Below are positions 1 through 64,000 of a stretch of 64,000 bases of DNA, one piece after another. The translations under genes and the position numbers were made by a program. The notes under the pieces are model-generated. The model had not been told where the DNA came from. It was given only the letters and a program-made list of their open reading frames with translations, and ran no database searches. Within the stretch, counting starts at the first letter, position 1. Each line of letters starts with the position of its first letter. The DNA lies in NCBI GenBank assembly GCA_963757765.1, contig CAVWSL010000015.1:1392553-1456552 (forward strand), in the 5' to 3' direction. This stretch comes from an uncultured Chloroflexia bacterium. GTDB taxonomy: Bacteria; Chloroflexota; Limnocylindria; Limnocylindrales; CSP1-4.

Positions 1-263
1 GCCACTGAGACGGCCGAAGGCCGAGCCGAATCATCAGACGTCTCTGCCGCTCTGACTAGGAAGAGGGCCGCCCGTCTCGCCCGGTAGCGTCGTCCCGGTC
101 ATTGCCGAGTCCCCGGGCTCGAGGGTGTTGGGCGGCGCCCCGGTCGGGCCATTCGGCACTTGTCCGGAGGGTGACGATCCTGTTCTGCTGTCGCTGTCGG
201 GGCACGAACAACGGCACTCGACACGGGTGTCGCCTTCGCTGCCCCGCGGAGGAGGTCCCCGTC

Positions 264-1358
264 ATGCGCAGAGTCCCAGCCCTGGTGGTCGCGTTCGCGA
301 CCGTGGCAGCCTTCCCGGCCGTCGCGGCGGTCCCGACGGCGGCCAGATCCTGCACCTACACGTTCCCCGACGGGGGTGGCACGTACCCCCTCAACGGTGG
401 CATCGTCGTGGACGGTGATGTTATCTGCGGTGGCCCCGGCAACGATATCGTCGACGAAATGGCCGGAGGCACATTCGACGGCGGTGATGGCGATGACCAG
501 GTCGGGAGTGTGCTAGGTGGCACCTTCAACGGCGGCGACGGGAATGACGGCACAGAGGCCATGGCCCGGGGCACCTTCAACGGCGGCGCCGGCAATGACG
601 CGGTCTATAACCGCATGGGCGGCTACGCCACCTTCAACGGCGGCGCCGGCGATGACCACGCGGGCGAACTCGACGGCGGCAGGTTCGACGGCGGTGACGG
701 CGCCGACAATATCCACGACATGCGCGGCGGCACGTTCGACGGCGGTTCCGGCAACGACTGGGTGGCCAACCTGGAGGGCGGCACGTTCCACGGCGGCACC
801 GGCGATGACCGCGTCTTCTATGTCACGGGCTACTTCCAGGCCGACACCACGTTCGACGGTGGGCCCGGCGATGACTACGTCAAGGCCGGCATGAATGGCG
901 GCACCTTCAACGGTGGCCCCGGCGATGACTACGTCAACGCAGTGGACGGCATGAGCGGCGGCACCTTCAACGGTGGCCCCGGCGATGACTACGTCAACGC
1001 AGTGGACGGCATGACCGGTGGCACGTTCAATGGCGGCAGCGGTCGGGACCATGTCGCGGGCCTGATCGACGGCACGTTCGCCGGTGGGTCCGGTCGCGAC
1101 TACGTGACCACGATGACCGACGGCACGTTCAACGGGGGCTCTGGTCGCGACTACGTCAGGACCATGAACGGCGGCACGTTCAACGGCAGGAGCGGGCCGG
1201 ACCACGTCCGGACCATGAACGGCGGCACGTTCGCCGGGGGCTCCGGTCGCGACCACGTCCGGACCATGAACGGCGGCACGTTCGCCGGGGGCTCCGGTCG
1301 CGACTCGGTCGGCACCTATGCCGGCGGCACCTGCTCGTCGGTGACCGGTTGCCACTGA
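264..1358 (+). CDS. Secreted RTX-like calcium-binding beta-roll repeat protein (paralog 1)
   Basis: ATG at 264 is preceded by GGAGGAGG. The N-terminus is a signal peptide (MRRVPALVVAFATVAAFPAVAAVP), followed by the conserved CTYTFPDGGGTYPLNGG motif. About 16 tandem ~18-aa units GGTFNGG(P/S)G(D/N/R)D.V are of the GGxGxD RTX nonapeptide type. The longer ORF starting at 102 is an upstream extension with no signal peptide. Confidence 0.7.
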   Translation: MRRVPALVVAFATVAAFPAVAAVPTAARSCTYTFPDGGGTYPLNGGIVVDGDVICGGPGNDIVDEMAGGTFDGGDGDDQVGSVLGGTFNGGDGNDGTEAMARGTFNGGAGNDAVYNRMGGYATFNGGAGDDHAGELDGGRFDGGDGADNIHDMRGGTFDGGSGNDWVANLEGGTFHGGTGDDRVFYVTGYFQADTTFDGGPGDDYVKAGMNGGTFNGGPGDDYVNAVDGMSGGTFNGGPGDDYVNAVDGMTGGTFNGGSGRDHVAGLIDGTFAGGSGRDYVTTMTDGTFNGGSGRDYVRTMNGGTFNGRSGPDHVRTMNGGTFAGGSGRDHVRTMNGGTFAGGSGRDSVGTYAGGTCSSVTGCH

Positions 1359-1523
1359 GACGGCCGAAGGCCGGGCCGAAGCATCAGACTCCTCTGTGGC
1401 ACCTGAGCCGGCGGTAGCCCGCCTCGCCCCTCCGCGCCATCCCGGCTCGGCCGGGTTCCGACGGCAGCGTGCTGAGCGCTATCATCCGCGCCCCGGCGCC
1501 GCGCACCCGAGGAGGTCAGGACG

Positions 1524-1760
1524 ATGGACGAACTCGAGCAGTTGTGGGCAGCCGAGGATGCCGCGGGAGCCGTGCTCCGCGAACACATCCTCACCGGCTT
1601 CGCAGTCTCGAGGGGAGACGACCTCACGGGCGCCATCGGCAAGGCATCGGTCGACCCGTCCTCGGCCGAGTACCAGGCCCGGCACGCCGAGCTCCAGGAG
1701 GCACTCGACGAGGCGCGACAGGCATCGCGCGCCAGGGAGCGCGACATCCTGCGGTACTGA
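1524..1760 (+). CDS. Hypothetical small acidic protein (78 aa) between RTX-like paralogs
   Basis: Strong RBS GGAGGTCAGGACG-ATG. The ORF is compact with high third-position GC. I recognise no family. Confidence 0.45.
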   Translation: MDELEQLWAAEDAAGAVLREHILTGFAVSRGDDLTGAIGKASVDPSSAEYQARHAELQEALDEARQASRARERDILRY

Positions 1761-1937
1761 CCCTCGTTCGCCGCCGGTCGTGCAGACGCGCTCTGGAGCT
1801 GGCCCGTGCGCCAAGCAGCGTGGCCCTGGAGGGCCGGTGACCAAGCCATCGGTGGCGGGTCCATACTTCGCCGTGGTCGGCACCGCGGAGCCCGCCCTAC
1901 CCGAGCGGCGCGGCACCGGCCGAGGAGGATCAGCGCC

Positions 1938-2765
1938 ATGCGGAGAGCGGCAACGTTCCTGGTAGCGGTCGCGACGATGGCGACACCCGCGGCCATCACG
2001 CCGACGTTGGCCGCCGCCGCACATTGCACCTACACCTTCCCCGACGGAGGGGGCGCATACCCCCTCAACGGCGGGGTCGTGGTGGCTGGCGACGTCCTCT
2101 GCGGCGGTCCCGGCGATGACCATGTCCCGGCGATGACCGGAGGCCGGTTCTACGGCCGTGGCGGCGATGACCGGGTCGGGGACCTGTGGGCCGGCAGGTT
2201 CGTCGGGGGTCAGGGAGACGACGGGGTCCAGGACTTCCACGGGGGGACCTTCGATGGTGGCCTCGGCGACGACTACTTCAACAATATGTTCGGTGGCACG
2301 TTCGATGGCGGGCCCGGGAACGATGGCGGGAAGGATGACACCGGCACCGATGGCGTCCAGTACGGGGGCGTGTTCCGCGGCGGCCCCGGCAACGACGGGC
2401 CGTTCCGGATGAACGGCGGCATCTTCTACGGGGGTGCGGGCGACGATGGCCCCTGGCAGATGAACGGCGGCACGTTCTTCGGCGGTCCTGGTGACGATGT
2501 CGCGGGCGAGCACCAGAACGGCGGCGCGTTCTATGGCGGCAGCGGCGAGGACTTCTCCCGGGAGATGTACGGAGGCACCTTCCACGGCGGCAGCGGCAAC
2601 GACCGCGTGGAGCTCCTGCGTGCTGGTGGCACGTTCTACGGCAACGCCGGCAACGACGACGTCAGCTTCCTCTCGGGCACCTTCTTCGGCGGACCGGGAA
2701 GGGATACGGTCGCGCACTACAACAGCGGAGGGCAGTGCCACTCCGTCATCGACTGCCCCCGCTGA
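1938..2765 (+). CDS. Secreted RTX-like calcium-binding beta-roll repeat protein (paralog 2)
   Basis: ATG at 1938 is preceded by CGAGGAGG. It has a signal peptide (MRRAATFLVAVATMATPAAITPTLAAAA) and the same N-terminal CTYTFPDGGGAYPLNGG module as paralog 1. The GG.G.D repeats are more degenerate: GGTFDGG.GDD, GG.FYGG.GDD, and so on. Confidence 0.7.
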   Translation: MRRAATFLVAVATMATPAAITPTLAAAAHCTYTFPDGGGAYPLNGGVVVAGDVLCGGPGDDHVPAMTGGRFYGRGGDDRVGDLWAGRFVGGQGDDGVQDFHGGTFDGGLGDDYFNNMFGGTFDGGPGNDGGKDDTGTDGVQYGGVFRGGPGNDGPFRMNGGIFYGGAGDDGPWQMNGGTFFGGPGDDVAGEHQNGGAFYGGSGEDFSREMYGGTFHGGSGNDRVELLRAGGTFYGNAGNDDVSFLSGTFFGGPGRDTVAHYNSGGQCHSVIDCPR

Positions 2766-3254
2766 CGAGCGAACATCGATACGCAGACCAGGAGTTCCCG
2801 GCTGTCCGGACGACGAATGCACACCGATCGGTAGCCGTCGTCGGAGCGGCCCCGGGGATCGGCATCCGGCCAGATCCCCAGCTCTTGAGGTGCCGGCCGA
2901 CAGCGTCCGCCGCACCGCGGGCTCCGGCCGACTATGCTGCGAGCCCCGCCCTACGATGCAGAAGGGTTCAGGCGTGGCAGAGCCCGATCGGGACGAGGTC
3001 CACCGACGCCTCGCCGCGCGCCGCCGGCGCGCGGCGAGGCGGCGCCGTCCTGCCGGGACTCATCGCCATCGCGGTGGGCGCGGTGCGCGGGCAGGGTGGG
3101 GACGTGCTGTCCATGGTCCTGGTGGGTGTCGGTGTCGGCGTGACCGCGGCCGGCATCATCGGCATGGCCGGCGAGTTCGCCCACAAGGGACCTGGCCCGA
3201 CCGATGCCCCGCCGACCCCGGTCGATGCCGGTCGCCCGATGTCCACCGCGCCCG

Positions 3255-4283
3255 TCACTTCGCGACAGTGAGACCCGCGATCGGGATACGACGCGCGGCA
3301 TAGGGCGGCTCGTAGATCACCTCGTCGATGACCGCGTCCTCGGATCGCGAAGCCGACGACCCCCGATGTCCGGTCATCAGGGCCCATCCGCCGGTTCGCG
3401 ACCTCCCTGGTCGGCGCATCCGGCGGGAGGGCGATCTCGGTGTATCCCCACTGGTTGCCGTCGGTGTCATGGAGCACGATGAACCAGGGCGCGGACTGGA
3501 ACGGCTTGGCGGGGTCGGCCTCGAAGACCACGTCGACGAGCACGTAGCGCAGGTCGGGATCGAGCGTCGCGCCGGTGGGTGGGCTGCCGGGGGCCAGGCT
3601 GGTTCCCGGCGCGTCGGGGGCCAGCGACGCCTGGGGCACGAATGGCGTGAACGGATCGGTGATGCCGCTGACCGTCAGGGTGCCCGCGGCGCTGCCATCG
3701 GGGCTGACGTCGGAGACGGGGGTCCCCAGCGCCGGCACCTCGTTGGGCAGCTGGTCGAGGATCGTGAGCAGACGGGCACCGGTCTCCGGCCGATACTGGA
3801 TCGTGGGGTCCTCGGCAGGCTGCGGGCTGTACAGGATCTCATCGATGACCGCATCCGTGGGCAGGGCGTATCCGATCACGCCTGTCACCCGGTCGCCGGG
3901 TGCGAGTCCCTGGTCGCTGACCGAGGGTGGCAGCGCATCGGCCGGCCGATTGATGTCCGTGGCTCCCAGATGAACCCGTCGCTGTCCTGGATGACGATCC
4001 GCGAGGGTTGTGCATCGAAGGGCTTGTCCGAGTGCGCCTCGAACCGCACCGTGAGTTCCACGTACCGCTGATCGGGACCTGGCGGGTCGTCGGGAGTGAA
4101 GCCGGTGAACGGATCCTCGATCTGGCGTACGGTGATGGTGCCGGCCTGAGTGCCATCGCTGGTGGAGTATTCGAGGACCGCATCCGGTCCGCCAGTGGCA
4201 CCCTGAGCGAGCATCTGGCTCGGGCTCCCGGCCGACAGCCCGAGCGCGAGCAGGAGCGGCACGGCGGCGGCAGCGCGGGACAT
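3255..4283 (-). pseudogene. Secreted triple-repeat beta-sandwich-like protein, possibly DUF4352-like, disrupted by two frameshifts
   Basis: The signal peptide is MSRAAAAVPLLLALGLSAGS at 4283. Three ~110-aa repeats are recognisable (…TITVRQIEDPFTGFTPDD…RIVIQDSDGFIWEP / …TLTVSGITDPFTPFVPQ…FIVLHDTDGNQWGY / …DAVIDEVIYEPP…). They are spread over three frames: ORFs 3885-4283, the middle of 2968-4353, and 3255-3470. The frame changes map to about 3965 and 3365, each just after the conserved aromatic of repeats 1 and 2. The site near 3365 sits at a C5 homopolymer. Confidence 0.5.
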
Positions 4284-4992
4284 GAGACCAGGACCTCCAG
4301 GGATGCGACGGAGACTTCAGGCACCTAACGGACGCCGGCGCCGAGGCTACCACGACCTTCCGCAGACCGATCCCGGTCGCGGCGATTGTCAGTGACGCGA
4401 GTCAACACGCGGACAGACACACCTGATCGGCAGCCGCGCGGGACTATGGCCGCCTGCAAGGCATGGCAATTTGGGGTAGTCCTGTGCCTAGTTATCGACC
4501 CCCCCGCACCCGTTGACGCCGAGCGCCAGAGACCGCACCCCCCAGGTACTCGCCTAGACGCCGACGGGATACCGTCCGGAATATGAAAGGTAGCCTTGAC
4601 CCGCTCAAACTGCTCCGGCGCCAGACGATCGAAGCGACACCGCAAACCGGACTTCGTTGCGATCCCGCTTCGGAAGGAGGTGACCGGCAGTGACCGCACT
4701 CGCGATCTGGTCCTCCTCGTGCTGTTCGCGCTGATGGCTATCGCGGCGTTCGCAATCGGGCGATGGTATGAGCAGACAAATCCGTCTTCGGCGGTCGCTC
4801 GGAGCGACCCGCAGCGAGTGGCACGCTCGGCGTCGACCCGCTCCGGAACGACGGCTAGGACGGCCTGGCTGCGACCCCGTGCGCGAGGGAATCGTGCGCG
4901 GTAGCAGGACCCTGAACCGCACTGGGTTCCATGGAGACTCTGGGCTGCCCTTGGTTCGCATCGCGGAACCTGGCAAGCCCGGTGAGACACGG

Positions 4993-5755
4993 CGTCAGGC
5001 GATGCTCTGTCCCTCGACCTCCTTGGGCTTGTTGATCCAGGCGGGGCCGGGCAAGGCTGGCGGCTCCGGCGGCTTGTTGACGAACCGCTCGGGGTGCGCA
5101 GCGTAGGCGGCGTCCAGGACCAGGGCACGTTCCGCCCGGACCGTGGCCGCGGTGCCGAAGGGGACCGACGCGGGTGTGTGCTAGCCGATCCCCGAATGGC
5201 GGTGATGGTGGTCGCAGGTGTCCAGGAACCCGCCTGCGAACTGCCGCGCATATTCGGTCGAACCGAAGCTGCCGGGGAAGTCCGGGCCGTACTTGATGGT
5301 CTTGAAGGCCGCCTCGGAGTAGGCGTTGTCATTGGACACGTGGGGCCGGGAGTGGGTCCGACCGATGCCCAGGTCCGCGAGCAGCTGGGATGCGGGCTTG
5401 GAGGTCATCGCGCTGCCCCGGTCGGCATGGATGACCAGACGCCCGGGCTCCGCCGGACGGTGGCTGGCCACCACCCGTTCGATCCAGTCACAGACCACCT
5501 CGGCACGCTCACCCTCCTTGACCATCCAGCCGGGGCTGTAGCGGCTGAAGATGTCGAGCATCACGAAAGCGTGTCGAGGACGGTCGCCCGCTCATCGGGC
5601 GAGAGCGCACGGGCCGGAGTCCGGCGGGGGGCGGGCGGACCGAGGCGCGGGCCGAGAAGGCCCCGGTAGTGGGTCGCGCGAGCGACATCGAACGCGGCGC
5701 ACGCGGCGCTGGTGCCCACCACGGGCGCCAGCTCGCTGACCGCAGAGGCGATCAA
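4993..5755 (-). pseudogene. IS3-family transposase OrfB (DDE/rve) remnant
   Basis: Contains the SNDN.YSEA.FKT.KY and HHHRHSGIG-x-HTPA motifs typical of IS3-family OrfB. It is interrupted by an in-frame TAG at 5181 and a frame break near 5561-5564. Confidence 0.55.
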
Positions 5756-6108
5756 CGCCCGTCCTTCGGATCGGCGCTCCCGAGGGAGAGCTCCCGCAAG
5801 AGCGCCGAGACGTTTCCCTGGACGGCGATCACCTTCTCGGCCCGCTCCAGCCGCGTGCGGAGCCGCTCCACCTGTCCGCGCAGGCGCTCGTTCTCGGCCT
5901 CCAGCGGATCGGCGGCCGGGCCCCGGGACGCCGAGGGCCTGAGCCTAGGCCGCCGGAGCCGGCGACACAGTGGCTGCTGTAGAGGCCGTCGCGGCGGAGC
6001 AGCGCACCCGGGCGCCGGGCGTCGTGCAGCGCTCGAGCTCATCGAGGATGGCCGCCTTTTAGGCCGCCGTGAACACTCCGCGCTTGGGTCGCTCGACTAC
6101 CTCGGGGT
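5752..6108 (-). pseudogene. IS3-family transposase OrfA remnant
   Basis: C-terminal coiled coil/leucine zipper (ENERLRGQVERLRTRLERAEK) typical of IS3 OrfA. The upstream HTH part is in another frame and contains an in-frame TAA (…GVFTAA*KAAILDE…). Confidence 0.5.
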
Positions 6109-6877
6109 CCGGGTCCTGGTCCATCGGCCAAGGATGCGTCGGCCGAAACTGGTGCTGGTGAGATGGCCATGGGAAGTCTCCTTCCCGCCCTCGGTCAGTG
6201 ATCAGTGGAGGTCGGGTGTCTCACCGGAGCCTGGCAGCGAGGGGAACGGCTCCGGGAGCCATCCGCAGAGCGACCGGGGCAACGTCTGGGCCCACCGGCT
6301 TTACGACGACATCTGGTCAGGCGCGGATCGTTAGGGCCCAATGACCCGCAGCTCCTCGGCCGCGACCGGGACTGACCAGCCGAGCCGGAGAGCATGAATC
6401 GCGAGCAACAAAGTCGACTGTACTCGTTGATGTGCATCGAAGGACTGGCCGCGAGAGTGGCCCGCGCATTCGGGCTTCGACAACCCGAACGTCGCGGGGG
6501 AGACTCTTGTTTGTCAACGACGTGCCGGGTGACTACAGCCAGGACCCGCCGCCTTCACCATCAGGGCTATCCTTGACGGCTCCGGGTTTGCGCCCGAAAT
6601 TTGCCACCGGACCGACTGCCCCGGCGTCACCCGCCAAGGCTAGCAGTGGCTTGGCGAGGATCTCGTCGCTGCTGCGCGTTGGACGGGAACCCACCGAGCC
6701 CTGAACCACTGCCCCGTCGAGGCATGGACCGAGATCGCTGGGACGAAACGCCGTGGAAAGATGCCCAGTCCGATAGCCTCGCAGCGCGACAGCGCCGTGG
6801 CACTTCGTCGTCCGTCTGTGCAAGGCATTGGGGGCTGCTCGGCATTCCCGTCAAGCCAGACCGGCCCGAACAAACGA

Positions 6878-9527
6878 CTATTGCTTGGAGATGCGGACGT
6901 TGCCGCTAAACGTGATAGAACCCGAACCAGGGAAGTCCGCGGTAGTCGCCGTGTCCGATACGTTGTTCCGGACGATCACAGTGGCCGTGTTGCGAATGGT
7001 CATGCGGAGCCAGTCGCCAGTCACGTTCTCGACGCTGATGGATGGCTTGGTATTGGTCGAATAGCCTGCTGCTGCTACAGCGTAGCAGGTGCAGTAGGCA
7101 CTGGCCGCCGACAAGTCGCCCGTGTGTCGAATGTCGACGCCATCAACGACACCGCGGATGCTGGCCGCACCTGTCGCGTCGTTCACCTCGAAGTCGATGG
7201 CATGTAGGCCTGTGTACGCCACGTGGCCACCACGAATTGTGACCTGACCCGCCACTGGCGCAATACCATTGCGGGACGCGCGCTCGATGTCTGGATTGCT
7301 GATGACGACTCCTGTGGCTGGCTGGTTGTTGCCCGTCGAGTAACCCACATAGATGCCGTCGCCGCGGGTATCACGTGTTACCGGGCGGTTTAGGGTGATG
7401 TCCGATCCGCCGTCAACCTTGATGCCTGATTCCCCCTGGTTACCGCTGTCCCAAGCGTAGCCCGTGCCATAGACGGTCGGATCGTTCAGTACCACGTTGG
7501 TCGATGTCACCACACGCAGGATCCCACTTGCTCCCTTAAGGCTGCCCTGAAGCCGTGATCCTCGGAAGTCGACCGTGAGACCAGTTGCGGTGAAGGACAG
7601 CTGGGTGACCTTGTAGATGCCGTTCTTGGCCAGCGCCACGCGCTCGCCGTTGTGGGACTGGAGGAACGTGCGGAGGGCCGATGTAACGTCTGAGGCGCCA
7701 GTGGCGTCCCCAGCGAAGACCGCCGCATAGGTCGTAGCCGGGGTCGGCGTGGGCGCTGGGGTCGGCGTCGGCTTGGGCGTGGGCGTCGGCGTGGGCGCTG
7801 GGGTCGGCGTCGGCTTGGGCGTGGGCGTCGGCGTGGGCGCTGGGGTCGGCGTCGGCTTGGGCGTGGGCGTCGGCGTGGGCGCTGGGGTCGGCGTCGGCTT
7901 GGGCGTGGGCGTCGGCGTGGGCGTGGGCGTCGGCGTCGGCGTCGGCGTCGGCGTGGGCGTGGGCGTCGGCGTCGGCGTCGGCGTGGGCGTGGGCGTCGGC
8001 GTCGGCGTCGGCGTCGGCGTGGGCGTGGGCTCGGGGTCGGCGTCGGCGTCGGCGTGGGCGTCGGCGTCGGCGTCGGCGTCGGCGTGGGCTTCGGTGTCGG
8101 TGTCGGTGTCGGGGTCGGCGTCGGGGTCGGCGTCGGCGTCGGGGTCGGCGTCGGGCGTCGGCGTCGGCGTGGGCTTCGGCGTCGGGGTCGGCGTCGGGTC
8201 GGGGGCGGCCTTGGGTCGCCGGGGTCGGGGTCGGCGTCGGGTCGGCGGCCTTGGGTGCCGGCGTCGGGGTCGGCGTCGGGTCGGGCGGCCTTGGGTGCCG
8301 GCGTCGGGGTCGGCGTCGGGTCGGCGGCCTTGGGTCCGGCGTCGGCGTCGGCGTCGGGTCGGCGGCCTTGGGCGTCGGGGTCGGCTCGGGGGCTGGCGCA
8401 GCTTCCGATGGTGCATCGGTTACGTGGAACGTCCGCGTGAGCAGCGTGTTCCCATCGGCGTCGCGAGCCCCAATGGAGTGGTCCCCGACCGACGCGTCGT
8501 CGGGGACCTGCATCGTGACCGTGTCGCTGCCGCTTGCGCTCGCGGAGTAGCTCGGCATGCCGTCGATCGATCCATCGAACTCGATGTCGCCCGACGTTCG
8601 ACTGCCGAGACCGGAGAGGGAGAGCTTGACCGTCGTCGACGCCGGTCCGACATCGGTGGATAGCTTCATCCGGGGTGTGACTCGTGGCGTGGCCTTCGGC
8701 AGGGGCGTCTTGGTCACGACACGAGGTTTGGGCGTGGCGATGACGCGAGAGCGTGGCGCGACCGACAGGCTGTCGACCGCCAGGTTGTCGAGGGTGACGC
8801 CGACGGGAGCCGTTGTGGCATCAGTCGCGAGGGTGGTGCGCACGCCCACCTTGCCGGCCGCTGTCAGGGCGTTGCCGGGATCGGGGCGCTTGAGCTGCCA
8901 TCCGGCCGGTTCCGCGCGACCCGCCGTCCAGACTCGCGCCCGGAACATGACCGGGCTGCTGCCGCTGACCCGCGCACGGACCGCGATCCCGCTGCCCGGG
9001 CTGACCCGTACGCCGTGGACTCGGATCTCGTTCCCGATCACTCGGACCGAGCCCGACCGGACGCGGATCACGCTCAGCCAGACCGATCCGTCGTCGGCGA
9101 TCCGCGTCCGGATCTGGTACTGGTTGCCATTCCCACGGCTTCGGAAGACGGCCGAGACGGTCACGCCACCGCGATCGGCGACCTTTGGGATGCCGACACG
9201 GAACTTGACCACGGCGTCGCGGACGGAAAGGCTCGACAGCATCATGTCCGCCTGGGCGCCGGGACGCTTGAGGGTGATGCGGCCCTTGCCGCCAGCGACA
9301 CGGAACGCAACCCCACGTCCGGTGGTCTGATAGCGCCCACCCTGGTCAGCTTTCCCCCAAGCCGCGCTCACGGCGCGGGAGAACGAGTCGCGCGCGACCG
9401 TGGTCCGTCTCGAGGGCGCGGCGAACCCCTCGAAGGGTACGGCAAGCGCCACGGCGGCGATCACCACGAGCACCATCAGGCGCATCGTCCGGACATAGAT
9501 GTAGTCAGACAAGTGCAAGCGACTCAC
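6878..9527 (-). CDS. Secreted multidomain protein: N-terminal beta-sandwich/Ig-like domains, PT-rich linker, C-terminal right-handed beta-helix (pectate-lyase fold); frame drifts inside the linker
   Basis: ORF 7536-9527 starts with a signal peptide ([24 protein letters not shown]) and carries the globular domains. ORF 6878-8416 carries (PT)n/[13 protein letters not shown] and then a beta-helix-like C-terminus (…NGIYKV…[15 protein letters not shown]…[11 protein letters not shown]…VISNPDIE…). The two ORFs are in different frames and meet within the 7740-8420 GTCGGC/GTGGGC hexanucleotide array. At least two frame changes occur between 8030 and 8420. Confidence 0.55.
7740..8420. repeat. Pro-Thr-encoding hexanucleotide microsatellite, (GTCGGC/GTGGGC)n on +, about 110 units
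   Basis: Direct reading shows near-perfect tandem GTCGGCGTCGGCGTGGGC. All three minus-strand frames read low-complexity PT/AD/RR, and the antisense reads GVGVG. Confidence 0.85.
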
Positions 9528-10136
9528 GGCTCGCTCCCTTCGTGGCCAGGGGGGCGCTGGGGCGCCTCCTCCGGTGGGGTCCGTCCTGTGCTGAGGTCAT
9601 AGGAACGCGACGACTGTCGTCAGAACCTGACAGGCCGGGCCCGGCCAGACATAGAGGGCTTATGGTCCGGTGGGGCCGGTACGCATCGGCTGCGGTGCGG
9701 TGACGTCGCCCAGGGCGAATCGGAGCCCGTGGTTGCCGGATCCGGGTGGGGACCTCTGGTCGTGGTCGCCGCTTCGGCGACCGGCGGGACACCCGCCAGG
9801 ACCGACCGTTGGTGGGTGTGGCACGCACGCACCACCTCCCCACCAGGAGTACGTCCCCCGTGACGCATAAGTACTAGTCAAGAACCGCGTAAGGGATTAC
9901 CGTTGATACCTCAGCGCATGGATGCCCAGCACAGCCGTCGGTCCCAGAAACCGTCGGCATCGCTCGCTCGAAACTGGCGGGATGTCCACGGCAGGTCATT
10001 TGGTGACCCCAGTCGCGCTGGATAGAGGGCACGGTATTGACACTCCGCGACTCCATACGAACCACCATCGGGCGAGGCGCCGGGCCGGTGCCGACCGCGA
10101 CACCTGCGCGGCCGATTCACGCGCCCGGACTTCGAT

Positions 10137-12089
10137 ATGCCGGTGCGCTCACTCATCGGTCGAACGCTCGGCCGGCTCCGCGGGCGGCACCTGTTCCTGC
10201 TGGATTCCCTGGGCATCAGCGTGGGCGCTTATCTCGCCTTCGCGTTCCGGAACGTCACGGATGCGCCGGACTGGATGGTCGGGTTGGTGCTCATGGTCGT
10301 CGCCATCCACGCCCTGGTCGACATGCGCCTGGGCCTGTACACCCACGATTGGCGGTTCGCAAGCGTTCCCGATCTGGCCCGGATCGTCGTGGCTATCGCG
10401 CTCGGGACACTCATCGCGTGCGCTTCGGTGACCCTCGCGGCGGCCCTCGATCCTGGGCTGGCGCGGGTACCGCTCTCGTCCTGGCCTGTGGAACTGCTCG
10501 TCGCCCTGGCCGTCGTCGGCGGGCTGCGATTCGGCATCCGCGCCGCATTCGATTTTGCGATCGACCGACCTGGCAACGGCCATGCGGCACTGCCGACACT
10601 GCTATATGGGGCTGGCCGAGTCGGGGTGATGATGGCTCGGTCGGCACAGCGGACCCCCGCGGCCGGCGTGAGGCCAGTGGGCTTCCTCGATGATGACCCC
10701 CGGCTGGCCGGCACGACCGTGGCGGGCTTGCGGGTCTACGGTGGGCGTGACAACCTCGACGAGGCCGTCCGCGCAACCGGGGCCGAAGCCCTCCTGATCA
10801 CCGCGTCCAATGCCTCGGGCGCCGTGGTACGGCAGATCATGGAGGCCGCAGGCGCGCATAAGTTGGCCGTCAGGACCGTGCCCTCGATGGTCGAGTTGCT
10901 CGATGGCAGCGTGGACGCGTACCGAGTCCGACCCGTCCGGGTCGAGGACCTGTTGCGGCGCCCGACCGCGACCGAGCACGTGCCCGAAGTCGCGATCGCC
11001 TTCGCGGGCCGAACGGTGCTCATCACCGGCGCTGGCGGGTCGATCGGCTCGGAGCTGGCTCGACAGGTGCTCGCGGTCGGTCCCAAGCGTCTCATCCTGC
11101 TGGATCGGGCTGAAAGCGCCCTCTTCGACATCCATCGTCAGTTGCTGGAGACCCACGTCGAGACACCGGTCGAGATCGTGTCCCGCCTAGGCAATGTCGC
11201 CAGCCGGAACGCCATCGCGCGCATGATCGCGGCCGACAAGCCCGACGTGATCCTCCACGCGGCCGCCTACAAGCATGTGCCCATGATGGAGGAACACCCG
11301 TCCGATGCCGTGCACGTCAACATCGGCGGCACCGCGTCGTTGCTCGATGCCGCAGCGGCCGCAGGTGTCGAACGCTTCGTGCTCGTGTCGACCGACAAGG
11401 CGGTCAATCCGTCGAGCGTCATGGGCGCCAGCAAGCGCATCGCCGAGATGCTGGTGGCCGACACCGCACGGCGCAGTGGCCGCGCCTATGTGTCCGTCCG
11501 GTTCGGGAACGTCCTTGGCTCGAATGGCAGCGTGGTGCCCATCTTCAAGGACCAACTGGAACGCGGCCTGCCATTGACGATCACGCACCCCGAGATGACC
11601 CGCTACTTCATGACCATCCCGGAGGCATCCTGGCTCATCCTGGATGCAGCCGCGCTCGGTCAACCGGGCGACCTGTTCGTCCTGGACATGGGCCAGCCGG
11701 TCAAGGTGCTGGATCTCGCCAAGGATGTGGTCCGGCTCGCGGGGCGTGACCCCGAGACCCAGCCCATCGAGTTCATCGGTCTCCGGCCCGGAGAGAAGCT
11801 CCATGAAGAGCTGTTCTACGACACCGAGCGAGTCGTACCGACCAGCACACCCAAGGTCATGCGCGCGATCTCCGACGAGCCTCCCACGGACGTCCGTGCG
11901 AGCGTCGGGCGCCTCATGGAGTTCGCGACAGGGGACCACGACGAGGAGCTCAAGGCGGAGCTCCGGAGATGCGTGTTCAGCAAGCCGTCGGCCGACGTGG
12001 ACGCAGTGCCCCTGACAAGCTCCTGGGTGATCCCGGTTCACGGCAGTGGTGCCGAAGATAGGGTGGCAGTGGGCCGAACGAGCCTCTAG
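10137..12089 (+). CDS. Polysaccharide biosynthesis protein CapD/WbpM/PglF-like (membrane-anchored UDP-sugar 4,6-dehydratase, SDR family)
   Basis: N-terminal region has about 4 TM helices. Rossmann motif VLITGAGGSIGSEL. The conserved …ILHAAAYKHVPMME… and …FVLVSTDKAVNPSSVMGASKR…RFGNVLGSNGSV.P.F… are typical of CapD/WbpM. Confidence 0.85.
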   Translation: MPVRSLIGRTLGRLRGRHLFLLDSLGISVGAYLAFAFRNVTDAPDWMVGLVLMVVAIHALVDMRLGLYTHDWRFASVPDLARIVVAIALGTLIACASVTLAAALDPGLARVPLSSWPVELLVALAVVGGLRFGIRAAFDFAIDRPGNGHAALPTLLYGAGRVGVMMARSAQRTPAAGVRPVGFLDDDPRLAGTTVAGLRVYGGRDNLDEAVRATGAEALLITASNASGAVVRQIMEAAGAHKLAVRTVPSMVELLDGSVDAYRVRPVRVEDLLRRPTATEHVPEVAIAFAGRTVLITGAGGSIGSELARQVLAVGPKRLILLDRAESALFDIHRQLLETHVETPVEIVSRLGNVASRNAIARMIAADKPDVILHAAAYKHVPMMEEHPSDAVHVNIGGTASLLDAAAAAGVERFVLVSTDKAVNPSSVMGASKRIAEMLVADTARRSGRAYVSVRFGNVLGSNGSVVPIFKDQLERGLPLTITHPEMTRYFMTIPEASWLILDAAALGQPGDLFVLDMGQPVKVLDLAKDVVRLAGRDPETQPIEFIGLRPGEKLHEELFYDTERVVPTSTPKVMRAISDEPPTDVRASVGRLMEFATGDHDEELKAELRRCVFSKPSADVDAVPLTSSWVIPVHGSGAEDRVAVGRTSL

Positions 12090-12122
12090 GACCGCTCAGC
12101 AGCAGGGCGCCCCATCGTCGAG

Positions 12123-13493
12123 CTAGACGACCGCGGCGGTTCCGACGGGGACGGCCACCAGGGACGGCTCGACCGCAGCTCGCGCTTCCGGCGGGTACTC
12201 GACGCCGAGCGTGACCACGGTCAGGCCGGCACCGTTCGCGGCGGTCCGATCGACGATCCGTCGTGCATCCGCGACGACGGTGCCGCGCATCCCGGCGGCG
12301 ATGGAGGCCCAGTCGAGGCCCGCGAACTCCGGCCACTCCGTACCCACTACGACCGCATCCGCCCCGAGCGCGGCCGCGGCCGCGGAACCGACACCCTGGA
12401 TGCTCACGCCATCTCGCGCCAGCTGCGCCACCCCGGCATCGGTCGCCACAGGGTCGAACGCGACCACCGTCGCGCCACGCGCCACGAGCACCTCCGCAAG
12501 ACGCAGCGCCGGTGACTCCCGGAGATCATCCGTGCCCGCCTTGAAGGTCAGACCCAGCAATCCGACCCGAGCCCCATCGAGCGTTCGGCCGGCGACGTGC
12601 TCGAGGCGATCGACGATCCAGAGCGCCTGCTGGTGATTCGAGGCGGCGACCGAAGCGATGAGCGGCGTCACCACGCCGTGATGGAGGGCAAGATCGGGCA
12701 GCGCCCGCACCTGCGACGGGAAGCACGATCCGCCGAAGCCCGGCCCGGGGGTCAGGAAGGACCGCCCGATGCGCGCGTCGAGGCCCATGCCGTCGACGAC
12801 GGCGTGGACATCGGCACCCGTCGCCGCGCACAACCGCGCGAGCTCATTGGCGAAGCTGATCTTCGCCGCCAGGAACACGTTCGACGCGAGCTTGATGGTC
12901 TCGGCACTCGTGAGGTCCGTATCCACGATCGGCTTGGCCATCGGTGCGTACAGCTCATGGAGCTCCGCCACGAGCCGGTCGGCATCGGGCTCGGCGCCCA
13001 CGACCACCCGGTCGGGCTCCAGGAAGTCACGCACGGCGTTGGCTTCGCGCGTGAACTCGGGGTTGAAGCACACCCGCATCCGTGGGTCGATCTCACGCAC
13101 CATGGTGGCCAGGCGTGTCGCGGTGCCCGGCATGAGGGTGCTCCGGATGACGAGGTGACGGGGTGCGCCAGGGTCACGGGCGACCCCGATCACGGCCTGC
13201 TCGACCAGCGCCGCCGTCCATTCACCCGCGCGGTCCAGGGTGCCGACCGCGACGATGACGAGCGCGGTGCCGTGCGTTGCTGCGGGCTCCGCGTGGAACG
13301 ACAGGCGATCCGACGCCAGACCCTCGCTCACCAACGTGTCGAGCCCCGGCTCGTGGATCGGGACATCCCCGGCTCGCAATCGCTCGACACGAGCGGCATC
13401 GATGTCGACGACCCGGACCTCATTGCCAAGATGAGCGAGGCAGGCTGCTGTGACGAGGCCGACATAGCCGGCGCCGATGACGCTGATGAGCAT
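12123..13493 (-). CDS. Nucleotide-sugar dehydrogenase (UDP-glucose/UDP-N-acetyl-mannosamine 6-dehydrogenase family)
   Basis: N-terminal GxGxxG motif MLISVIGAGYVGLVTAACLA. The central region has a catalytic Cys (…GFGGSCFPSQV…). The C-terminal region is a UDP-binding domain. Start set at the internal Met (13493) rather than the ORF Met (13544). Confidence 0.85.
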   Translation of the reverse strand: MLISVIGAGYVGLVTAACLAHLGNEVRVVDIDAARVERLRAGDVPIHEPGLDTLVSEGLASDRLSFHAEPAATHGTALVIVAVGTLDRAGEWTAALVEQAVIGVARDPGAPRHLVIRSTLMPGTATRLATMVREIDPRMRVCFNPEFTREANAVRDFLEPDRVVVGAEPDADRLVAELHELYAPMAKPIVDTDLTSAETIKLASNVFLAAKISFANELARLCAATGADVHAVVDGMGLDARIGRSFLTPGPGFGGSCFPSQVRALPDLALHHGVVTPLIASVAASNHQQALWIVDRLEHVAGRTLDGARVGLLGLTFKAGTDDLRESPALRLAEVLVARGATVVAFDPVATDAGVAQLARDGVSIQGVGSAAAAALGADAVVVGTEWPEFAGLDWASIAAGMRGTVVADARRIVDRTAANGAGLTVVTLGVEYPPEARAAVEPSLVAVPVGTAAVV

Positions 13494-13543
13494 CTGGGAA
13501 GGGTACCGCAGGTCGCTGTTCGGCCGAACGGGCGGCTGGCCCA

Positions 13544-13909
13544 TCAGGCGGTGCGCCAGGCCTTCCAGGTCGTCTCGTCGATGCCGACCGTGAAGTCGTC
13601 GCCGAAGCGTGCCAGGGGCAGCCGCAGCAACCGCGGATCAGCGAGCAACCGGTCGAACACCTCCGTGTCGTCCATCCGCAGGTATGCCAGACCGGCGTCG
13701 CGATAGGCCTGGGACTCCGTATCGAGGAGCGCACGCGCACCCAGCTTGTGTGCGAATCGGCGGAGCTCCGTGGGCGCCGGCGGCCGCACCAGGAGGTCCA
13801 CGAGACTCACCGCGACACGTCGCTCCTTGAAGAATCGGATGGCCCGCTGCGTCGGCCGGGAATCCTTCCGGCCGAAGAGCTGGACGGTGGCCCCGGGCGC
13901 AGCGGCCAT
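13544..13909 (-). CDS. ArsC/Spx-family protein (glutaredoxin-like arsenate reductase family, YffB-like)
   Basis: …VQLFGRKDSRPTQRAIRFFKERRV… is the typical ArsC-family N-terminus with a thioredoxin-like fold. The protein is 121 aa. Confidence 0.7.
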   Translation of the reverse strand: MAAAPGATVQLFGRKDSRPTQRAIRFFKERRVAVSLVDLLVRPPAPTELRRFAHKLGARALLDTESQAYRDAGLAYLRMDDTEVFDRLLADPRLLRLPLARFGDDFTVGIDETTWKAWRTA

Positions 13910-13948
13910 ACCGCAGATCGATCCCGGGGTCGATACCTGGAGCTGCTG

Positions 13949-14263
13949 TCAGACGCTCGCGTTGGCCGGCTTACGGCCGCGCTTCGACTTGCGTTCGGGC
14001 GTCAACTTGGCGATGTAGAAACCTTTCTCCGACTTGCGGATGACGATCTCCACCTCTGCTGCCTTGGAGGCACGCAGGAGCTGCTGCCGTACTGTCAACG
14101 GCTTCTCGCCATCCTCGAGGATGACCTCGTATACGACCGATTCATCGGTGATCGTCTTGATCTTGTCGATGAGCGCCTTCTGCTCCGGGCTCGGTTGACG
14201 TCCCACGGGCCGCTTCTTCTCCTGCTCGAGCACCGATGCGTCCACGCGTCGAAACCTGACCAT
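13949..14263 (-). CDS. Hypothetical protein with basic Lys/Arg-rich C-terminal tail (104 aa)
   Basis: An internal Met at 14263 is preceded by a G-rich RBS (GGGGGGAA). The sequence MVRFRRVDASVLEQEKK…KSKRGRKPANASV has no recognised family. Confidence 0.5.
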   Translation of the reverse strand: MVRFRRVDASVLEQEKKRPVGRQPSPEQKALIDKIKTITDESVVYEVILEDGEKPLTVRQQLLRASKAAEVEIVIRKSEKGFYIAKLTPERKSKRGRKPANASV

Positions 14264-14363
14264 GATGATTCCCCCCGATATGTCGTTCGGCACGATATCT
14301 GACCACACATCATGGTACGGCAGGTGATGGGTCTGGGGTGGGGCCAATGAAACCGTCGCCGCA

Positions 14364-15944
14364 GTGGTTGTGAAGCGCCTACGTGTCATGATCGTGACCG
14401 TCTGCGTGGCGAAGCTGTCCGGTCCGGGGTGTCGAAGCTGTCCCGTTCGGGGTGGCGTACCTGCGCCCGCGCAAGGTCGCTGCTACGCTGCGGCGGTGCC
14501 GAGTTGGAACGGGTCCGCAGACCGCACCCGGTGGCGGCGTACGATATCGGTCGCCGCCGTCGCGGCAGGCGCGGCATCCCTGGCACCGGGCGTCGCCAGC
14601 GCCCACACCATCACCGGCAAGGTCGACTCGCCGCTCCCCTTTGTGGCCTACCTGGCGGGCGCGGCCATCGCCGTTGCGGGCTCGTTCTTCATCATGGCCG
14701 CGAGCGATCCGGGCCCACCGAAGCCCCGACCACCGGGTCGTGTCCGGACCGTGCCGCGGCCCGTTCGCCTGGCGCTGCGGAGCATCGGGCTCATCGCATG
14801 GCTCTGGGTCGTCGCCCAGTCGGTGACCGGCGGGTCGAGCGATGCCGATGTCGCATCCCTCTTCCTGTGGACCTACGGCTGGGTCGGCCTGGCACTCGTG
14901 AGCGCGTTCCTGGGGCCGGTCTGGTCCTGGATCGACCCCTTCACGACGCTCTACGACCTCATCGCCGCGACCGGTCGTCGACTGGGCCTCTCCGGGCCCC
15001 AGCCACAACCGTGGCCGCAGCGACTGGGCCTGTGGGCAGCGGTCGCGGGCCTGACCTTCTTCATCTGGCTGGAGCTCGTAGCGCGGGTGCTCCAGGGCCG
15101 GCCGCTCGCCCTCGTGCTCATCGGCTACACCGCGATCACGCTCCTGGGTATGGCCCAGTTCGGACGCGATGCGTGGCGCAGCCGGGCTGAGACGTTCACG
15201 GTCTGGTTCGGGGTGCTCGGTCGTCTGGCGCCATTCGCGCTCGTCGACAAGCCCGCCGATGGCCGGGTGGTGCGGCGACCGATCGCATCGGGCCTCATCA
15301 CCAGCGGCTGGCCACTCGAGGTCGTGGTCCTGGTCGCCCTGGGAACCGGCTCCATCATCTACGACGGCCTGTCACAGACGACCGGTTTCTTCAGCCTCTT
15401 CGGCTTCCCCGCGATCCCCCTTGGCACGCTCATCCTGGGCGCCTTCCTGGGTGGCCTGACGGCGCTGGTGCTGCTCGTCGCCCGGAGCGTCGGGCTGGCG
15501 GCCATGGGCGCAGGCCTGCTGCCCGTCGCGATGGGCTACCTCATCGCCCACTACCTCTCGGCGCTGGTCATCGATGGACAGCGGATCATCGTCGCGGTCT
15601 CCGACCCGTTCCAGCAGGGTTGGGACCTCGTTGGGACGGCGTTCTACGAGCCCAGCGCTGGGTGGCTACCGACGAGCGCCCTCTGGAGCCTCCAGGTGGG
15701 CGCCGTGGTCATCGGCCACATCGTGGGTGCCTGGGCCGGGCACGCTGTCGCGCGCTCCGAGGGCGCCGCGACTGGGGGTGTCGCTGCCGGGACCGGGGGC
15801 CGCCGGAGCGCGATCGGGGGCCAGCTGCCCCTAGCGCTGCTGATGGTCGGACTGACGACCCTCACCCTCTGGTCACTCGGCCAGAACCTCGTGTTCGAGC
15901 AACCTGTGGAGCACCAGGTCCCGGCGGTCGTCGGCGCACCCTGA
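14364..15944 (+). CDS. Polytopic integral membrane protein (more than 10 predicted TM helices), unknown family
   Basis: Long hydrophobic ORF with consistently high third-position GC. The true start may be GTG 14496, which gives a Sec-type signal/anchor (RTRWRRTISVAAVAAGAASLAPGVASA). Confidence 0.65.
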   Translation: MVVKRLRVMIVTVCVAKLSGPGCRSCPVRGGVPAPAQGRCYAAAVPSWNGSADRTRWRRTISVAAVAAGAASLAPGVASAHTITGKVDSPLPFVAYLAGAAIAVAGSFFIMAASDPGPPKPRPPGRVRTVPRPVRLALRSIGLIAWLWVVAQSVTGGSSDADVASLFLWTYGWVGLALVSAFLGPVWSWIDPFTTLYDLIAATGRRLGLSGPQPQPWPQRLGLWAAVAGLTFFIWLELVARVLQGRPLALVLIGYTAITLLGMAQFGRDAWRSRAETFTVWFGVLGRLAPFALVDKPADGRVVRRPIASGLITSGWPLEVVVLVALGTGSIIYDGLSQTTGFFSLFGFPAIPLGTLILGAFLGGLTALVLLVARSVGLAAMGAGLLPVAMGYLIAHYLSALVIDGQRIIVAVSDPFQQGWDLVGTAFYEPSAGWLPTSALWSLQVGAVVIGHIVGAWAGHAVARSEGAATGGVAAGTGGRRSAIGGQLPLALLMVGLTTLTLWSLGQNLVFEQPVEHQVPAVVGAP

Positions 15945-15989
15945 ACGCAGCACCCGACCCGCGCCGGTGCACCGCGACCTGCCGATGCG

Positions 15990-16295
15990 CTACAGCGACA
16001 GGATGCCCAGGATCGCCGACCAGCCAAGGGCGATGCCGACGACCAGCGCGTCGTCGATGCGACCGAGTCGCTGGAACCGCCGATACAGCATCGGGGTCGC
16101 GATGAGCGTGGCCACCACGGTCAGCGTCGTCGACTGCGTGCTCACCACGATCCCGAGCACGAGCGCCGGGATCGTCAGGCATGTCGCCGCCATCCAGCCG
16201 GTCACCCCCGCGACCGCGAGCCAGGCGAGACGCCGACGCACGGCCACGTGGGGCGCCGCGGAGGTCGGCCGGGCACCGACGCGGATAGCCGCCAT
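15990..16295 (-). CDS. Hypothetical small membrane protein (2-3 TM)
   Basis: This is the 3'-terminal 101 codons of the long GC-artefact ORF 15990-17891. Only this part is hydrophobic and non-Arg-rich (…LTIPALVLGIVVSTQSTTLTVVATLIATPMLY…). Confidence 0.3.
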   Translation of the reverse strand: MAAIRVGARPTSAAPHVAVRRRLAWLAVAGVTGWMAATCLTIPALVLGIVVSTQSTTLTVVATLIATPMLYRRFQRLGRIDDALVVGIALGWSAILGILSL

Positions 16296-16764
16296 GGGGA
16301 TCCTCCGGGGAGGGATGGAGCCCGGACGTTGGCCTCCAGCGCCCGGGCATGGAGCGGATGAGGTCGTCACGCTAGCATCGGGACCTTCGGGGGACCTCCC
16401 CACGTGACCATGCGCTGGTGCCCACGGACACCATGGATCGAAATCGCGCCCAGGACGATGTCCCAGGCCGTCCGATCCGGGTCCGGCTATCGCATCATGG
16501 GGTTCGCCGGGAAGGTCGACGCGACGGTCTGGGACGTCGCTCCCTTCCCGGCGCTCGCCGGTGCCGGCGGATGGGCGATGGGCTCGGCCGAGCCTCCTGG
16601 GCACAGTGCTCGTTGACCCCGGGCACCAACCGGACTTTCGTACCAAGGCCCCCCCACCGCCCGCTGGAGCATGTTGCTGGTGGTCGCGGCCGGCGGGTGC
16701 TCCCAGAAGTTCCCGCCGGCCCGGCCACTCGGGACGGATCGTATGAGACGGGGGAACTACATAG

Positions 16765-17028
16765 ATGTCGCGTGTGATGATCGTCTGTCCGGTGACGGAA
16801 CGACTGGTGCCCACGAGGTATGAGGCGGAGCCGGGCCGAGCGTTCCGCCGGCGGCTGCCCGAGAGTGGCAGTGTCGTCTGCGATGCCTGCACCCGACGAC
16901 ACGCCTGGTTCCGCGCCGAGACCCTGCTCGAGGGCCAACCGCGCCCGAAGACTCGTCTCGAGGTCGAGCCGCGCTCGACGCAGCCACGCTGGGTGCTGCG
17001 GCATGTGGACGGCATGGGTCGCCGCTGA
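16765..17028 (+). CDS. Hypothetical Cys-containing small protein (87 aa)
   Basis: RBS GGGGGAA-N7-ATG. Three Cys residues (CPVT…C..C). It lies in an 850-bp gap with no other convincing ORF. Confidence 0.35.
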   Translation: MSRVMIVCPVTERLVPTRYEAEPGRAFRRRLPESGSVVCDACTRRHAWFRAETLLEGQPRPKTRLEVEPRSTQPRWVLRHVDGMGRR

Positions 17029-17156
17029 CCGAGGGCTGGCGGCCCACGTCTCGAGCGTGCGGCGGACCGGCGGCCAGACAGGGCTCGGCGGGGCGGCTCC
17101 GGCGGGGCGGGCGTGGCGGGGCGGCTCCGGCGGGGCGGGCGTGGCAGACTCCGTCG

Positions 17157-18074
17157 ATGTCGGAGAGCGGCACCCATCCCATCGAGAGCATCTGGCGGCC
17201 GGGCTACCCGGTGGACGTCCGGCGCATCCTCTGGCCGCTGCGTCACGGTCCGGGCGACCCGACGTTCCGGAGCGCCGCTGCAGGCGTCTGGCGCGCCACA
17301 CGGACGCCGCAGGGTCCCGCCTCCATCCTCCTGGAACCGATCGCTGGCACCATCCGGGCTCGCGCCTGGGGCCCCGGGGCCCGATACCTGATGGAGACAT
17401 TGCCCCGGTTCCTGGGTGATTCGGACGCACCGACGGCGTTCCGGCCGCAGACCGGGCTCCTGCGTGACCTGGTCCGGCGCTTCCCGGGGCTGCGCTTCGG
17501 GCGTACGGACCGAGTGCTCGAATCGCTGGTGCCCGCGATCTGCGAGCAGAAGGTGACCGGCCTCGAGGCGACGCGCGCGTTCCGGGCCATCGTGCTCTGG
17601 TTCGGCGAGCCGGCACCCGGACCTGCCGACCTCCGATTGCCACCATCCGCGGAGCGACTGGCGGTACTCGCCGATCACCAGCTCCATCCGGCCGGCCTGG
17701 AGCAACGACGCGCCTCCACCATCCGGCGAGCGGCGCATCGCGCCGGCTGGCTCGAGGCGGCCGGGAGCCTCTCCGCTGCGGCCGCGCTGGCACGACTGCA
17801 GGCGATCCCGGGCATCGGACCCTGGACGGCCGCCGAGACGGCACGCTCGGCCTTCGGCGACCCGGACGCGGTGAGCGTGGGTGACTTCCACCTGCCGAAC
17901 CTGGTCAGCTGGGCGCTCGCGGGCGAGCCGCGCGGCGACGATGCCCGGATGCTGGAGCTCCTCGATGCGTACCCAGGTCAGCGGGCGCGCGTGGTCCGGC
18001 TGCTGGAGCTGTCAGGCATCCGGGCCCCACGGTACGGGCCGCGGATGGCGGTACGCAGCATCGCGTCCATCTGA
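17157..18074 (+). CDS. alkA: DNA-3-methyladenine glycosylase II (AlkA-like, HhH-GPD superfamily)
   Basis: HhH-GPD signature …LQAIPGIGPWTAAE…VGDFHLPNLV… and the AlkA-type N-terminal domain. Confidence 0.75.
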   Translation: MSESGTHPIESIWRPGYPVDVRRILWPLRHGPGDPTFRSAAAGVWRATRTPQGPASILLEPIAGTIRARAWGPGARYLMETLPRFLGDSDAPTAFRPQTGLLRDLVRRFPGLRFGRTDRVLESLVPAICEQKVTGLEATRAFRAIVLWFGEPAPGPADLRLPPSAERLAVLADHQLHPAGLEQRRASTIRRAAHRAGWLEAAGSLSAAAALARLQAIPGIGPWTAAETARSAFGDPDAVSVGDFHLPNLVSWALAGEPRGDDARMLELLDAYPGQRARVVRLLELSGIRAPRYGPRMAVRSIASI

Positions 18075-18118
18075 GGGCGACCTCGCGTCTCGCGACGAGG
18101 GCAACTCAACGTCGTGTC

Positions 18119-18307
18119 TCAGGGGGCGGCGGGTGTCCCCGCGGCCGAGGGCTCCTCGGCGGCCGCGATGGCGACCTCGATGCGCGCGATCTCCTCGCAC
18201 GCCTTGCGATAGTCGTCGCTCCCCAGTGGCGCCGCGTCACGCTGCCGCCGCGCCTCCACATGCTGCTCCATCAACCGGGTACGCGTGGGTGAGACGGGCG
18301 TGCTCAT
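18119..18307 (-). CDS. Hypothetical small protein (62 aa) downstream of ABC-2 permease
   Basis: RBS GAGGAG 5 nt before ATG. It is co-directional with the ABC genes and 47 bp from them. Confidence 0.4.
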   Translation of the reverse strand: MSTPVSPTRTRLMEQHVEARRQRDAAPLGSDDYRKACEEIARIEVAIAAAEEPSAAGTPAAP

Positions 18308-18353
18308 CGATGCTCCTCGGGTCTCGATGCGGGGATGCTGGAAGGATGCCGCA

Positions 18354-19103
18354 TCAGGCGCGTGGCTCCCAGGTGAAGGTGCGCATGGCGACCACGAGGC
18401 CCAGGATGCCCCAGCCGATGATCCACACCAGGTCGACCGGGTCGAACGGGTGGACGACCGGGTTCCAGACCGCCTGGAGCGCGTTCGCAAGATGCCGGAT
18501 GGGGAACAGGTCGCCGATGGTCGCGAGCACGGACGACTCGTCGAGGCGCACGAATACGTCCGAGATGAAATAGAGCGGCAGCACCGTGGCGTTGACGATG
18601 GCGGGCGCGGCGGCGGCATTGGGGATGAGGCCGACCATGGCGAGGCCCAGGGCACAGAACGAGGCGCCGGCCACGACGAGCACGACGATGAGCAGCGGCA
18701 GCTGGTCGAGCGGCAACGCGACCCCGAAGAACAGCCGCCCGGTGATCGCCACGATGACCACCAGCAGGAGCGCCACGAGCACCGACTGGAGCATCCGCGC
18801 GATGAGGTAGGCCCAGCCGGGCAGGGGCGTGCCGCGCACCCGCTTGAGGATGCCCTCGTCGCGTGCGAGGCTGACCGTCATGGCGATGCTCGTGTAGCAC
18901 GCGTTGACGATCGAGAACGTGATGATCGCTGGCGTGTAGAACTGCGCCGCCGCCGCGCTCCCCTCGTCGCCCGCCAGGATGAGGTTGAACAGGACCATGA
19001 AGATGAGCGGGAACGCGAACGTGAAGAATGCCGCGGCCGGGTTGCGCCAGAAGGCGGTGTTCTCGTACCGGACCTGGCGGCCGATGAGCCGCGCGACGGT
19101 CAT
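18354..19103 (-). CDS. ABC-2 family transporter permease
   Basis: Six TM helices with the ABC-2 profile. Its start overlaps the stop of the ATPase gene by 4 nt. Confidence 0.85.
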   Translation of the reverse strand: MTVARLIGRQVRYENTAFWRNPAAAFFTFAFPLIFMVLFNLILAGDEGSAAAAQFYTPAIITFSIVNACYTSIAMTVSLARDEGILKRVRGTPLPGWAYLIARMLQSVLVALLLVVIVAITGRLFFGVALPLDQLPLLIVVLVVAGASFCALGLAMVGLIPNAAAAPAIVNATVLPLYFISDVFVRLDESSVLATIGDLFPIRHLANALQAVWNPVVHPFDPVDLVWIIGWGILGLVVAMRTFTWEPRA

Positions 19104-20116
19104 CGTCGGCCCCGTCGTGATGACCGACCGCCAGCCGCCCCGGCGGCAGCCGCCTCATCGCCATGGCCGTCCGGTCCGACGAGTGCCAGGTAGGCGTCCT
19201 CCAGCGTCGGGCGGGTGACCGTCAGATCCTCGAACACGAAGCCGGCGGTGATGGCCCAGCCAGTCAGCTCGTGGACCAGCTCCGTAGGTCGGTCGGTCCG
19301 CAGCTCGAGCATGCCGTCGGCCGACCGTGTCACCGCAGCTGCGAGCGCGTCCGGCAGGTCGGTCGCTGTCGCCGGGGGTCGTGCCCTGATGAGGGTCAGG
19401 GCGGCGTCGCCATCCACCACCTCGTCGGGCGTACCCTCGACGACGATACGGCCATCGACGATGACCGCGAGCCGGTCGGCGAGGACCTGCGCTTCGTCCA
19501 TGAAGTGGGTCGTCAGCAGGACCGTCCGTCCCGTGCCCACGAGCCGCTGCACCATGTCCCATGCCTGCCGTCGGGCCGTCGGATCGAAGCCGGTCGTGGG
19601 CTCGTCGAGGAACAGCAGCTCCGGGTCGCCGGCGAGCGCGACCGCAAGATCAAGGCGCCGTCGCTGGCCACCGGAGAGCTTGCGCACCCGGACATCGGCC
19701 TGGTCCGTGAGGCCGACGAGGTCGAGCAGCTCGTCCACCGGTCGAGGCGCCGGGTAGTAGCCGCGGTACAGCCGCAGGACCTCGACGACCGACAGGTACC
19801 GCTCGATGCCCGTGGTCTGGAGGCAGATGCCGACACGCTCCTGGAGGCGGCGATCCCGCTGTCCCGGATCGTGACCGAGGACCGAGACATCGCCCTGGGT
19901 GCGGCTGCGGTATCCCTCGAGGATCTCCATGGTCGTGGTCTTGCCGGCGCCATTGGGCCCCAACAGCGCGAACACCTCGCCCCGTCGGACCTCGAGGTCG
20001 ATGCCCTTGACCGCCTCCAGGTCGCCATAGGACTTGCGCAGCCCGCGCACCCGCACGACGGGCTCGGCGGTCGCAGCAGCTACGGCGGTGGTCACGGCAT
20101 TCCCGAGTGTAGCCAC
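19100..20116 (-). CDS. ABC transporter ATP-binding protein (partner of ABC-2 permease)
   Basis: Walker A GPNGAGKTT, the signature LSGGQRRR, and Walker B LLFLDEPT. The ORF extends to ATG 20233, but that would overlap the divergent gene; GTG 20116 or 20095 is the more likely start. Confidence 0.85.
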   Translation of the reverse strand: MATLGNAVTTAVAAATAEPVVRVRGLRKSYGDLEAVKGIDLEVRRGEVFALLGPNGAGKTTTMEILEGYRSRTQGDVSVLGHDPGQRDRRLQERVGICLQTTGIERYLSVVEVLRLYRGYYPAPRPVDELLDLVGLTDQADVRVRKLSGGQRRRLDLAVALAGDPELLFLDEPTTGFDPTARRQAWDMVQRLVGTGRTVLLTTHFMDEAQVLADRLAVIVDGRIVVEGTPDEVVDGDAALTLIRARPPATATDLPDALAAAVTRSADGMLELRTDRPTELVHELTGWAITAGFVFEDLTVTRPTLEDAYLALVGPDGHGDEAAAAGAAGGRSSRRGRR

Positions 20117-20155
20117 GATCGCCAACCGGCCCCGGGTTCGTGTCAGAGTTCCGCG

Positions 20156-20860
20156 ATGCGGGTGTTCACCGTGGTCGGCATCGTGCTCACGATCCTCGGC
20201 CTGGGCCTGGCCATCGTCTCGTGCGCGCCCCATGGGTCGAGTATCGACGGCGAGGTGACCGGCATGGGGGCGGGCATCGCGGCGCTCACGCTGCTGCCGA
20301 TGGGCATCGTGTTCACCATCGTGGGCGTGGCCGCGTCACGCGTGGCGAGACCGGTGTCGGAGGACGGCGTGCCCATCCAGCTGCCCACGGTCCAGCCGAA
20401 CACGCTCTCGACCATGGGCGCCATCGCGCCCAACACCATCAGCGGCCCTGGCGCGACACCAACGGGCGTCGACGCCGTGGCGGTAGCGGCCATCACCGAT
20501 CAGCTGGGTCGGATGGGCATCTCGGTCGACCCGGCGATGATCGCCGGCGGCCAGGTGAGCATGGACTCGACCACCCTTGACCTGCGTCCCGGCGCCCAGG
20601 GGACGGTGCTGGCCACGGGACGCCCGGGCACGGCCATCATCCGCGAGCTCACCGACACCGGTGTCAACGTCCGGGGCGACTCGCTCGTCCGGCTCACCCT
20701 CGATGTGACGCCCCCGGGCGGCACCAGCTACCAGGTGCAGACGGGCAGCCTCGTGCCCGATGTCGCTCGCGGTCGGGCGCTGCCGGGTGCCCTGGTCGTG
20801 GTGCGCATCGACCCGACCCAGCCGACGAACGTCGTCATCGACTGGACGACGAACAGCTAG
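20156..20860 (+). CDS. Hypothetical membrane protein (2 TM plus extracellular domain)
   Basis: This is the 3' 705 nt of ORF 19163-20860. The Met at 20156 begins a hydrophobic N-terminus with high third-position GC. The upstream part of the ORF is antisense to the ABC ATPase. Confidence 0.6.
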
Positions 20861-20865
20861 CCGCG

Positions 20866-20888
20866 GCTCGCCCCGTCCGGAGGCGAGC
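20866..20888. terminator. Putative bidirectional hairpin terminator between convergent genes
   Basis: GCTCGCC-N9-GGCGAGC gives a 7-bp GC stem. It lies between the stop at 20860 (+) and the stop at 20895 (-). Confidence 0.35.
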
Positions 20889-20894
20889 GATGCG

Positions 20895-21344
20895 CTAGCG
20901 GGCGAGGCGGCGGAACACCACGGGCGCCTTCCAGCTCAGGAAGTAGAGACGGCAGCCCAGGCAGTAGCCCGTCGCCGCCAGCACGGCCTGGAGCGCCGCG
21001 ACGGCTCCCGTGAACAGCCACGCCAGGGAGGTGAGACCCACGAGGAACAGGACCGTGGCCACCGCGAGCACCAGGAACCCGATGGCCTGGGCGAACCGGG
21101 GCGGCCATTCCACCTCGAGCTCCCTCGGCGGGCCGATCTTGAGCAGTCGGCGGACGTACGGCCATGGCCGCCCCAGGACCGAATAGCGGGTCCCGAACCA
21201 GGCGCTCACACCCAGGGACAGTCCCACGGCCGCCACGATGACGGGCTGACCGAGGATGAACGCGAGCACGAGCACGACGACGGAGAAGGCGGCCCCGAAG
21301 CGGTGGCCGCGGGGATCGATGAGCCGAGGTTGACCGAACGACAT
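20895..21344 (-). CDS. DUF4395-like membrane protein
   Basis: 149 aa with 4 TM helices and a C-terminal CLGCRLY motif typical of the DUF4395 family. Confidence 0.65.
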   Translation of the reverse strand: MSFGQPRLIDPRGHRFGAAFSVVVLVLAFILGQPVIVAAVGLSLGVSAWFGTRYSVLGRPWPYVRRLLKIGPPRELEVEWPPRFAQAIGFLVLAVATVLFLVGLTSLAWLFTGAVAALQAVLAATGYCLGCRLYFLSWKAPVVFRRLAR

Positions 21345-21647
21345 GAGGGATGCGCTCCAGATGACGGTGCAGGACGCGGGATCGGTGATCCGCGAGCGCC
21401 GTCCGGAGGTCCCTCGCTAGCGGCTCATCCCATGCTCGGGAGGCGACGCGAGGCCGACCGGCGCCCGCCGGAGACACGGTCGACAGCACATCGACTGGGG
21501 CGTCTGCGCGGGCGCGATCGGGTCATGCATGAGCTGCGAACCTTGCCACAACGACCGCCATGCGGCAAGTGACCTTGCAGCATCCTCGCAGAACGGTACC
21601 CTTGTCCTGAACGGCTTCATGTTCGGAGTCGATAGGAGGGTGAACGC

Positions 21648-22037
21648 GTGAGTCGTCCGTTTGGTGTCATTCTGCTCGGCCTGCTGGCCACGCTGGTCGG
21701 GGTGATGTATGTGTTCGCGGGCCTTCGGCTCACGACCGCAGTGACGTTCGGGCCAGTGGAGTCGGGGAACGGAGTCTGGTTCAGCGGGCTGCTCACCCTG
21801 ATCGTCGGCCTCATCTGGATCGGCGTTGGCGGCGCCCTCTTCTCGCTGCAGGCATGGGGTCTGCTGTTCTGCGAGATCATGGCCATCTTCGGGCTTATCA
21901 ACGCCACCTTCATCCTGCTCGCCGGTGGTAGCCAGGCCAACTGGGGCCTGTTCGCACTGCCGCTGTTGGTGCTCTGGTACTGCAACCGACCGAGCATCAA
22001 GGCAGCCTTCACGGAGGCCGGGGTCAGCGCGGTCTGA
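21648..22037 (+). CDS. Hypothetical small membrane protein (4 TM)
   Basis: GTG start is preceded by GGAGGG. High third-position GC. The overlapping 252-aa minus ORF is rejected. Confidence 0.6.
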   Translation: MSRPFGVILLGLLATLVGVMYVFAGLRLTTAVTFGPVESGNGVWFSGLLTLIVGLIWIGVGGALFSLQAWGLLFCEIMAIFGLINATFILLAGGSQANWGLFALPLLVLWYCNRPSIKAAFTEAGVSAV

Positions 22038-22151
22038 CCGGGTATCCCCGAGGGCGGCGTGGATGCGATCCGCGCCGCTCTTCTGTTTGGCGAGCGCATG
22101 CTGGCCTGATGCATCACGGGGCCTCCATGTGGGTCGGTCCACATCCGCACG

Positions 22152-23309
22152 TTGGGTGACCGGAACATGACGCACCAGGCCTACGACGTCATCGTGGTGG
22201 GCGTGGGTGCCATGGGCAGCGCCACGGTCGCGGAGCTCGCGGCTCGGGGCCAGCGCGTCCTGGGCCTGGAACGGTCGGGCGTCCCGACCGAGACGGGCTC
22301 GTCGGGCGGGGTGACGCGCATCATCCGGCTCGCCTACAACGAGGACCCGCGCTACGTGCCCCTCGTCCGTCGTGCCTATGAGCGGTGGTACGCATTGGGT
22401 GCCAGGGTCGATGAGCGGCTGCTCATCACGACCGGTGGCATCGATGCGGGCTCATCCGACTCGGTCATGGTCCAGGGTGCCATCACAGCATGCCGGGAGC
22501 ACGGGATCCCGTTCGAGCTGCTCGACGCGCCGGTGTTGCGTGCCCGGTTCCCGGGTTTCGCGTTGCCCGACGGGATGGTCGGGGTGTATCAGGCGGACGC
22601 GGGCTTCGTGCTCTCCGAGCGCGCCATCGCGGCGTATGCGATGACAGCGATCGACGACGGCGCAGAGATCCATGGTCACGAGCCGGTCATCGACTGGGAG
22701 CCTATCGGCGATGGGGTCGTGGTCCGCACCGCCCGCGCCGAGTACCGGGCGCGTCGGCTGGTGCTGTCGGCGGGCGCCTGGATGGGCCGGCTGGCGGCGC
22801 CGCTGCGGACCCTCTCGGTGCCCGAGCGCCAGGTGCTGCTGTGGACGCAACCGCTGCGGCCAGAGCGATATCGGGTGGGCGTATTCCCGGTGTTCATCCT
22901 CGACGACGCCGGCACGGAGTGGTACGGCTTCCCGAGCTACGGGATCCCCGGCTTCAAGTTCGGCCGGTATCACCACCGGCAGCAGGTCATCGACCCCGAC
23001 CAGCTCGATCGTGATGCGGTCGATGCCGAGGACGAGCGGCTGCTCCGCGACGGCCTGGCACGCTACTTCCCGGACGCGAACGGTCCGCTGCTGAGCTGGA
23101 AGACCTGCATCTTCACGAACACGCCCGACGAGCATTTCATCGTCGACCGCTACCCGGGCCTGCCCCAGGTCATCCTCGCCTCGCCGTGCTCCGGTCACGG
23201 CTTCAAGTTCGCGAGCGCCATCGGGGAGGTGCTGGCCGACCTGGCCATGGACCGACAACCCGCGTTCGATCTCTCGATGTTCCGGCTGGACCGGTTCACG
23301 GACGCCTGA
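22152..23309 (+). CDS. Monomeric sarcosine oxidase / N-methyl-L-tryptophan oxidase-like FAD-dependent oxidoreductase
   Basis: DVIVVGVGAMGSATVAELA FAD-binding fold. The C-terminal …LASPCSGHGFKFA… motif corresponds to the covalent-FAD Cys of MSOX/MTOX. Confidence 0.8.
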   Translation: MGDRNMTHQAYDVIVVGVGAMGSATVAELAARGQRVLGLERSGVPTETGSSGGVTRIIRLAYNEDPRYVPLVRRAYERWYALGARVDERLLITTGGIDAGSSDSVMVQGAITACREHGIPFELLDAPVLRARFPGFALPDGMVGVYQADAGFVLSERAIAAYAMTAIDDGAEIHGHEPVIDWEPIGDGVVVRTARAEYRARRLVLSAGAWMGRLAAPLRTLSVPERQVLLWTQPLRPERYRVGVFPVFILDDAGTEWYGFPSYGIPGFKFGRYHHRQQVIDPDQLDRDAVDAEDERLLRDGLARYFPDANGPLLSWKTCIFTNTPDEHFIVDRYPGLPQVILASPCSGHGFKFASAIGEVLADLAMDRQPAFDLSMFRLDRFTDA

Positions 23310-23333
23310 CAGGCGCCGCAGCCGGCCCGCGGC

Positions 23334-24194
23334 TCAGCGCGTGCGGGTCGCCTCGGCTCGGAGCGCGTCCTGCAGGGCGGACGCCACCGATCCAGGACGG
23401 CCATCGCCCACCCGCTGGCCATCGATGTTGACGGCGCCGACGACCTCGCGCACGGACGACGACAGGAACACCTCGTCCGCAGCGAGGACGTCGCCAAGCG
23501 GCCAGCCGCCCTCCTCGACGACGTAGCCCAGACTCGTCCCGAGGCGCAACAGATGCGATCGGGTCACCCCCGCGAGGATGCCCATGTCCAGCCCGGGCGT
23601 CCGGATGCGTCCGTCGGCCGCCCACCAGATATTGCTCGTGGCGCCCTCGAGGACGAGCCCGTCCGAGGCCAGCAGGACCGCGTCATCCGCGCCACGACGG
23701 CGAGCCTCCGCGAGCGCCGCGACATGGACCGCGTAGCTCGTCGACTTGACGCCCCCGAGCAGCCACGGCGAGCGAGCGCGCGCGGCGTGGTCGATGCCCA
23801 ACTCCAGGCTCACGACCCGCAGGCCACGGGTTCGGAGCGTCTCGAGGTCACCGGGGATGGGGGTCACGGTCACGAGCGCGGTCGCGGTACGGGCACCGTC
23901 CCGGCCGCCCGTCCAGTAGAAGCGGAGCGCCGCGTCCCGGAGTCCCGACGCCGTGAGCGCCTGCTGAGCCAGCGCTTCCAGGTCCGCCCGGGCCACATCG
24001 GGCAGCTCCATCCGAGCGGCTGATGCGTGCAATCGGGCGAGATGCTCGTCCAGCCCGAACGCGCGACCGTCGTAGACCCGCAGCGTCTCGAAGGCAGCCT
24101 GCCCACGGGCGAGCGCCGAGTCGTCAGCGGCGATCACGGGTGCGTCGGGATCCACGACACCGCGGCCCAGGACGGCCACCGCCACCGGCTTCAC
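23334..24194 (-). CDS. pabC: Aminotransferase class IV (aminodeoxychorismate lyase-like)
   Basis: Class-IV PLP fold. Positioned 17 nt downstream of the chorismate-binding component. Confidence 0.75.
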   Translation of the reverse strand: MKPVAVAVLGRGVVDPDAPVIAADDSALARGQAAFETLRVYDGRAFGLDEHLARLHASAARMELPDVARADLEALAQQALTASGLRDAALRFYWTGGRDGARTATALVTVTPIPGDLETLRTRGLRVVSLELGIDHAARARSPWLLGGVKSTSYAVHVAALAEARRRGADDAVLLASDGLVLEGATSNIWWAADGRIRTPGLDMGILAGVTRSHLLRLGTSLGYVVEEGGWPLGDVLAADEVFLSSSVREVVGAVNIDGQRVGDGRPGSVASALQDALRAEATRTR

Positions 24195-24210
24195 GCGCGC
24201 CGCCCGCCAG

Positions 24211-25296
24211 TCATGCGCTCACCCGTGCCGTCGGATACGAGCGGCTCGCCGCCTCGAGTGCCGCGAGCAACGGCCGTGCCTTCACCCACGACTCCTCAAC
24301 CTCGGCCGCGGGGTCGGAGTCCCAGACGATGCCCCCACCCACCCAGAGATGGATGCGATCGTCGACGATAGCGAAGGTCCGGATGGTGAGCGCGAGGTCG
24401 AAGTCACCGTTGGGATGGATGACGCCAAGGGCCCCCATCGACGCGCCTCGGCCGACCGGCTCCAGCTCGGCGATCTGGTCGATGGCCGCGATCTTCGGTG
24501 CGCCGGTCACGGAGCCACCCGGGAAGGTGGCCGCCAGGAGCTCCGGGAGCGTCAGGCCCGGGCGGACACGACCCGTCACTCGAGATACCAGGTGCTCGAC
24601 ACCGGCCATCGAACGAGGTGTCATCAGCTCGGGCCAGATGACACTGCCGGGCTCGCAGACGCGACCCAGGTCATTGCGCTCCAGGTCGACGATCATGACG
24701 TGCTCGGCGGCGTCCTTCTCCGACGCCTGGAGCTCGGACGAGGCGCCCCGCGGTCGGGTGCCCTTGATGGGCATGGTGGTCAGGCTGTCACCGCGGCGTG
24801 ACAGGAACAGCTCCGGGGACGCCGAGACGATCGCCCAGCCATCGCCACGGAGCATCCGCCCATGCCGGGGCCGAAGGCCGCCAAGCGCCTGGGCCACGCT
24901 CCGTGGATCACCTGCGAACGGCGCCCCGAGATGCTGGACGAGGTTCACCTGGTACACCTCACCCGCGGCGATCGCGGCACGTGCGCGTCCGATGGCGCGC
25001 TGGTGCTCGAGCGGGCTCCAGGTCTGGTCCCAGGGGCCTACCTCGAAGGGACCGTCGGCCGCGACTGGACCTGGGGCCTCGACGGTCCGCACCTCGCAGG
25101 CGAGCAGCGGCAGATGTGCGGGCTCGGGAGGCAGCGGTCGGGAGGTCCGTCGAAGGGGGCCGGACAGGCCATAGCCCAGGTAGACATCGGCGACCCGGTC
25201 ATCGCGACCATCGAGGTCGGACGCGAAGAATCCCTGGGCGCGCAGGTATCGGTCAAGCTGGCCGAACGCGTCGTCGGCGGTCCACAGCTCCAGCAC
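24211..25296 (-). CDS. pabB: Aminodeoxychorismate synthase component I-like (chorismate-binding enzyme)
   Basis: Chorismate-binding domain motifs …GGSVTGAPKIAAIDQIAELEP.GRG.Y.GALG… This is a short (361 aa) PabB/TrpE-family form. Confidence 0.8.
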   Translation of the reverse strand: MLELWTADDAFGQLDRYLRAQGFFASDLDGRDDRVADVYLGYGLSGPLRRTSRPLPPEPAHLPLLACEVRTVEAPGPVAADGPFEVGPWDQTWSPLEHQRAIGRARAAIAAGEVYQVNLVQHLGAPFAGDPRSVAQALGGLRPRHGRMLRGDGWAIVSASPELFLSRRGDSLTTMPIKGTRPRGASSELQASEKDAAEHVMIVDLERNDLGRVCEPGSVIWPELMTPRSMAGVEHLVSRVTGRVRPGLTLPELLAATFPGGSVTGAPKIAAIDQIAELEPVGRGASMGALGVIHPNGDFDLALTIRTFAIVDDRIHLWVGGGIVWDSDPAAEVEESWVKARPLLAALEAASRSYPTARVSA

Positions 25297-25347
25297 GCGA
25301 TCAGTGTAGGGGCGGAGGCTGGGTGGCCTGCGAGGCTACTCCGAGAG

Positions 25348-25605
25348 CTACTGCTGGTAGTGCTCGACGACCTCTGCGGGGCGTGGCTGGGCCGCAGTCG
25401 GGTCCTCGCCCGCAGAGCGCAGGGCCTGTCGCTGATGGAGCAGGTCGTAGGCGCGATCAAGCTGGACCTTGATGGTCTCCAGTCGCATCCGCTCCTCCGG
25501 ATCGAGCCCGCGGCCATCGCCTGCGCTCGCCCAGAGCCCCTCTTCCTCGACCGACAGGTCGTTGATCACCTGGAAGATGTCGACATCGGGGTCCGGTTGG
25601 GCCAT
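25348..25605 (-). CDS. DUF2630-family small protein
   Basis: Internal Met start. …IFQVINDLSVEEEGLW…GLDPEERMRLETIKVQLDRAYDLLHQRQA… matches the DUF2630 pattern. Confidence 0.55.
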   Translation of the reverse strand: MAQPDPDVDIFQVINDLSVEEEGLWASAGDGRGLDPEERMRLETIKVQLDRAYDLLHQRQALRSAGEDPTAAQPRPAEVVEHYQQ

Positions 25606-25731
25606 GGCTGCGTTCCCTTCGCGATCACACTCCGGGTGACCTGCGCTGGCATCCCGGTGGCACCATGCTCGCACGCTGGCGCGAGGTGCGCCGAGTATGC
25701 CCGCAGCCGCCGAGCCGGATGAACGGGCGGA

Positions 25732-27954
25732 TCAGACGCGCTCGAGCTCGAACAGCCGAGCCTGGAAGTCGCCGCGCATCGCCGACTCCCGAGGGACGTC
25801 GTCGATGAACAGGCCGGCGCTCATGAGCTCGTCGCCGCCACGCACCAGGGCATTGCGGCGGACGAGGGCGTCCTCTGCCGCCGGCCAGACCCTCACCCGG
25901 TAGCGCGCGGCGGGATCAAGACCACGCAACCGGACCGATCGCGGGCCGGGCACAGGCCGGGACAGTGCCCGGTACCAGCCGACCACCGCGTGCTGCGCGT
26001 CGTCGGAGACGGTCATCCAGGCGGTGTCGTTGCCGTCCCCCTCGAAGGGGCTTCGGAGCCGCAGGTACCGACCGAACTGGATGGTCTCCCGATGCGACTT
26101 GAACCACGCGATCTGGGCTGCGACTTGCGCCCGCTCCTCAGGTCCCAATGCGACCGGGTCCAACTCGTAGCCAAAGGCGCCGAAGAACGCCACGGCCGCG
26201 CGCGTCGCGAGCGGTGTGATGCGCGCCACCTGGTGGTTCGGGACCGCGGCCACGTGGGCGCCCATGGAGCTGACCGGGAACGCGAGCGACGTCCCCCACT
26301 GGATCCGCAACCGCTCGATGGCATCGGTGTCGTCGCTCGTCCAGGCCTGCGGCGCGTACGCCAGCATGCCCGCATCGAACCGGCCGCCGCCGCTGGCGCA
26401 GGACTCGAACAGGATGTGCGGGAAGCGTTCGGTCAAGCGTCGGTAGAGGTCGTACAGCCCGAGGATGTAGCGGTGGCGCATCTCGCCCTGGCGTTCAGGC
26501 GGCAGCCCCAGGCCGTAGGTCTCGGTCATCGTCCGGTTCATGTCCCATTTGACATAGCTGACGGGTGCGGATGACAGGACGGCCTCCAGGGCATCGAAGA
26601 GGTAGTCGCGCACCTCGTCCCGGCCGATATCCAGCACCAGCTGCTGGCGGCTCTCGGTGCGCGGCCGACCGGGCACGCCGATGGCCCAGTCTGGATGTGC
26701 CCGGAACAGATCGCTGTCCGCGTTCACCATCTCGGGTTCGATCCAGATGCCGAACGCGATGCCCAGGGACGTGACCCGCTCCACGAGCCGCTCGAGACCG
26801 CCCGGCAGCTTGCGTCGGTCGACGACCCAGTCGCCCAGGGATCGGTCATCCGAGTCGCGACGGCCGAACCAGCCATCGTCGAGCACGAACAGCTCCACGC
26901 CCAGGTCGCGGGCGACCGTGGCGATGGCGACCAGTCGCTCCTCGTCGAAGTCGAAGTAGGTGCCTTCCCAGTTGTTGAGCAGTACCGGGCGCGGTCGATC
27001 GCGCCACTCCCCGCGGGCGAGCCGCGTCCGATACAGCCGGTGGAAGGTCTCGCTCATGGCGCCGAGCCCTGCCGTCGAATGGACGGTGACCGCCTCGGGA
27101 GTCGTGAACGTGTCACCCGGCGGGAGCGCCCACTCGAACGTCTCGGGATGCAGCCCCATCCGCATCCGCAGGGTCGCGTACTGGTCGACCTCGGCGTCGG
27201 CGAGGAAGTCGCCGGAGTAGACGAGGCTGACGCCGATGGCCTCCCCCTCGGATTCCGTGGTGCTCGGCCGGACGAGCGCCAGGAAGGGCGACTGCTCCAG
27301 GCTCGATGAGCCGCGCAGGCTCTCGATGACCCGACGGCCGGGGATAAGGGGCGCCCGTACGACGTGCCGCTCACGCGACCATGAGCCATGGAGCGTGATG
27401 AGTTCCCACTCCCCATCGAGGATGTCGAGGGATGCGCTCATGACAGTCTTCAGGCGCACGGGTGCCACACCGTCGTTCCGGATGCTGACGCTGCGGGCGA
27501 TCGCGGCGTGGTCGCGGAAGATGGTGAGTCGGACGATGGCGGTCAGGCCGCTGGTCGCGTCGACAAGGTCGATCTCCACCGTGTCCGCTTCCGCGGCGTC
27601 CTCGGTGTACGTGCTCGGGAGGCCGGGCAGTGCCGGCTTGCCGGGCAGGATGCGGTGGGTCGCACAGCGCAGGTCGAGCACGCGCGAGCCATCGGCATGC
27701 CGGACCGACAGCGCTGGCTGGCGGTAGTCGCCCGAATCCGGCGTGGGCAGCTCGAACCTGATCGACTCCCCCACTCGGTTGGAGTAGCCCGGGAAGGCGC
27801 CTCGGGCGAGGTGGCGATAGTCATGACCCGGCTTGAGGGGCGCGCCGAGATAGACCTGGCCCAGGGCACCATCCTCGAGGATCGCGAGCACCACGCTCAG
27901 GTGGTCGTTGTGCAGATGCCATTGCTGGACCTGCGGGTCCCACTCGATGGGCAT
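25732..27954 (-). CDS. Alpha-galactosidase, glycoside hydrolase family 36
   Basis: GH36 hallmarks …FVLDDGWFGRRDSDDRSLGDW…KWDMNR…; 740 aa. Confidence 0.85.
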   Translation of the reverse strand: MPIEWDPQVQQWHLHNDHLSVVLAILEDGALGQVYLGAPLKPGHDYRHLARGAFPGYSNRVGESIRFELPTPDSGDYRQPALSVRHADGSRVLDLRCATHRILPGKPALPGLPSTYTEDAAEADTVEIDLVDATSGLTAIVRLTIFRDHAAIARSVSIRNDGVAPVRLKTVMSASLDILDGEWELITLHGSWSRERHVVRAPLIPGRRVIESLRGSSSLEQSPFLALVRPSTTESEGEAIGVSLVYSGDFLADAEVDQYATLRMRMGLHPETFEWALPPGDTFTTPEAVTVHSTAGLGAMSETFHRLYRTRLARGEWRDRPRPVLLNNWEGTYFDFDEERLVAIATVARDLGVELFVLDDGWFGRRDSDDRSLGDWVVDRRKLPGGLERLVERVTSLGIAFGIWIEPEMVNADSDLFRAHPDWAIGVPGRPRTESRQQLVLDIGRDEVRDYLFDALEAVLSSAPVSYVKWDMNRTMTETYGLGLPPERQGEMRHRYILGLYDLYRRLTERFPHILFESCASGGGRFDAGMLAYAPQAWTSDDTDAIERLRIQWGTSLAFPVSSMGAHVAAVPNHQVARITPLATRAAVAFFGAFGYELDPVALGPEERAQVAAQIAWFKSHRETIQFGRYLRLRSPFEGDGNDTAWMTVSDDAQHAVVGWYRALSRPVPGPRSVRLRGLDPAARYRVRVWPAAEDALVRRNALVRGGDELMSAGLFIDDVPRESAMRGDFQARLFELERV

Positions 27955-28036
27955 GGAGCCTCCCCTGCGCGTTCGATCGACCTGGCCTCGTCCTGTCCGG
28001 ATCGTACCCCGCGGTCAGGATCGGTAGCATCGGGCG

Positions 28037-28846
28037 ATGTCCAGCACGCCGCCGCGCTACGTCCATGGTCATCACGAGAGCGTGCTCCGGTCGCATCGCT
28101 GGCGAACGGCGGAGAACTCCGCCGCGTACCTGCTGCCGCACCTGCAGCGCGGTGCCCGACTGCTCGATGTCGGCTGCGGGCCAGGCACGATCACGCTCGA
28201 CTTCGCGCGTCTCGTCGCGCCGGGGACGGTCGTCGGCCTGGACGCGGTCGAGGCGCCCCTTGCAGCGGCACGCGCAGATGCTGGCGCGGCCGGGCTGGAG
28301 AACGTCGAGTTCCGGATCGGGGACGCGATGGCGCTCCCCTACGGCGATGGCATGTTCGATGTCGTGCACGCGCACCAGGTCCTGCAGCACGTGCCCGATC
28401 CTGTGGGCCTGCTGCGCGAGATGCGTCGGGTGTGCCGGCCCGGTGGCCTCATCGCGGCCCGGGATGCCGACTACGCTGCGATGACCTGGTACCCGGTCGA
28501 CCCGGTACTGACCGACTGGCTCGATGTCTATCGCCGGACCGCGCGAGCGAGTGGGGGCGAGCCAGATGCCGCACGACGACTGCTGGCCTGGGCACATGCC
28601 GCCGGGCTGGACGACGTGGTCGCGACTGCGAGTGCGTGGTGCTTCGCGACTCGCGACGACCGGGCATGGTGGGGCGGCTCATGGTCCGACCGCGCCACCA
28701 AGTCGACCTTCGCCGACCAGGCCCTGGCCCACGGCATCGCGAGCCTGGCGGACCTGGAGCGCATCGCGGCGGCGTGGCGTCGTTGGGCGACCGAGCCGGA
28801 CGCCTGGCTCGCGATCCTGCACGGGGAGATCCTCGCCCGGGTCTGA
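28037..28846 (+). CDS. Class I SAM-dependent methyltransferase
   Basis: Motif I LLDVGCGPG and the post-I acidic residue; 269 aa. Confidence 0.8.
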   Translation: MSSTPPRYVHGHHESVLRSHRWRTAENSAAYLLPHLQRGARLLDVGCGPGTITLDFARLVAPGTVVGLDAVEAPLAAARADAGAAGLENVEFRIGDAMALPYGDGMFDVVHAHQVLQHVPDPVGLLREMRRVCRPGGLIAARDADYAAMTWYPVDPVLTDWLDVYRRTARASGGEPDAARRLLAWAHAAGLDDVVATASAWCFATRDDRAWWGGSWSDRATKSTFADQALAHGIASLADLERIAAAWRRWATEPDAWLAILHGEILARV

Positions 28847-28849
28847 CCC

Positions 28850-29340
28850 TGCCTGACCGGCGTCCGACCCGGGTCCCAGCCGAGGCTGACCGGCGTCCGA
28901 CCCGGGTCCCAGCCGAGGCTGATCGCGTCTGAGCCGCGGCTGACCGGCGTCCGATCGCGTCTGAGCCGCGTCTGATCGCGTCTGAGTCCGTCTCGCCCGA
29001 TGTGTGCCCCGCCCAGGGGGTGGGTCGCGCGCCGACTTCCTCCGGGACCCGCCGGGCGGGCGAGTAGGCCGGCGAAGGCCCTGGCTCAGCCCCGTGGGGT
29101 CATCACCGACAGCTTTGCCGGCGGAATCACCCGGGAGGCGGGTGTCCCGGACAACGAGACCGCTCGCGGAGCACCAGATCCGGCTCTCGCCGTCGCACTC
29201 ACCCGGTGGGCGGGGCGGCGACGGCCAGCTTCGCGGGCGACGGCCAGCTTCGCGGGCGACGGCCAGCTTCGCGGGTGACGGCCAGCTTCGCAGGCGGCAC
29301 GCCCGCCACGATCAGGCGACGCGCCCGCCACGATCCGACC
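28850..29340. repeat. Intergenic cluster of short tandem direct repeats
   Basis: A 33-bp unit CTGACCGGCGTCCGACCCGGGTCCCAGCCGAGG occurs twice at 28853-28918, followed by about 18-bp GATCGCGTCTGAGCCGCG-like units through about 28995. A 19-bp unit GACGGCCAGCTTCGCGGGC occurs four times at 29219-29294. A 14-bp CGCCCGCCACGATC occurs twice at 29301-29338. Confidence 0.75.
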
Positions 29341-30432
29341 CTACAGGCCGGCGAGCAAGGCCCCGGCCTGACGTGCGCAGACCAGATCCTCGCGGGCCTC
29401 GATGCGCAGCACCTGGGGTCCGGTCCAGCCGCGCGACAGCACGCCATCGGCGCCGGTAGCGTCCGCCGCGATCGACGCGATCCCTAGCACCCCGAGCCGT
29501 GCCACGATCGAGGACCGGACGCGCGCTGCGTGTTCGCCGATGCCCGCGGTGAACACCAGGCCATCGAGGCGCGACAGGGCGGCGGCAGCCGCGGCGATGC
29601 CAGCCGAGGTCCGGGCCACGAACATCTCGATGGCCAGCCGTGCCGCGGCATCTCCGTGGTCGGCCGCGGCTTCGATCTCGCGCATGTCAGCGCTGACCCC
29701 AGACACGCCCAGCAGACCCGAGCCGTGCTCGAGCGCGTCCGCGAGCCCCTCGACCTCGAGCCGGCCATCACGCAGGAGCCCGAGCACCACACCCGGGTCG
29801 ATGGAGCCCGAGCGGGTGGCCATCATCAACCCTTCGAGCGGGGTGTAGCCCATCGATGTGCGCACCGACCGACCGCCCTCGACCGCGGTCACGGAACAAC
29901 CGCCACCGAGATGCGCCACCACGAGCGACAGCTCCCCGACGGGCCGCCCCAGAAGCTCCGCGGCGCGCCCGACCGACCAATCGACCGAGAGGCCGTGGAA
30001 GCCATACCGCCGGATCCCCCAGTCGGTCCGCCACGAGTCGGGCACCGGATAGCGCCTCTCGGCCTCCGGCAGCGTGGCGTGGAAGGCCGTGTCGAAGCAG
30101 CAGACCTGGGGGATACCAGGGAACCGTTCCTGGGCCGCCCGCAGGATCCGCAGCGCGGGCGGCATGTGCAGCGGCGCGAGGGGCACCACCCCCTCGAGCT
30201 CGCGGACGACTCCCGCATCCGCGACGACCGGCGTCACGAAGCGCGGCCCGCCATGAACGAACCGGTGCGCCACGACAGCTGGCGATCCACCGCCGGGCAG
30301 TCGAGCGAGGAGAGCGACCAGCTCTCCGGCCGGATCGGAGATCGCCGACGACGCCCGGCCGAGGGTCCGGTCACCCTCGATGAGGCTGGCCTTGACGGTC
30401 TGGGAACCCGCGTTGAGGAACAGGACGCGCAT
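29341..30432 (-). CDS. ackA: Acetate kinase
   Basis: Acetate/propionate-kinase motifs …VAHRFVHGG…, …CFDTAFH…, …RRYGFHGLS…. Confidence 0.9.
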   Translation of the reverse strand: MRVLFLNAGSQTVKASLIEGDRTLGRASSAISDPAGELVALLARLPGGGSPAVVAHRFVHGGPRFVTPVVADAGVVRELEGVVPLAPLHMPPALRILRAAQERFPGIPQVCCFDTAFHATLPEAERRYPVPDSWRTDWGIRRYGFHGLSVDWSVGRAAELLGRPVGELSLVVAHLGGGCSVTAVEGGRSVRTSMGYTPLEGLMMATRSGSIDPGVVLGLLRDGRLEVEGLADALEHGSGLLGVSGVSADMREIEAAADHGDAAARLAIEMFVARTSAGIAAAAAALSRLDGLVFTAGIGEHAARVRSSIVARLGVLGIASIAADATGADGVLSRGWTGPQVLRIEAREDLVCARQAGALLAGL

Positions 30433-30458
30433 GGACCGTCAGGACCGTGCGCCAGGCG

Positions 30459-32828
30459 TCATCCCGGCCAGACCCAATCGCGGATCTCGGCCGGATCCTC
30501 CCCTGTCTCGTAGGCACAGGCACGGGCGAGCCGGCGCCGGTCGACCATCGCCTGGCGCAGCTCAGCCGCACGGGTCCCCAGACCGGGCACTCGGTCGATG
30601 ACATCGATGACCAGCCGGAAGCGGTCCAGATCGTTGCGCATGGCCATGTCGAAGGGCGTCGTCACGGTCCCCTCCTCCTTGTAGCCGCGGACGTGGAGGT
30701 TCTCGTGGTTGCGTCGCCGATAGGTGAGCCGATGGATGAGCCAGGGATAGCCGTGATACGCGAAGATCACCGGCCGGTCGGGTGTGAACAACGCATCGAA
30801 CTCGGCGTCGGGCATCCCGTGGGGGTGCTCCGAGGCGGGCTGGAGGCGCATCAGGTCGACCACGTTGACGACCCGGACCCGCAGGCCGGGGAGGGCCTGG
30901 CGGATGATGTCCACGGCCGCGAGCGTCTCGAGCGTGGGCGTGTCACCCGCACAGGCCATGACCACGTCCGGCTCGCCGTCGTCGTTGCTCGCCCAGTCCC
31001 AGAGGCCGATACCGCGAGCGCAATGGAGGACCGCCTGGTCCATGGTCAGGAAGTCGAGGGCCGGCTGCTTGCCGGCCACGATGACGTTGACGTAGTGCCG
31101 ACTGCGCAGGCAGTGGTCCATCACCGACAGCAGCGTGTTCGCATCCGGCGGCAGGTAGACCCGGATGACCTCCGACTTCTTGTTCACGACGTGGTCGATG
31201 AAACCCGGATCCTGGTGGCTGAAGCCGTTGTGGTCCTGGCGCCACACATGGCTCGTGAGCAGGTAGTTCAGCGACGCGATGGGCAGCCGCCAGCCGATCT
31301 CCCGGGTGGTCTTGAGCCATTTGGCGTGCTGGTTGAACATCGAGTCGATGATGTGGATGAAGGCCTCGTAGCAGTCGAAGAGGCCGTGGCGTCCGGTCAG
31401 CAGGTACCCCTCGAGCCAGCCCTGGCAGAGGTGCTCGGAGAGGATCTCCATCACCCGGCCCGCTCGTGCCAGGTGGTCGTCGGTGGGCAGGATCTGGGCC
31501 GCCCAGACGCGGTCGGTGACCTCGAACACGGAGCCCAGCCGATTCGACGCGGTCTCATCCGGCCCGAAGATGCGGAAGGTCGTCGGGTTGGCGCTGATGA
31601 CGTCACGGAGGAAGGTGCCCGTGACGCGGGTCGCCTCGCTGGACGTGGCCGCCGGGCGAGGCACCTCCACCGCATAGTCCCGGAAGTCCGGCAATGCCAG
31701 GTCCCGCAGGACGCGCCCGCCGTTCGCCTTGGGGTTGGCACTCATCCGCCGGTCGCCCAGGGGCGCCAGCGCCTCGATGGCCGGCATCGGTCGGCCCTGC
31801 TCGTCGAACAGCTCGTCCGGGTGATAGCTCCGCAACCATGCCTCGAGGATGGCCATATGCTCCGGTCGCCCGCGGACGTCGTTGAGGGGCACCTGGTGGG
31901 ACCGGAAGCTCCCCTCGGTGGGCAGACCATCGACCTCCTTGGGCCCGGTCCAGCCCTTCGGGGAGCGGAGGATGATCATCGGCCACGCCGGACGCTCGTT
32001 GCTGCTCCCGGTCCGGGCGAGCCGCTGGATGGTGGCGATGTCGTTGAGCGCCTCGTCCATGGCCGCGGCCATGAGCTGGTGCATCGCGGCCGGGTGGTCT
32101 CCTTCCACGAACAGCGGCCGATACCCGTAGCCCTCGAAGAGCGCTCGCAGCTCCCGATGCGGGATCCGCGCGAGGACCGTCGGGTTGGAGATCTTGTAGC
32201 CGTTGAGGTGGAGGATGGGCAACACGGCCCCGTCGTGGACCGGGTCGACGAATCGTGTCGAGTTCCAGCTGGTCGCCAGCGGTCCGGTCTCCGCCTCGCC
32301 GTCGCCGACGACACAGAAGACGACCAGGCCCGGATCATCGAACGCGGCCCCATGGGCATGTGCGAGCGAATACCCGAGCTCGCCGCCCTCATGGATCGAC
32401 CCCGGCACCTCGGGTGTCACGTGGCTCCCGATGCCACCCGGGAACGAGAACTGGGCGAAGAGGCGACGCATGCCACCCTCGTCCGCCGACACGTTGGGAT
32501 AGACCTCCGACCAGGTGCCCTCCAGCCAGGTGTTCGCGACGATCGCCGGCCCGCCATGCCCGGGACCGGTCACGAACAACGCGTCGAGGTCACGTTCCTG
32601 GATGACCCGGTTGGCATGCGCCCACATGAAGTTGAGACCGGGGGTCGTGCCCCAGTGACCGAGCAGCCGTGGCTTGATGTCCTCAGCCTCGAGCGGCCTG
32701 CGCAGGAGTGGGTTGTCGAGGAGATAGATCTGGCCTACGGACAGATAGTTCGCGGCGCGCCACCAAGCGTCGATGGCATCGCACTGCTCGACCGAGAGCG
32801 GTCCGTCGTGGGGTTGTGGAGTGTCCAT
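30459..32828 (-). CDS. xfp: Phosphoketolase (xylulose-5-P/fructose-6-P phosphoketolase, TPP-dependent)
   Basis: About 790 aa with the XFP N-terminal signature …[19 protein letters not shown]… and a TPP-binding region. Start set at internal Met 32828 (the ORF extends to 32921). It lies 26 nt upstream of ackA. Confidence 0.9.
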
Positions 32829-32962
32829 GGGATGTGCAGCGACCACGGGATGCCTCCAGGGCTGGGGTGTGCTCCGAGGGTACCGCGCGCCGGACCCCCA
32901 TGCTGCCCCAGCGTGACGCACCGGGGCTGATCAGCGCTCGGACGTGACCGCCTGATCGCCCG

Positions 32963-33556
32963 TCACCACCCGGCCGTCGAGCGGCCTCCGTTCTGCCGCG
33001 CGAGCCATGCCCGGGCCATCCGGTGCACGGACTCGTCGACGAGTGCGTCTGCCACCAGGTCCTCGATGGGCATCCAGCGCAGGTCGAATGACTCCGCGCT
33101 GACCACGAAGCGCTCGTCATCGATGGCTCGGACCACGTACCGCACGTCGTAATGGTGATGGGCGGGCACGCCGCCGTGGGCCGGGATCACATGGCGATCG
33201 ATGTCGAAGATGGTGGGCTCCACGACCAGGCCTGGGATGCCCGACTCCTCGACCGCCTCACGCAACGCCACACCGCGGAGATCGTGGTCACCATCCGCAT
33301 GCCCACCAGGCTGGACCCACAGACCGAGCGTCCGGTGGTGGGTCAGCAGCGCTCGTCGGCCGTCGACGCTGACCAGCCACGCGGATCCGGTCAGGTGGCC
33401 ATCCGCGTACTCGTCCCGTTCGAAGGCACGTGGGCGCGTCGAGAGCAGCCGTACGAACGCTGTCGCGACCGCCACCCGACCGGTCGCCCGACCGCACGCT
33501 TCCAGCTGGTCCGTGAAGGAACGGGCCGGGCTGCTGGCGTCATCGTCGCCCGTCAT
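32963..33556 (-). CDS. NUDIX hydrolase
   Basis: Nudix box …GGHADGDHDLRGVALREAVEESGI… Internal Met start lies 3 nt after the stop of the upstream gene. Confidence 0.75.
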   Translation of the reverse strand: MTGDDDASSPARSFTDQLEACGRATGRVAVATAFVRLLSTRPRAFERDEYADGHLTGSAWLVSVDGRRALLTHHRTLGLWVQPGGHADGDHDLRGVALREAVEESGIPGLVVEPTIFDIDRHVIPAHGGVPAHHHYDVRYVVRAIDDERFVVSAESFDLRWMPIEDLVADALVDESVHRMARAWLARQNGGRSTAGW

Positions 33557-33561
33557 GGGCG

Positions 33562-35292
33562 CTACCGGAGCAGCACCCCGAAGGTGAGCTTCGGCGCTCC
33601 CTCCTTGCCGGACAGCGTGAGCTTGGTACCGTCCGTGGACGACTTCCAGGTCGTCACCTGGGCCATCGCGGACAGGAAGTTGGCCTCGACCGCGGTCGCC
33701 AGGTCGCCGCACAGCTTCTGGGTCATGGACAGCGTGCCGATCGCGATGGTGCTGCCGTCCAGCTTGTAGCTGGCGGTGTACGTATTGCAGCCTGCGAATC
33801 CGCTGATGTTGCCCGATGCGAATGCCGCGGTCGGGGTCTCGGGCACCACCGGCACATCGATGACGTCGCCGCTGCCATCGTCATAGCGAACGAGGATCCA
33901 GCTGGTCGCGTTCAACGCGTCGCTGGGTGACGCGGTCGGCTTCGGTGTCGGCTTCGGTGTCGGCTTCGCGGTCGGCTTCGGTGTCGGCTTCGCGGTCGGC
34001 TTCGCGGTCGGCTTGGGTGTCGGCTTCGGCGTCGGCTTGGGGGTTGGGCTTGGCGTCGGCTCGGGACCCCGCGAGACCTTGTAGTCCACGGCAGTCCCCC
34101 GCTGCACGATGACTCCAGCCTTGGGGTCGGTGCTCAGGACATCCCCGGCCGGGACCTTGGCATCGTACTTGCGGGTCTTCGCACCGGCGGTCAGGCCTGC
34201 TGCGCCGATCTGGACCAGGGCGTCAGCCTCTGCGTCACCAACGACGTTCGGCACGGCGACCGTGGCGGGCGTCGGCTTCGCGGTGGGCTTGGCAGTCGGC
34301 GGCGGTGTCGGTGTCGGTGTCGGTGTCGGCGGCGGTGTCGGTGTCGGTGTGGGCGGCGCGCTGGGGCTCGGCAGGGGCACCGCGTTGGGGTCCGGCACGA
34401 GCGACATGATGGCGACACCGGTCGCGTCGTAGAGCGTGAGGCCGGACGCATCGAGCGTCCATGTCGTGGCGCCTTCCAGACCGGCCAGGAACTCGGCCTC
34501 CTGGCTCGCGATCTCTGGTGTGGGACATGCGGCACGTGTCGTGCCGAGTGGCCCGATGGCGATGGCGTTCCCCGCGACCGCGTACTGCCCGAACAGGTCG
34601 TTGCAGCCGGTGGTACCTGTCAGCACATCGTCCGCCCGGAACAGCAGGGTCAAGGCGCTGCTGCCGAGCGGCGTCAGGAGTGTGCCGGTGCCATCGGTGA
34701 TGCCAGTGACCAACCAGCCGCCGATGATGGGCACCCGCACCGTGGCGGTGTAGACCAGGACCGGACGACCTGCGGCATCCACGAGCGACAGTGTCGAGCC
34801 CACCAGGGTGAAGCTGGTGACCGAGGCGATGGCTGCGAGATAGGCCGTCTCGAACGCAGCCAGCCCGGCGGTACAGCTCGCCGGTGGATAGGTGACGCCC
34901 ACCTGGCCGAAGGTGATGACATCGCCTGCAGTCGCGTATTGCGCGAAGTAATCGTCGCAGCCGTCGTTACCGACCGCGAGACCGTCGTGGAGCACCAGGG
35001 TGACCACGGGCGCGTCGATCAGCACAGCGGCCAGCCCGACGGACGTCGGGACATCGAGGAGCCAGCGCGTCCCCGTTAGGGTCGGCGCGGCCGGCAGCGC
35101 CGAGGGACCCGGTGCGGCGGAGGAGCTGGGCACCGCCGACGGAGCCGGTGACTGGGCGACGGTCGTCCCAGCCAGGAGCATCGACATCGAGGCCGCGAGC
35201 AGCGCGGCAAGCCTGGGACGGCGTCCCGGACGGTAGCGGCGGAGCACGTCGGCTCCCTGATCGGCCGGGATGGCCGCGGATACGAGCGACAT
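33562..35292 (-). CDS. Secreted META(HslJ-like)x3 / PASTA domain protein with PT- and PKPT-rich linkers
   Basis: Signal peptide (…[25 protein letters not shown]). Three META/DUF306-like modules carry GC(D/N)..F(A/G)QYA..G..I.(F/I)G.(V/L)…C…FL.A pattern (…[19 protein letters not shown]…, …[19 protein letters not shown]…, …[19 protein letters not shown]…). One PASTA-like module sits between PT/PKP linkers (…[63 protein letters not shown]). An alternative start is GTG 35247. Confidence 0.7.
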
Positions 35293-35449
35293 GGCTGACT
35301 CCCGGAACGTGACGACATTCGGATGTCGCGGCGCGAGCACCGCAGCAGAGACTATCGCGCGATCTGGCCGAGACCGTGTCCGGGTGTTGGCCGAAGTGTG
35401 CCTGGCACGCGCGGAGCGCCCCGTTCGGGCGTCATCATCCGGGTGTCGA

Positions 35450-35752
35450 CTACCGGAAACGGAAGCTCAGCCGCATCCGACGACGTGACTGCTGCGCGGA
35501 CAGCTCGGGTTCGGCCACCGCGACGTGCTTGTTGCGCCACGGGTCATGCGCATAGGTCACGTACAGGTCAGCGCCACGCCAGGACTCGTTCACGGGATAC
35601 CAGTCGTGGGCCGCGGCTTCCTGGGCGTCCTCTTCGAACCGTTCGCGGATCTGCGACGGATAGAGGCCTTCGTACACCTGGGTTCGCGGCGGGAACATGC
35701 TCCGCACGATGCCAGTCGATCGCGCGGTCGGGATAGGGCCCCAAAGAGCCAT
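35450..35752 (-). CDS. Hypothetical small protein (100 aa)
   Basis: This is the 3' end of the long antisense ORF 35450-36976. Only this part lies outside the DAHP synthase gene, and its third-position GC is moderate. It is co-directional with the downstream META/PASTA gene. Confidence 0.25.
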
Positions 35753-35863
35753 GCCGGGATGGGACCCCTCACTGATTGCGGCCCACCGTTGGCCCTTCGA
35801 GTAGCCTGTCGCGGCACAGGACGTCCCGGCGGCGGGCACGCGGAGCGATAGCACGAGGGTCGG

Positions 35864-36907
35864 ATGCTGGTGGCGATGTCGGTCGGAGCGACCGAACGGG
35901 AGATCGAGGAGGTCAAGGCGCACATCGCCTCGGAAGGTCTGACCGCACACGAAAGCAGGGGGATGGAGCGCGTCGTCATCGGCGTGGTGGGCGACGTCGC
36001 CGGGCGCAAGGAACGGGTGATGGGTCGGCTGTCGGCGCTGCCCGGCGTGGAATCGGTGACGCCCATCAGTCGCCCCTTCAAGCTCGCTTCTCGGGAGTTC
36101 CACCCCAGTGACACCATCGTCCGGGTACTGGGCACCGCGATCGGCGACGGGTCCCTGACACTCATGGCGGGGCCCTGCTCGGTGGAGAGCCGCGATCAGC
36201 TGCTGGAGACCGCGGATGCTGTGGTCGCGGCGGGCGCGACGGTGCTGCGCGGTGGCGCCTTCAAGCCCCGCACGAGCCCCTATTCGTTCCAGGGGCTGGG
36301 CCTCGAGGGCCTGCGATACCTCGCCGAGGCACGTGAGCGAACCGGACTGCCGGTCATCACCGAGGTCATGGAGCCGACGGACGTGCCCGTGGTCGCGGAG
36401 CACGCTGACATCCTCCAGGTCGGCACCCGCAACATGCAGAACTTCCCGCTGCTCACCGCGGTCGGCCGCGCCGGACGCCCCGTGATGCTCAAGCGGGGCC
36501 TCGCCGCGACCCTCGAGGAGTGGCTCATGTCGGCCGAGTACATCCTCTCGTCCGGCAACCCCGATGTCATCCTGTGCGAGCGGGGCATCCGGACGTTCGA
36601 TACCTGGACCCGCAACACGCTGGACCTGACCGCGGTGCCGATGCTCCACCACGTCACGCATCTGCCGGTCATCGTCGATCCCTCGCACGCGACCGGCAAG
36701 CGCTGGCTCGTGCGACCGATGGCCCTGGCGGGCGTCGCATCCGGAGCGGACGGCATCATGATGGAGGTCCACCCGCGGCCCGACGAGGCCTGGTCCGACG
36801 GCGAGCAGTCCCTGGACCTGGAGCAGATGCGGGCCCTGCTGCCGATGCTTCGGACGGTGCATGAGCAGGTGCGTGGCCTGGCTCGGGATCCTCTGGTGAG
36901 CCGCTGA
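35864..36907 (+). CDS. 3-deoxy-7-phosphoheptulonate (DAHP) synthase, type I-beta with N-terminal ferredoxin-like regulatory domain
   Basis: Core DAHPS/KDO8PS motifs …[10 protein letters not shown]…, …[17 protein letters not shown]…, …[12 protein letters not shown]…. The N-terminal ~80-aa domain is of the type seen in Thermotoga-type DAHPS. Confidence 0.88.
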
Positions 36908-36908
36908 C

Positions 36909-37865
36909 TCAGGCCGTGGTCGCGATGCGATCCCGCGGGGGCGTCGGTCGCTCCGATGTCGGCGTCCGGTGGGCACGCATGACCTCCACGGCGGTCAGCC
37001 ATGCCGTCGTCGCCTCGGGGCCCTGACCCGTCAGCGGTCCATCCGGGCCAAGACCGTCTCGGCAGGCACCGGTCGCCGGGTCGGCGATCGGCAGACCCCC
37101 GTCGTTGGCACCCAGGAACCATCCGTGGATGGCTTCCATGCCGGCGCGGAAACGGGGCGTACCTGTGGCGCGCCAGGCGGCGTCAGCCGCGAGCAACAGC
37201 GAGGTGGCGTCGGTCGGGCGCTGGTCGGATGTCGCCCGGGTACCGCCGCGCGGCCAGCCACCGGCATCTCCGACCAAGCTCAGATGTCCGTCCTCCGCGG
37301 TCTGGATCGTCAGCAGCCACTCCACGGCCCGGACACCCATCCGGAGCATCCGGGGATAGCCCAGTCGGGCCCCCCCGACGATGAGGGCGTGTGCCGGCAG
37401 CCCGTGCTCGCCGGTGAGCACGGGCTCTGGCCAGGGCCAGTCGAACGTCACGTCGCGGATCTCGAACGACTGACGGAGCCCGTTGCCGACGTCCTGGTAG
37501 ATCCGTGATGTCTCACCGATCGAACCACCTCGTTCGGCCGCATCACATGCCAGCAGCAGCGCCGCCCGTGGTCGCAGACCCGAGAGCTGGCTCGCGGTCG
37601 GCAGCGCCCGCTCGAAGAGGGCGAGGGCCTCGGTACGCTGTGGGCCATCCGGGCCGTCCGCGACGACGGTGCCCAGGGCCAGCAGCGCTCGGCCATTGGT
37701 GTCCTCGGAACCTGGCGCGTCCAGCCATACTCCGTCCGCGGACCTGAGGCTCCGGAATCGTCCCGCGGCCGCGTCGTATGCCTCGGCGAGGAATGCGAGG
37801 CCGCGGACGACGCTCGCCTCCACGGCCGGCCAGCCGAGCACGGGCGCCTGGAGCAGGTCCACCAT
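36909..37865 (-). CDS. Hypothetical protein, possibly (alpha/alpha)6-barrel glycosidase-like; N-terminus uncertain
   Basis: The first ATG downstream of the GT4 stop is 37865. High third-position GC continues upstream to 38156 with no start codon outside the GT4 gene. The protein may be longer (overlapping) or fused to the upstream GT4 via a frameshift. Confidence 0.4.
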
Positions 37866-38001
37866 CAGGCCCCGGCAGATGTCATCCGTCGCATAGCTAT
37901 GCGACTGGCCCGGGGGCGTGCCCGGTGGGTGGCCCTGGAGGCCGACGCCATCGCCCAGCTCGTCGAGGTGGAGTCGGATCGCCGCGGGCAGCGCGGGTGC
38001 C

Positions 38002-39309
38002 TCAGGCACTGCGGACCGCGATCCGTGACGGTGCGCTCCGGGCCGGGTGAGCGGCAGCTTCGGCGAACCGCTCCGCGTACGCGCCACCGACCTGCGACCA
38101 GACCATGCTCCGGCCGTGGTCATATGCCAACCGGGACATGACCGCGCGCCGCTCATCGTCGAGCAGCAGCTCGACCACGGCCGCGGCGAGCGTGGCCGGG
38201 TCGGCGGCGGGGACGATCACGCCTCGACCGTCGGCGAGCATCTCAGCGGCGTGCGGCGATGGTGTCGAGACGACCGGTCGGCCGGCAGCCATGGCGTACG
38301 GCAGGGTGCCCGAGCCGATCCGGTCGGACGGCGGCGGGGTCGTGACCAGGATGTCGGCCGCCTCCAGCCATCGGCCGAGCTCCAGCCGTCCGACGAACTT
38401 GTCCACGAAGGTGACGTGCTCGGCGAGCTTGAGCTTCCTGACCATGGCGACGAGCCGGGTCCGGTAGGCGTCCCCATCGCTGAGGAGCAGGTCCGGATGG
38501 GTAGCGCCGAGGATGACATAGCGCGTCGAGGGCACCGCCCTGATGATCGCCGGCAGGGCCTCGAGCATCGTCTCGTACCCCTTGCTCGGTCCCAGCAGGC
38601 CGAATCCCAGGAGCACCTTGCGACCCGCCACGCCCACGGAAGGCTTGACGGTCTCGGCCTCCGTGAACGGCAGGTCGGGGACGCCCCGCGGGATGATGTG
38701 GACCCGAGCGGGATCGGCGCCGTAGATCTCCGTGACCGCATCGGCGGCGGCCCGCGACATGACCACGGTCGCGTGGGTCTGCCGCAGCAGCCCCTGCATG
38801 ACCCCCAACTGGGTTTCGCTCGGCTGGCCATGCAGAGTGTGCAACGTCGTCACGACGGGCAGGCTCAGCATGCCCACGAAGTCGAGCACGTGCGAGTCGT
38901 CCTCGCCTCCCCAGATACCGGTGTCGTGCTGGACGGACACCACGCCGGCACCACACCGGTTCACCCAGCGTGCCGCCTCGATGTGGTCCGCGCGCACGTC
39001 CCGCTGGATGACGCGATGGACCTCGGGTGGGTTCTTCTCCAGCTGACCCGGGGGCTGGAGCGCCACGATCTCGCACCGACCCACGGCCCGGACCAGGTCG
39101 GTCGTGAACGTGGCGATGCCGCAGTGTCGCGGGGCGTAGGTCGAGACGATGGCCGTCCGAAGCAATCGACGCTCTCCTGTCTGCCGCGCTCGGCGCGGCG
39201 TCAGGGCCCGACGCTCGGTCTGGGTTCGCTCCCCATGACCGTCGTGCGTCCCTGCGCTGATGCAGCCAGGACCCGGAGGTATCGCTGCCGCACGGGATCC
39301 GCCACGCAT
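38002..39309 (-). CDS. Glycosyltransferase family 4 (GT-B, 'glycosyl transferases group 1')
   Basis: C-terminal GT4 block …VILGATHPDL…LAEHVTFVDKFV…EAADILVTTP…GSGTLPYAMAAGRPVVSTP… The start is probably internal (near RLLRTAIVSTYAPRHCGIATFT). Confidence 0.8.
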   Translation of the reverse strand: MRGGSRAAAIPPGPGCISAGTHDGHGERTQTERRALTPRRARQTGERRLLRTAIVSTYAPRHCGIATFTTDLVRAVGRCEIVALQPPGQLEKNPPEVHRVIQRDVRADHIEAARWVNRCGAGVVSVQHDTGIWGGEDDSHVLDFVGMLSLPVVTTLHTLHGQPSETQLGVMQGLLRQTHATVVMSRAAADAVTEIYGADPARVHIIPRGVPDLPFTEAETVKPSVGVAGRKVLLGFGLLGPSKGYETMLEALPAIIRAVPSTRYVILGATHPDLLLSDGDAYRTRLVAMVRKLKLAEHVTFVDKFVGRLELGRWLEAADILVTTPPPSDRIGSGTLPYAMAAGRPVVSTPSPHAAEMLADGRGVIVPAADPATLAAAVVELLLDDERRAVMSRLAYDHGRSMVWSQVGGAYAERFAEAAAHPARSAPSRIAVRSA

Positions 39310-39578
39310 CGACGCTGTGCGTCGCCGTGGACCGCGGATACATGACCGTGCGCAGCCCCCACGGTGCGCCCGATCCCGATCCCTGTCAAACGCTGACCCG
39401 GATCTGCTCGTGCGGCCCCGGGCCGCTGGTCGTCATGGCCCTGCACGGCGGAGCGAGGCGACAGGCGACGGGATGCGCACCTCGAGTCGCTGTACGGCAC
39501 CCAGGATCCCGCCGGGGGAGGTGGTCTTCCGGTACGCTGCTGCCCTCCGCATCAACAAGCAGAAGGTTGGGTCGGGTC

Positions 39579-41342
39579 ATGGTTGACACACCAAAGACGA
39601 AGTCGGGCGCCAAGGGGTCGACGAAGGCTGCCGCCAAACCAGCTGCGACGAAGCCAGCGGCCACCGCCGCGAGTACGGCCAAGGCCGCAGGCAAGCCTGC
39701 CGCGACGAAGCAGGCTGCCGCCCAGCCAGTTGCGACGAAGCAGGCGGCGCCGCGACGTCCAGCGCCCAGGCCCACCGCTGCCAAGCCGGCCGCTGCCAAG
39801 CCGGCCGCTGCGAACGCGGCGCCCACGCCGGCCCACCGGTTCGTCGCGGTCCCGACCGTGCAGGTCGAGCCGATCGCCAGCCTCGTGCCGAGTCCGCGCG
39901 AGATGGACCAGGCCTCGGAGTACTCGGCTGCCTGGGCACCGGCGCCACCGTCGGGTGATGTCTGGACCGCGCGACCGTGGGTCCCGACCTCGGTTCGGCT
40001 GGATGAGGGCAAGGCGGTCCGGAAGCGGGTGCCCCGCACCAGCCATGCGGGCTTCGAGCTGGCCCCTGGGCGCGACCCCATCGCGATCCTGGAGGCGCAG
40101 GAGACGATCCGCCTCCAGGACCTGGTACCGCTCCGGCACCAGCGCATGTCCGAGTCGCCGTTCGCCTACTACCGCGGCACGCCAGCGGTGATGGCGTTCG
40201 ACCTCGCCTCGACGCCGCGCACGGACATCATCGTCCAGGCGAGCGGCGACGCCCACCTGTCGAATTTCGGCATCTTCGCGTCGCCCGAGCGGACGCTGGT
40301 GTTCGACGCGAACGACTTCGACGAGACCCTCCCGGCGCCCTGGGAGTGGGATGTCAAGCGGCTGGCGACCAGCATCGTCGTGGCCGGACGAGCGAATGGC
40401 TTCACAGCCGCGGCGAACCGGGCTGCCACCATGGCGACCGTCCGGGCCTACCGCCAGTGGATGACTCGCTATGCGTCGATGCGTCTCCTCGACGTGTGGT
40501 ATTCCGCGATCACCGAGGCAGACATCCGGGCGGCCGCGGAGACGGCCGCCGGCAGCATCGAGATCAAGGACATGGCCCGGGCCCGGACCCGGCTCGACAG
40601 CCTGTTCTCCAAGGCCCGCTCCAAGGATTCGCTCAGCGCGGCCGCTTCCCTGACGACGGTCGTCGAGGGGCGCCGGATGTTCATCGACCAGCCGCCGACG
40701 GTCCAGCACATCACGCTGGCGGATGGTCCCCAGGTGCTCGCCGAGGTCTTCGAGGCATACCGCGCCACGATGGCCGAGAGTCGGCGAGAGTTCCTGGAGC
40801 GCTACCGGTTCGGTGACTTCGCGCTCAAGGTGGTGGGGGTCGGCAGCGTCGGCACCGCCTGCTTCGTGTGCGTGCTCGAGGGTCGCGACGAGGATGATCC
40901 GCTCATCCTCCAGGCCAAGGAGGCGAACGCGTCGGTCCTGGAGGAGTTCGCCGGCGCCAGCGCGTTCCCGCAGCACGGCCAGCGGGTCGTGGTCGGGCAA
41001 CGACTGATGCAGGCGACCCCGGACATCTTCCTGGGATGGGCCAAGGGACCTGCGCGCGACTTCTACTTCCGGCAGCTGTGGGATATGAAGGGGTCGGTCG
41101 ACACCACCAAGCTGCTGCCGCCCGGACTCGCCTTCTATGGCGGCATCTGCGCCTGGGCGCTGGCCCGGGCGCACGCCCGCAGCGGCGACTCGGTCGCCAT
41201 CGCCTCGTACGCTGGAACCAGCGACACCCTCGATGGTGCCATCGCCGATTTCGCCGAGTCATACGCCGACCTCAACGAGCGGGACTACCAGGACTACCTC
41301 GCCGCCATCAAGGCTGGCAGGGTCTCGGTCCCGGCGGCCTGA
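39579..41342 (+). CDS. DUF2252-family protein with N-terminal histone-H1-like Ala/Lys/Pro-rich tail
   Basis: Met 39579 is preceded by GAAGG. Residues 1-90 are AKP repeats (KTKSGAKGSTKAAAKPAATKPAATAASTAKAAGKPAATKQAAAQPVATKQAAPRRPAPRPTAAKPAAAKPAAANAAP). The remainder matches the DUF2252 pattern (…GDAHLSNFGIFASPERTLVFDANDFDETLPAPWEWDVKRLATS…). Confidence 0.75.
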   Translation: MVDTPKTKSGAKGSTKAAAKPAATKPAATAASTAKAAGKPAATKQAAAQPVATKQAAPRRPAPRPTAAKPAAAKPAAANAAPTPAHRFVAVPTVQVEPIASLVPSPREMDQASEYSAAWAPAPPSGDVWTARPWVPTSVRLDEGKAVRKRVPRTSHAGFELAPGRDPIAILEAQETIRLQDLVPLRHQRMSESPFAYYRGTPAVMAFDLASTPRTDIIVQASGDAHLSNFGIFASPERTLVFDANDFDETLPAPWEWDVKRLATSIVVAGRANGFTAAANRAATMATVRAYRQWMTRYASMRLLDVWYSAITEADIRAAAETAAGSIEIKDMARARTRLDSLFSKARSKDSLSAAASLTTVVEGRRMFIDQPPTVQHITLADGPQVLAEVFEAYRATMAESRREFLERYRFGDFALKVVGVGSVGTACFVCVLEGRDEDDPLILQAKEANASVLEEFAGASAFPQHGQRVVVGQRLMQATPDIFLGWAKGPARDFYFRQLWDMKGSVDTTKLLPPGLAFYGGICAWALARAHARSGDSVAIASYAGTSDTLDGAIADFAESYADLNERDYQDYLAAIKAGRVSVPAA

Positions 41343-41346
41343 ATCG

Positions 41347-41369
41347 GCCCCGGATACACGGATCCGGGG
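41347..41369. terminator. Hairpin between convergent genes (putative bidirectional terminator)
   Basis: CCCCGGAT-ACACGG-ATCCGGGG is a perfect 8-bp stem with a 6-nt loop. It sits immediately after the DUF2252 stop and 36 bp from the DUF190 stop. Confidence 0.45.
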
Positions 41370-41404
41370 CTCCAGACCGGGTCACGCGGACACGGCAGGG
41401 CGCT

Positions 41405-41746
41405 TCACAGCGGGCCGCGCGAGCGATGCGCGACCACCTCGACCGGCGCGAGCACGATGAGCCCGTCGCCCACCAGCTCGTCGAGCTCCGGCAGCACCGC
41501 GCGGATGCGCTCCTCGGTATCGATGACCTCGATCACCACGGGCAGGTCGACGGAGAGGGTCAGGATGCGGTCGGTATGGAGGTGCTGCTTGGTACCGAAG
41601 CCCTCGATGCCGTGAAGGACGGTCGCGCCCGCCAGTCCCCGCGTACGCAGCAGCTCCACGATCGCCCGATAGGCCGTCTTGCCACCCGAGCGGTCGGCGT
41701 CACCGAGATAGATGCGCAGCATCCGGGCGGGTCCGGTTGACAGCAT
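41405..41746 (-). CDS. DUF190 (PII-like, COG1993) protein
   Basis: …RIYLGDADR..GKTAYRAIVELLRTRGLAGATVLHGIEGFG… matches the DUF190 pattern. No crcB lies adjacent, which is atypical. Confidence 0.65.
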   Translation of the reverse strand: MLSTGPARMLRIYLGDADRSGGKTAYRAIVELLRTRGLAGATVLHGIEGFGTKQHLHTDRILTLSVDLPVVIEVIDTEERIRAVLPELDELVGDGLIVLAPVEVVAHRSRGPL

Positions 41747-41881
41747 CCGACCATCCTCCGACGCGTGGCGCGCCGGGGTCGGGCGCCATCAGCGCAGCGT
41801 AGGCCCATCGTCGACGACCCGTTTGCGGATGTCGACTCGCGCGGCGGCGCGTGCGGGCCGTCCGGCGCGCCGCGCGAACCA

Positions 41882-42535
41882 TCAGCCGGGCGTCGATGAC
41901 AGCAGGGGCACGAACACGACCGGCCCCAGCTGGTCCTCGTGCATCGTGCTGCCCTCAGCCGAACGGGTCAGCGACAGCAGCTCCTGCGAATGGCGGCTGC
42001 CCACGGGGATGACCAGGCGCCCACCGGGCGCCAGCTGATCGATGAGCGGTCGGGGCACAGCCGGCCCGCCCGCCGACACCAGGATGGCGTCGAATCGGTC
42101 CTCGCCGGGCCAGCCGCGCGTGCCATCACCGACCCGGATCTGCACCTCGTGGATACCCAGGAGGGCCAGCCGCCCCACTGCCTGTGTCGCGAGCTCCGGG
42201 TGCCACTCGATGGCGCAGACATGGGCGGCGAGCTGGGCGAGGATCGCCGTGGCGTACCCGGATCCGGCGCCCACCTCAAGGACCCGATCCGTTGGTTGCA
42301 CCCGGAGTGCCTCCACCATCACGCCCACGACGTACGGCTGCGAGATGGTCTGTCCAGCTTCGATCGGCAGGGCCGCATCGTCATAGGCAGCGCGCGCGCG
42401 CGCGTCCCCCACGAACAGCTCGCGCGGCACGGCACGGAAGGCGGCCAACACTCGTGGGTCATGCACGCCGCGGTCGACCAGCTGCCGCTGGATCATCCGC
42501 TCCCGATCTTCAGCCCGTCCGGCGAGGAGTCCCAT
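41882..42535 (-). CDS. pcm: Protein-L-isoaspartate O-methyltransferase
   Basis: …TISQPYVVGVMVEAL… and the SAM motif VLEVGAGSGYATAILA; 217 aa. Confidence 0.85.
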   Translation of the reverse strand: MGLLAGRAEDRERMIQRQLVDRGVHDPRVLAAFRAVPRELFVGDARARAAYDDAALPIEAGQTISQPYVVGVMVEALRVQPTDRVLEVGAGSGYATAILAQLAAHVCAIEWHPELATQAVGRLALLGIHEVQIRVGDGTRGWPGEDRFDAILVSAGGPAVPRPLIDQLAPGGRLVIPVGSRHSQELLSLTRSAEGSTMHEDQLGPVVFVPLLSSTPG

Positions 42536-42599
42536 CCGAGCCGCTCCCCCTGCGACGCTGACGTCGAGGGTACTCCGACCCCCGGTGCGCGTTGGTGCA

Positions 42600-42677
42600 G
42601 GCAGGCCCTTGACAGTGTGATCGCGACCCCATACTGTACTGACCTGTTAAATAACATACCGCTGAAGTACGAGGGCC
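42600..42677 (+). promoter_or_regulatory. Putative promoter/operator of the arsR-AHSA1 operon
   Basis: CTTGACA (-35-like) is followed 17 nt later by TACTGT. An unusually AT-rich stretch CTGTTAAATAACATAC sits just upstream of the ATG. Confidence 0.3.
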
Positions 42678-43022
42678 ATGCATCCCGACCCATTGAGCAC
42701 CACGTTCGCCGCACTTGCCGACCCGACTCGGCGCGGCATCCTCGCCCGGCTCGCCACCGGTGAGGCCACCGTCACGGAGCTGGCCGCTCCATTCGACATG
42801 ACCCTGCCGGCGGTCTCCAGGCATCTGAAGGTGCTTGCCCGGGCCGGGCTCATCGAGCAGGGACGCCAGGCGCAATGGCGCCCATGTCGCCTCCGTCCGG
42901 AGCCACTCCGGGAGGTCGCCGACTGGATGGAGCGGTACCAGCAATTCCTGGGCGAACGCCTGGACCGCCTGGACGCGTACCTCATCGAGGTACAGCAGGA
43001 CGAGAAGGAGCGAACCGAATGA
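42678..43022 (+). CDS. ArsR/SmtB-family transcriptional regulator
   Basis: wHTH …FAALADPTRRGILARLATGEATVTELAAPFDMTLPAVSRHLKVLARAGLIEQ…. Confidence 0.85.
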   Translation: MHPDPLSTTFAALADPTRRGILARLATGEATVTELAAPFDMTLPAVSRHLKVLARAGLIEQGRQAQWRPCRLRPEPLREVADWMERYQQFLGERLDRLDAYLIEVQQDEKERTE

Positions 43023-43519
43023 GCATGACGACCGTGGACCGGGGCAGCACCCCGACCACCAGCCTCATCCAGGAGGGCACGGACCTGACCATGTCCCGGG
43101 TCTTCGACGCCCCGCGCGACCTGGTCTGGCGGGCGCTCACGGAGGCTGACCGGGTGGCACGATGGTGGGGGCCCCATCGCTACACGACGACGGTCGAGTC
43201 GCTCGACTGCCGGGTCGGGGGGTCGTGGCACTTCACCAACCATGGCGCCGATGGCCAGTGGTTCGGCTTCATGGGCACGTATGAGCAGGTGGTACCCATC
43301 GAGAAGCTGGCCTACACCTTCATCGTCGACATGGACGGGATGCGGGACCAGGTCGGACACGTCACGGACCTGCTGGAAGATCTGGGCGACCGGACCCGGC
43401 TCACCGACATCATGCATTTCGGGTCCATCGAGGCCCTCGAAGGGACCATCGCGAACGGCATGGTCGAGGGTGCCATGGAGACCTGGGACAAGCTCGCCAC
43501 CGAGCTCACCCGGGGATGA
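43019..43519 (+). CDS. SRPBCC-superfamily protein (AHSA1/Aha1-like activator-of-Hsp90-ATPase homolog domain)
   Basis: ATGA overlap with the arsR stop. …MSRVFDAPRDLVWRALTEADRVARWWGP… matches the AHSA1-domain pattern. Confidence 0.78.
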   Translation: MSMTTVDRGSTPTTSLIQEGTDLTMSRVFDAPRDLVWRALTEADRVARWWGPHRYTTTVESLDCRVGGSWHFTNHGADGQWFGFMGTYEQVVPIEKLAYTFIVDMDGMRDQVGHVTDLLEDLGDRTRLTDIMHFGSIEALEGTIANGMVEGAMETWDKLATELTRG

Positions 43520-43546
43520 CCACGTGTTGGCAGCGCCCGTGCCCGC

Positions 43547-44797
43547 TCAGGCGCTGCCAACCGACGGCATGGACCCTGCGATGGTCCGCCCACGGGCTCC
43601 GACCGAGCCTCGGAGCACGACCCAGGCGCCGATGCCGCCCGTGATGACGAGTGCGCCGGCGAGGGTGAAGAAGGCGGTCGGGCCGAGCACCCCGTAGACG
43701 ATGCCGCCGATGACCGCGCCCAGGGCGGTGCCCAGGCCGAACGTGGCGGCCTGGAGCATCGTCTGGCCCGTGGCCTGGAGCTCGTCTGGCAGCAGCCGCC
43801 CGACGAGCACGACCCGAGCCGCGGTGAGGGCCCCGAAGCAGAGCCCCGTCAACACGCGCGTGGCGTTGATGGCATCGGGCGTTCCCAGCACGCCCCACGA
43901 CAGGGTGCATACCCCGAGACCGACGAGGCTCGACAGCACCAGCCACCGGATGCCGATGTGCTGAACGAGCCAGCCGGCCATGACCAGGCCCGGGATCTCG
44001 GCAAACGCCGCGATCCCGAACGTCAGCGCCACGTCCGATGGTTGACCGCCGAGCTCCACGATGCGGATGCCCAGGAAGAGGACGGCCCCCAGCATCCCGG
44101 TATAGGCGATCGCGAACACCACCAGCACCGGCAACCACAGCGGCTGGATGGTCAGGGCCCGGCTCACGGAGCCGAACCGCCCGGCCGCCGCGTCACCGCC
44201 ATGCTCGGCCGCACCGAGGCGCACGCCTGGATCACGCGTCCGGTCTGGCGTCCGTCGGAGGACGACGAGCAACACCATGGCCCAGCCCAACGAGACCAGC
44301 GGCACGGCGGCGTATCCAGCCCGGTCGTAGACGAAGCCAGCCACGATGACCCCCACAGCGTACGAGAGGCTCGCCAGGCCGCGCAGGGCGCCGTACTGCC
44401 GATCGGGCACCGGCAATGCGGCGACGGCCAGGGAGTCCGCAAGCGCCAGGAACATCGCGGGGAAGAGCGAGAACAGCGACAGGAGCACGGCCAGCAGCCA
44501 CACAGGGAGTGGCAGCAGCAGCGCCACCGAGGCGCCAGCCGCGATGAGCACGGCGAGGCTGAACGCGTACGCCCGCCCGACCACGACATCCGCCAGATGG
44601 CCCCATGCCGGCACGAGCATCGTAGCCGCCACCGCGGAGGCGGCGGCCAGCAGCCCGATGATGGCGGTGTCGACGCCGCGGGACCGGAGGATGACCGCGC
44701 TGAAGGGGGCGATCGCGGCCGTCCAGGTGCCGGTCGCGAGGAACAGTGCTCGGAGGCTCGACGGGACGCGCGTGGAGACGGCCGGGATCGCGGTCAC
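43547..44797 (-). CDS. MFS transporter
   Basis: 12 TM segments. 416 aa with an MFS-like 6+6 organisation. Confidence 0.8.
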   Translation of the reverse strand: MTAIPAVSTRVPSSLRALFLATGTWTAAIAPFSAVILRSRGVDTAIIGLLAAASAVAATMLVPAWGHLADVVVGRAYAFSLAVLIAAGASVALLLPLPVWLLAVLLSLFSLFPAMFLALADSLAVAALPVPDRQYGALRGLASLSYAVGVIVAGFVYDRAGYAAVPLVSLGWAMVLLVVLRRTPDRTRDPGVRLGAAEHGGDAAAGRFGSVSRALTIQPLWLPVLVVFAIAYTGMLGAVLFLGIRIVELGGQPSDVALTFGIAAFAEIPGLVMAGWLVQHIGIRWLVLSSLVGLGVCTLSWGVLGTPDAINATRVLTGLCFGALTAARVVLVGRLLPDELQATGQTMLQAATFGLGTALGAVIGGIVYGVLGPTAFFTLAGALVITGGIGAWVVLRGSVGARGRTIAGSMPSVGSA

Positions 44798-44859
44798 TCC
44801 CCCAATCTACGCGTCGGCCATGGGTCCTGCTGGTGGTCGCGCGTCGGTCGGGGCCGGGC

Positions 44860-45294
44860 TCACTGGACGCAGAACTCGTTACCCTCCGGGTCGTTCATGC
44901 GCACCCAGTACTCGCCACCGCGCTCGATGGCGCCACGCTCGTTCGTGGCCCCCAGCGTCTGGAGCCGAACCACGGCCGCATCCACCAACACCCGGCGCCG
45001 CACCGGATCGTGCGTCCCGGCGCTCGCGTGGACGTCCATGTGCATCCGGTTCTTGGCGATCTTGGGCTCCGGCACCTTCTGGAAGAAGATGCGCGGACGG
45101 ATCCCCTCCGGGTCGGTGATGGCCGACGCGTCGTGCCGCTGCTCCTCGGGGATGCCGATCGAGTCGAGGAAGGCGTCCCAGCTGGCGTAGCCATCTGGCG
45201 GTGGTTGTAGCTGGTAGCCCAGGACCTGACGCCAGAAATCGGCCATCCGATCCGGGTCGGCACAATCGAAGACGAGTTGGAAGCTGCTGGACAT
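44860..45294 (-). CDS. VOC/glyoxalase-like domain protein
   Basis: Internal Met start. …FQLVFDCADPDRMADFWRQVLGY… and …MHMDVH… match the glyoxalase/bleomycin-resistance fold pattern. Confidence 0.65.
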   Translation of the reverse strand: MSSSFQLVFDCADPDRMADFWRQVLGYQLQPPPDGYASWDAFLDSIGIPEEQRHDASAITDPEGIRPRIFFQKVPEPKIAKNRMHMDVHASAGTHDPVRRRVLVDAAVVRLQTLGATNERGAIERGGEYWVRMNDPEGNEFCVQ

Positions 45295-45497
45295 CGGACA
45301 CCTCCTATCGCCCGCAGTGTGGCGCCCAGACCCGTCGGGTCGCGTCAGGAATGCCCGCCCGGTGATCGGTCTGGCTGTGGGGATCCACATCCGGCACACA
45401 GCACACCCAAAGGTCCGGGCCCGAGCCTGCTGTCATCGGCGACGCGGTGCGGTAGGGATGCCGCATCGCCCGCCGAGCCACAGGAGTCACAACGACC

Positions 45498-45797
45498 ATG
45501 GCCTTCGTGATCGCCGAACCGTGCATCGACAACATGGATCAGTCGTGCGTGGCGGCATGTCCCGTCGACTGCATCACCGGTGACCCGACCCTCGACCGCA
45601 AGCTGTACATCGACCCCGACGAGTGCATCGCCTGCGGCGCGTGCGCCACAGCGTGCCCCAATGGCGCCATCTACGAAGCCGGGGAGCTGCCACCAGCGTG
45701 GGTCGACTATGCCTGGGTGGACGCGGCCTGGTATCGGGACCCGGACGTCGCCCGGGCGACCATCGAGGAGCTCCTCAGCACCCCGGTCAGCGCATGA
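45498..45797 (+). CDS. fdxA: Ferredoxin (7Fe-type, [3Fe-4S][4Fe-4S] FdxA-like)
   Basis: MAFVIAEPCIDNMDQSCVAACPVDCI…CIACGACATACP cysteine pattern. Confidence 0.9.
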   Translation: MAFVIAEPCIDNMDQSCVAACPVDCITGDPTLDRKLYIDPDECIACGACATACPNGAIYEAGELPPAWVDYAWVDAAWYRDPDVARATIEELLSTPVSA

Positions 45798-46633
45798 GCG
45801 CACCGAGCCTGCTGCGTAGCGCCGCCGATGTCCCGGCTCCCGCGCGCACCCGCGGGATCGGCGTCCGCCCGCCATTGCCGCCGCGAATAGGCCGGAGCCG
45901 CGAGCCCAACGCGACCCTCATCGAGCGACGGGACATCACCGCGGATCTGGCACGCTTCCGCTTCCGTCCGGATGCGGGTGTCCCGGCGTTCGTCGCCGGC
46001 CAGTATGTCCCGGTCGCGCTGCCGACCGAGGACGGGCCACTCATCCGCCCCTACTCCATCGCGTCGGCACCGCGTGAGCGGGAGATGCTGGAGCTGTTCG
46101 TGCGCCGGCTCGACGGGGGTGCCTTCACAGCCCGGCTCTGGGCGCTCGAGCCCGGTGCCCGCCTCTGGATCGGTCCACCCCGCGGCCTGTTCCTGCTCAC
46201 GCCGGCGGACGCATCGCGGCACCTGCTCATCGCCACCGGGACCGGACTCGCACCCATGATGGCGATCCTGGCCGCCCTGGCCGATCGTCCCGTCCGACCG
46301 CACGTGACCCTGATCCACGGGGTCTCCCGTGTGTCCGAGCTGGGCTACCGGGAGGAGCTGGAACGATCATCGATGCGGGGGTCACTCGACTATCGGCCCA
46401 CCATCTCCCGCCCGCCGACGACCGGCGATGTCGGCTGGGATGGTGCGGTGGGCCGCGTCGACCGGGTGCTCCTGGACCTGCTGGCGGCCGGCACCATCGA
46501 TGTCCTCGGCTCGGTCGCCTACCTGTGCGGCAACGACGGGATGATCGCGACCGTCCGGGAGCTCCTGGTCCACGCGGGCATGCCCGAGACGTCCATCCAT
46601 AGCGAGCGATTCGCGCCGGCCGCCGCTGCCTGA
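45794..46633 (+). CDS. Ferredoxin-NADP reductase family oxidoreductase (FAD/NAD(P)-binding)
   Basis: ATGA overlap with the fdxA stop. FNR-like …RPYSIAS… (FAD) and …LIATGTGLAPMMAIL… (NAD) motifs. Confidence 0.8.
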   Translation: MSAPSLLRSAADVPAPARTRGIGVRPPLPPRIGRSREPNATLIERRDITADLARFRFRPDAGVPAFVAGQYVPVALPTEDGPLIRPYSIASAPREREMLELFVRRLDGGAFTARLWALEPGARLWIGPPRGLFLLTPADASRHLLIATGTGLAPMMAILAALADRPVRPHVTLIHGVSRVSELGYREELERSSMRGSLDYRPTISRPPTTGDVGWDGAVGRVDRVLLDLLAAGTIDVLGSVAYLCGNDGMIATVRELLVHAGMPETSIHSERFAPAAAA

Positions 46634-46660
46634 GACCTCACGGCCTGCCATCATGCGCCG

Positions 46661-47194
46661 ATGACCGACCGCCATCGAACAGCTGCTGCCATCGAGCGCC
46701 TCGTCGACGCCGACGATGCCTTCGTCGCCCTGGAGGGGCCCATCGATGCCGGGAGGCCGTGGCCCCAGCCGGCGGTCATCGGCGATGGGCCGGAATCGGC
46801 ATGGGGGCCACCCGAGGTCCTCGCACACGTCGCTGAGATGCTCGGCTACTGGCTCGACCAGATGGAGCTGGTGATCGCGGCACGCGGCGAGCCGGTCCCG
46901 ATGGGCCGCTCGATCGGAGACCCGGCGCGGGCTGCCGCGATCGAGCAGGGTCGACAGCAGCCCACTGCCGAGCTGCTCGCGCGCATCCGTGCCTCCATCG
47001 GCCGCTACGTCACGCGTCTGCCGGAACTATCACCGGACGATTGGGGACGACGCGGCATCCACCCGAGGCTGGGAGAGGTGACGGTCGCCGACATGTTGGA
47101 GCGGTTCGTCCTCAGCCATCTCGATGAACACGCGGCCCAGCTTGGCGCGGCCCTTGAGGGCTCGACACACTCACTTCACCCGCCCGCCGGGTGA
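46661..47194 (+). CDS. DinB/YfiT-like (maleylpyruvate-isomerase N-terminal-like) family protein
   Basis: 177 aa. A four-helix-bundle DinB_2-type sequence pattern, with His residues near both termini. Confidence 0.6.
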   Translation: MTDRHRTAAAIERLVDADDAFVALEGPIDAGRPWPQPAVIGDGPESAWGPPEVLAHVAEMLGYWLDQMELVIAARGEPVPMGRSIGDPARAAAIEQGRQQPTAELLARIRASIGRYVTRLPELSPDDWGRRGIHPRLGEVTVADMLERFVLSHLDEHAAQLGAALEGSTHSLHPPAG

Positions 47195-47544
47195 GTGCGC
47201 CGGCGTGGCCGCTCGGGGGCCGGCGTGGCCGCTCGGGGGCCGGCGATCGACCGACTCCACCGTCAGGTGACCCGGCCCCCGGGCCGAATAGCCGCCTGGC
47301 GGGTGACGTGGCTGCCGGCGACCTCGCGATGTGGCGCCAACGAAGGCTCGCCGGTCCACTCACCCGCTACTCGGGTCGGCGGGGCCCTGGGCGATCCGGT
47401 CCGCCGCTCCGACGCCAGCTTGCGCGCTCAGGACCCCAGGATGCGCAGCTGGTCGACGCCATCCCACCAGGCAGATGGCCGCCGGTCACATGCTTGACAG
47501 ATGCAGCTGCACTTGCGGGCTGGTCATGATCCTGACATCGTTGC

Positions 47545-47793
47545 TTGATATTGACAGTTCGCTTCGCTCCTGACGGCCGGGTCTTGGTGCCCGTGGAGTT
47601 GCGCAAGGCCCTGGGCGTGACGCCCGGTGAGCTGCTCGTTGCACGGGTCGTCGACCGGCAGCTGGTCATCGAGCGTCGGGACGACGCACTCCGGCGGCTC
47701 CAGGGTCGATTCTCCAACGTGCCGGCGGGCGTCAGCCTGGCGGATGAGCTCATCGAGGATCGCCACAGGGAGGCCGCCGACGAGGCGTCATGA
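47545..47793 (+). CDS. vapB: AbrB/MazE/SpoVT-type antitoxin (VapB)
   Basis: TTG start. …RVLVPVELRKALGVTPGELLVARVVD… is a swapped-hairpin antitoxin fold. ATGA overlap with the downstream PIN gene. Confidence 0.7.
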   Translation: MILTVRFAPDGRVLVPVELRKALGVTPGELLVARVVDRQLVIERRDDALRRLQGRFSNVPAGVSLADELIEDRHREAADEAS

Positions 47794-48227
47794 GCGCCGA
47801 GTTCGTCGTCGATGCCTCGGCGCTCCTGGCGATCCTCCAGGATGAACCGGGCACCGATGCGGTCGCCATGATCCTGGCTACGTCCGTGGTGTCGGCCGTG
47901 AACTGGTCTGAGGTCGTCCAGAAGGCTCGCAGCCACGGCGTCGAGGTCCGTGGACTGGAAGCGGAGCTCTCAGCGCTCGGGGTCGGGTTCGTGCCGTTCA
48001 CGACCACCGAGGCCACCGTCGCCGCGGATCTCTGGCATCGGGGCGCCCGGAGGTTGGCACTCGCGGATCGAGCCTGCCTGGCGACAGGCCAGGTGCTCGG
48101 GCTGCCGGTCGTCACGGCGGACCGCGCCTGGGCGTCGCTCGACCTCGATATCGAGGTCCGGGTCATTCGTGAGCACCCCCTGGGCCGGGCTGGACGGTCC
48201 CTGCGCCGCCAGGGTCCATCGAGCTGA
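47790..48227 (+). CDS. vapC: PIN-domain toxin (VapC)
   Basis: FVVDASALLAIL…, …LADRACLA…, …VVTADR… acidic PIN residues. Confidence 0.85.
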   Translation: MSAEFVVDASALLAILQDEPGTDAVAMILATSVVSAVNWSEVVQKARSHGVEVRGLEAELSALGVGFVPFTTTEATVAADLWHRGARRLALADRACLATGQVLGLPVVTADRAWASLDLDIEVRVIREHPLGRAGRSLRRQGPSS

Positions 48228-48235
48228 GGACGGGG

Positions 48236-48600
48236 GTGGCCAGGCAGAGCCCGGGAACGATCCGGCGGGCCTGGATCGCCATACCCGTAAGAGCGCGGCA
48301 GCTCGCCGCGTCAGCACCAGGGGCGACCGTCGAGCAGCAGGAGCTGGTCGTGCGAGCAGGGCGAGGCGATCATGACGCGTCTGCCGTGCTCGTCCGTGAC
48401 GCCCTGGTCCGACTCGACGCTGGCGTCCGCCTCATCCTCCGGGACACGGAACTCGCCCGCGACGCTGTCCAGGAGGCACTGGCGCGGGCATGGCGAGATC
48501 TGCCCCGGCTCCGTGAGCTGGAGCGGCTCGCTGCCTGGCTGCACCTCTCACCGTTCGGGCCTCCATCGATGCGGCCCGTGTCCATCGGAGACGACGGCGC
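48236..48600 (+). pseudogene. Truncated ECF sigma-70 factor (region 2 only)
   Basis: …ELVVRAGRGDHDASAVLVRDALVRLDAGVRLILRDTELARDAVQEALARAWRDLPRLRELERLAAWLHL… is a sigma-70 region 2 pattern. Region 4 is absent, and the rest of the 861-aa ORF is antisense to the ABC exporter gene. Confidence 0.4.
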
Positions 48601-48646
48601 GGCCCTGAGACGTACGGGCCACGGCGCCCTCCGCCTGCCCGCGGGA

Positions 48647-50458
48647 TCAGGCGCCGATCGGCTGCAGCGGGGTCGGCTCTCTCCATTGCAACCGGTACAG
48701 CCGCGCGTACAGGCCGTCTTGCGCCAGCAGCTCGGCGTGGGTGCCCAGCTCCACCAGCCAGCCGTCGTCGAGCACCGCGATGCGGTCCGCCCGCCGGATG
48801 GTCGTCAGTCGATGCGCGACCACGATCGTCGTGCGCGACTCCATGAGTCGCTCCAGGGCCTCCTGGACCAGCCGCTCCGACTCGTTGTCGAGGGAGCTGG
48901 TCGCCTCATCGAGGAGCAGGATGCGGGGGTCCTTGAGGATCGCGCGCGCGATGGCGACCCGTTGCCGCTGGCCGCCCGACAGGCGCATGCCACGATCGCC
49001 GATGGTCGTCGCGTACCCCTGGGGCAGGGCCGCGATGAAGTCGTGCGCGTTGGCGCCCCGTGCGGCGGCCTCGATCTGCGCGTCGGTCGCATCCAGTCGT
49101 CCATACGCGATGTTGTCCCGGACCGGACCACCAAAGAGGGTAGCCTCCTGGGGCACGAGGCCGATCGCCTCCCGCAGCTCCCTGACGGTCACCTCGCGGA
49201 CATCGATGCCGTCCACGAGGATGCGCCCACCGGTCACGTCCCAAAGACGGGGGATGAGGTTGCACAACGTCGTCTTGCCGGCGCCCGACGGCCCGACCAC
49301 GGCCAGCACCTCGCCCGGCGCGATATCAAGGTCGATCGAGCGCAGCACGCTGCGCTCCGGGCGGTAGCCGAAGGAGACGGCCTCGAAGGTGATCCGACCG
49401 GCGATCGGGCCGAGTGTGCGGGGCGAGACAGGGTCGACCACGGTCGGCCGCTCATCGAGCAGCTCGAACACCCGCTGGACGGAGCCACTCCCCTCCCGGA
49501 ACTGGCCGTAGAGGCTCGCGAGCGTGCCGAGGCTGCTCCCGATCGCCACGCCATACAGCAGGAACGCGGTCAGCGCCCCCAGGGTCAGGGCGCCGTCGAT
49601 GACCTGGCGTCCCGTGTACCAGAGGATGACGGCCAGGGCCCCGAACCCGAGGAAGGTCATGGCGGCACCGAAAGCGCCCCTCCACGCGATGAGGCGGGTC
49701 GCCAGGCCGACGACGCCGCGAAGGTCGCGGTCATACCGGTGCAGCTCCCAGTCCTCGCGCACGTAGCTCTTGACCACCCGGATGCCGCCCAGCGCCTCCT
49801 CGGCGGTCGTCGTGCTCGTGGCGAGTGCATCCTGGACCTGGGTGCTCAGTCGCTGGAGCGGCCGGCCCACGACCACCGCGATGACGATGAGCGCAGGCGC
49901 GAGCAGCAGCACCAGGAGCAGCAGCGTCGGGCTGGCCAGCAGCAGGATGACCACGGCGCCCACCAGCCCCAGCACCGACGAGAGCATCGAGGTGAGGGTC
50001 TGGGTGAGCATCGTGCGCACCTGGGTCACATCGTTCGAGAGGCGCGAGATGAGCTCCCCGACGCGGCGACCGGCGTGGAACTCCAGCGACAGGGTGACGA
50101 GGCGGGCGTACAGCTGGGACCGCAGATGCGCGACGATGCGTTCACCGGTGACACCCAGGAAGTAGCCCTGGATGAAGCCCGCGATCGCGAGCACTGCCGC
50201 CAGGCCCACCAGCACCAGCACGACCGCGTCCAGGTCCGCGCTGTCGCCGCCAGGCTGCACCGCGCCGACCAGCGTGCCCACCGCGAGTGGCAGCAGCAGC
50301 CCGGCCAGGGTGCTCACGAGGAGTGCCACGAGCGCCGCACTGAACGCCAACAGGTGCGGTCGCAGGTAGCCGAGCAGGCGTCGCCACGGGACCGACGCCA
50401 AGCTCTCGAGGGTCGATGGTGGCGACTCCTCCGCCAGGGACCCGCCCGTGACCGACAT
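48647..50458 (-). CDS. ABC transporter, fused permease/ATP-binding exporter (MsbA/type I exporter-like)
   Basis: N-terminal 6-TM domain plus Walker A GPSGAGKTT, LSGGQRQR and Walker B. Confidence 0.9.
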   Translation of the reverse strand: MSVTGGSLAEESPPSTLESLASVPWRRLLGYLRPHLLAFSAALVALLVSTLAGLLLPLAVGTLVGAVQPGGDSADLDAVVLVLVGLAAVLAIAGFIQGYFLGVTGERIVAHLRSQLYARLVTLSLEFHAGRRVGELISRLSNDVTQVRTMLTQTLTSMLSSVLGLVGAVVILLLASPTLLLLVLLLAPALIVIAVVVGRPLQRLSTQVQDALATSTTTAEEALGGIRVVKSYVREDWELHRYDRDLRGVVGLATRLIAWRGAFGAAMTFLGFGALAVILWYTGRQVIDGALTLGALTAFLLYGVAIGSSLGTLASLYGQFREGSGSVQRVFELLDERPTVVDPVSPRTLGPIAGRITFEAVSFGYRPERSVLRSIDLDIAPGEVLAVVGPSGAGKTTLCNLIPRLWDVTGGRILVDGIDVREVTVRELREAIGLVPQEATLFGGPVRDNIAYGRLDATDAQIEAAARGANAHDFIAALPQGYATTIGDRGMRLSGGQRQRVAIARAILKDPRILLLDEATSSLDNESERLVQEALERLMESRTTIVVAHRLTTIRRADRIAVLDDGWLVELGTHAELLAQDGLYARLYRLQWREPTPLQPIGA

Positions 50459-50460
50459 GG

Positions 50461-53400
50461 TCAGTCCGGCCGGACCGGAGATCCCGCGGTCGTGAGGCTC
50501 GACGCTTCGGATGGTGCTGCGGTGGGCGACGCGGTGGGCAGGCCGCGTAGCAAGGTCAGCGCGCCGATCTCGGTGAGGACCACGCGCGCCTCGTCGGCCG
50601 CGGCCGCTGCGCCGCTCGCGGCGGGTGCGAGCATCGCCCGCGCACGCAGCGCGACGGCCAGGAGGAACCGCAGTCCGCCGGTCCGCAGCGCCCCGATGCC
50701 GGCGTCGACCTGGCCCAAGCCGGCCTCGTCCCCGGTCATCACGCGCACGGCCCCCTCGGCCACGTCCTGCTGCGGGCTCCGGCCGAGCTTCCCCCGATCG
50801 CCGCCCGTCGCCAGGTCGTGACCGATCTCCGTCGCCCGGTCGATGTCGCGCAGCTCGATGGCGACCGCGACCTCGATGAGGTGATAGCCGGTGACGCGGA
50901 GCTCGCGGACCAGGCGATCGGCCTGTCGGCCATGTGCGACAGCCACCTCGAGGTCACCCTCGGCGAAGGCGAGATGTGCCCGACAGTCATTGACGGTCAG
51001 CAGGACCTGCGGGTCACCGACGTCCGGGAACCGGCCATCGAACCGGTCGAGCATCTCGCGTGCGTCGGCACCCCGTCCTCGATAGCTCCGGACGTTGCAG
51101 ACATTCGCCGCGACGCTGAAATCCCAGGCGTTCACCCAGCCGCCCAGCACATCCAGCGACTCGAGCTCGGCTGCCATCGCCTCGACACGGTCGAACCAAC
51201 CCAGCCGGAACGCCGCGTCGCAGGCATTGCCGGCAGCGGCGATGGCCCAACCCTTGTACCCCCGTTCGGCTGCTCGCTTGGCGCCGATCCAGGCGACCTC
51301 GACCGACTCGCTGGGTTCCTCTTCCGCGTTGAAGGCGGTCAGGTTCATGCGGCTGCGCATCTCGGCGCTGAACATGCCCTCCCGCTCGGCGAACACGAGG
51401 CCACCTCGCAGCAGCGCCACGGCTTCGATGGCACGGCCATCAGCGGCGATGGCCCAGCCCTGACTGGGCAACAGCTCCGCGACCACCTCCCGCAGGCCGA
51501 GCCGATCGGCGACCGGCAGGATGCGATCGATGAGCTCCCTCGCTGCGGCCGGCTCGCCACGCATGAGGTAGGCGCGGGCGAGCTCCGCCAGGAGCCGGAT
51601 GCCATCGGGGTCGCGCTCGGCATCGGACCCGATGCGGGCCTGGACACCGGTGGCCGCGGCGACCGCATCGGTGGGTCGGCCGTCGCTGATGATCGCGTTC
51701 GTGAGGATCGTGCCGGCACGAGCGGCCCGATCGAGCTCGCTGCCGGCCAGCGCCGCCTCCACCACCTCGCGCGCGATCGATTCCGCTTCGGCGTATCGCC
51801 CTGCCGCCTGGAGGGCGCTCGCGCGGGCCTCGAGCAGTCGCAAGCGCGTCGCCTCGTCCTCGGCCAGCGGCACCGCATCCGCGATGTGGGCGGCGGCGCT
51901 CGCATGAGCACCGATGGCGCGCGATCGGCTTGCGGCGGCCTCAAGGGCGGCGATCGTGCGCGACACGAGCTCGGCGCGATCCAGGTCATCGGGTGCACCA
52001 CGCAGGGCGCTCAGGTAGTGACTGGCGACGATGCCCGCGAGCTCATCGTTGCCCACCTGCTCGAAGGTCCTGGCGGCAGCGAGGTGGAGCGCCAGCCGGT
52101 CGCGTCGCGACAGGCGGCCATATGCGACGTCCCGGAGCACGCCCTGGATGAATCGGTACTGGCCGCGTTCGGGCGATGCGACGTCGTCCTGGAACTGCAT
52201 CACCTCGCGCTCGACGAGGCTGTCGAGGCTGGCCCGGACATCGGCCTCCGGTCGTTCGGCGAGCGCCGCGAGCGCCCCCACGCTGAAGCTCAGCCCCAGG
52301 ACCGAGGCGACGCCGACCAGCTGTCGGGACGGCTCGTCGAGGGTGTCCAGCCGGGCGCCGATGAGCGACTGCAGCGAATCAGGCACCGCGAGGTCGCCCA
52401 GGTCACTGTCCAGCCGGAACCGGCCACCCGTTTCGCTCAATCGCCCCTGGTCGAGCAGCATCCGGACCGTCTCCACGGCATAGAGCGGGATGCCCTCAGC
52501 GCGATCGCGGATGACCCGGAGGGCAGCCTGCGGGATGCCCGGCACGAGTCCCAGCAGCAGCGACTCCATCGCCTCGTCGGTCAGCGGCGAGAGGTCGAGC
52601 CGAGTGTGGTTGCGCACCGTGGCCCCAAACGTGGGGTGCTGCTCGATGAGCTCCGGGTGGGCGAGCGCGAGCACCAGGATCGGTCGGTTTCGACCCGAGC
52701 CCAGGAGGCCCTCGATGAAGTCGAGCAGGCCCTGATCGGCCCAGTGCAGATCCTCGAACACGAGCACGGTCGGTCCCCGGTCGGCGATGCGCTCGAAGAG
52801 GGTGCGCCAGGCGGCTGTCAGCTCCTGGCTGTTGGTGTTGACCGACCCGTCGAGGCCCAGCAGTGCCGCGAGCTGTGGCTCCACTCGTGCCCGCTCATCA
52901 GCATCCGGCAGGTACTCAAGGGCCATCTCGGTGAGCTTGCTCCGGGCGACGACCGGGGGATCCGATTCCGCGATCCGTGCTCGACCCCGGACCATCTCGC
53001 CCAGGGCCCAGAACGCGAGGCCATCGCCGTACGCCGGCGACCGGCCCTGGTGCCAGTAGATGTCCTCGACGACGCCGTCGATGTATTTCTCCAGCTCCCA
53101 GGCGAGGCGGGACTTGCCGATGCCCGCGATACCCAGAACGGACACGAGGCGAGCCCGACGATCGCGGGCGGTCGCATGGAGCAGCTCCTTGAGCAGCCGC
53201 AGCTCATCGTCGCGGCCCACGAAAGGGGCCTCAAGCCGGGTGGACCGGCCGTATCCGCCACGCCCGGCGACGACCCGCACCGCGCGCCACGCGGGCACGG
53301 GCAGCTGCTTGCCACGCAGCAGCTGCTCCCCCACAGGCTCGTAGGCGATGGCCGATTCTGACGCCCGGACCGTGGCCTCGCCCACCAGCACCGACCCTGG

Positions 53401-54033
53401 TGGTGCGACCGACTGGAGGCGGGACGCGGTATTCACCAGGTCGCCCGCCACCATCCCCTGGCCGTCGACGGCGAGGGAAACGGCGGCCTCGCCCGTGAGG
53501 ACCGCGCATCGGGCGGTCACGACCGACCCATCGGGCGTGCGCAGGGCACTCACGGCATCGAGCAGGTCGACCGCGGCACGCACCGCCCGCTCGGCGTCGT
53601 CCTCGTGCGCCACGGGCGTGCCCCAGACGGCCATCACGGCATCACCGATGAATTTCTCGATGGTGCCGCCATAGCGGTCGATGCGCTCGCGCGCGAGCGC
53701 GAAGTACCCGTCCAGGAACTCCCGCACCGCTTCCGGGTCGCGGTCGTCGGCCAGCGAGGTGAAGCCCACGAGGTCGGTGAACAGGACGCTCACGATGCGC
53801 CGCTCCGTGACCCGGCTGGCGCCAGACACGGCCGCCGGTTGGCTGCCGGTCGGACGGGCTCCCGGCGCGAGCGCCTGCCCGCACTCGTTGCAGAACCGGG
53901 CGCCGGCGCGGTTGATGGCTCCGCACGACGGACAGCCCGTCTGCAGCGCGCTACCGCATCCGTTGCAGAACCGCGCGCCGACCTGGTTGTCGGTGCCACA
54001 GTTGGCGCAGATCACCTGCTCGCTCGCTCCCAT
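50461..54033 (-). CDS. Large signalling ATPase: double zinc-ribbon + class III adenylyl/guanylyl cyclase + AAA/NB-ARC-like NTPase + TPR/helical repeats (no LuxR HTH)
   Basis: Start at Met 134 (54033, RBS AGGTCGGAG; alternative GTG 54036). Two CxxC…CxxC ribbons (ICANCGTDNQVGARFCNGCG; CPSCGAINRAGARFCNECG). Cyclase core …VLFTDLVGFT…GTIEKFIGDAVMAVWG… P-loop GIAGIGKSRLA. A long alpha-helical repeat C-terminus. The stop lies 3 nt before the start of the ABC exporter. Confidence 0.85.
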   Translation of the reverse strand: MGASEQVICANCGTDNQVGARFCNGCGSALQTGCPSCGAINRAGARFCNECGQALAPGARPTGSQPAAVSGASRVTERRIVSVLFTDLVGFTSLADDRDPEAVREFLDGYFALARERIDRYGGTIEKFIGDAVMAVWGTPVAHEDDAERAVRAAVDLLDAVSALRTPDGSVVTARCAVLTGEAAVSLAVDGQGMVAGDLVNTASRLQSVAPPGSVLVGEATVRASESAIAYEPVGEQLLRGKQLPVPAWRAVRVVAGRGGYGRSTRLEAPFVGRDDELRLLKELLHATARDRRARLVSVLGIAGIGKSRLAWELEKYIDGVVEDIYWHQGRSPAYGDGLAFWALGEMVRGRARIAESDPPVVARSKLTEMALEYLPDADERARVEPQLAALLGLDGSVNTNSQELTAAWRTLFERIADRGPTVLVFEDLHWADQGLLDFIEGLLGSGRNRPILVLALAHPELIEQHPTFGATVRNHTRLDLSPLTDEAMESLLLGLVPGIPQAALRVIRDRAEGIPLYAVETVRMLLDQGRLSETGGRFRLDSDLGDLAVPDSLQSLIGARLDTLDEPSRQLVGVASVLGLSFSVGALAALAERPEADVRASLDSLVEREVMQFQDDVASPERGQYRFIQGVLRDVAYGRLSRRDRLALHLAAARTFEQVGNDELAGIVASHYLSALRGAPDDLDRAELVSRTIAALEAAASRSRAIGAHASAAAHIADAVPLAEDEATRLRLLEARASALQAAGRYAEAESIAREVVEAALAGSELDRAARAGTILTNAIISDGRPTDAVAAATGVQARIGSDAERDPDGIRLLAELARAYLMRGEPAAARELIDRILPVADRLGLREVVAELLPSQGWAIAADGRAIEAVALLRGGLVFAEREGMFSAEMRSRMNLTAFNAEEEPSESVEVAWIGAKRAAERGYKGWAIAAAGNACDAAFRLGWFDRVEAMAAELESLDVLGGWVNAWDFSVAANVCNVRSYRGRGADAREMLDRFDGRFPDVGDPQVLLTVNDCRAHLAFAEGDLEVAVAHGRQADRLVRELRVTGYHLIEVAVAIELRDIDRATEIGHDLATGGDRGKLGRSPQQDVAEGAVRVMTGDEAGLGQVDAGIGALRTGGLRFLLAVALRARAMLAPAASGAAAAADEARVVLTEIGALTLLRGLPTASPTAAPSEASSLTTAGSPVRPD

Positions 54034-54080
54034 CACTCCGACCTGATCGATGAGAGTATCCGACCCGTGCGCGCACGCAT

Positions 54081-54668
54081 ATGCAGGACCGAGCGGAGGA
54101 TGCGTTGGACGACGAGCACCCGGGCCGGGAAGATGGGCCACTGGCCCTGGTCGTCGACGACCTCGTCCTTCGCCCGTGGCGAGCGACCGATGTCGAGGCG
54201 GTCCTGGAAGCCTGCCAGGACCCGGACATCGGGCGCTGGGTGAACATCCCACAGCCGTTCGGTGCAGCCGAGGCTGCCGCGTTCGTGGAGGGCGCGATCC
54301 GCATGTGGCGCGACGGGACGGGTGCTGCGTTCGCCATCGAAGACACGCCGGGGTCGCTGCTGGGGGCGGTGACCCGCTTCGGCCCGGATGGCCACACCGC
54401 CACGGTCGGCCTCTGGCTGGTGGCCGCGGCACGCGGCCGGGGCGTCGGCACCCGGGCGCTCCGGCGATTGGTGGACTGGACGTTCTCGACCACGGATGTC
54501 ATCCGGATGGAGGCGTTCATCATGGCCGGCAACGACGCTTCGGACCGCATGGTGGAACGGGTCGGCTTCCGGCGCGAAGGCCTGTTGCGCGCTTGGGACC
54601 TCGATCGCAGCGGCAGGCCTGTGGACTGCGTCGCCTGGTCGTTGCTTCGAGGCGAGCTGCCGAGGTAG
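54081..54668 (+). CDS. GNAT-family N-acetyltransferase (RimJ/RimL-like)
   Basis: …LVLRPWRATDVEAVLEA…, …RGRGVGTRALRRLVDWTF…; 195 aa. Confidence 0.8.
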   Translation: MQDRAEDALDDEHPGREDGPLALVVDDLVLRPWRATDVEAVLEACQDPDIGRWVNIPQPFGAAEAAAFVEGAIRMWRDGTGAAFAIEDTPGSLLGAVTRFGPDGHTATVGLWLVAAARGRGVGTRALRRLVDWTFSTTDVIRMEAFIMAGNDASDRMVERVGFRREGLLRAWDLDRSGRPVDCVAWSLLRGELPR

Positions 54669-54800
54669 GCCGACCGGACCGGGCCTGGTAGCGTCCGGAG
54701 GATCGGGGCAGGACCGGCGCAGCGCACAGAGCGTTGGGGGTCGATCCGCTGGAGCTGCCGGTGCAAGGCTCACGAGTGGCGAGTGGCGCAGAAGCGGTCG

Positions 54801-55376
54801 TCACTGTGGTGCCAGAACGCAACGCTCGAGCACGATCGACACCGATCGACACCGATCCGACCAGGACCTTCGCCGGCATCGTCTGGTGCGTTTCGACATC
54901 GGCACCCAGCAACCGCGTCGCGAGCCAGGCCCTCCCGGCACGGGTGACCGCCTCCGCGCCCCTGAACGAGACATCGCCCTGCAGTTCCAGCAGGATCGCG
55001 TCCCGGCCCCGGGCGGACAGGTGGGCGCGTCGAGTGCGGCCGCATAGACCAGCGGCTTGGACAACGACTGGAGCGTGAACTGCTGACGGGTGTCGCCCGC
55101 CTCATAGATGGCTCCATCGACCGTCGCGACGCAGATCCCGAACAGCTCGGGATCCATCCCCGCGAGTTCCGGGATGTAGGTCGCGACCGCGCCGTCGCGC
55201 AGCGGGACATGACGGTCGTGGATCCGCTCCAGCCACGCGGCGACCGGTGACGGCGACGAGGCCGGTGGGCCGTGGGATCCGCGCGCGAGGACGTGCGGCA
55301 CGGTCAGCTGCGGCGGGATCGGCGCCAGGGGCGCGCGCCGCATCGACTCCCCGTATCCATCCTGGGGCAGGGTCAT
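54801..55376 (-). pseudogene. glsA: Glutaminase (GlsA) N-terminal remnant
   Basis: …GAVATYIPELAGMDPELFGICVATVDGAIYEAGDTRQQFTLQSLSKPLVYAAALD… is collinear with glutaminase A residues about 20-110 and covers only 55029-55376. Downstream, none of the three minus-strand frames continues the family, and the gene is less than half its normal length. A CGATCGACAC duplication lies at about 54836. Confidence 0.5.
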
Positions 55377-55493
55377 GGCCGGGGAGGCTAGCGCCCGGCC
55401 CGACCCCGGACAAGGATCGCGTGGGTGGCGCACCCGAAGCGGTCGACAACCGGCTCCCGGTCGCAACCCGGCACCGGCAGGCCGAGGTCCGCG

Positions 55494-56264
55494 TCAGGCG
55501 GTGCCCGGAGCGGAGCCGTACATGATCGATCCCGGGGTCGTCAGCAGCTGCCCAGTCTCCAGCCACGTCTTGAGGCCCGACAGGATCATCGGCCAGCCAC
55601 CGTACAGCTGCTCGTTCGCACCTTCTCGCAGCTGGTCGTGGGTCACGGTCAACCGGCAGGAATCGCCCACCGGCTCGATCTCCCATGTGATGCGCGACGT
55701 GCCCTCGCTGCGCACGTCGTCGCCCCACAGCGCGACCATGCTCTGGACCAGCCGGCGAGGTGGGTCCACCTCCAGGTTGGTGCCCTCCCCCAGCAGCTCA
55801 GGCGCCGTGGGGGCGCCCATCTCGAATCGCGACCCAACGGTCCAGTCGGACGTGATGCGGGCACCGAACTGGTACTTGCTCCGGATGTGGGGGTCGGTGA
55901 TCGCCTCCCAGAGGCGCTCCGGGGTCGTCTTGATATAGATCTCGAACACCTTCTCCATCGGATCCTCCAGGCTCGACTTGATATCGCTGAGCGTGGCCGC
56001 CCAGGGTTCGGCGTACTTGCTCACCCACCGGTCGTGGACGAGCCGGATGGGCACCGGGTTGAGGAAGTGGTGCTTCTCGCGACCGCGTCGTCGCACCAGC
56101 ACCAGGCCGGCCTCCTCCAGCACCCGAAGGTGCTTCATGACCCCCTGGCGTGACATGGCGCAGCGCCCCTCGAGCATGACCAGGGTCTGGCCGTCCTCGC
56201 GGAAGAGGGCGTCGAGCAGATCCCTGCGCGTCGGGTCGGCGAGAGCCCGGAAGACGGCGTCCAT
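55494..56264 (-). CDS. Fused ArsR-family HTH / SRPBCC (AHSA1-like) protein
   Basis: N-terminus …FRALADPTRRDLLDAL…MSRQGVMKHLRVLEEAGLV… is ArsR-like. C-terminus …VFEIYIKTTPERLWEAITDPH…GGWPMILSGLKTWLE… has the AHSA1 domain. Confidence 0.8.
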   Translation of the reverse strand: MDAVFRALADPTRRDLLDALFREDGQTLVMLEGRCAMSRQGVMKHLRVLEEAGLVLVRRRGREKHHFLNPVPIRLVHDRWVSKYAEPWAATLSDIKSSLEDPMEKVFEIYIKTTPERLWEAITDPHIRSKYQFGARITSDWTVGSRFEMGAPTAPELLGEGTNLEVDPPRRLVQSMVALWGDDVRSEGTSRITWEIEPVGDSCRLTVTHDQLREGANEQLYGGWPMILSGLKTWLETGQLLTTPGSIMYGSAPGTA

Positions 56265-56276
56265 GCCGGGGATTAT

Positions 56277-56296
56277 AGGTAACTCATTGGTTACCT
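56277..56296. promoter_or_regulatory. Perfect inverted repeat (candidate ArsR operator) upstream of the fused ArsR-SRPBCC gene
   Basis: AGGTAAC-TCATTG-GTTACCT lies 13-32 bp upstream of the start codon at 56264. Confidence 0.5.
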
Positions 56297-56358
56297 GTCA
56301 ATCCCAGACAGTAGCGGTGACCAGGCTCACGTCCAGGAGCCGTCGGCTGCCCGAGCCG

Positions 56359-57246
56359 CTATCCCGCGCGGAAGGTCGTCTCCAGCTGGCCCAGACCCTC
56401 GACCTCGACGACCACCCGGTCGCCGTCGGTGAGCCAGACCGGTTCGGACATGCCGGAGATGACCCCCGCCGGCGTCCCCGTGATCATCACGTCACCCGGC
56501 ACCAGCGTGAAGTAGGCGCTGCAGTAGGCCACCAGCTCCGCGACCGAGAAGATCATGTCCGCGGTGCTGGAGTCCTGTCGCAGCTCACCGTTGAGCCACG
56601 TCCGGAGCCGGAGCGCCTGCGGGTCGGGGACCTCGTCCGCCGTCACGAGGTTCGGTCCGATGGGCAGGAAGCCGTCGAGGGTCTTGCCCAGCATCCATTG
56701 TGCGGTCCGGAACTGGAGGTCGCGCGCGCTCAGGTCGTTGGCGGTCGCGTACCCCAACACATGGGCCAGGGCGTCGGCGACGGGCACGTTTTTGGCTCGC
56801 TTGCCGATGATGACCGCGAGCTCCACCTCATAGTCGGCCTTGGTGGTGGTGGACGGGATGGTCACGGTCTCACCGTGCGCAGCGAGCGCGTTGGCGAACT
56901 TGTTGAACACGATGGGGTACTCGGGGATGGGCATCCCCGCCTCGGCGGCGTGTTTCCGGTAGTTGAGCCCGATGGCGATGATCTTCTGGGGCGCCACGAC
57001 GCACGGCCCCAGCGTCAGCCCCTGCGCATCGAGGATCGCCCCGGGCACCGAGGACGCACGCTCCGCCAAGGCGCGGATGGCAGGCAGGGCATCGATGCCG
57101 CGGTCGGCGATCGCGGACGTCGTTGGCGCCCAATCCGCCACGGGTGCCACGGCATGGATGGCCAGGAGGTCGACGACACCCTGGTCGGTGCGCAAGCCCG
57201 TTCGCCAAACGGCCCCGGGGGAAGCGGCGAAGGTCACGAGGCGCAT
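56359..57246 (-). CDS. Fumarylacetoacetate hydrolase (FAH) family protein
   Basis: Start at Met 160 (RBS AGGAGA). FAH core …KIIAIGLNYRKHAAE…, …DYEVELAVIIGK… and …GDVMITGTPAGV…. Confidence 0.8.
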   Translation of the reverse strand: MRLVTFAASPGAVWRTGLRTDQGVVDLLAIHAVAPVADWAPTTSAIADRGIDALPAIRALAERASSVPGAILDAQGLTLGPCVVAPQKIIAIGLNYRKHAAEAGMPIPEYPIVFNKFANALAAHGETVTIPSTTTKADYEVELAVIIGKRAKNVPVADALAHVLGYATANDLSARDLQFRTAQWMLGKTLDGFLPIGPNLVTADEVPDPQALRLRTWLNGELRQDSSTADMIFSVAELVAYCSAYFTLVPGDVMITGTPAGVISGMSEPVWLTDGDRVVVEVEGLGQLETTFRAG

Positions 57247-57544
57247 CGGGTCGGTCTCCTGGTGGGTACGTGGCTCAGGCCGGTGGCCCATGACCCGGTC
57301 GGTCGTGGATCCTGTCGAGTCAGACGATAGCGGGCCCGTGCGCTCGTCACGTGCCTCGATCGAGCGCCTCCGCATGAGCCAGGGAACCGTTTTGGGGCCT
57401 GGCGCGACGCATGGTGTATGAACGCAGCCGGATGTGCCGCGTCGGTACTCGGCGGCAGGCATGCAGCGAGACCTCGTGGCACTGGCGATCGAGGGCGATG
57501 ACGAGGCGTTCACCACCCTGGTGGAGCTGCACCTGATGGCCAGG

Positions 57545-57936
57545 TCAGGCAGCCAGAAGCTGAACCTTGTATGGGGCGAATCGCTCGTCCCTCGTCGCGA
57601 TGGTGAGTGACTCCACCTGCGCTTGCGCGATGAGCATCCGGTCGAACGGGTCCCGATGATGCCGCGGCAATGACCCGGCCGTCCTCGCATGCTCCAGCGA
57701 CATCGGTAGTGGACGGAAGCCACTCGCGATCAGCACGTCGATCAGGTCATCTGGCGCCTTCAGTCGTCCCGCCGCCCGTTTGATCTCGATTCTCCCAGAC
57801 AGAGGCCGCGCTCGCGAACACCTCATGGCGCCCGTCGCGCACCACGTCGAGAGCCGCGTCCGTGAGATGTCCCGGATCGACCATGGCCCACAACAGCACG
57901 TGTGTATCGAGGAGCAGCCTCAATCGCCCTCCTCGA
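57545..57936 (-). pseudogene. vapC: PIN-domain toxin (VapC-like) with a single-base frameshift
   Basis: TTG start overlaps the antitoxin stop (TTGA). The N-terminus LRLLLDTHVLLWAMVDPGHLTDAALDVVRDG…ASAASVWE reads in one frame. After an extra A at about 57790 (GGGAGAATCGAG), the C-terminus IEIKRAAGRL…HRDPFDRMLIAQAQVESLTIATRDERFAPY (ORF 57545-57826) reads in another. Confidence 0.5.
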
Positions 57937-58153
57937 ATAGACGGATCATCTCATCATCGGCCTCGTCGAAGTCGGGCGCGATCCACACCTTGCCCTTCCA
58001 GAGACCAAGCTCACGGTATTTGACGGGTGGCTCAAGACCCACCAGCCGTGCCACCGGCTTGCCAGCCCGCGCGATGACGATCTCCTCCCCTGCGGCGGCC
58101 CGATCGACGAGCCGCGAAAGGTGGGTCTTTGCCTCGTGGATGTTGACTGACAT
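57920..58153 (-). CDS. Phd/YefM-family antitoxin
   Basis: MSVNIHEAKTHLSRLVDRAAAGEEIVIARAGKPVARLV is a canonical Phd/YefM N-terminus. Confidence 0.8.
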   Translation of the reverse strand: MSVNIHEAKTHLSRLVDRAAAGEEIVIARAGKPVARLVGLEPPVKYRELGLWKGKVWIAPDFDEADDEMIRLFEEGD

Positions 58154-58240
58154 CGCCCGATATTACCGGACCCGACTTAGTCCAGACAAGCGCGATGAGC
58201 GACATGACGCAGGCCCTCGGTTGCATCTGAGGTTCGCTGC

Positions 58241-58636
58241 CTATCCCTCCAGGACCTCGATCCGGCAGTCCAGGCCACTGACGCGCGCAAGCCGTTCGTC
58301 CAGGGTGAGCAGCGTGCCGTCGAGTGCCTCCGCGAGCGCGACATAGAGCCCATCCCACGTCCGGACACGGTCACGCAACTCCCAGGCTCGCTGCAACAAC
58401 ATGCGATGTCCGAACCGCTCGGCTGGCCAGCCGCGCAGATCATCGACCGCCTGGTCCGCGGCGGTGCGGTCGAGGCGGCCGAGCATCAGGTCACGCCGGA
58501 TGATCCCGAGCACCTCGGCGTCCACGACATGCGGGGCCACCTGGTCGTGATCGAGCGCCAACCGCTCCCGGACTTGTTCTGATCGCGACGTATCCGCCAC
58601 GACCTCGTAGAGACAGGAGGCATCAACGACGAGCAT
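58241..58636 (-). CDS. vapC: PIN-domain toxin (VapC)
   Basis: MLVVDASCLYEVV… …VVDAEVLGIIRR… PIN acidic residues. A 14-nt overlap with the upstream antitoxin gene. Confidence 0.85.
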   Translation of the reverse strand: MLVVDASCLYEVVADTSRSEQVRERLALDHDQVAPHVVDAEVLGIIRRDLMLGRLDRTAADQAVDDLRGWPAERFGHRMLLQRAWELRDRVRTWDGLYVALAEALDGTLLTLDERLARVSGLDCRIEVLEG

Positions 58637-58868
58637 CGGGCCACGGCCCTCGCAGCTCGTCGACCGCCTCGAGGACCTGGACGCGGCTGATGCCGGATGG
58701 ACGCCGGCGAGTCCGCGCGAGCCACTCCTCCACCGTCGGACGCGACGCGAGTCGCGCTGCCTCTCGGCGCAACAGGTCTGGGACGGTCACGCCAGCCTCG
58801 GCCGCCCGCCGCGACAGCGCGAGGTAGACATCATCGTCGATGTCGCGGATCTGGATGGTCTTGGGCAT
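58623..58868 (-). CDS. vapB: Ribbon-helix-helix antitoxin (VapB-type)
   Basis: MPKTIQIRDIDDDVYLALSRRAAEAGVTVPDLLRRE is an RHH fold. An inverted repeat GCACGC-N11-GCGTGC lies just upstream (58869-58910), possibly an autoregulatory operator. Confidence 0.75.
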   Translation of the reverse strand: MPKTIQIRDIDDDVYLALSRRAAEAGVTVPDLLRREAARLASRPTVEEWLARTRRRPSGISRVQVLEAVDELRGPWPDARR

Positions 58869-58923
58869 GCACGCACCTTATCATGCGTGCGCGCATGTGG
58901 GACGGCCGATGGAACGACCTGTG

Positions 58924-59337
58924 TCAGGCGGTCACCTTCAGGCCACGGGCCGCCGATCCCTTGTGTGAGCCCGACTGGCACGTGACCGTGACCGGCCACG
59001 TGCCGGTCTTCGTGGCTTTGGGCACCGTCCAGGTCCAGCTGGCATTGCCCAGGACATTGGTCGTCTTCGCGCCCCCGGGATGTCTGCTCACGCCGTTGAC
59101 GACCATCCTGATGCTGCACCGGGCGTGGGCGCGGCTGTGAACGGTGACCGTGGCCGTCGTGCCTCGCTTGACCGGCGTCCGAAACGCCGTGTACTTGACG
59201 CTCAGGCCAGCCGCGTCGACCGGGGCGGTCGCGATGGGCAGGAGCAGCGTGACAGTCATCGCCGCAGTGATCAGGGCTCGATGCAATGGACATTCCCCCG
59301 GAGGCCGGCGACCGGTCCATCCGGTCCAAACCGCCAT
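58924..59337 (-). CDS. Hypothetical secreted protein (Cys-containing, about 130 aa)
   Basis: Hydrophobic leader …AAMTVTLLLPIATAPVDAAG… The start is uncertain (Met 59337, 59382 or 59259). Confidence 0.4.
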   Translation of the reverse strand: MAVWTGWTGRRPPGECPLHRALITAAMTVTLLLPIATAPVDAAGLSVKYTAFRTPVKRGTTATVTVHSRAHARCSIRMVVNGVSRHPGGAKTTNVLGNASWTWTVPKATKTGTWPVTVTCQSGSHKGSAARGLKVTA

Positions 59338-59480
59338 GGGTGAGCCTCGCGCCACCGTGTAAGGCTGGCCTGTGAGCCGCATGTGAACGCTCACAGGGAT
59401 CCGGCGGTGATGCGGCGCGGTCCCTGCGATCCTGTGCGAAGGGCATAGCATCGTCTCATCCGCAACACAGGGAACGTCTC

Positions 59481-62297
59481 GTGTCTCAGCTTGACGCGGC
59501 GCCTCGCCGCCAGGAACCTTCGCCAGCGCCAGTGGCGGCGCTCGACCCCACCTCCCGGCTCGCCGATCCCGCCTCCGACGTCCTGCGCGCCGGTCGTCGA
59601 CAGCTCGATGCGTTCTTCGCGCCGCGCGCGGTCGCCCTCATCGGTGCGACCGACAAGCCCGGCAGCGTGGGCAGGACCATCCTCTCCAACCTCATCGCGA
59701 GCCCCTTCGGTGGCACCGTCTACCCGGTCAACCCGAAGCGGCGCAGCGTCCTGGGCATCGCGACCGTGCCCGACGTCGGCTCGGTGCCGGAGGCCGTCGA
59801 TCTCGCGGTCATCGTGACGCCACCGGCCAGCATCCCCGCGCTCGTCGCCGAGTGCGGGGCCGCGGATGTGCCCGCGGTCATCGTCATCTCGGCCGGCTTC
59901 AAGGAGATCGGTGGCGAGGGCGCCGAGCTGGAGCGCCAGGTGGCCGCCGAGGCGCGCCATCACCGGATGCGCCTCATCGGCCCCAACTGCCTGGGGGTCA
60001 TGAGCCCAGTCAGCGGACTCAACGCCACGTTCGCGGCGGCGATGGCGCCCCGCGGCCGGGTCGCCTTCCTCAGCCAGAGCGGCGCGCTCGTGACCGCTGT
60101 CCTCGACTGGGCCCTTCGGGAACGGGTCGGCTTCAGCTCCATCGTCTCCCTCGGGTCGATGGCCGACGTCGGCTGGGGCGACCTCATCGACCACCTGGGC
60201 AACGACCGCGAGACGGACGCCATCGTGATGTACATGGAGACGGTGGGCGACGCCCGGAGCTTCCTCTCCGCCGCACGCGAGGTGGCGCTGACCAAGCCCA
60301 TCATCGTCATGAAGCCGGGACGGACGGCAGAGGCCGCCAAGGCCGCCGCATCGCACACCGGCTCGTTGGCCGGCTCGGACGAGGTCCTCGATGCTGCCTT
60401 CCGGCGCGCAGGCGTCCTGCGTGCGGACCGGATCTCCGACCTGTTCTACCTCGCGGAGGTGCTGGGCAAGCAGCCGCGTCCGAAGGGACCTCGGCTGACC
60501 GTGGTCACCAACGCGGGTGGACCTGGCGTGCTCGCGACCGACGCGCTCATCGGCGGCGGCGCGCAGCTCGCGCCGTTGTCCCCGGAGACCGTCACCGCCC
60601 TCGATGGCGTCCTGCCACCCACCTGGAGCCACGGCAACCCCATCGACATCATCGGCGACGCTCCCCCGGAGCGGTATGCGGCGGCCCTCGAGATCGCGGC
60701 CCGTGACCCCGACAGCGACGGGCTGCTGGTCATCCTCACCCCCCAGGCGATGACGGACCCGACCAAGACGGCGCAGCAGCTGGTGCCCTTCGCCAAGGTC
60801 ACCGGCAAGCCCGTGATGGCCAGCTGGATGGGCGGCCTCGAGGTCGAGGCGGGCACGGTCATCCTGCGCGAAGCCGGTATCGCCACGTTCCCCTTCCCCG
60901 ACAGCGCCGCGCGCATGTTCACCGAGCTCTGGGGTTGGCAGCAGGACCTCCAGGCCCTGTATGAGACCCCGACCCTGCCCGCCGACGAGGAGCGGGGCGT
61001 CAATCGCGAGACGGCCGCAGAGATCATCGCGGCGGCGCGGGCGGAGGGTCGCACCATCCTCGCGGAGTCGGAGTCGAAGGCGCTCCTCGCCGCGTACGGC
61101 ATCCCCATCACCGAGACTCGCATCGCGCGCAGGGTGGACGAGGCCGTGGCGGCGGCGGAGGCGATCGGTTACCCGATCGTGCTCAAGCTGTTCAGTCACA
61201 CCATCACCCACAAGACCGATGTCGGTGGCGTCAAGCTCAACCTGCGCGACGCCGCGGCGGTCCGTGAGGCGTGGGCATCGATCGCGGCGGCAGTCGCCGC
61301 GCGCCGTGGCGCGGAGCATTTCGAGGGCGTCACGGTCCAGCCGATGATCGACTGGGCGGGCTACGAGCTCATCGTGGGCAGCTCCATCGATGCCCAGTTC
61401 GGGCCGGTGCTGCTGTTCGGGCTCGGCGGCCAGCTGGTGGAGGTGTTCCGCGATCGGGCCTTGGGCCTGCCACCGCTGACCACGACGCTCGCCCGCCGGA
61501 TGATCGAGCGGACCAGGATCGCCACCGCGTTGGGTGGCGTGCGCGGCCGCGATGCGGTCGACCTGGACGCCCTCGAGCAGCTGCTCGTCCGTTTCAGCGA
61601 GCTCGTGGTGGAGCAACCACAGATCTCGGACATCGAGATCAATCCGCTGCTCATCTCGGCCGACCGGATGCTGGCGCTCGACGCGCGGGTCATCCTCCAG
61701 CCGGCCGGGATCCCTGCCGCGGAGCTGCCGCGGCCCGCCATCCGGCCCTACCCGCTCCAATACAGCACCGATTGGACCGCTCGGGACGGGGCGAGCTATG
61801 CCATCCGCCCGATCCGCCCAGAGGACGAGACCCTGCTCGTGGGCTTCCACCGGACGCTGTCGGAGCAATCCATCTATCAGCGCTACTTCGAGAACCTGGG
61901 GCTCGACCTGCGTATCGCGCACGAGCGGCTCATCCGGGTCTGCTTCAGCGACTACGACCGGGAGCTGGCGCTCGTGGCGGAATGCACCGACGCAGATGGC
62001 GAACCTGTCATCGCCGGGGTCGGACGGCTGTCGAAGCTCCGCGACGGTGTGAGCGGCGAGTTCGCGGTGCTGGTCAGCGACCAGTACCAGGGACGAGGAC
62101 TCGGCTCCGAGCTGCTCGCACGGCTCGTGGACATCGCACGTCGCGAAGGGCTGACCCGGATCCTCGCGGATATCCTGGCCACGAACGGGCCGATGATCCG
62201 GCTGACGCGGGGACAGGGGTTCCACATCGATGGCGACCTGCAGGATCAGGTCGTCCACGCCTGGCTGGATCTGGGCCATGAGGGGACGACCGCATGA
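59481..62297 (+). CDS. pat: Bifunctional acyl-CoA synthetase (NDP-forming)-like / GNAT protein lysine acetyltransferase (Pat-type)
   Basis: N-terminal CoA-binding/succinyl-CoA-synthetase-like and ATP-grasp domains. C-terminal GNAT motif (…[22 protein letters not shown]…). 938 aa, the Pat/PatZ architecture. Confidence 0.82.
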
Positions 62298-63181
62298 AGG
62301 TCGGCCTGATGATCCCGCAAGGGTGGAAGGGTGAGTACGACGGCTGGGACGCCGCCGAGGCATGGCAACGTTCGATCGAGCTCACCGTGGATGCCGAACG
62401 CCTGGGTTTCGAATCGCTGTGGGTGTTCGATCACTTCCACACCGTGCCGGACCCGACCGACGAGATCACCTTCGAGTCGTTCACCATGCTCGCCGCGCTC
62501 GCTTCGCACACGTCGCGGGTCCGCCTGGGGCACATGGTGGTCTGCACCACGTTCCGTAACCCTGGCCTGACCGCCAAGCTGACCTCGACCCTCGATGTCA
62601 TCAGCGGCGGCCGGTTCGAGCTGGGCATCGGTGCCGGCTGGAAGCGGGACGAATGGCTGGCGTACGGCTATGGCTTCCCGCCCATCGGCGAGCGGATGGA
62701 CGTGCTGGGCGACCACCTCGAGGTCATCACCCGGATGCTGGCGCCTGGCCACGCCACCTACGAAGGCCGGTTCGCCCAGGTCCGGGACGCGATCAACGTG
62801 CCCAAAGGCATCCAGGCCCACATCCCCCTCATCGTGGGCGGCAACGGACCGCAGCGGACGGCCGGGTACGCGATCCGGTTCGCGGACGAGTTGAACTACG
62901 TCTTCCTGCCGCCGGCAGAGGTGAGCGTCCGGATGGCGGACGTCCGGGCTCGCTGCGCGCAGGTCGGGCGGGATCCATCGACCCTGCGCTTCTCGCTGTA
63001 CGTCTCGGACGATGATGTCCGCGACGTGGGCCAGGCGCGTGTCGATGTGCTGGGTGCGTATGGGGAGATCGGACTTTCCCGCGTCATCTGTTTCCCGGGG
63101 CGCTGGGATCCGACGACCGACGGACAAGCGGCGTTCGCGGAGGACTGCCGGGCCGCGGGCCTGGCGCTCGACCCGGCCTGA
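62294..63181 (+). CDS. LLM-class F420-dependent oxidoreductase (luciferase-like monooxygenase family)
   Basis: ATGA overlap with the pat stop. …[12 protein letters not shown]…, …LGIGAGW… and …IVGGNGP… are TIM-barrel LLM signatures. Confidence 0.8.
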
Positions 63182-63205
63182 ACCAGCGCCGACTTCGCGG
63201 GTCGG

Positions 63206-64000
63206 TCAGCTGTTGGTGCGACCCTGCGCCTGAAGCTTGGCCCAGGTGTCCTTGAGGGTCAGGGTCCGGTTGAACACCGGGCGGCCTGACGTGGAGTCGC
63301 GGTCGACGCAGAAATAGCCCAGTCGCTCGAACTGGACGACATCGCCCACCGGGACATCGGCCAGGGCCGGCTCCAGGAGCGCGTCGACGATCTCCTCCGA
63401 GGCCGGGTCGAGGTCGGCGAGCAGGTCACCATCCGCACCCGGGTCGGGTCGGCTGAAGAGTGAGGTATACAGGCGCACCTCGGCCGCGACCGCGTGCGGG
63501 GCCGAGACCCAGTGGAGGGTCGCCTTGGGCCGTCGGCCGTCGGGCGAGTCGCCACCGCGGGTCGCCGGGTCGTACGTGCAGCGGAGCTCGATGATCTCTC
63601 CCGCCGCGTCCTTGACGACCTCGCGGCAGGTGACGAAGTACGCCGAGCGGAGCCGCACCTCGCGACCGGGGGCGAGCCGGAAGAACTGCTTCGAGGGCTC
63701 CTCCATGAAGTCGTCGCGCTCGATCCACAGCTCACGACCGAAGGGGACCGGACGGGTGCCGGCTGTGGGATCCTCGGGGTTGTTCATGGCCTCGACCATC
63801 TCGACCTGCCCCTCGGGGTAGTCCTCGATGACCAGCTTGAGGGGCCGCAGCACGGCGAACCGACGGGGTGCGGTCCGGTTGAGCACGTCGCGGACGCAGT
63901 GATCGAGCATCGCCATCTCGACCACGCCCTCGCGCTTGCCGACGCCGATCATCGCCGCGAAATCGCGGATGCCCGCTGCCGGGAAGCCCCGACGCCGAAC
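63206..64000 (-). CDS. glnS: Glutamine-tRNA ligase, C-terminal anticodon-binding part (gene continues beyond window end)
   Basis: …LRSAYFVTCREVVKDAAGEIIELRCTYDP… and …VQFERLGYFCVD… match GlnRS beta-barrel domains. The reading frame is open to position 64000, so the 5' end is outside the window. Confidence 0.8.
   Translation of the reverse strand, partial: VRRRGFPAAGIRDFAAMIGVGKREGVVEMAMLDHCVRDVLNRTAPRRFAVLRPLKLVIEDYPEGQVEMVEAMNNPEDPTAGTRPVPFGRELWIERDDFMEEPSKQFFRLAPGREVRLRSAYFVTCREVVKDAAGEIIELRCTYDPATRGGDSPDGRRPKATLHWVSAPHAVAAEVRLYTSLFSRPDPGADGDLLADLDPASEEIVDALLEPALADVPVGDVVQFERLGYFCVDRDSTSGRPVFNRTLTLKDTWAKLQAQGRTNS

Follow-up and report, generated by a model that had tools for sequence, protein, structure and literature searches.

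The gene at 3255-4283 on the minus strand of the window (the whole 64,000-nucleotide stretch of DNA that was analysed) is one ordinary gene for a predicted Sec-exported protein with two tandem DUF4352 (YjhA/MPT63-like) β-sandwich domains, and its apparent split is probably an assembly artefact due to local errors in a long-read consensus, a reading to which we give a probability of about 0.65. Both frame breaks are real features of the assembled sequence; nevertheless, we infer that sequencing error rather than mutation caused them and that the source assembly was built from long reads. This reading is favoured in part because intact relatives, and also the 99.15%-identical sister assembly, are single-frame at both sites.

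The gene as assembled

Three-frame translation of the whole gene (3255-4283, minus strand), which encodes a predicted secreted tandem DUF4352 protein, runs through frames 0, 2 and 0, such that two frames are used and not the three different frames of the original prediction. That prediction was right in seeing a putative secreted-protein ORF with frame changes: an ORF with a predicted signal peptide begins at the ATG at 4281-4283, and its homology-supported reading changes frame twice. An intact Shine-Dalgarno sequence, GGAGG, was read from the sequence 10 nt 5' of this ATG (4294-4298, minus strand), and the N-terminus, MSRAAAAVPLLLALGLSAGSPSQMLAQG, has the charged, hydrophobic and AxA layout of an export signal without a Cys, as read from the translation. 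A promoter and terminator scan of 2800-4800 gave no match.

All three segments lie on the minus strand. Segment 1 (3968-4283, frame 0) comprises the signal peptide and domain 1 through W106, and as assembled this frame extends to a stop at 3885. Segment 2 (3346-3964, frame 2), which was placed by translation, homologs and GC3, runs from the remainder of domain 1 across the linker into domain 2, as far as I314. Segment 3 (3255-3337), placed by translation and homologs, is again in frame 0 and carries the final strands of domain 2 (DAVIDEVIYEPPYAARRIPIAGLTVAK) in a stretch of 27 codons that ends in the TGA stop at 3255-3257. The shifts amount to -1 nt at the first site and -2 nt at the second, net -3, and the end segment thereby regains the starting frame. 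Once 3 nt are inserted, the repaired frame is free of stops and encodes 343 aa without interruption.

A GC3-periodicity hidden Markov model, run over the whole window and independent of homology, puts a change of frame on the same strand at 3961/3962 and the end of the coding signal at 3342. GC3 coding periodicity is seen in every segment, and the Shine-Dalgarno sequence, the ATG and the signal peptide are all preserved. A 461-codon open frame also covers the entire locus (2968-4353, minus strand), but only because a GC content of 70% makes stop codons scarce; a portion of this frame has been deposited as the protein P0016.

The two break sites

The sequence was compared with L001 (ERZ25039539 contig_58867), a contig from an ENA metagenome with a Flye-style name, and all three of the bases missing from the window are present there. 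At the first break (3965-3967, minus strand), where the original prediction had put a switch near 3965, alignment to L001 and to the ortholog protein identifies one G missing from a run of four: on the gene strand, the window reads TGGGAG (TGG GAG) and L001 reads TGGGGAG (TGG GGA G). The L001 reading agrees with the W-G-A of the protein of the closest relative, P0001, and the peptide IWGATDINRP is found in both P0001 and P0015. The nearest GATC is 32 nt away from this G4 run, and a search for a shared non-GATC motif that would explain the first site found none.

The second break lies at 3338-3345 (minus strand) and not near 3365 as had been proposed. Here alignment to L001 identifies two separate 1-nt gaps, C3 to C2 and A2 to A1, which lie one base apart and begin 2 nt 3' of a GATC (3343-3346); on the gene strand the window reads ATCCGAGG, versus ATCCCGAAGG (I-P-K-D) in L001. 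The C5 run (3360-3364; G5 on the minus strand, which is the gene strand) that had been named as one of the break sites is not a break site. Alignment shows it to be identical in L001, and it is translated straight through as T-S-G-V-V-G, matching the homologs, with the second break 20 nt further on.

Two modules, one fold

Rather than three modules of some 110 aa, as first described, the protein has two, module 1 (residues ~33-180) and module 2 (~185-343), which are 45% identical (BLASTP E 3e-32) and which correspond to two modelled β-sandwiches. A DAV(I/L)(D)E..Y motif occurs in three copies at the DNA level (4171-4186, 3842-3857 and 3325-3340) and is probably the source of the three-module view. 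The breaks had also been described as falling at the same position of consecutive repeats. However, the first directly follows W106, at the end of the β-strand 104-106, with W279 as its module-2 counterpart, whereas the second directly follows I314, at the end of the β-strand 305-315, with L141 as its module-1 counterpart; within the module, the two sites differ by 35 residues. Given two modules and this offset, the 'unusual coincidence' of same-position breaks disappears. In the model, both breaks coincide with the ends of core β-strands. Neither fragment could form a complete domain if the breaks were real.

The suspicion that this is a DUF4352 protein was correct. The repaired protein matches DUF4352 (PF11611) at residues 64-157 with 35 bits and E 2e-8, above the gathering cut-off of 25.9 bits; module 2 by itself reaches 16 bits (E 0.015), under that threshold. 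A profile search against PDB sequences gave marginal matches only, the best being 3cfu (E 0.11).

An AlphaFold2 model was made for P0001, the 92%-identical ortholog, and not for the window sequence; it consists of two β-sandwiches with a mean pLDDT of 80. A Foldseek search with this model matched 3cfu_B (probability 1.0, TMt 0.56, TMt being normalised to the target) and 1lmi (probability 1.0, TMt 0.65), and each domain taken separately matched 3cfu and 4r4g with probability 1.0; for the single domain, these three are the nearest structures that have been solved. Vibrio cholerae RbmA is a weak structural match as a tandem arrangement. The Bacillus subtilis lipoprotein YjhA (3cfu) and YcdA (4r4g) share with the protein described here the absence of catalytic motifs, and the N-terminus here has the layout of an export signal; they differ from it in that here there are two tandem domains, a Pro-rich insert in domain 2 and no lipobox Cys. 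MPT63 (1lmi), a secreted antigen of Mycobacterium tuberculosis, has a comparable Ig-like β-sandwich of ~130 residues but has one domain, belongs to another Pfam family and is only 15% identical in sequence. By analogy of fold alone, and with low confidence, an extracellular non-enzymatic role in binding or scaffolding may be proposed.

Relatives in protein and genome collections

Among 5.8 billion protein clusters, only 14 relatives were found, all of them metagenome- or MAG-derived, indicating a rare subfamily. Most have 315-351 aa and share the two-domain layout; every one is single-frame. The closest, P0001, is intact, has 343 aa and is 92% identical, and reads IW-GATDINRP across the first site and GFAI-PKDAVIDE across the second. 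The original prediction had itself pointed to orthologs as a means of judging the breaks, and at both sites the orthologs as well as the 99%-identical strain are single-frame.

The 90% cluster of P0001 has two further members. P0016 (306 aa) is the window's frame-2 ORF, continuing into out-of-frame sequence, and comes from a 2,954,713-bp contig (NCBI, ENA) that is evidently the source of the window; P0015 (439 aa) comes from L001, a contig of 37 kb. The window's frame-0 fragment is annotated in the source genome as P0017 (132 aa). In a collection of 15 billion proteins, P0016 and P0017 were found on one contig only, this evident source contig, where the gene is listed as two proteins that look unrelated.

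Searching the GTDB species genomes for this gene gave 434 pattern matches, none of which was confirmed, and a scan of JGI metagenomes for the DNA of the first site in both alleles gave no match. Exact-protein look-ups of P0001, P0016 and the window's acetate kinase, LLM oxidoreductase and sarcosine-oxidase-like protein returned no record. In a phosphoketolase scan the best matches, at 75-76% identity, were to MAGs of Chloroflexia, Limnocylindria and Solirubrobacterales, which places the species outside the collection scanned. The metagenome that yielded L001 also contains a related contig, L002, on which two intact paralogs with tandem DUF4352 domains, P0005 and P0002, lie back to back in divergent orientation (8730-11023); the pair is within a glycosyltransferase/MurJ cell-envelope cluster and adjoins an IS21 element.

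Differences between the two assemblies

L001 aligns to window positions 7912..1 with 99.15% identity, 26 mismatches and 41 gap columns. Outside an IS3 remnant (described below), the two sequences differ by five single-base indels (G4 to G3, C3 to C2, A2 to A1, A2 to A1 and G4 to G3, going from L001 to the window) and 11 substitution events, and within the gene by four indels and three substitution events. All five indels lie within 3273-4707; the stretches 1-3270 and 6130-7912 are free of them. When the differences in 1 kb were polarised with P0001, one substitution and three deletions were assigned to the window lineage, and two substitution events and one insertion to L001.

The insertion in L001 is an extra C before a GATC at L001 4610-4612, near the 3' end of the gene. 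It frameshifts the C-terminus and gives rise to the 439-aa P0015, with ~110 codons of out-of-frame sequence. In the alignment, the GATC at the corresponding window position (3273-3275, minus strand) is odd in both assemblies, as the window has GGTC (D to G) and L001 has C+GATC. A further 1-nt gap relative to L001 was found by alignment at 4707 (plus strand), 1 nt from a GATC. It falls in a small ORF (4690-4904, plus strand) with a good Shine-Dalgarno sequence (GGAAGGAGG) and a GTG start at 4690, which in L001 reads VTALAILVLLVLFALMAIAAFAIG... and has a full transmembrane helix; the gap appears to leave the helix in a different frame from this start.

Outside the IS, 7 of 14 difference events lie no more than 4 nt from a GATC, compared with 6.7% of alignment columns, giving a binomial P of 1.3e-5 that is to be read as a post-hoc value, the GATC hypothesis having been formed after the differences were seen. 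The same proximity test found no enrichment for 15 other 4-mer palindromes or for CCWGG. The distance to the GATC is 2 nt for the second break and 1 nt for the gap at 4707, and the differences at 3273/3275 and 2967 are inside GATC. This suggests that GATC is methylated in the source organism and that the methylation caused basecalling errors. For nanopore assemblies and reads, A<->G miscalls have been described, as have errors no further than ±5 bp from methylated bases, among them those of GATC (PMC12392509; bioRxiv 10.64898/2026.01.14.699587).

The window also carries two paralogous genes for secreted proteins (264-1358 and 1938-2765, both plus strand) with GGxGxD-like 'GGTF(N/D)GG.G.D' repeats, the former of which contains tandem repeats of 51 to 153 nt at 848-1330. 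A Pfam search of both found no match in either, and both are the same in L001 apart from two downstream substitutions.

The surrounding sequence

Genuinely decayed DNA is present close by. An IS3-family copy at ~5181-6100 (minus strand) is dead, having an in-frame TAA in orfA and an internal deletion, both common to L001; its orfB (rve domain, E 9e-14) passes from ...VLDTLS straight to MLDIFSRY, with ~100 codons missing in between. Within the IS3 copy, the window and L001 are separated by an indel block of ~34 nt and by additional 1-nt indels at 6006 and 6058. Elsewhere, a glutaminase remnant (54520-55493, minus strand) matches only positions 1-55 of the 286 of its Pfam profile, at 54801-55493; there is a frame change after the matched part and too little space for the remainder ahead of the next gene, and the gene thus seems to have been truly truncated or partly deleted, which a 1-nt error would not explain.

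The next gene upstream on the minus strand (9519-6880) encodes a large secreted protein whose signal peptide and N-domain share a frame and whose right-handed β-helix is read in a second one. Between these two parts runs a Pro-Thr linker of 650 nt, (ACGCCG)n (repeat at 7730-8414), in which the PT frame changes five times, and the L001 contig stops inside this repeat, at window position 7912. In the homolog P0034, a single ORF carries both the N-domain (57% identity, E 3e-51) and the β-helix. These five non-triplet indels in a hexanucleotide repeat, amid clean coding sequence, look like poor consensus and not biology. The β-helix domain (6880-7740, minus strand) belongs to a large paralogous family with 119 matches, several per genome, and the source contig carries two more copies, P0022 and P0101; the N-terminal partners of the β-helix differ (fn3/Pur_ac_phosph_N, CAP, SLH), and some of the matches are labelled Chloroflexota, a hint at the phylum of the source organism. 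The lowest GC of the window, 0.659, is that of segment 6001-8000.

From 10 to 64 kb there are almost no frame disruptions, nearly all coding segments end within a few bases of a stop codon, and ORFs of 760-1345 codons are uninterrupted.

Discussion

Three explanations had been offered at the outset: a pseudogene, phase variation and homopolymer indel errors in the assembly. The last is the one favoured here, the first is its rival and the second fares poorly. In the case of error, the consensus would have dropped three single bases, one G out of four at 3965-3967 plus a C and an A beside the GATC at 3338-3345, and the restored sequence would be GGGG at the first site and CCCGAAGG at the second. 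Nanopore-type consensus errors favour short homopolymers and methylated motifs, which the missing bases would fit, and the errors may be confined to a poor stretch of ~3-9.5 kb next to the dead IS3 copy and the long tandem repeat. As with known nanopore methylation and homopolymer errors, the changes are single-base, biased towards deletion, located in short homopolymers or near GATC and, inside GATC, of the A<->G type. In contrast to typical nanopore consensus errors, they are unusually clustered, at 3.2-9.5 kb, and the other 54 kb look clean. Among the closest genomes of the species collection, many are Flye+Medaka MAGs (MFD) made from nanopore data only, with contig naming as in L001; such MAGs have been described (PMC12313526).

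A serious rival is that the gene is a genuine and very recent pseudogene, its strain having lost three bases, perhaps in a small decaying segment beside the dead IS3 copy, in which case it would now give just a truncated 132-aa secreted fragment. It is possible to argue for this, albeit as the less likely case: the ORF is broken relative to intact orthologs, neither assembly has a living version of the adjoining IS3 copy (shared TAA, shared internal deletion), the truncated glutaminase at 54.8-55.5 kb shows that gene remnants are tolerated, and the frameshift of L001 elsewhere in the same gene, if real, would suggest relaxed selection on the gene in this population and could mean that it is dispensable. 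Moreover, the other genes at 10-64 kb look intact and the assembly is not error-ridden overall, such that the putative error rate must be strongly local. Genuine decay in this genome, in the form of the IS3 remnant and the truncated glutaminase, counts against error, as do the shortness of a G4 run for a homopolymer error under modern chemistry and the 32 nt that separate this run from any GATC. As a guess, low or mixed-strain coverage near the IS and the long tandem repeat would account for a local cause. Natural divergence produces about one indel per at least ten substitutions, and the three deletions to one substitution of the window lineage are far from this ratio; error is favoured because indels are so far in excess of what natural divergence gives. 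It is favoured, too, because the differences cluster at GATC with the other palindromes clean, a pattern without an obvious mutational basis, and because the second site requires two losses 1 nt apart, unlikely as independent mutations. The signs of relaxed constraint that a pseudogene would carry are not seen: there are no nonsense codons, the Shine-Dalgarno sequence, ATG and signal peptide are intact, periodicity is full and there is one substitution, and this otherwise undecayed state of the DUF4352 gene again favours error. So does the restriction of the frameshifted products P0016 and P0017 to one contig of one assembly. Lastly, the PT repeat next door, where the frame changes five times, points to a poor local consensus and speaks against decay.

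The remaining explanations are much harder to sustain. Phase variation, in which slipped-strand changes in short tracts would toggle a surface protein, might be suggested by the predicted secretion or surface exposure of the product and by the length of the G run at the first site, which varies between two near-identical strains. However, this is very improbable: the tracts are only G3/G4, C2/C3 and A1/A2, that is 2-4 nt, against roughly seven or more units in known contingency loci, three separate events would be required to turn the gene on, and the gene's real homopolymer, the G5 at 3360-3364, does not vary. Programmed ribosomal frameshifting or other recoding could in principle yield a full-length protein from the assembled sequence, given the net shift of -3 that leaves the opening and closing segments in one frame, but is the least credible of all, as the homologs, the 99%-identical strain included, are single-frame at both sites, a slippery heptamer is absent from both, and two different types of shift would be required in one gene. 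The indels close to GATC might alternatively be real scars of repair, left as 1-nt changes by error-prone end joining after a GATC-specific restriction-modification system cut the host DNA; the candidates would be those at 4707 and 3273, immediately 5' of GATC, and at 3340/3341, just 3' of GATC. This is a highly speculative scenario to which we attach little weight, though if true such scars would progressively inactivate non-essential secreted-protein genes in the IS-flanked segment.

Should the frameshifts be real, the locus would be nothing more unusual than a DUF4352 pseudogene of recent origin. Given consensus error, which is the reading preferred here, one intact gene would stand in public collections as two bogus proteins, P0017 and P0016 (the latter about half out-of-frame), to which the sister assembly would contribute a bogus 439-aa fusion, P0015. 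The practical value of the finding is therefore one of quality control, as a flag on the annotation of this gene and on GATC-adjacent 'variants' in both assemblies.

Follow-up and report, generated by a model that had tools for sequence, protein, structure and literature searches.

Pro-Thr linkers known as PT boxes are found in secreted bacterial glycan-active enzymes, such as CenA and Cex of Cellulomonas fimi. They are low-complexity (PT)n stretches (PF04886, "PT disordered repeat") that lie between the accessory or binding module and the catalytic module of a secreted protein, and they are encoded by GC-rich short tandem DNA repeats. Simple repeats in the coding regions of surface or secreted proteins are also the hallmark of contingency loci, as in Neisseria, Haemophilus, and Campylobacter, whose repeat units are not multiples of three (1, 2, 4, 5, or 7 nt) and where the reading frame is disrupted within the repeat. 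Among right-handed parallel beta-helix proteins, systems with the pectin-lyase fold include the PL31 alginate lyase (6kfn), the A-module of AlgE4 (2pyg), RbmB of Vibrio (9ozd), and phage tailspikes (7chu and 3gq7).

Within the window, i.e., the whole stretch of 64,000 nucleotides analyzed here, which belongs to a soil Chloroflexota genome, a gene on the minus strand is interrupted in a Pro-Thr linker (Table 1). Judged from its sequence and homologues, it is a single, real gene whose product is secreted and modular, and its halves are split only inside that linker. The linker resembles PT boxes in its low-complexity (PT)n composition, its position between modules of a secreted protein, and its GC-rich short tandem coding repeat, but its length of ~220 aa (651 bp) is about tenfold that of classical PT boxes, the linker is a near-pure hexamer microsatellite, and in the deposited sequence it does not keep to a single frame. 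As at contingency loci, a simple repeat lies in the coding region of a surface or secreted protein and the frame is disrupted within it; in contrast to those loci, the units are of 6, 39, and 42 nt, and the disruptions are isolated single-base indels between units. The C-terminal domain (C-domain) differs from the pectin-lyase-fold proteins listed above in that it shares only 11 to 18% sequence identity with them.

Table 1 Features of the interrupted gene and positions of the phase changes in its linker (coordinates of the window)
Feature	Position	Strand	Basis or details
Whole interrupted gene	6878..9527	minus	ORFs, three-frame translation, repair path, single-ORF homologues
Shine-Dalgarno-like AAGGGAG	9534..9540	minus	Read from sequence; 6 nt upstream of GTG 9527
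Signal-peptide-like N-terminus, putative cleavage before AP	9417..9527	minus	Sequence and AF2 helix over the hydrophobic stretch
N-terminal beta-rich module, ~210 aa	8763..9413	minus	Homologue matches, low-confidence AF2 model
Ig-like beta domain (putative), ending in ...TRTFHVTD, directly before the linker	8415..8657	minus	tblastn, predicted beta strands
Pro-Thr linker	7739..8414	minus	TRF, hexamer matches, unit splitting
Phase change 1 (-1)	8334..8337	minus	GCCGG-ACCCAAGG vs sibling units GCCGGCACCCAAGG; in short, GCCGG-A vs sibling GCCGGCA
Phase change 2 (+1)	8283..8290	minus	AAGGCCGCCCGAC vs sibling units AAGGCCGCCGAC; in unit comparison, GCCGCCCGAC vs GCCGCCGAC
Phase change 3 (+1)	8215..8218	minus	CCGGCGACCCAAGG vs siblings CCGGCACCCAAGG; in unit comparison, CCGGCGACCC vs CCGGCACCC
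Phase change 4 (+1)	8153..8157	minus	ACGCCCGACGCC vs canonical ACGCCGACGCC; in unit comparison, ACGCCCGAC vs ACGCCGAC
Phase change 5 (-1)	8030..8034	minus	CCCCGAGCCCACG vs CCGAAGCCCACG, the latter found twice elsewhere in the array; in unit comparison, CCGAGCCC vs CCGAAGCCC
C-terminal right-handed parallel beta-helix, 286 aa	6881..7738	minus	

Architecture of the gene and its homologues

The gene runs from a GTG start at 9527 to a stop codon at 6880-6878 and is covered by two ORFs of the minus strand that differ in frame, one of 663 aa (9527-7536) and one of 512 aa (8416-6878). The beta-helix is thus encoded in another frame than the N-terminal part, as an earlier note on this DNA had reported. 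Five single-base repairs yield a protein of ~880 aa consisting of a signal peptide, the N-terminal module (N-module), the Ig-like domain, the PT linker, and the beta-helix. The gene call of the orthologue P0120 begins at a start equivalent to GTG 9527. A scan around the gene for promoters and terminators found none. Coding frames were also examined by ORF-level GC3 and with a trained codon model, the plot of GC by codon position being too noisy. ORFs on the plus strand over the array (7749-8663 and others, reading "GVGVGL...") were dismissed as antisense products that arise because the repeat contains no stop codons.

The putative signal, recognized by eye, comprises a basic n-region, a hydrophobic stretch of 16 residues, and a GFA/AP site, and the signal-like N-terminus is 100% conserved in P0120. 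The N-terminal part has no family match in Pfam or NCBIfam, and nothing meaningful was found among PDB sequences. At the level of representative proteins, the N-module matches 3289 sequences at E ≤ 1e-3, 221 of them at E ≤ 1e-30, with GH26, Beta_helix/NosD, and PKD among the partner domains; it is a widespread accessory module of secreted glycan-active proteins. An AF2 model of the N-terminal part, built on a four-sequence alignment, is all-beta, with a pLDDT of 45 that makes it too poor for a fold search. The putative Ig-like domain was found by tblastn at the same position in the paralogues L005, L006, L007, L009, and L011, with 39 to 47% identity. The signal-like hydrophobic N-terminus, the all-beta N-terminal part (in a low-confidence model), and the C-terminal beta-helix described earlier were thus recovered.

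The C-domain is built of stacked parallel coils and is a beta-helix of the pectin-lyase fold. Its conserved motifs include GLHxIDFExND. Its match to PF13229 (Beta_helix), at 15.2 bits and E = 0.017, is below the gathering cut-off of 25.9; a few of its homologues do carry PF13229. A profile of the domain found no match at E ≤ 0.1 among all PDB sequences. The Pfam search gave no CAZy-type match, and the domain was not placed in a CAZy lyase or hydrolase family (PL1, PL3, PL6, PL9, PL31, GH28, etc.). We infer that the protein is a secreted or surface enzyme and that its C-domain probably acts in the cleavage or modification of a surface polysaccharide or exopolysaccharide.

Homologues of the C-domain (n = 119) come mostly from Chloroflexota metagenome-assembled genomes (MAGs), often with several paralogues per contig. 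They carry variable N-terminal modules (fn3/PF16656, CAP, SLH, collagen-like, Ig-like, or CBM-like) and linkers rich in P, T, and A. In P0017, the N-module of the window and the C-domain are found in one ORF. In L006 (4870-6843), L011 (2966-5239), and L005 (4627-6855), a transmembrane or signal segment, an N-module, the same Ig-like domain, a linker, and the C-domain follow each other in one frame. Because such single-ORF homologues exist, the two halves in the window belong to one gene. Many family members in the databases begin inside the linker or are devoid of N-modules. The gene is an uncharacterized, ordinary member of a Chloroflexota-centered family whose products are secreted beta-helix proteins and whose N-terminal modules can be swapped.

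Phase changes in the Pro-Thr linker

The TRF program reported a single array at 7739-8389 with a period of 6, 109.5 copies, 76% matches, and 5% indels, of the type (CCGACG)n. The earlier description of a hexanucleotide microsatellite with about 110 units therefore holds, except that its length is 651 bp by TRF and not 680 bp. The degenerate PT pattern CCNACNCCNACNCCNACNCC has 87 matches, versus 0.12 expected by chance. Splitting the array at each CCCAAG revealed a higher-order organization, with a 5' block of four units of 38, 39, 40, and 40 bp (the canonical length being 39 bp) and a 3' block in which three identical 42-bp units precede a fourth copy, a 48-bp variant that continues into the C-domain. 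The repaired linker has no match in Pfam, PF04886 included.

All three sense frames are free of stop codons across the array, and ORF length alone is therefore uninformative as to the true frame. We read the PT phase from the starts of hexamer matches modulo 3 and from a frameshift-aware dynamic-programming path. The phase changes five times, at ~8336, 8289, 8216, 8155, and 8031, with a net shift of +1. The path follows the frame of the N-terminal part at 8414-8337, the third frame at 8334-8290, and the N-frame again at 8288-8217; it then enters the frame of the C-domain at 8215-8156, leaves it for the third frame at 8154-8033, and returns to it at 8030-7739, on to the stop codon at 6878. Drift of the frame inside the array was thus confirmed and is more extensive than the "at least twice" of the earlier note; the three segments delineated there were roughly right, but the excursion at 8334-8290 was missed and the PT stretch of the N-frame ends at ~8216 rather than at 8180.

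Compared with sibling units, the array has gained or lost exactly one base at each phase change. Changes 1 and 2, and likewise changes 4 and 5, form compensating pairs, leaving change 3 as the sole uncompensated event. When the five events are removed, a seamless PT/PK/PA linker of ~220 aa joins both halves. In the segment at 8154-8033, the hexamers never vary at positions 1, 2, and 4, and almost all of the variation falls on positions 3 and 6, the sole exception being a single A at position 5 that creates an AAG Lys codon. The location of the hexamer variation at the third codon positions of the PT phase indicates that every segment of the linker evolved as PT-coding sequence.

Selection, neighborhood, and linkers of relatives

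Both halves of the gene are under purifying selection. With the orthologue L001 as the reference, the dN/dS values are 0.17 (N-module), 0.18 (Ig region), and 0.08 (C-domain). At the same orthologous locus, dS is 0.5 for the N-terminal part and 2.0 for the C-domain. The domain-coding flanks of the linker (~2 kb) contain no stop codon and no indel.

The neighboring genes code for a CapD-like Polysacc_synt_2 protein (10137-12089) and a UDP-glucose dehydrogenase (12123-13544), an arrangement that is syntenic with the L001 locus. The tandem paralogues found downstream of the L001 orthologue are absent from the window. An IS3-family relic (5181-6096), with a truncated rve domain (5181-5591), lies 1 to 2 kb downstream of the gene. 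Codon usage is only weakly host-like over positions 1-9500, and the GC content is 0.659 at 6001-8000.

Elsewhere in the window, no frameshift was seen in ~19.8 kb of genes verified with Pfam, each of which is a single ORF with full-length domains. They code for phosphoketolase (823 aa), GH36 (740 aa), a Pat-like ligase/GNAT (938 aa), a cyclase/AAA/TPR protein of 1345 aa, an ABC exporter, GT4, CapD, UDP-Glc dehydrogenase, and a META x3-PASTA protein. The META-PASTA gene (33562-35340), which matches PF04886, has PT/PK linkers of 56 bp and 130 bp that stay in frame. A codon-model scan of the window detected no other frame switch on the same strand.

The closest relatives are Microflora Danica MAGs, and the best match among GTDB representatives, a set without the window's genome, is 75% identical. 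The Microflora Danica MAGs are Nanopore-only assemblies produced with Flye and one round of Medaka (PMC12313526). The proteins of the window come from one contig of 2,954,713 bp whose NCBI and ENA provenance is the same as that of these MAGs, which suggests that the contig stems from a similar assembly. In one sample, the same gene occurs on two contigs, between which there are 15 one-base indels compared with 22 substitutions over 2.57 kb; both contigs have a +2 frameshift in the N-module, which arises from two single G insertions that each abut a GATC. In L005 and L001, G residues are lost at CCAGG sites in the linkers, and L014 and P0073 have frameshifts within the beta-helix itself. The linkers of at least 400 bp (L005, L001, L002, and the window) each have three to five frame events, and those of at most 225 bp (L006 and L011) have no internal frame event. 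Between L001 and L002 the repeat copy number varies by a single 33-bp unit, a frame-neutral change; the orthologue has units of 33 and 39 bp. Two linker indels are common to L001 and L002, which are independent contigs; these indels are thus either real in that species or systematic. A search for methylation motifs at the five events of the window found no consistent motif, whereas indels of the relatives adjoin GATC and CCAGG.

Origin of the frame disruptions

On balance, the five phase changes are probably repeat-specific consensus errors in a real and probably intact gene. A long-read, probably Nanopore-only metagenome assembly would leave single-base errors in a 650-bp low-complexity, GC-rich array, where the non-unique anchoring of reads would make polishing unreliable. 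The organism itself would then keep the PT phase along the whole linker and make an unbroken protein. All of the events lie within 0.31 kb, at ~16 per kb compared with <0.05 per kb elsewhere in the window. As in the Nanopore-only assemblies of the relatives, made with Flye and Medaka (PMC12313526), the indels are of one base. In those assemblies they affect linkers and globular domains alike, whereas the window is devoid of such errors outside the linker. Some observations speak against consensus errors, namely, that the error process would have to be highly repeat-specific in an otherwise very clean window, that no frame error occurs in the three 42-bp units, all of them perfect, or in the long (CCGACG)n run at 7740-8030, that the five sites share no obvious homopolymer or methylation motif, that two linker indels are common to L001 and L002, and that the codon-atypical stretch next to the IS3 relic is a place where real gene decay is plausible. 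The earlier note had considered assembly collapse in the repeat. An artifact is indeed the most likely cause, in the form of base-level consensus indels, but collapse as its mechanism was rejected since only single bases are affected and no whole units are missing.

The main alternative, although less likely, is that the frameshifts are real and that the gene is a recent pseudogene, or yields only a truncated 663-aa product, in a decaying polysaccharide island visited by insertion sequences. Such a product would consist of the N-module and the Ig domain with a scrambled tail of PT, Arg-rich, and Asp-Ala stretches, and would have no beta-helix. Owing to the net shift of +1, translation that begins at the only plausible start cannot reach the C-domain in its frame. 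The nearby IS3 relic, the atypical codon usage and GC content of the region, the missing tandem paralogues, the lack of any sign of sloppy assembly in the remaining window, and the indels common to L001 and L002 are all consistent with gene decay. However, five 1-bp indels in 310 bp with none in 2 kb of flanks do not resemble neutral decay, and dN/dS is low for both halves (0.08 to 0.18). An old pseudogene is unlikely because of this low dN/dS and because the flanks are without stop or indel. Nor is slippage a source of the disruptions, as slippage of the hexamers or of the higher-order repeats yields in-frame changes; hexamer slippage gives steps of 6 bases, and the single-base events are therefore not explained by it. 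The persistence of PT-phase third-position variation in all segments, and the same pattern in every long linker of the Nanopore-only relatives, beside evident error indels, also argue against decay. A related but improbable explanation is that the linker tolerates frame changes, the compensated pairs 8336/8289 and 8155/8031 being real and harmless replacements of PT by Arg-rich or Asp-Ala stretches, with the event at 8216 being an error or a very recent mutation. This would be in line with the three open frames of the array, with the presence of two compensating pairs and one single event, and with the return of L005 and L001 to their original frame after several excursions. Yet random single-base events return to frame about one time in three, and the observed pairing has a ~1-in-4 chance of occurring, so that there is no statistical signal for compensation; moreover, the relatives are demonstrably error-prone, and no homologue derived from short reads has such excursions. 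The broader proposal that long stop-free hexamer PT linkers serve as frameshift-tolerant buffers is slightly more speculative still. Real single-base indels would accumulate in them and be compensated downstream, turning PT into Arg-rich or Asp/Ala-rich sequence with no harm to the flanking domains, and the array might in addition be a recombination joint at which N-modules are shuffled onto a conserved beta-helix, an idea prompted by the dissimilar dS values of the N-terminal part and the C-domain at one orthologous locus.

We regard as highly improbable that the array is a contingency locus or a site of programmed recoding, in which repeat number, ribosomal frameshifting, or transcriptional slippage would toggle production of the beta-helix. 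A long simple repeat inside the gene of a surface or secreted protein, and a copy number that varies by one 33-bp unit from L001 to L002, would be expected of such a system. Nevertheless, each unit length (6, 33, 39, and 42 bp) is divisible by 3, and gain or loss of units thus cannot change the frame; the earlier proposal that repeat-length changes at a contingency locus truncate the protein or fuse its catalytic domain is therefore not supported, the 6-, 39-, and 42-bp units of the window being frame-neutral. There is no slippery heptamer, long A/T run, or homopolymeric tract at the five sites, and it is implausible that a single mRNA would be recoded at five separate places. That the two long ORFs, in their different frames, represent two genes, each with its own start and signal, is scarcely credible. 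The 512-aa ORF starts in out-of-frame linker sequence, which gives it an Arg/Pro-rich N-terminus with no hydrophobic signal, and the two-gene explanation, which the earlier note had named as a refutation of its own claim, was rejected on that basis. The PT array has no ATG, GTG, or TTG in the frame of the C-domain, the end of the 663-aa ORF is an out-of-frame read-through of the C-domain, and in homologues these modules are united in a single ORF.

Were the frameshifts real, the locus would be no more than a recent pseudogene. If the compensated linker frameshifts were genuine, the locus would be an example of frame-tolerant disordered linkers and of wider interest. With consensus errors as the favored explanation, the locus serves as a quality flag, in that long GC-rich PT/PA linkers in MAGs assembled from long reads only appear to be hotspots of single-base consensus errors. 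Such errors in the linkers would break modular secreted enzymes of this kind up into two ORFs, and annotation would then miss their architecture.

Genomic surroundings of the beta-helix gene

The stretch at window positions 1-9500 scored poorly with a codon model whose training set was the Pfam-verified genes of the window, its GC content fell to 0.659 at 6001-8000, and its long ORFs at 102-1358, 1482-2915, 2968-4353 and 4325-5332 had no match in Pfam. This stretch may represent a surface-polysaccharide island, either variable or acquired. Gly/Asp-rich units encoded by tandem repeats in this stretch, which read …NGGTFxGGSGRDHV…, are reminiscent of calcium-binding repeats; Pfam gave no match. 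Downstream of the beta-helix gene, at a distance of 0.8-1.7 kb, is an IS3-family transposase relic; the N-terminus of its rve core is truncated, i.e., only Pfam rve positions 23-100 are present, and some 70 aa are absent between its fragments. Elsewhere in the window, the gene for a secreted META/PASTA protein provided the internal control with which linker integrity was judged.

Features of the window and of related loci
Feature	Location	Strand	Remarks
Tandem repeats, 51-, 60-, 102- and 153-bp units	window 848-1330	+	inside ORF 60-1358
IS3-family transposase relic	window 5181-6096	-	three fragments
OrfA-like leucine-zipper fragment of relic	window 5752-6042	-	
Short HTH-like fragment of relic	window 5561-5755	-	
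Short tandem repeat cluster, 11-, 19-, 21-, 22-, 32- and 33-bp units	window 28836-29335		in gap 28846-29341, apparently non-coding
Secreted protein, three META domains and one PASTA domain	window 33562-35340	-	
Arrays of its two PT/PK linkers	window 33931-34065, 34295-34358	-	in frame
MazE/AbrB-type antitoxin, then PIN-domain toxin	window 47536-48227	+	VapBC-like pair
Tandem beta-helix paralogue clusters	L001 (syntenic orthologous locus) 11644-15638; also L005, L007, L008, L010, L011		
885-aa protein ending in beta-helix domain	L013 635-3289		domain 57% identical

Possible single-base errors in related MAGs

The contigs L001 and L002, which derive from sample ERZ25039539, have in common two single-G insertions in the N-terminal module (at L001 10480-10510 and L002 1560-1590); a GATC site directly adjoins each insertion. 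The linkers of L001 and L005 lack a G at CCAGG sites. Together, these insertions and losses suggest systematic Nanopore errors linked to methylation motifs in the related MAGs.

Modular composition and history of the gene

The N-terminal module (approximately 210 aa; window 8763-9413, minus strand) has no model in Pfam or NCBIfam. It is matched by 3289 representative proteins (221 of them at E<=1e-30); the matching proteins are usually 500-2700 aa long and carry GH26, beta-helix or PKD domains. The module looks like an undescribed, widespread accessory domain, possibly with a carbohydrate-binding function.

The beta-helix gene is present as a single copy in the window. In related genomes, two or three paralogues that differ in their N-terminal modules are clustered in tandem. 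As the same domain, together with PT linkers, occurs in the L013 protein, from a low-GC MAG labelled Patescibacteria, either the family extends beyond Chloroflexota or that contig was misbinned.

Comparison with the syntenic orthologue (window 6881-9485 versus L001 10043-12492) yielded a synonymous divergence of approximately 0.5 for the N-module and Ig-like part but approximately 2.0 for the beta-helix domain, with nucleotide identities of 84% and 71%, respectively. This difference in synonymous divergence indicates that the two halves of the gene differ in their histories. Paralogues may exchange modules by recombination, with the repetitive linker as the joint.

Follow-up and report, generated by a model that had tools for sequence, protein, structure and literature searches.

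The AlgP and PhaF proteins of Pseudomonas contain disordered regions of the KPAA type, the lysines of which bind DNA, RNA and granules of polyphosphate or PHA. The number of KPAA repeats is 22–30 in P. aeruginosa and nine in P. putida PhaF, with values from 9 to 25 or more reported overall. Tails of the PAKKA type are found on mycobacterial HupB/Hlp, Streptomyces HupS, M. smegmatis Ku and Deinococcus HU, and their repeated evolution on unrelated DNA-binding proteins has been proposed. The tail of HupB consists of about 30% lysine and carries a charge of about +0.37 per residue. The DUF2252 family (PF10009) is placed in the Pfam PKinase clan with its N- and C-lobes flipped (PMC9758233; 2026 bioRxiv survey), such that the N-lobe half comes after the catalytic half in the sequence (PMC9758233). 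This family is large (12 456 cluster representatives at 50% identity, E ≤ 1e-3). No experimentally characterized member was found in the literature searched, in which four papers name the family and a search on PF10009 yielded nothing but unrelated gene identifiers from Plasmodium, and a PDB search found no solved structure of a member.

We analysed a window of 64 000 nucleotides from an uncultured Chloroflexia bacterium of a soil Chloroflexota lineage, and thus not from an actinobacterium or a mycobacteria-like organism, in which a gene joins a lysine-rich tail to a DUF2252 domain. The gene, its tail and the features around its start are as follows.

38002–39309, minus strand: GT4-family glycosyltransferase, the divergent neighbour (Pfam Glyco_trans_1_4, Glycos_transf_1 and Glyco_transf_4).
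39563–39578, plus strand: conserved 16-nt block AAGGTTGGGTCGGGTC directly 5′ of the start codon (three-genome DNA alignment).
39579–41342, plus strand: complete coding sequence, disordered N-terminal tail plus DUF2252 domain, 587 aa and stop (ORF listing).
39579–39842, plus strand: lysine-rich A/K/P/T low-complexity tail, aa 1–88 (composition, pI, AAG periodicity and lysine enrichment).
39775–39811, plus strand: perfect 15-nt tandem repeat in 2.5 copies, encoding (A)AKPA units (Tandem Repeats Finder).
39900–39902, plus strand: alternative in-frame ATG (M108), which would yield 480 aa, the modal length of tail-less homologues.
39930–39983, plus strand: clade motif AWAPxPPSGDVWTARPWV, aa 118–135, common to the close homologues listed.

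The in-frame fusion of an AKP-rich tail to DUF2252, as described in the first-pass annotation, is real. Residues 1–88 include 33 Ala, 13 Pro, 12 Lys, ten Thr and four Arg with only one acidic residue, Ala, Lys and Pro together accounting for 66%. The net charge is +0.17 per residue and the pI is 12, compared with a pI of 5.5 for the remainder of the protein; the AT skew across the tail is positive (0.34–0.38). Residues 1–99 have pLDDT values below 40 in the full-length model from the first AlphaFold run on close homologues, and disorder is predicted to about nucleotide 39875. A signal peptide or membrane anchor was ruled out by inspection, as residues 1–105 contain no hydrophobic stretch.

In motif type, the tail comes nearest to the KPAA repeats that AlgP and PhaF carry. 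Like those regions it is rich in Ala, Lys and Pro, is predicted to be disordered, varies strongly in repeat number between relatives and spaces single lysines every 4–5 residues in KPAA, KPVA or KTAAA-like units. It differs from them in being N-terminal, shorter and more dilute (12 lysines in 88 residues, with five KPAA units) and in having a kinase-like enzyme as its partner in place of a phasin or a helical DNA-binding domain; it comes from Chloroflexota, and the likeness implies no homology. The first-pass annotation had instead likened the tail to those of HupB and histone H1. What holds of that comparison is the Ala/Lys/Pro-rich composition and the predicted disorder: like the PAKKA tails and the C-terminal domain of H1, this is a Lys/Ala/Pro low-complexity terminus which evolves rapidly and which only some of the free-living relatives possess. 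The closer likeness is lost, since the tail contains no KK and no PAKKA, and its lysine content (12–14%) and charge density are about half those of the HupB tail. Paired lysines, a lysine content of about 25–40% and a DNA-binding core, which mark the PAKKA type, are not found here; the partner is DUF2252 rather than a known DNA-binding fold, and the Pfam scan of the protein detected no DNA-binding domain. The AKP/TKPAA repeats described at first pass are present in the form of the KPAA units, with TKPAA and TKQAA variants, and the 15-nt repeat, but the tail is otherwise only loosely repetitive. The orthologous tail in L001, the closest relative, has an in-frame 51-nt repeat in 3.7 copies (97% matches).

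The open reading frame begins with ATG at 39579 and ends with the stop codon at 41340–41342, and public protein P0001 (587 aa) is 100% identical and has the same start. All 11 AAG codons of the tail lie in this frame (11/0/0), a periodicity also seen in the tails of L001 and L015, and the other two frames contain stop codons. These observations bear on the alternative that the AKP region is untranslated, the protein beginning at M108 and the upstream open frame being a by-product of high GC content. Such a start would suit the modal homologue length of 480–500 aa and the short homologues, which begin near residues 106–108, 11–14 aa ahead of the AW motif. At 70% GC an open frame of some 100 codons is not unusual, and this one in fact continues for 84 more codons upstream of 39579; the Shine–Dalgarno-like AAGG is 12 nt from ATG 39579, a spacing longer than typical. 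However, no Shine–Dalgarno-like element precedes 39900 in the sequence, and initiation there would leave at least about 590 bp non-coding. Tail lengths differ by multiples of three, so that the frame is kept, as in the L001 array. In the DNA alignment of the window with L001 and L081, the 16-nt block and the first nine or so codons, encoding MVD(T/A)PK(T/A)K in all three genomes, are kept while the sequence farther upstream diverges; in L081 the gene upstream is a DAHP synthase where the window has the GT4 gene. The AAG periodicity, the conservation of start context and peptide despite a different upstream gene, and the public start together indicate that the AKP tail is translated from ATG 39579, and the tail thus survives the existence of shorter homologues with a downstream start. 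The 16-nt block is likely to be a translation-initiation region with an AAGG/GAGGG Shine–Dalgarno-like element. M108 is judged not to be the main start, and an untranslated AKP region is, in our estimation, very improbable indeed. An Rfam search and RNA folding of the 5′ region gave no riboswitch or leader (z-score of 0.93), and a promoter and terminator scan found nothing.

Among the 120 closest homologue clusters, 94 (78%) have no long extension, about eight are strongly basic at the N-terminus and four, from sister lineages, have instead an acidic, Pro/Glu-rich extension that is similar in length. Across 140 diverse DUF2252 representatives the median N-terminal overhang before the conserved core is 13 aa; the present protein is unlike this typical member in having about 100 extra disordered basic residues. 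On a rough NJ tree of the close homologues, basic tails occur in at least four separate places and the short, basic and acidic states are interspersed. The tails of P0131, P0203 and P0247, which represent three deep lineages with mutual identities of 39–46%, are also lysine-rich but of unrelated sequence. The lysine-rich segments cited on DUF2252 proteins are of two kinds: tails at the N-terminus, in these three deep lineages and in four or more sub-lineages of Chloroflexota, and internal insertions elsewhere. An internal basic patch was considered as a family-wide polyanion site but is not supported: the median net charge of the segment is about 0 to +2, and few clusters have lysine-rich insertions.

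A first alternative for the tail itself is that selection tolerates the extension, or favours it only weakly, as a disordered spacer, and that it has no role specific to polyanions. On this account A/P-rich sequence grows and shrinks by replication slippage in a genome of 70% GC while its charge drifts from basic to acidic, and the effect of the extension might be confined to adjusting solubility, half-life or the initiation of translation. The presence, length and charge sign of the extension do vary among close relatives in this manner, only its extreme N-terminus is conserved in sequence, and recent tandem duplications are visible. GC3 is lower in the tail (0.77) than in the domain (0.90). 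The content of lysine is more difficult to accommodate. Lysine makes up 12% of the tail, 2.5% of the domain and 1.45% of the high-GC3 ORFs of the window, so that it is about eightfold enriched in the tail over the local baseline (binomial P = 2e-8 for at least 12 Lys in 99 residues), against a GC bias that favours arginine. The Lys:Arg ratio, 12:4 in the tail, is inverted with respect to the domain (12:41) and the window baseline (about 1:6). From this inversion and the binomial probability, it is plausible that lysine in the tail is under selection against the mutational bias. The same lysine bias recurs in the unrelated tails of other DUF2252 lineages, and comparable segments are almost absent from flanking genes: in about 1 Mb of sequence from related genomes, lysine-rich A/P/T low-complexity segments occur in five of 81 DUF2252 genes and in one of the roughly 950 genes that flank them (p = 1.5e-5), a test that is biased in that the loci were fetched with a tail-bearing query and that L001 and L081 are orthologous.

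The neighbourhood bears on the same alternative. When flanking ORFs from 81 loci were clustered, no genuine neighbour family exceeded about 25% of the loci. The larger clusters consisted of the DUF2252 gene, of its shadow ORFs and of a chained cluster from 59 loci, the representative of which has an enoyl-CoA hydratase domain. LuxR/AAA, SulP and PLDc_N/SHOCT proteins also recur, none of them consistently across loci. In the 80–81 related loci, no gene with a link to nucleic acids or polyphosphate is conserved in the vicinity. The divergent GT4 gene to which the first-pass annotation drew attention is present here, but a GT4/unknown gene pair adjoins DUF2252 in only two of 80 related loci, and the divergent arrangement is kept only in L001. 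This absence of conserved functional neighbours agrees with a mere spacer. Weighing it with the variation among relatives against the lysine evidence, we consider the spacer a serious but somewhat unlikely explanation.

The remainder of the protein is the DUF2252 part, for which the following features were identified.

39876–40109, plus strand: folded N-terminal part outside the Pfam model, aa 100–177 (block-mean pLDDT 75–98, model m99db8438ead7).
40110–41303, plus strand: DUF2252 (PF10009) domain, aa 178–575 (hmmscan E = 8e-134, 447 bits).
40245–40325, plus strand: putative catalytic core, the C-lobe-like half, with GDAHLSN and FDANDFDE (invariant columns).
40827–40919, plus strand: N-lobe-like half, 3′ of the catalytic half, with the K417-VVGVGSVGT Gly-rich loop and K447 (invariant columns and model).

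The profile search confirms the assignment to DUF2252: the match spans profile positions 1–391 of 392, its score compares with a cut-off of 22.3 bits, and all family-invariant residues are present. The folded part begins near residues 100–106, ahead of the Pfam boundary at residue 178. A first AlphaFold model based on close homologues only was poor (pLDDT of 60.8), and a Foldseek search with it was uninformative; a new alignment that took in more diverse homologues led to a model (m99db8438ead7) with a pLDDT of 92.5. In the alignment of 64 close homologues (A1), residues W129, R132, P133 and W134 of the clade motif are invariant, as are D224, H226, N229, D243, N245, D246, D248 and E249 in the catalytic half and G420/G422, K447, D502 and K504 farther downstream. 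D224, H226, N229, D246, D248, E249 and K447 remain invariant in a diverse alignment of 80 sequences (D224 is D125 in the A3 numbering). In the alignment of 102 sequences (A2), N229 is invariant, D224, H226, D246 and D248 are at least 90% conserved, and E249 and K447 are either invariant or at least 90% conserved.

The arrangement of these residues is kinase-like. The catalytic-loop pattern D-x4-N (D224…N229) is followed by a downstream metal-binding Asp (D246/D248), and the model shows a Gly-rich loop (KVVGVGSVGT, aa 417–426) between strands, followed by a lysine-bearing strand and a helix. The order in residues 410–499 is strand, Gly loop, strand, strand, helix, strand, strand, with K447 on the third strand. 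We take the combination of D-x4-N with D-F-D/E to be that of the APH/choline-kinase type. The group comprising APH, choline kinase, maltokinase and glucosamine kinase likewise has a G-D-x-H-x-x-N loop followed by D-F-(D/E), but its lobe order is swapped relative to that found here. Structural matches to the fold are weak, with scores below the usual significance, and resemble small-molecule kinases (APH, maltokinase and the glucosamine-kinase group). A PDB sequence search with the protein and the 102-sequence profile gave no significant match, the best being an LDH GxGxxG look-alike (E of 0.11), and searches of NCBIfam and PADLOC gave no family and hence no link to a defence system. As the catalytic Asp and Asn, the metal-binding Asp, the Gly-rich loop and the lysine are all conserved, the domain is probably an active phosphotransferase. 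To describe DUF2252 only as a domain of unknown function, as was done at first pass, is to overlook its existing place in the PKinase clan, its swapped lobes and these invariant catalytic motifs.

The presence of an apparently intact kinase-like domain raises a further alternative, in which the tail acts in cis, either by folding back on the acidic domain, so as to inhibit it or to mimic its substrate, or as a charge switch phosphorylated on threonine; phosphorylation by the attached domain or by another kinase would then alter the charge and interactions of the tail. The two parts are oppositely charged, and the tail is rich in threonine, with TKP and TKQ units. Yet the motifs and weak fold matches of DUF2252 resemble those of small-molecule kinases and do not point to protein phosphorylation, a docked tail is unsupported by the low confidence of residues 1–99 in the full-length model, and the acidic-tailed and tail-less relatives argue against an obligatory role. 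We therefore regard regulation in cis as quite improbable.

The interpretation that we tentatively prefer, with a probability of roughly 0.45, is that the tail, an accessory specific to the lineage, tethers a putative kinase to polyanions. The protein would be a two-part cytoplasmic protein, with a disordered KPAA-type tail (residues 1 to about 99) and a DUF2252 part (residues from about 100 to 587) which may adopt a protein-kinase-like fold with the ATP-binding N-lobe following the catalytic C-lobe. The tail would evolve rapidly by in-frame tandem duplication, its composition (lysine over arginine) being held rather than its sequence. We infer that it may bind DNA, RNA or polyphosphate nonspecifically through its charge and would thereby concentrate the acidic domain at the nucleoid, at RNA or at polyphosphate granules. 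Since most homologues have no tail, it would be dispensable for the core activity.

The apparent selection for lysine, its recurrence in separate lineages and the enrichment of such tails on DUF2252 genes support a tether, as does the binding of DNA, RNA and polyphosphate granules by the KPAA-type regions of AlgP and PhaF. The modest charge density, with few KPAA units and no paired lysines, weakens it, as do the lack of conserved nucleic-acid-related or polyphosphate-related neighbours and the fact that known KPAA/PAKKA tails sit on DNA-, RNA- or granule-binding proteins and not on enzymes of this kind. Because so many close clusters are short and four sister clusters are acidic, the conserved feature may be a disordered spacer and not positive charge. 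For the same reasons, and given the short median overhang in the wider family, the proposal in the first-pass annotation that the tail reveals the role of DUF2252 is not sustained. Its more general suggestion of a role based on charge fares better, in that the pattern fits and lysine-rich tails recur and sit almost only on DUF2252 genes, although the requested tally of relatives with basic tails places them in a minority.

The placement of DUF2252 in the PKinase clan and the occurrence of KPAA and PAKKA tails on other proteins are already known; their combination on DUF2252 is found in a minority of relatives. A broader proposal is that DUF2252 enzymes throughout the family act on or next to a polyanion, such as nucleic acid, polyphosphate or a nucleoid-associated protein, and that the repeated, independent gain of lysine-rich segments reflects the better access that these give to such a substrate. 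We consider this distinctly unlikely. If it is true, these lobe-swapped kinases would form a new class, one tied to the nucleoid or to polyphosphate, and a large orphan family would have its first functional handle. Recurrent lysine-rich tails on one enzyme family are a rare sequence-level clue to a site of action. Should the tail prove inert, it would document how slippage can drive the rapid evolution of a disordered region in a Chloroflexota lineage of high GC content. If instead DNA, RNA or polyphosphate proves to be its ligand, the range of candidate substrates for DUF2252 would be narrower, and the enzyme would join the list of H1-/KPAA-tailed bacterial proteins, which have so far been mainly structural or nucleic-acid-binding.

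The plus-strand reading frame is open from 39327, and its ATG at 39579 gives a protein of 587 residues with the stop codon at 41340–41342. Pfam-A places DUF2252 (PF10009) on residues 178–575 (E = 8e-134). Residues 1–88, MVDTPKTKSGAKGSTKAAAKPAATKPAATAASTAKAAGKPAATKQAAAQPVATKQAAPRRPAPRPTAAKPAAAKPAAANAAPTPAHRF, comprise 33 Ala, 13 Pro, 12 Lys, 10 Thr, four Arg and one acidic residue, with a net charge of +0.17 per residue and a pI of 12, compared with a pI of 5.5 for the remainder of the protein. The reading frame, Pfam placement, composition and charge confirm the first-pass annotation of an Ala/Lys/Pro tail fused to DUF2252 at 39579–41342. The AlphaFold pLDDT is below 40 for residues 1–99, which is consistent with disorder.

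Most homologues are 480–500 residues long and their N-termini align at residue ~106–108, where an in-frame ATG (39900, Met108) occurs, as would be expected if the Ala/Lys/Pro region were untranslated and Met108 were the real start. Several lines of evidence nevertheless favour 39579. AAG codons in the tail region are confined to one frame (11 in frame 1, none in the other two), and the same periodicity is seen by frame in the tails of the related loci L001 (15/0/2), the closest relative, and L015 (11/0/0). Lysine accounts for 12% of tail residues, against 2.5% in the domain and 1.45% in the window's high-GC3 ORFs (binomial P = 2e-8), and the K:R ratio is 3:1 in the tail but about 1:6 elsewhere. 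Since mutation pressure at 70% GC favours arginine, lysine looks like it has been selected for in the tail's reading frame. The N-terminal sequence MVD(T/A)PK(T/A)K is common to the homologous proteins P0001–P0004, with a similar start, MVDSKDAP, in P0013. At the DNA level, alignment indicates that the block AAGGTTGGGTCGGGTC-ATG-GTTGACACACCAAAG is kept in the window and in L001 and L081, whose proteins are 88 and 76% identical, respectively, to that of the window, despite a different upstream gene in L081 (a DAHP synthase on the same strand); farther upstream the sequences have diverged. Tail lengths among relatives vary by multiples of three, tandem repeats are in frame (51 nt × 3.7 in L001, 15 nt × 2.5 in the window) and the noncoding frames across the tails are interrupted by stops. 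The identical public record, P0001, is annotated from the same start. We favour translation of the tail from ATG 39579 over initiation at Met108 and consider an untranslated tail very improbable.

The permuted lobe order of this kinase-like domain (PMC9758233) is also noted in a 2026 bioRxiv preprint, according to which order-preserving structure aligners miss the lobe-swapped DUF2252. GDAHLSN (D224, H226, N229) and NDFDE (D246, D248) precede KVVGVGSVGT (417–426) and K447, and the family alignments thus agree with a lobe-swapped placement. The residues of these motifs are invariant in alignments of 64 and 80 sequences; in one of 102 sequences each is either invariant or conserved at 90% or more. 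Following a profile search, a broader alignment was assembled, and a second AlphaFold model based on it covers residues 100–587 with a pLDDT of 92.5 and a pTM of 0.92. Residues 100–177, including the AWAPxPPSGDVWTARPWV motif, are folded in this model, and residues 410–499 form a strand, Gly-loop, strand, strand (K447), helix, strand and strand. The sole PDB sequence matches reflect a resemblance of KVVGVGSVGT (window 40827–40856) to the GxGxxG of lactate dehydrogenase (E = 0.11). A Rossmann assignment was rejected; because the model shows strand–loop–strand rather than strand–helix here, the motif is a GxGxxG look-alike.

The best 80 loci in a species-representative genome collection are all from Chloroflexota MAGs (top match 88% identical), including uncultured Chloroflexia (MFD series), Candidatus Limnocylindrales and one Dormiibacterota. 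Long K-rich tails occur among them in L001, L006, L015 and L021, and weaker ones in L060 and L077; L021 has a 1-nt frameshift between tail and domain. Extensions were measured as residues ahead of the WTxRPW motif in the closest 120 clusters at the 90% identity level, 94 of which have 45 residues or fewer with a net charge near 0. Of the 26 longer extensions, about eight have a strongly basic net charge of at least +6 (P0001, P0002, P0003, P0006, P0008, P0009, P0013 and P0080), and four, rich in Pro and Glu, are acidic with a net charge of −7 or lower. In a rough neighbour-joining tree of the domain, basic-tailed members fall at no fewer than four separate places, mixed among short and acidic forms. 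Relatives with acidic extensions or no tail are what would be expected of a drifting disordered spacer whose basic charge in this lineage is incidental; this main rival explanation we judge unlikely, though to be taken seriously. A cis-regulatory or phosphorylated tail appears less likely still. Across the 140 representatives that were usable from clusters at 50% identity, the median overhang ahead of the conserved core is 13 residues, and P0131, P0203 and P0247 (39–46% mutual identity) have K-rich N-termini that are unrelated and in some cases contain KK pairs. In about 1.03 Mb of related DNA, K-rich A/P/T segments occur in five of 81 DUF2252 genes versus one of ~950 other genes (Fisher p = 1.5e-5), a comparison in which the retrieval query was itself tailed and two of the five positive genes are orthologues. 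The tail is thus a minority, lineage-specific feature, yet by sequence it recurs on DUF2252 more than expected.

DUF2252 is present as two or three paralogues per genome in several related Chloroflexota, as in L043, L067 and L078 (all OY970185.1), L006/L008 and L015/L071; the basic tail is on one paralogue only per genome, for example L015 and not L071. The L021 tail is K/T/P/R-rich (TAKPATSKPATSKPATTKPAT...; 5555–6262), with the DUF2252 frame beginning at about 6000 and the frame switching near the FEAA/W junction, through either a 1-nt assembly error or pseudogene formation. The acidic extensions of P0021, P0022, P0027 and P0030 (525 residues; a sister group) are ~66 residues long with net charges of −7 to −10, resembling the basic tails in length and having a similar start peptide, MDEP.... 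In the distant P0124, P0126, P0142, P0183 and P0252, K-rich low-complexity sequence such as AKKEKADKHQKAPKKAERAAKKEEQAAK is inserted into an internal loop that immediately precedes the conserved KARxRD helix. This is a second site of basic low-complexity gain in the family. A short conserved basic N-terminal patch, MTEPTKPVRRPRK..AAAYDAAW, is present in L009, L011, L013, L018, L066 and many tail-less Chloroflexota homologues. Such a short basic N-terminus may have existed first and been expanded into the long tails.

The genes adjoining the DUF2252 gene are as follows.
38002–39309, minus strand: GT4 gene, divergent neighbour of the DUF2252 gene
36909–38156, minus strand: ORF of 415 residues downstream of GT4, no Pfam or NCBIfam match
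35450–36976, minus strand: ORF of 508 residues downstream of GT4, no Pfam match

The divergent arrangement reported previously is correct, but the implied link to a glycosyltransferase operon did not hold up: GT4 and the 415-residue gene are found close to a DUF2252 gene at just two of the best 80 loci, L001 and L025. As they occur together in both, the pair may be a small conserved unit of two genes. The longest GT4 ORF is probably too long at its 5′ end, since alignment of the L025 homologue begins at residue 45. The GT4 match in L001 (4223–5523) falls into three fragments, suggestive of frameshifts in the assembly of that MAG. Downstream synteny (DUF190, PCMT, ArsR, AHSA1, MFS) is kept in L081. 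We found no genuine neighbour family whose frequency among the loci exceeds about a quarter, and searches of the locus yielded no riboswitch and no site resembling a promoter or terminator. With inconsistent neighbours and no such elements found, the context therefore offers no functional lead and no tie between the DUF2252 protein and a glycosyltransferase operon.

The tail contains five KPAA motifs together with TKPAA and TKQAA variants, and a motif count found no KK dipeptide or PAKKA unit in it. The M. tuberculosis HupB tail has, as a rough yardstick, about twice its charge density. Of the HupB/H1-like Ala-Lys-Pro repeats initially described, the A/K/P richness stands but the likeness to HupB is imprecise; it is one of composition, and across phyla, the host being a member of the Chloroflexota and not an actinobacterium. 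Among described motifs, the closest in type is the KPAA repeat found in Pseudomonas AlgP and PhaF, for which lysine-dependent binding to DNA, polyphosphate/PHA granules and specific mRNAs has been reported (PMC9239181; PMC12818456).

Besides the tail, the window has a single K-rich low-complexity segment (33886–34098, minus strand; inside ORF 33562–35340). The 592-residue protein concerned has one PASTA and three META domains and matches the Pfam 'PT disordered repeat'; its K-rich segment is a linker some 70 residues long with the repeat (PTPK/PTAK)n. L001 has an orthologue with the same repeat (3–1535, minus strand).

In our view, the tail may be an accessory module that would tether an acidic, putative kinase-like and probably active domain electrostatically close to polyanions, for example nucleic acid or polyphosphate, a tentative reading to which we assign a probability of about 0.45. 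It builds on the observed anatomy, tail translation, lysine bias, recurrence and motif conservation; polyanion binding, localization and catalysis are its predicted steps. Both components, a KPAA/PAKKA-type tail and a lobe-swapped kinase-like DUF2252, are already known, and we found no mention of their combination in the searched literature naming DUF2252. Its significance is tempered in that most members have no tail, the charge density is modest and polyanion binding is proposed from sequence. The tail nonetheless offers a lead, open to experiment, on where in the cell a large orphan family of kinase-like proteins is located.

Follow-up and report, generated by a model that had tools for sequence, protein, structure and literature searches.

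Several described systems bear on the locus analyzed here. The mycobacterial Mclx proteins combine a cyclase, an NB-ARC/AAA ATPase, TPRs and a LuxR-type helix-turn-helix (HTH), and the fusion of a cyclase with a LuxR domain is described as nearly exclusive to mycobacteria (PMC4452763). Conflict systems also include cNMP cyclases (PMC7159879). The window examined is a 64,000-nt stretch of a contig (CAVWSL010000015.1) assembled from an uncultured Chloroflexia bacterium. A first-pass annotation of this DNA had singled out a giant gene, an exporter gene abutting it and a sigma factor fragment; all three are present, with small corrections to their coordinates. We consider it very probable that the giant gene encodes a stand-alone sensor cyclase of an ordinary type, that the exporter adjoins it at a lineage-specific operon junction and that the sigma fragment reflects local gene decay. 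The locus holds no new kind of system.

The giant gene (50461 to 54033, minus strand) encodes a zinc-ribbon/class III cyclase/STAND ATPase/TPR protein of 1190 residues from an ATG at 54033, and a public collection contains an identical protein, P0001. A GTG at 54015 (1184 residues) is an equally plausible start; it agrees with the family consensus MxCxxCG and with the start called in a close relative, L001 (90% amino acid identity). In the numbering of the 1190-residue protein, residues 9 through 52 (53878 to 54009, minus strand) form a double zinc ribbon (Pfam DZR, 41.3 bits against a cut-off of 27.3; also matched by Zn_Ribbon_1 and DUF7577) with cysteines C9-x2-C12...C23-x2-C26 and C34-x2-C37...C48-x2-C51. 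Residues 80 through 243 (53305 to 53796, minus strand) are identified as a class III nucleotide cyclase catalytic domain by Guanylate_cyc (PF00211; 67.1 bits against 21.9, E = 1.9e-18). They are followed by a STAND-type P-loop NTPase at residues 270 through 454 (52672 to 53226, minus strand; AAA_16, 73.2 bits against 32.6, E = 4.7e-20), which has both P-loop motifs, Walker A (GIAGIGKS, residues 301 through 308) and Walker B (VLVFED, residues 423 through 428).

Pfam TPR matches all fall below their cut-offs (TPR_19, 21.7 against 25; TPR_MalT, 16.9 against 45). The AlphaFold2 model shows a TPR-like superhelix of stacked helical hairpins over residues 641 through 1162 (50548 to 52113, minus strand), with ∼26 paired helices in ∼520 residues and pLDDT mostly above 90. 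The closest PDB fold match of the model is the STAND-TPR protein 6MFV (E = 2e-8), with class III cyclases next. Taken together, the model and this match predict a C-terminal TPR domain of the sensor type, and the superhelix is presumed to be the sensor. The domain order proposed in the first-pass annotation is thus borne out by the Pfam domains and the model. So is its remark that the protein has no C-terminal HTH: neither the real frame nor the two other frames of the 3′ 1.2 kb of the gene yield a GerE/LuxR domain.

Catalytic positions were assigned by alignment to 2W01 and 3R5G. The metal-binding Asp pair (D87 and D131) and the transition-state Asn and Arg (N201 and R205) are all present, and the cyclase domain matches Cya2, CyaB, Rv1625c and CyaC among PDB sequences, down to E = 1.8e-16, in agreement with the fold search of the model. 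The substrate-specifying pair consists of K127, invariant in an alignment of 29 sequences (homologs of 46 to 75% identity), and Met194, which is nearly invariant there; characterized adenylyl cyclases have Asp or Thr at the latter position. The conserved adenine-contacting Lys makes cAMP the likeliest candidate product, with Met194 speaking against a firm assignment from sequence. D87, D131, N201 and R205 are also invariant in this alignment, as are the NTPase residues G301, G304 through K307 (the Walker A GK) and the Walker B E427; in the ribbon, C48 and C51 never vary and C34 and C37 almost never do.

The protein is an intact, ordinary example of the soluble sensor cyclases that form a very large family in soil Chloroflexota ("Limnocylindria"-type metagenome-assembled genomes) and Actinomycetota. 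In a homolog search all 8000 scored candidates reached E ≤ 1e-10, and the best 120 are mostly 1100 to 1210 residues long. By our own count, roughly two thirds of these 120 share the ribbon domains, and GerE (PF00196) occurs in none. The zinc-ribbon/cyclase/ATPase/TPR arrangement without an HTH is therefore the usual form in both phyla: the first-pass annotation had taken the HTH to be lost and the ribbon to be gained, and neither description is supported, given the count of zero in 120, the described near restriction of cyclase-LuxR fusions to mycobacteria (PMC4452763), the frequency of the ribbons and the invariance of C48 and C51. Identity to the homologs drops along the protein, from 0.74 in the cyclase and 0.71 in the NTPase to 0.34 over residues 901 through 1165, and the TPR-like region is its least conserved part. 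In other genomes, paralogs of the protein form tandem arrays. The literature searched yielded no experimentally studied member of the family.

By analogy with MalT and other STAND proteins, the variable C-terminal superhelix would bind a ligand or protein, and binding would lift autoinhibition of the STAND ATPase. Dimerization is obligate for class III cyclases. Nucleotide-dependent oligomerization might, by the same analogy, pair the N-terminal cyclase domains as active dimers that make cyclic nucleotide, so that the protein would signal through the second messenger itself instead of through DNA binding. In this family the N-terminal double zinc ribbon is a standard addition.

Directly behind the giant gene lies a 603-residue ABC exporter gene (48647 to 50458, minus strand) of the ABCB-type (type IV) half-transporter class (ABC_membrane, 192 bits; ABC_tran, 114 bits), whose PDB relatives include ABCB10, Sav1866 and BmrA. 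Assignment as MsbA (TIGR02203; 518.9 against a cut-off of 602) or as MsbA_rel (TIGR02204; 594.7 against 780.4) was rejected, and by its profile scores the exporter can be classed only as generic ABCB-type. Only the letters CC separate the giant-gene stop TGA from the exporter ATG, a spacer of 2 nt where 3 nt had been reported. No terminator-like site was found between the genes, and the two are probably co-transcribed.

This arrangement is what had suggested a rewired signaling/export module. As a real lineage-specific unit it would couple production of a cyclic nucleotide to export: cAMP might be what the exporter pumps out, or the exporter's substrate might be what the TPR region senses. The 2-nt stop-start gap is kept in both the window and L001, lineages about 0.5 apart in dS, and nothing resembling a terminator interrupts it. 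Both genes are under purifying selection (dN/dS against L001: giant gene, 0.12; exporter, about 0.09), so both are functional. Against a module, the comparison with relatives recovers the junction in L001 and nowhere else, whichever gene it is viewed from: none of 80 genome loci has an MsbA-like gene directly downstream of the cyclase homolog on the same strand, the exporter neighbor is absent at homologs of 76, 72 and 71% identity, and the cyclase neighbor is absent at exporter orthologs of 83, 81 and 75% identity. The exporter is better conserved than the cyclase and has unrelated contexts in other genomes, as would a general housekeeping exporter. Compact bacterial genomes abound in short or overlapping gene junctions, which on their own are no sign of shared function. 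We therefore regard a signaling/export module as unlikely; the pairing is a lineage-specific operon junction, a local accident of gene order. The exporter is a well-conserved gene of the lineage; a recent rearrangement, which only the closest relative shares, would have put it 2 nt behind the giant gene.

An immune role for the giant protein was weighed as well. It might be an NLR- or Avs-like sensor with a Pycsar-like cyclase as effector, in which the TPR region recognizes a phage protein, the STAND domain oligomerizes and the cyclase raises a cyclic-nucleotide alarm for a separately encoded effector. The order of effector, STAND and variable TPR regions parallels that of Avs proteins, the C terminus diverges fast, paralogs stand in tandem elsewhere, toxin-antitoxin genes flank the locus, and conflict systems are known to use cNMP cyclases (PMC7159879). 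PADLOC PycC models do match the cyclase domain (best E = 1.9e-15), but more weakly than the generic Pfam class III profile and only across the shared catalytic fold. The adenine-type Lys is invariant across the 29 homologs, the abundance and copy number of the family are like those of ordinary signaling proteins, and when all neighboring ORFs were clustered the most widespread gene family did not exceed 11 of ∼80 loci, so that no effector gene is conserved beside family members. An immune function of this protein is accordingly very unlikely. We give just as little credence to its extension to the whole zinc-ribbon/cyclase/STAND/TPR family as an NLR-like sensor class with cyclic-nucleotide output, in which Avs-type and Pycsar-type logic are fused. 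If that were true, the tandem paralogs and fast-evolving TPR ends would reflect an arms race, and the window copy would be one receptor beside an exporter that is irrelevant or merely co-expressed.

The sigma fragment (48329 to 48598, plus strand) converges on the exporter gene and is a pseudogene of an ECF sigma factor that retains region 2 only. The truncation reported earlier is real, with a region 2 match and no region 4; its left edge had been placed at 48236, and homology to L001 spans 48329 to 48598. Position 48236 is merely the first GTG of a mechanical 861-residue ORF, which continues through the exporter gene in antisense. Sigma70_r2 is matched (E = 4e-9, 36.6 bits against a cut-off of 24) only after two frames are joined across a 1-nt frameshift, and the remnant is 85% identical to residues 1 through 72 of the intact L001 sigma factor. 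The start codon, GTG in L001, is GTC here, and 1 nt is missing between 48545 and 48546, inside region 2. Beyond the remnant, a scar defined from blastn block structure, L001 ORFs and nucleotide alignments leaves 46 nt (48599 to 48644) in place of 1127 nt in L001 (13379 to 14505), which encode sigma region 4 and a 263-residue membrane protein.

L001 has an intact 187-residue sigma factor, with regions 2 and 4 in one frame as an ECF sigma factor should have and the remnant does not, overlapping by 4 nt the gene for this single-pass membrane protein; a third relative likewise has an intact sigma factor and a 271-residue gene. In the window, no plus-strand frame of 48560 to 49400 contains a region 4 or anti-sigma piece, which the first-pass annotation had proposed to look for near 48550 to 48650, and tblastn with the 263-residue protein gave no match. 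Because that protein has no recognizable anti-sigma Pfam domain, an anti-sigma label would follow from position alone. The first-pass suggestion of a decayed sigma/partner unit is thus supported, since the intact pair of L001 lies exactly at the 46-nt scar. The start-codon change, the 1-nt deletion and the ∼1.1-kb deletion destroyed the ECF sigma gene and its partner here. Taken alone, the frameshift might stem from faulty assembly, an explanation that does not extend to the ∼1.1-kb deletion. A working role for the truncated product, such as that of a decoy competing for an anti-sigma factor or the RNA polymerase core, is exceedingly improbable: the 72 alignable codons have a dN/dS of 0.14 against the intact ortholog and the GTG at 48236 is upstream and in frame, but so low a ratio over 72 codons fits recent inactivation, the frame past the frameshift runs antisense into the exporter gene, and the lesions are three and independent (the changed start codon, the frameshift within region 2, and the missing region 4 and partner gene).

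Directly upstream of the remnant, and syntenic in L001, are genes for a VapB-like antitoxin (47545 to 47793, plus strand; a weak MazE_antitoxin match of 22.3 bits, under the 24.7 cut-off) and a PIN/VapC toxin (47790 to 48227, plus strand; Pfam PIN, E = 5e-14). On the other side, a GNAT acetyltransferase gene (54081 to 54668, plus strand; Acetyltransf_3, E = 1e-24) diverges from the giant gene across a 47-nt spacer and is the sole neighbor that still adjoins it in the 76% homolog. Farther out is the remnant of a glutaminase-STAS-cNMP-binding gene (54940 to 55376, minus strand), found by tblastn with the 650-residue L001 product (residues 1 through 117 at 55376 to 55026; residues 372 through 404 at 55038 to 54940). 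It marks a second deletion in the same neighborhood, which, having lost this gene as it lost the sigma/partner pair, is shedding genes.

The weight of these results is slight. A false lead is removed, in that the architecture is neither a rewired nor a degraded LuxR-type regulator. Zinc-ribbon/STAND/TPR sensor cyclases are among the commonest large signaling proteins of soil Chloroflexota and Actinomycetota, and that so abundant a family lacks a studied member in the literature searched is of modest value. The locus is also a clean example of gene decay, in which the sigma/partner pair and the cNMP-binding glutaminase gene of a sister lineage have both been deleted.

Comparison with known systems places each component. 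In the exporter, as in MsbA, Sav1866, BmrA and ABCB10, a six-helix ABC_membrane domain is paired with an ABC_tran domain, whose Walker A, signature and Walker B motifs are all intact; the exporter differs from MsbA in scoring below both equivalog cut-offs. The L001 pair has the classic layout of an ECF sigma factor co-transcribed with a membrane partner, whereas the window keeps just a frameshifted region 2. A Pycsar cyclase would make a pyrimidine cyclic nucleotide and adjoin a gene for a cNMP-activated effector; here the PycC models recognize the catalytic fold only, and no effector is conserved nearby. The cyclase/AAA/helical-repeat core resembles that of TOMM kinase/cyclase fusions (TIGR03903), residues 65 through 716 aligning with model positions 269 through 919; membership was rejected, the score of 219.8 bits being far under the 705.75 cut-off and the N-terminal kinase domain absent, and the neighborhood contains no RiPP/TOMM biosynthesis genes. 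With MalT-type STAND-TPR proteins (6MFV) the giant protein shares a Walker A/B P-loop NTPase with a helical arm and then a long TPR superhelix behind it, but a nucleotide cyclase takes the place of a DNA-binding output domain. It is only 14% identical in sequence to 6MFV, and because the domain arrangement differs the global TM-score is low, at 0.19 to 0.31.

In domain order the giant protein resembles Mclx proteins (Rv0386, Rv1358 and Rv2488c), which are likewise soluble and have an N-terminal class III cyclase followed by an AAA/NB-ARC-type ATPase and helical repeats (PMC4452763). The giant protein departs from them in having no C-terminal LuxR/GerE HTH and an extra N-terminal double zinc ribbon, and was rejected as an Mclx or LAL-type LuxR-family regulator on the frame and homolog searches for GerE. 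Rv0386 has Gln/Asn at its substrate position, where the giant protein has the canonical Lys. Since cyclase-LuxR fusions are described as nearly exclusive to mycobacteria, the protein falls within a wider group that has no HTH and does not represent a degraded Mclx.

The window has a G+C content of ∼70%, and codon-position G+C was used to tell real genes from many mechanical ORFs. The locus is built around the gene for a 1190-residue protein (50461 through 54033, reverse strand; herein the giant protein) and a 603-residue ABC exporter gene directly downstream (48647 through 50458, reverse strand). On the exporter side lie a VapB-like antitoxin (47545 through 47793, forward), a PIN/VapC toxin (47790 through 48227, forward), and the remnant of an ECF sigma gene (48329 through 48598, forward). 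On the other side are a GNAT acetyltransferase gene divergent from the giant gene (54081 through 54668, forward), a glutaminase gene remnant (54940 through 55376, reverse), and an ArsR-AHSA1 regulator (55494 through 56264, reverse); farther neighbors are unrelated metabolic and transport genes. Position 48236, the left edge chosen by the first-pass annotation, is only where a mechanical ORF running antisense through the exporter has its first GTG. Toxin-antitoxin genes are common around 47545 through 58786, with a second PIN-domain gene (58241 through 58786, reverse; E = 1.8e-10) <10 kb from the VapBC pair (47545 through 48227). A 973-residue fusion (59376 through 62297, forward) joins an NDP-forming acyl-CoA synthetase (CoA_binding, Succ_CoA_lig, ATP-grasp_5) to a C-terminal GNAT, a layout that we take to be that of Pat-type protein acetyltransferases.

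Pfam places a double zinc ribbon (residues 9 through 52), a class III cyclase domain (80 through 243), and a STAND-type AAA_16 ATPase (270 through 454) in the giant protein, with only subthreshold TPR matches after residue 780. An AlphaFold2 model built from a 29-sequence alignment (mean pLDDT 79) reveals a confident run of ∼26 paired helices between residues 641 and 1162, followed by a disordered C-terminal tail without an extra domain; among PDB structures, 6MFV (a STAND-TPR protein) matches it best, with class III cyclases ranking next. No variation is seen across 29 homologs (46 to 75% identity) at D87 and D131 (metal binding), K127 (substrate), N201 and R205 (transition state), the Walker A GK (306 and 307), or the Walker B E427. 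The other position that determines substrate choice is occupied by methionine (M194), which hardly varies, so the nucleotide made is not certain. Conservation scores drop along the protein, from 0.74 (cyclase) to 0.34 (distal repeats), as is usual for a sensor domain. The gene is functional, since its dN/dS is 0.12 against the closest relative, the syntenic locus L001. Its real start may be GTG 54015, which yields MICANCG, fits the MxCxxCG consensus of the family, and agrees with the L001 start call. Depending on the start (54033 or 54015), only 47 to 65 nt separate it from the divergent GNAT gene, a spacing that could reflect leaderless or overlapping divergent promoters.

The giant gene and the exporter abut (TGA-CC-ATG), with the exporter start 2 nt past the giant-gene stop, and a scan of 46 to 57 kb found no terminator between them, no sigma-70-like promoters, and no Rfam match to structured RNAs. 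The exporter, an ordinary ABCB-type half-transporter, does not reach the cut-off of either MsbA or MsbA_rel. Its conservation is strong: many MAGs carry orthologs of 68 to 83% identity, and its dN/dS is ∼0.09 against L001. In L001 the adjacency is present, the giant protein is 90% identical, and synteny extends over at least 12 kb. Co-transcription of the pair is likely in the lineage of the window and L001. A same-strand exporter directly downstream was found at none of 80 genome loci with giant-protein homologs of 36 to 65% identity, nor on three contigs of metagenomic homologs (76, 72, and 71%); reciprocally, three contigs carrying exporter orthologs (83, 81, and 75%) have no cyclase nearby. 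All-against-all clustering of flanking ORFs from the 80 loci gave no conserved partner, the commonest cluster being generic ABC ATPases (11 of ∼80 loci). The near-abutment of the two genes is thus confirmed, but the comparison does not support a conserved signaling/export module, the adjacency being confined to the window and L001. That the two genes form a lineage-specific functional module is unlikely; the operon junction is recent, and the exporter is of a common kind.

For the giant protein itself, a mechanism can be proposed in which the TPR superhelix would bind a ligand, relieving autoinhibition of the STAND ATPase; nucleotide-dependent oligomerization could then pair cyclase domains into active dimers that would produce a cyclic nucleotide, probably cAMP. 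The family expands locally: head-to-tail tandem arrays of two to four paralogs occur at homolog loci L036, L060, L074, L014, L018, and L032, in MAGs of other Chloroflexota, Actinomycetota, and Gaiellales. Such arrays, together with the variable C terminus and weak PycC matches of the cyclase, would be consistent with an immune sensor of the NLR type whose cyclase output resembles that of Pycsar, but neither a conserved effector nor other supporting evidence was found, and we regard this reading as improbable. PADLOC did not place either gene in a defense system: it returned only PycC catalytic-fold matches for the cyclase and generic ABC-ATPase matches for the exporter.

The sigma fragment, for which decay was one of the two readings first offered, is a pseudogene left by a deletion. 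Its region 2 match is significant (E = 4e-9, two frames joined across a frameshift), and L001 holds an intact counterpart of 187 residues with regions 2 and 4, overlapping by 4 nt the gene of a 263-residue single-pass membrane protein, a candidate anti-sigma factor by position, without a recognized domain. Aligned with L001 at the nucleotide level, the window carries three lesions: GTC replaces the orthologous GTG start codon (48329); a single nucleotide has been lost between 48545 and 48546; and 46 nt (48599 through 48644) stand in place of 1127 nt, removing region 4 and the entire partner gene. A region 4 or anti-sigma fragment was found neither in the other frames of 48560 through 49400 nor by tblastn with the 263-residue protein. 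The 1.1-kb deletion is secure, whereas the 1-nt deletion by itself may be an assembly error; a functional truncated sigma factor is very unlikely. A dN/dS of 0.14 over the remaining 72 codons suggests that inactivation was recent. Deletion in the window lineage is the parsimonious direction, because a third relative (76% identity) also keeps the sigma pair intact. On the contig of that homolog (P0003; JGI 3300075153), the ECF sigma gene (183 residues) and a 271-residue gene adjoin the GNAT-cyclase pair, whose orientation is reversed compared with the window. This contig lacks an exporter; of the two neighbors, the sigma pair may be the older. A 78-codon antisense ORF over the remnant (48311 through 48547, reverse; third-position G+C 0.92) is not a gene, its G+C reflecting the very G+C-rich first codon positions of the sigma frame; at ∼70% G+C, frame statistics are misleading when ORFs are short.

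Most of a second gene kept by L001 has also been lost from the window. L001 has an intact 650-residue glutaminase-STAS-cNMP-binding gene (3723 through 5675), three genes from its cyclase and possibly encoding a cAMP-regulated enzyme; only residues 1 through 117 and 372 through 404 survive in the window remnant. A PhdYeFM antitoxin/PIN toxin pair between the GNAT and glutaminase genes of L001 (6672 through 7330) is absent from the window; gene loss in the window lineage therefore extends to several genes over these 10 kb. The giant ORF of L001 (8001 through 11562) is broken into pieces of 1020 and 151 residues, and its exporter (11565 through 13376) is out of frame around residues 376 through 460; codons flanking these breaks have a dN/dS of ∼0.1, and the breaks are probably long-read assembly indels, not real decay.

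The giant protein had been described as lacking the usual LuxR HTH and as having gained a zinc ribbon; neither description fits its relatives. Among the best 120 of 8000 scored homologs (all E ≤ 1e-10), most span 1100 to 1210 residues, none contains GerE, and about two-thirds, by our count, carry the same zinc-ribbon domains. An HTH hidden behind a frameshift was rejected, as Pfam scans of the 3′ end gave no GerE match in the true frame or the two alternative frames. Named sources of the family are MAGs of Chloroflexota, Candidatus Limnocylindria/Limnocylindrales, Dormibacter-type, Gaiellales, Acidimicrobiia, and Solirubrobacterales. As the best 120 homologs lack GerE and the cyclase-LuxR combination is described as nearly exclusive to mycobacteria (PMC4452763), the protein is a typical member of a widespread HTH-less group. 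Literature searches for the exact zinc-ribbon/cyclase/STAND/TPR architecture turned up nothing beyond studies of mycobacterial Mclx proteins and general papers on STAND proteins or conflict systems. A TOMM/RiPP context was rejected, the neighbors being MFS, glyoxalase, ferredoxin-reductase-like, DinB, FAA hydrolase, and the like, none of them biosynthetic. Against the TOMM kinase/cyclase family the giant protein scores under the cut-off, and it has none of that family's kinase domain; it is a new addition to a known family of sensor cyclases, none of which is known to have been studied experimentally.
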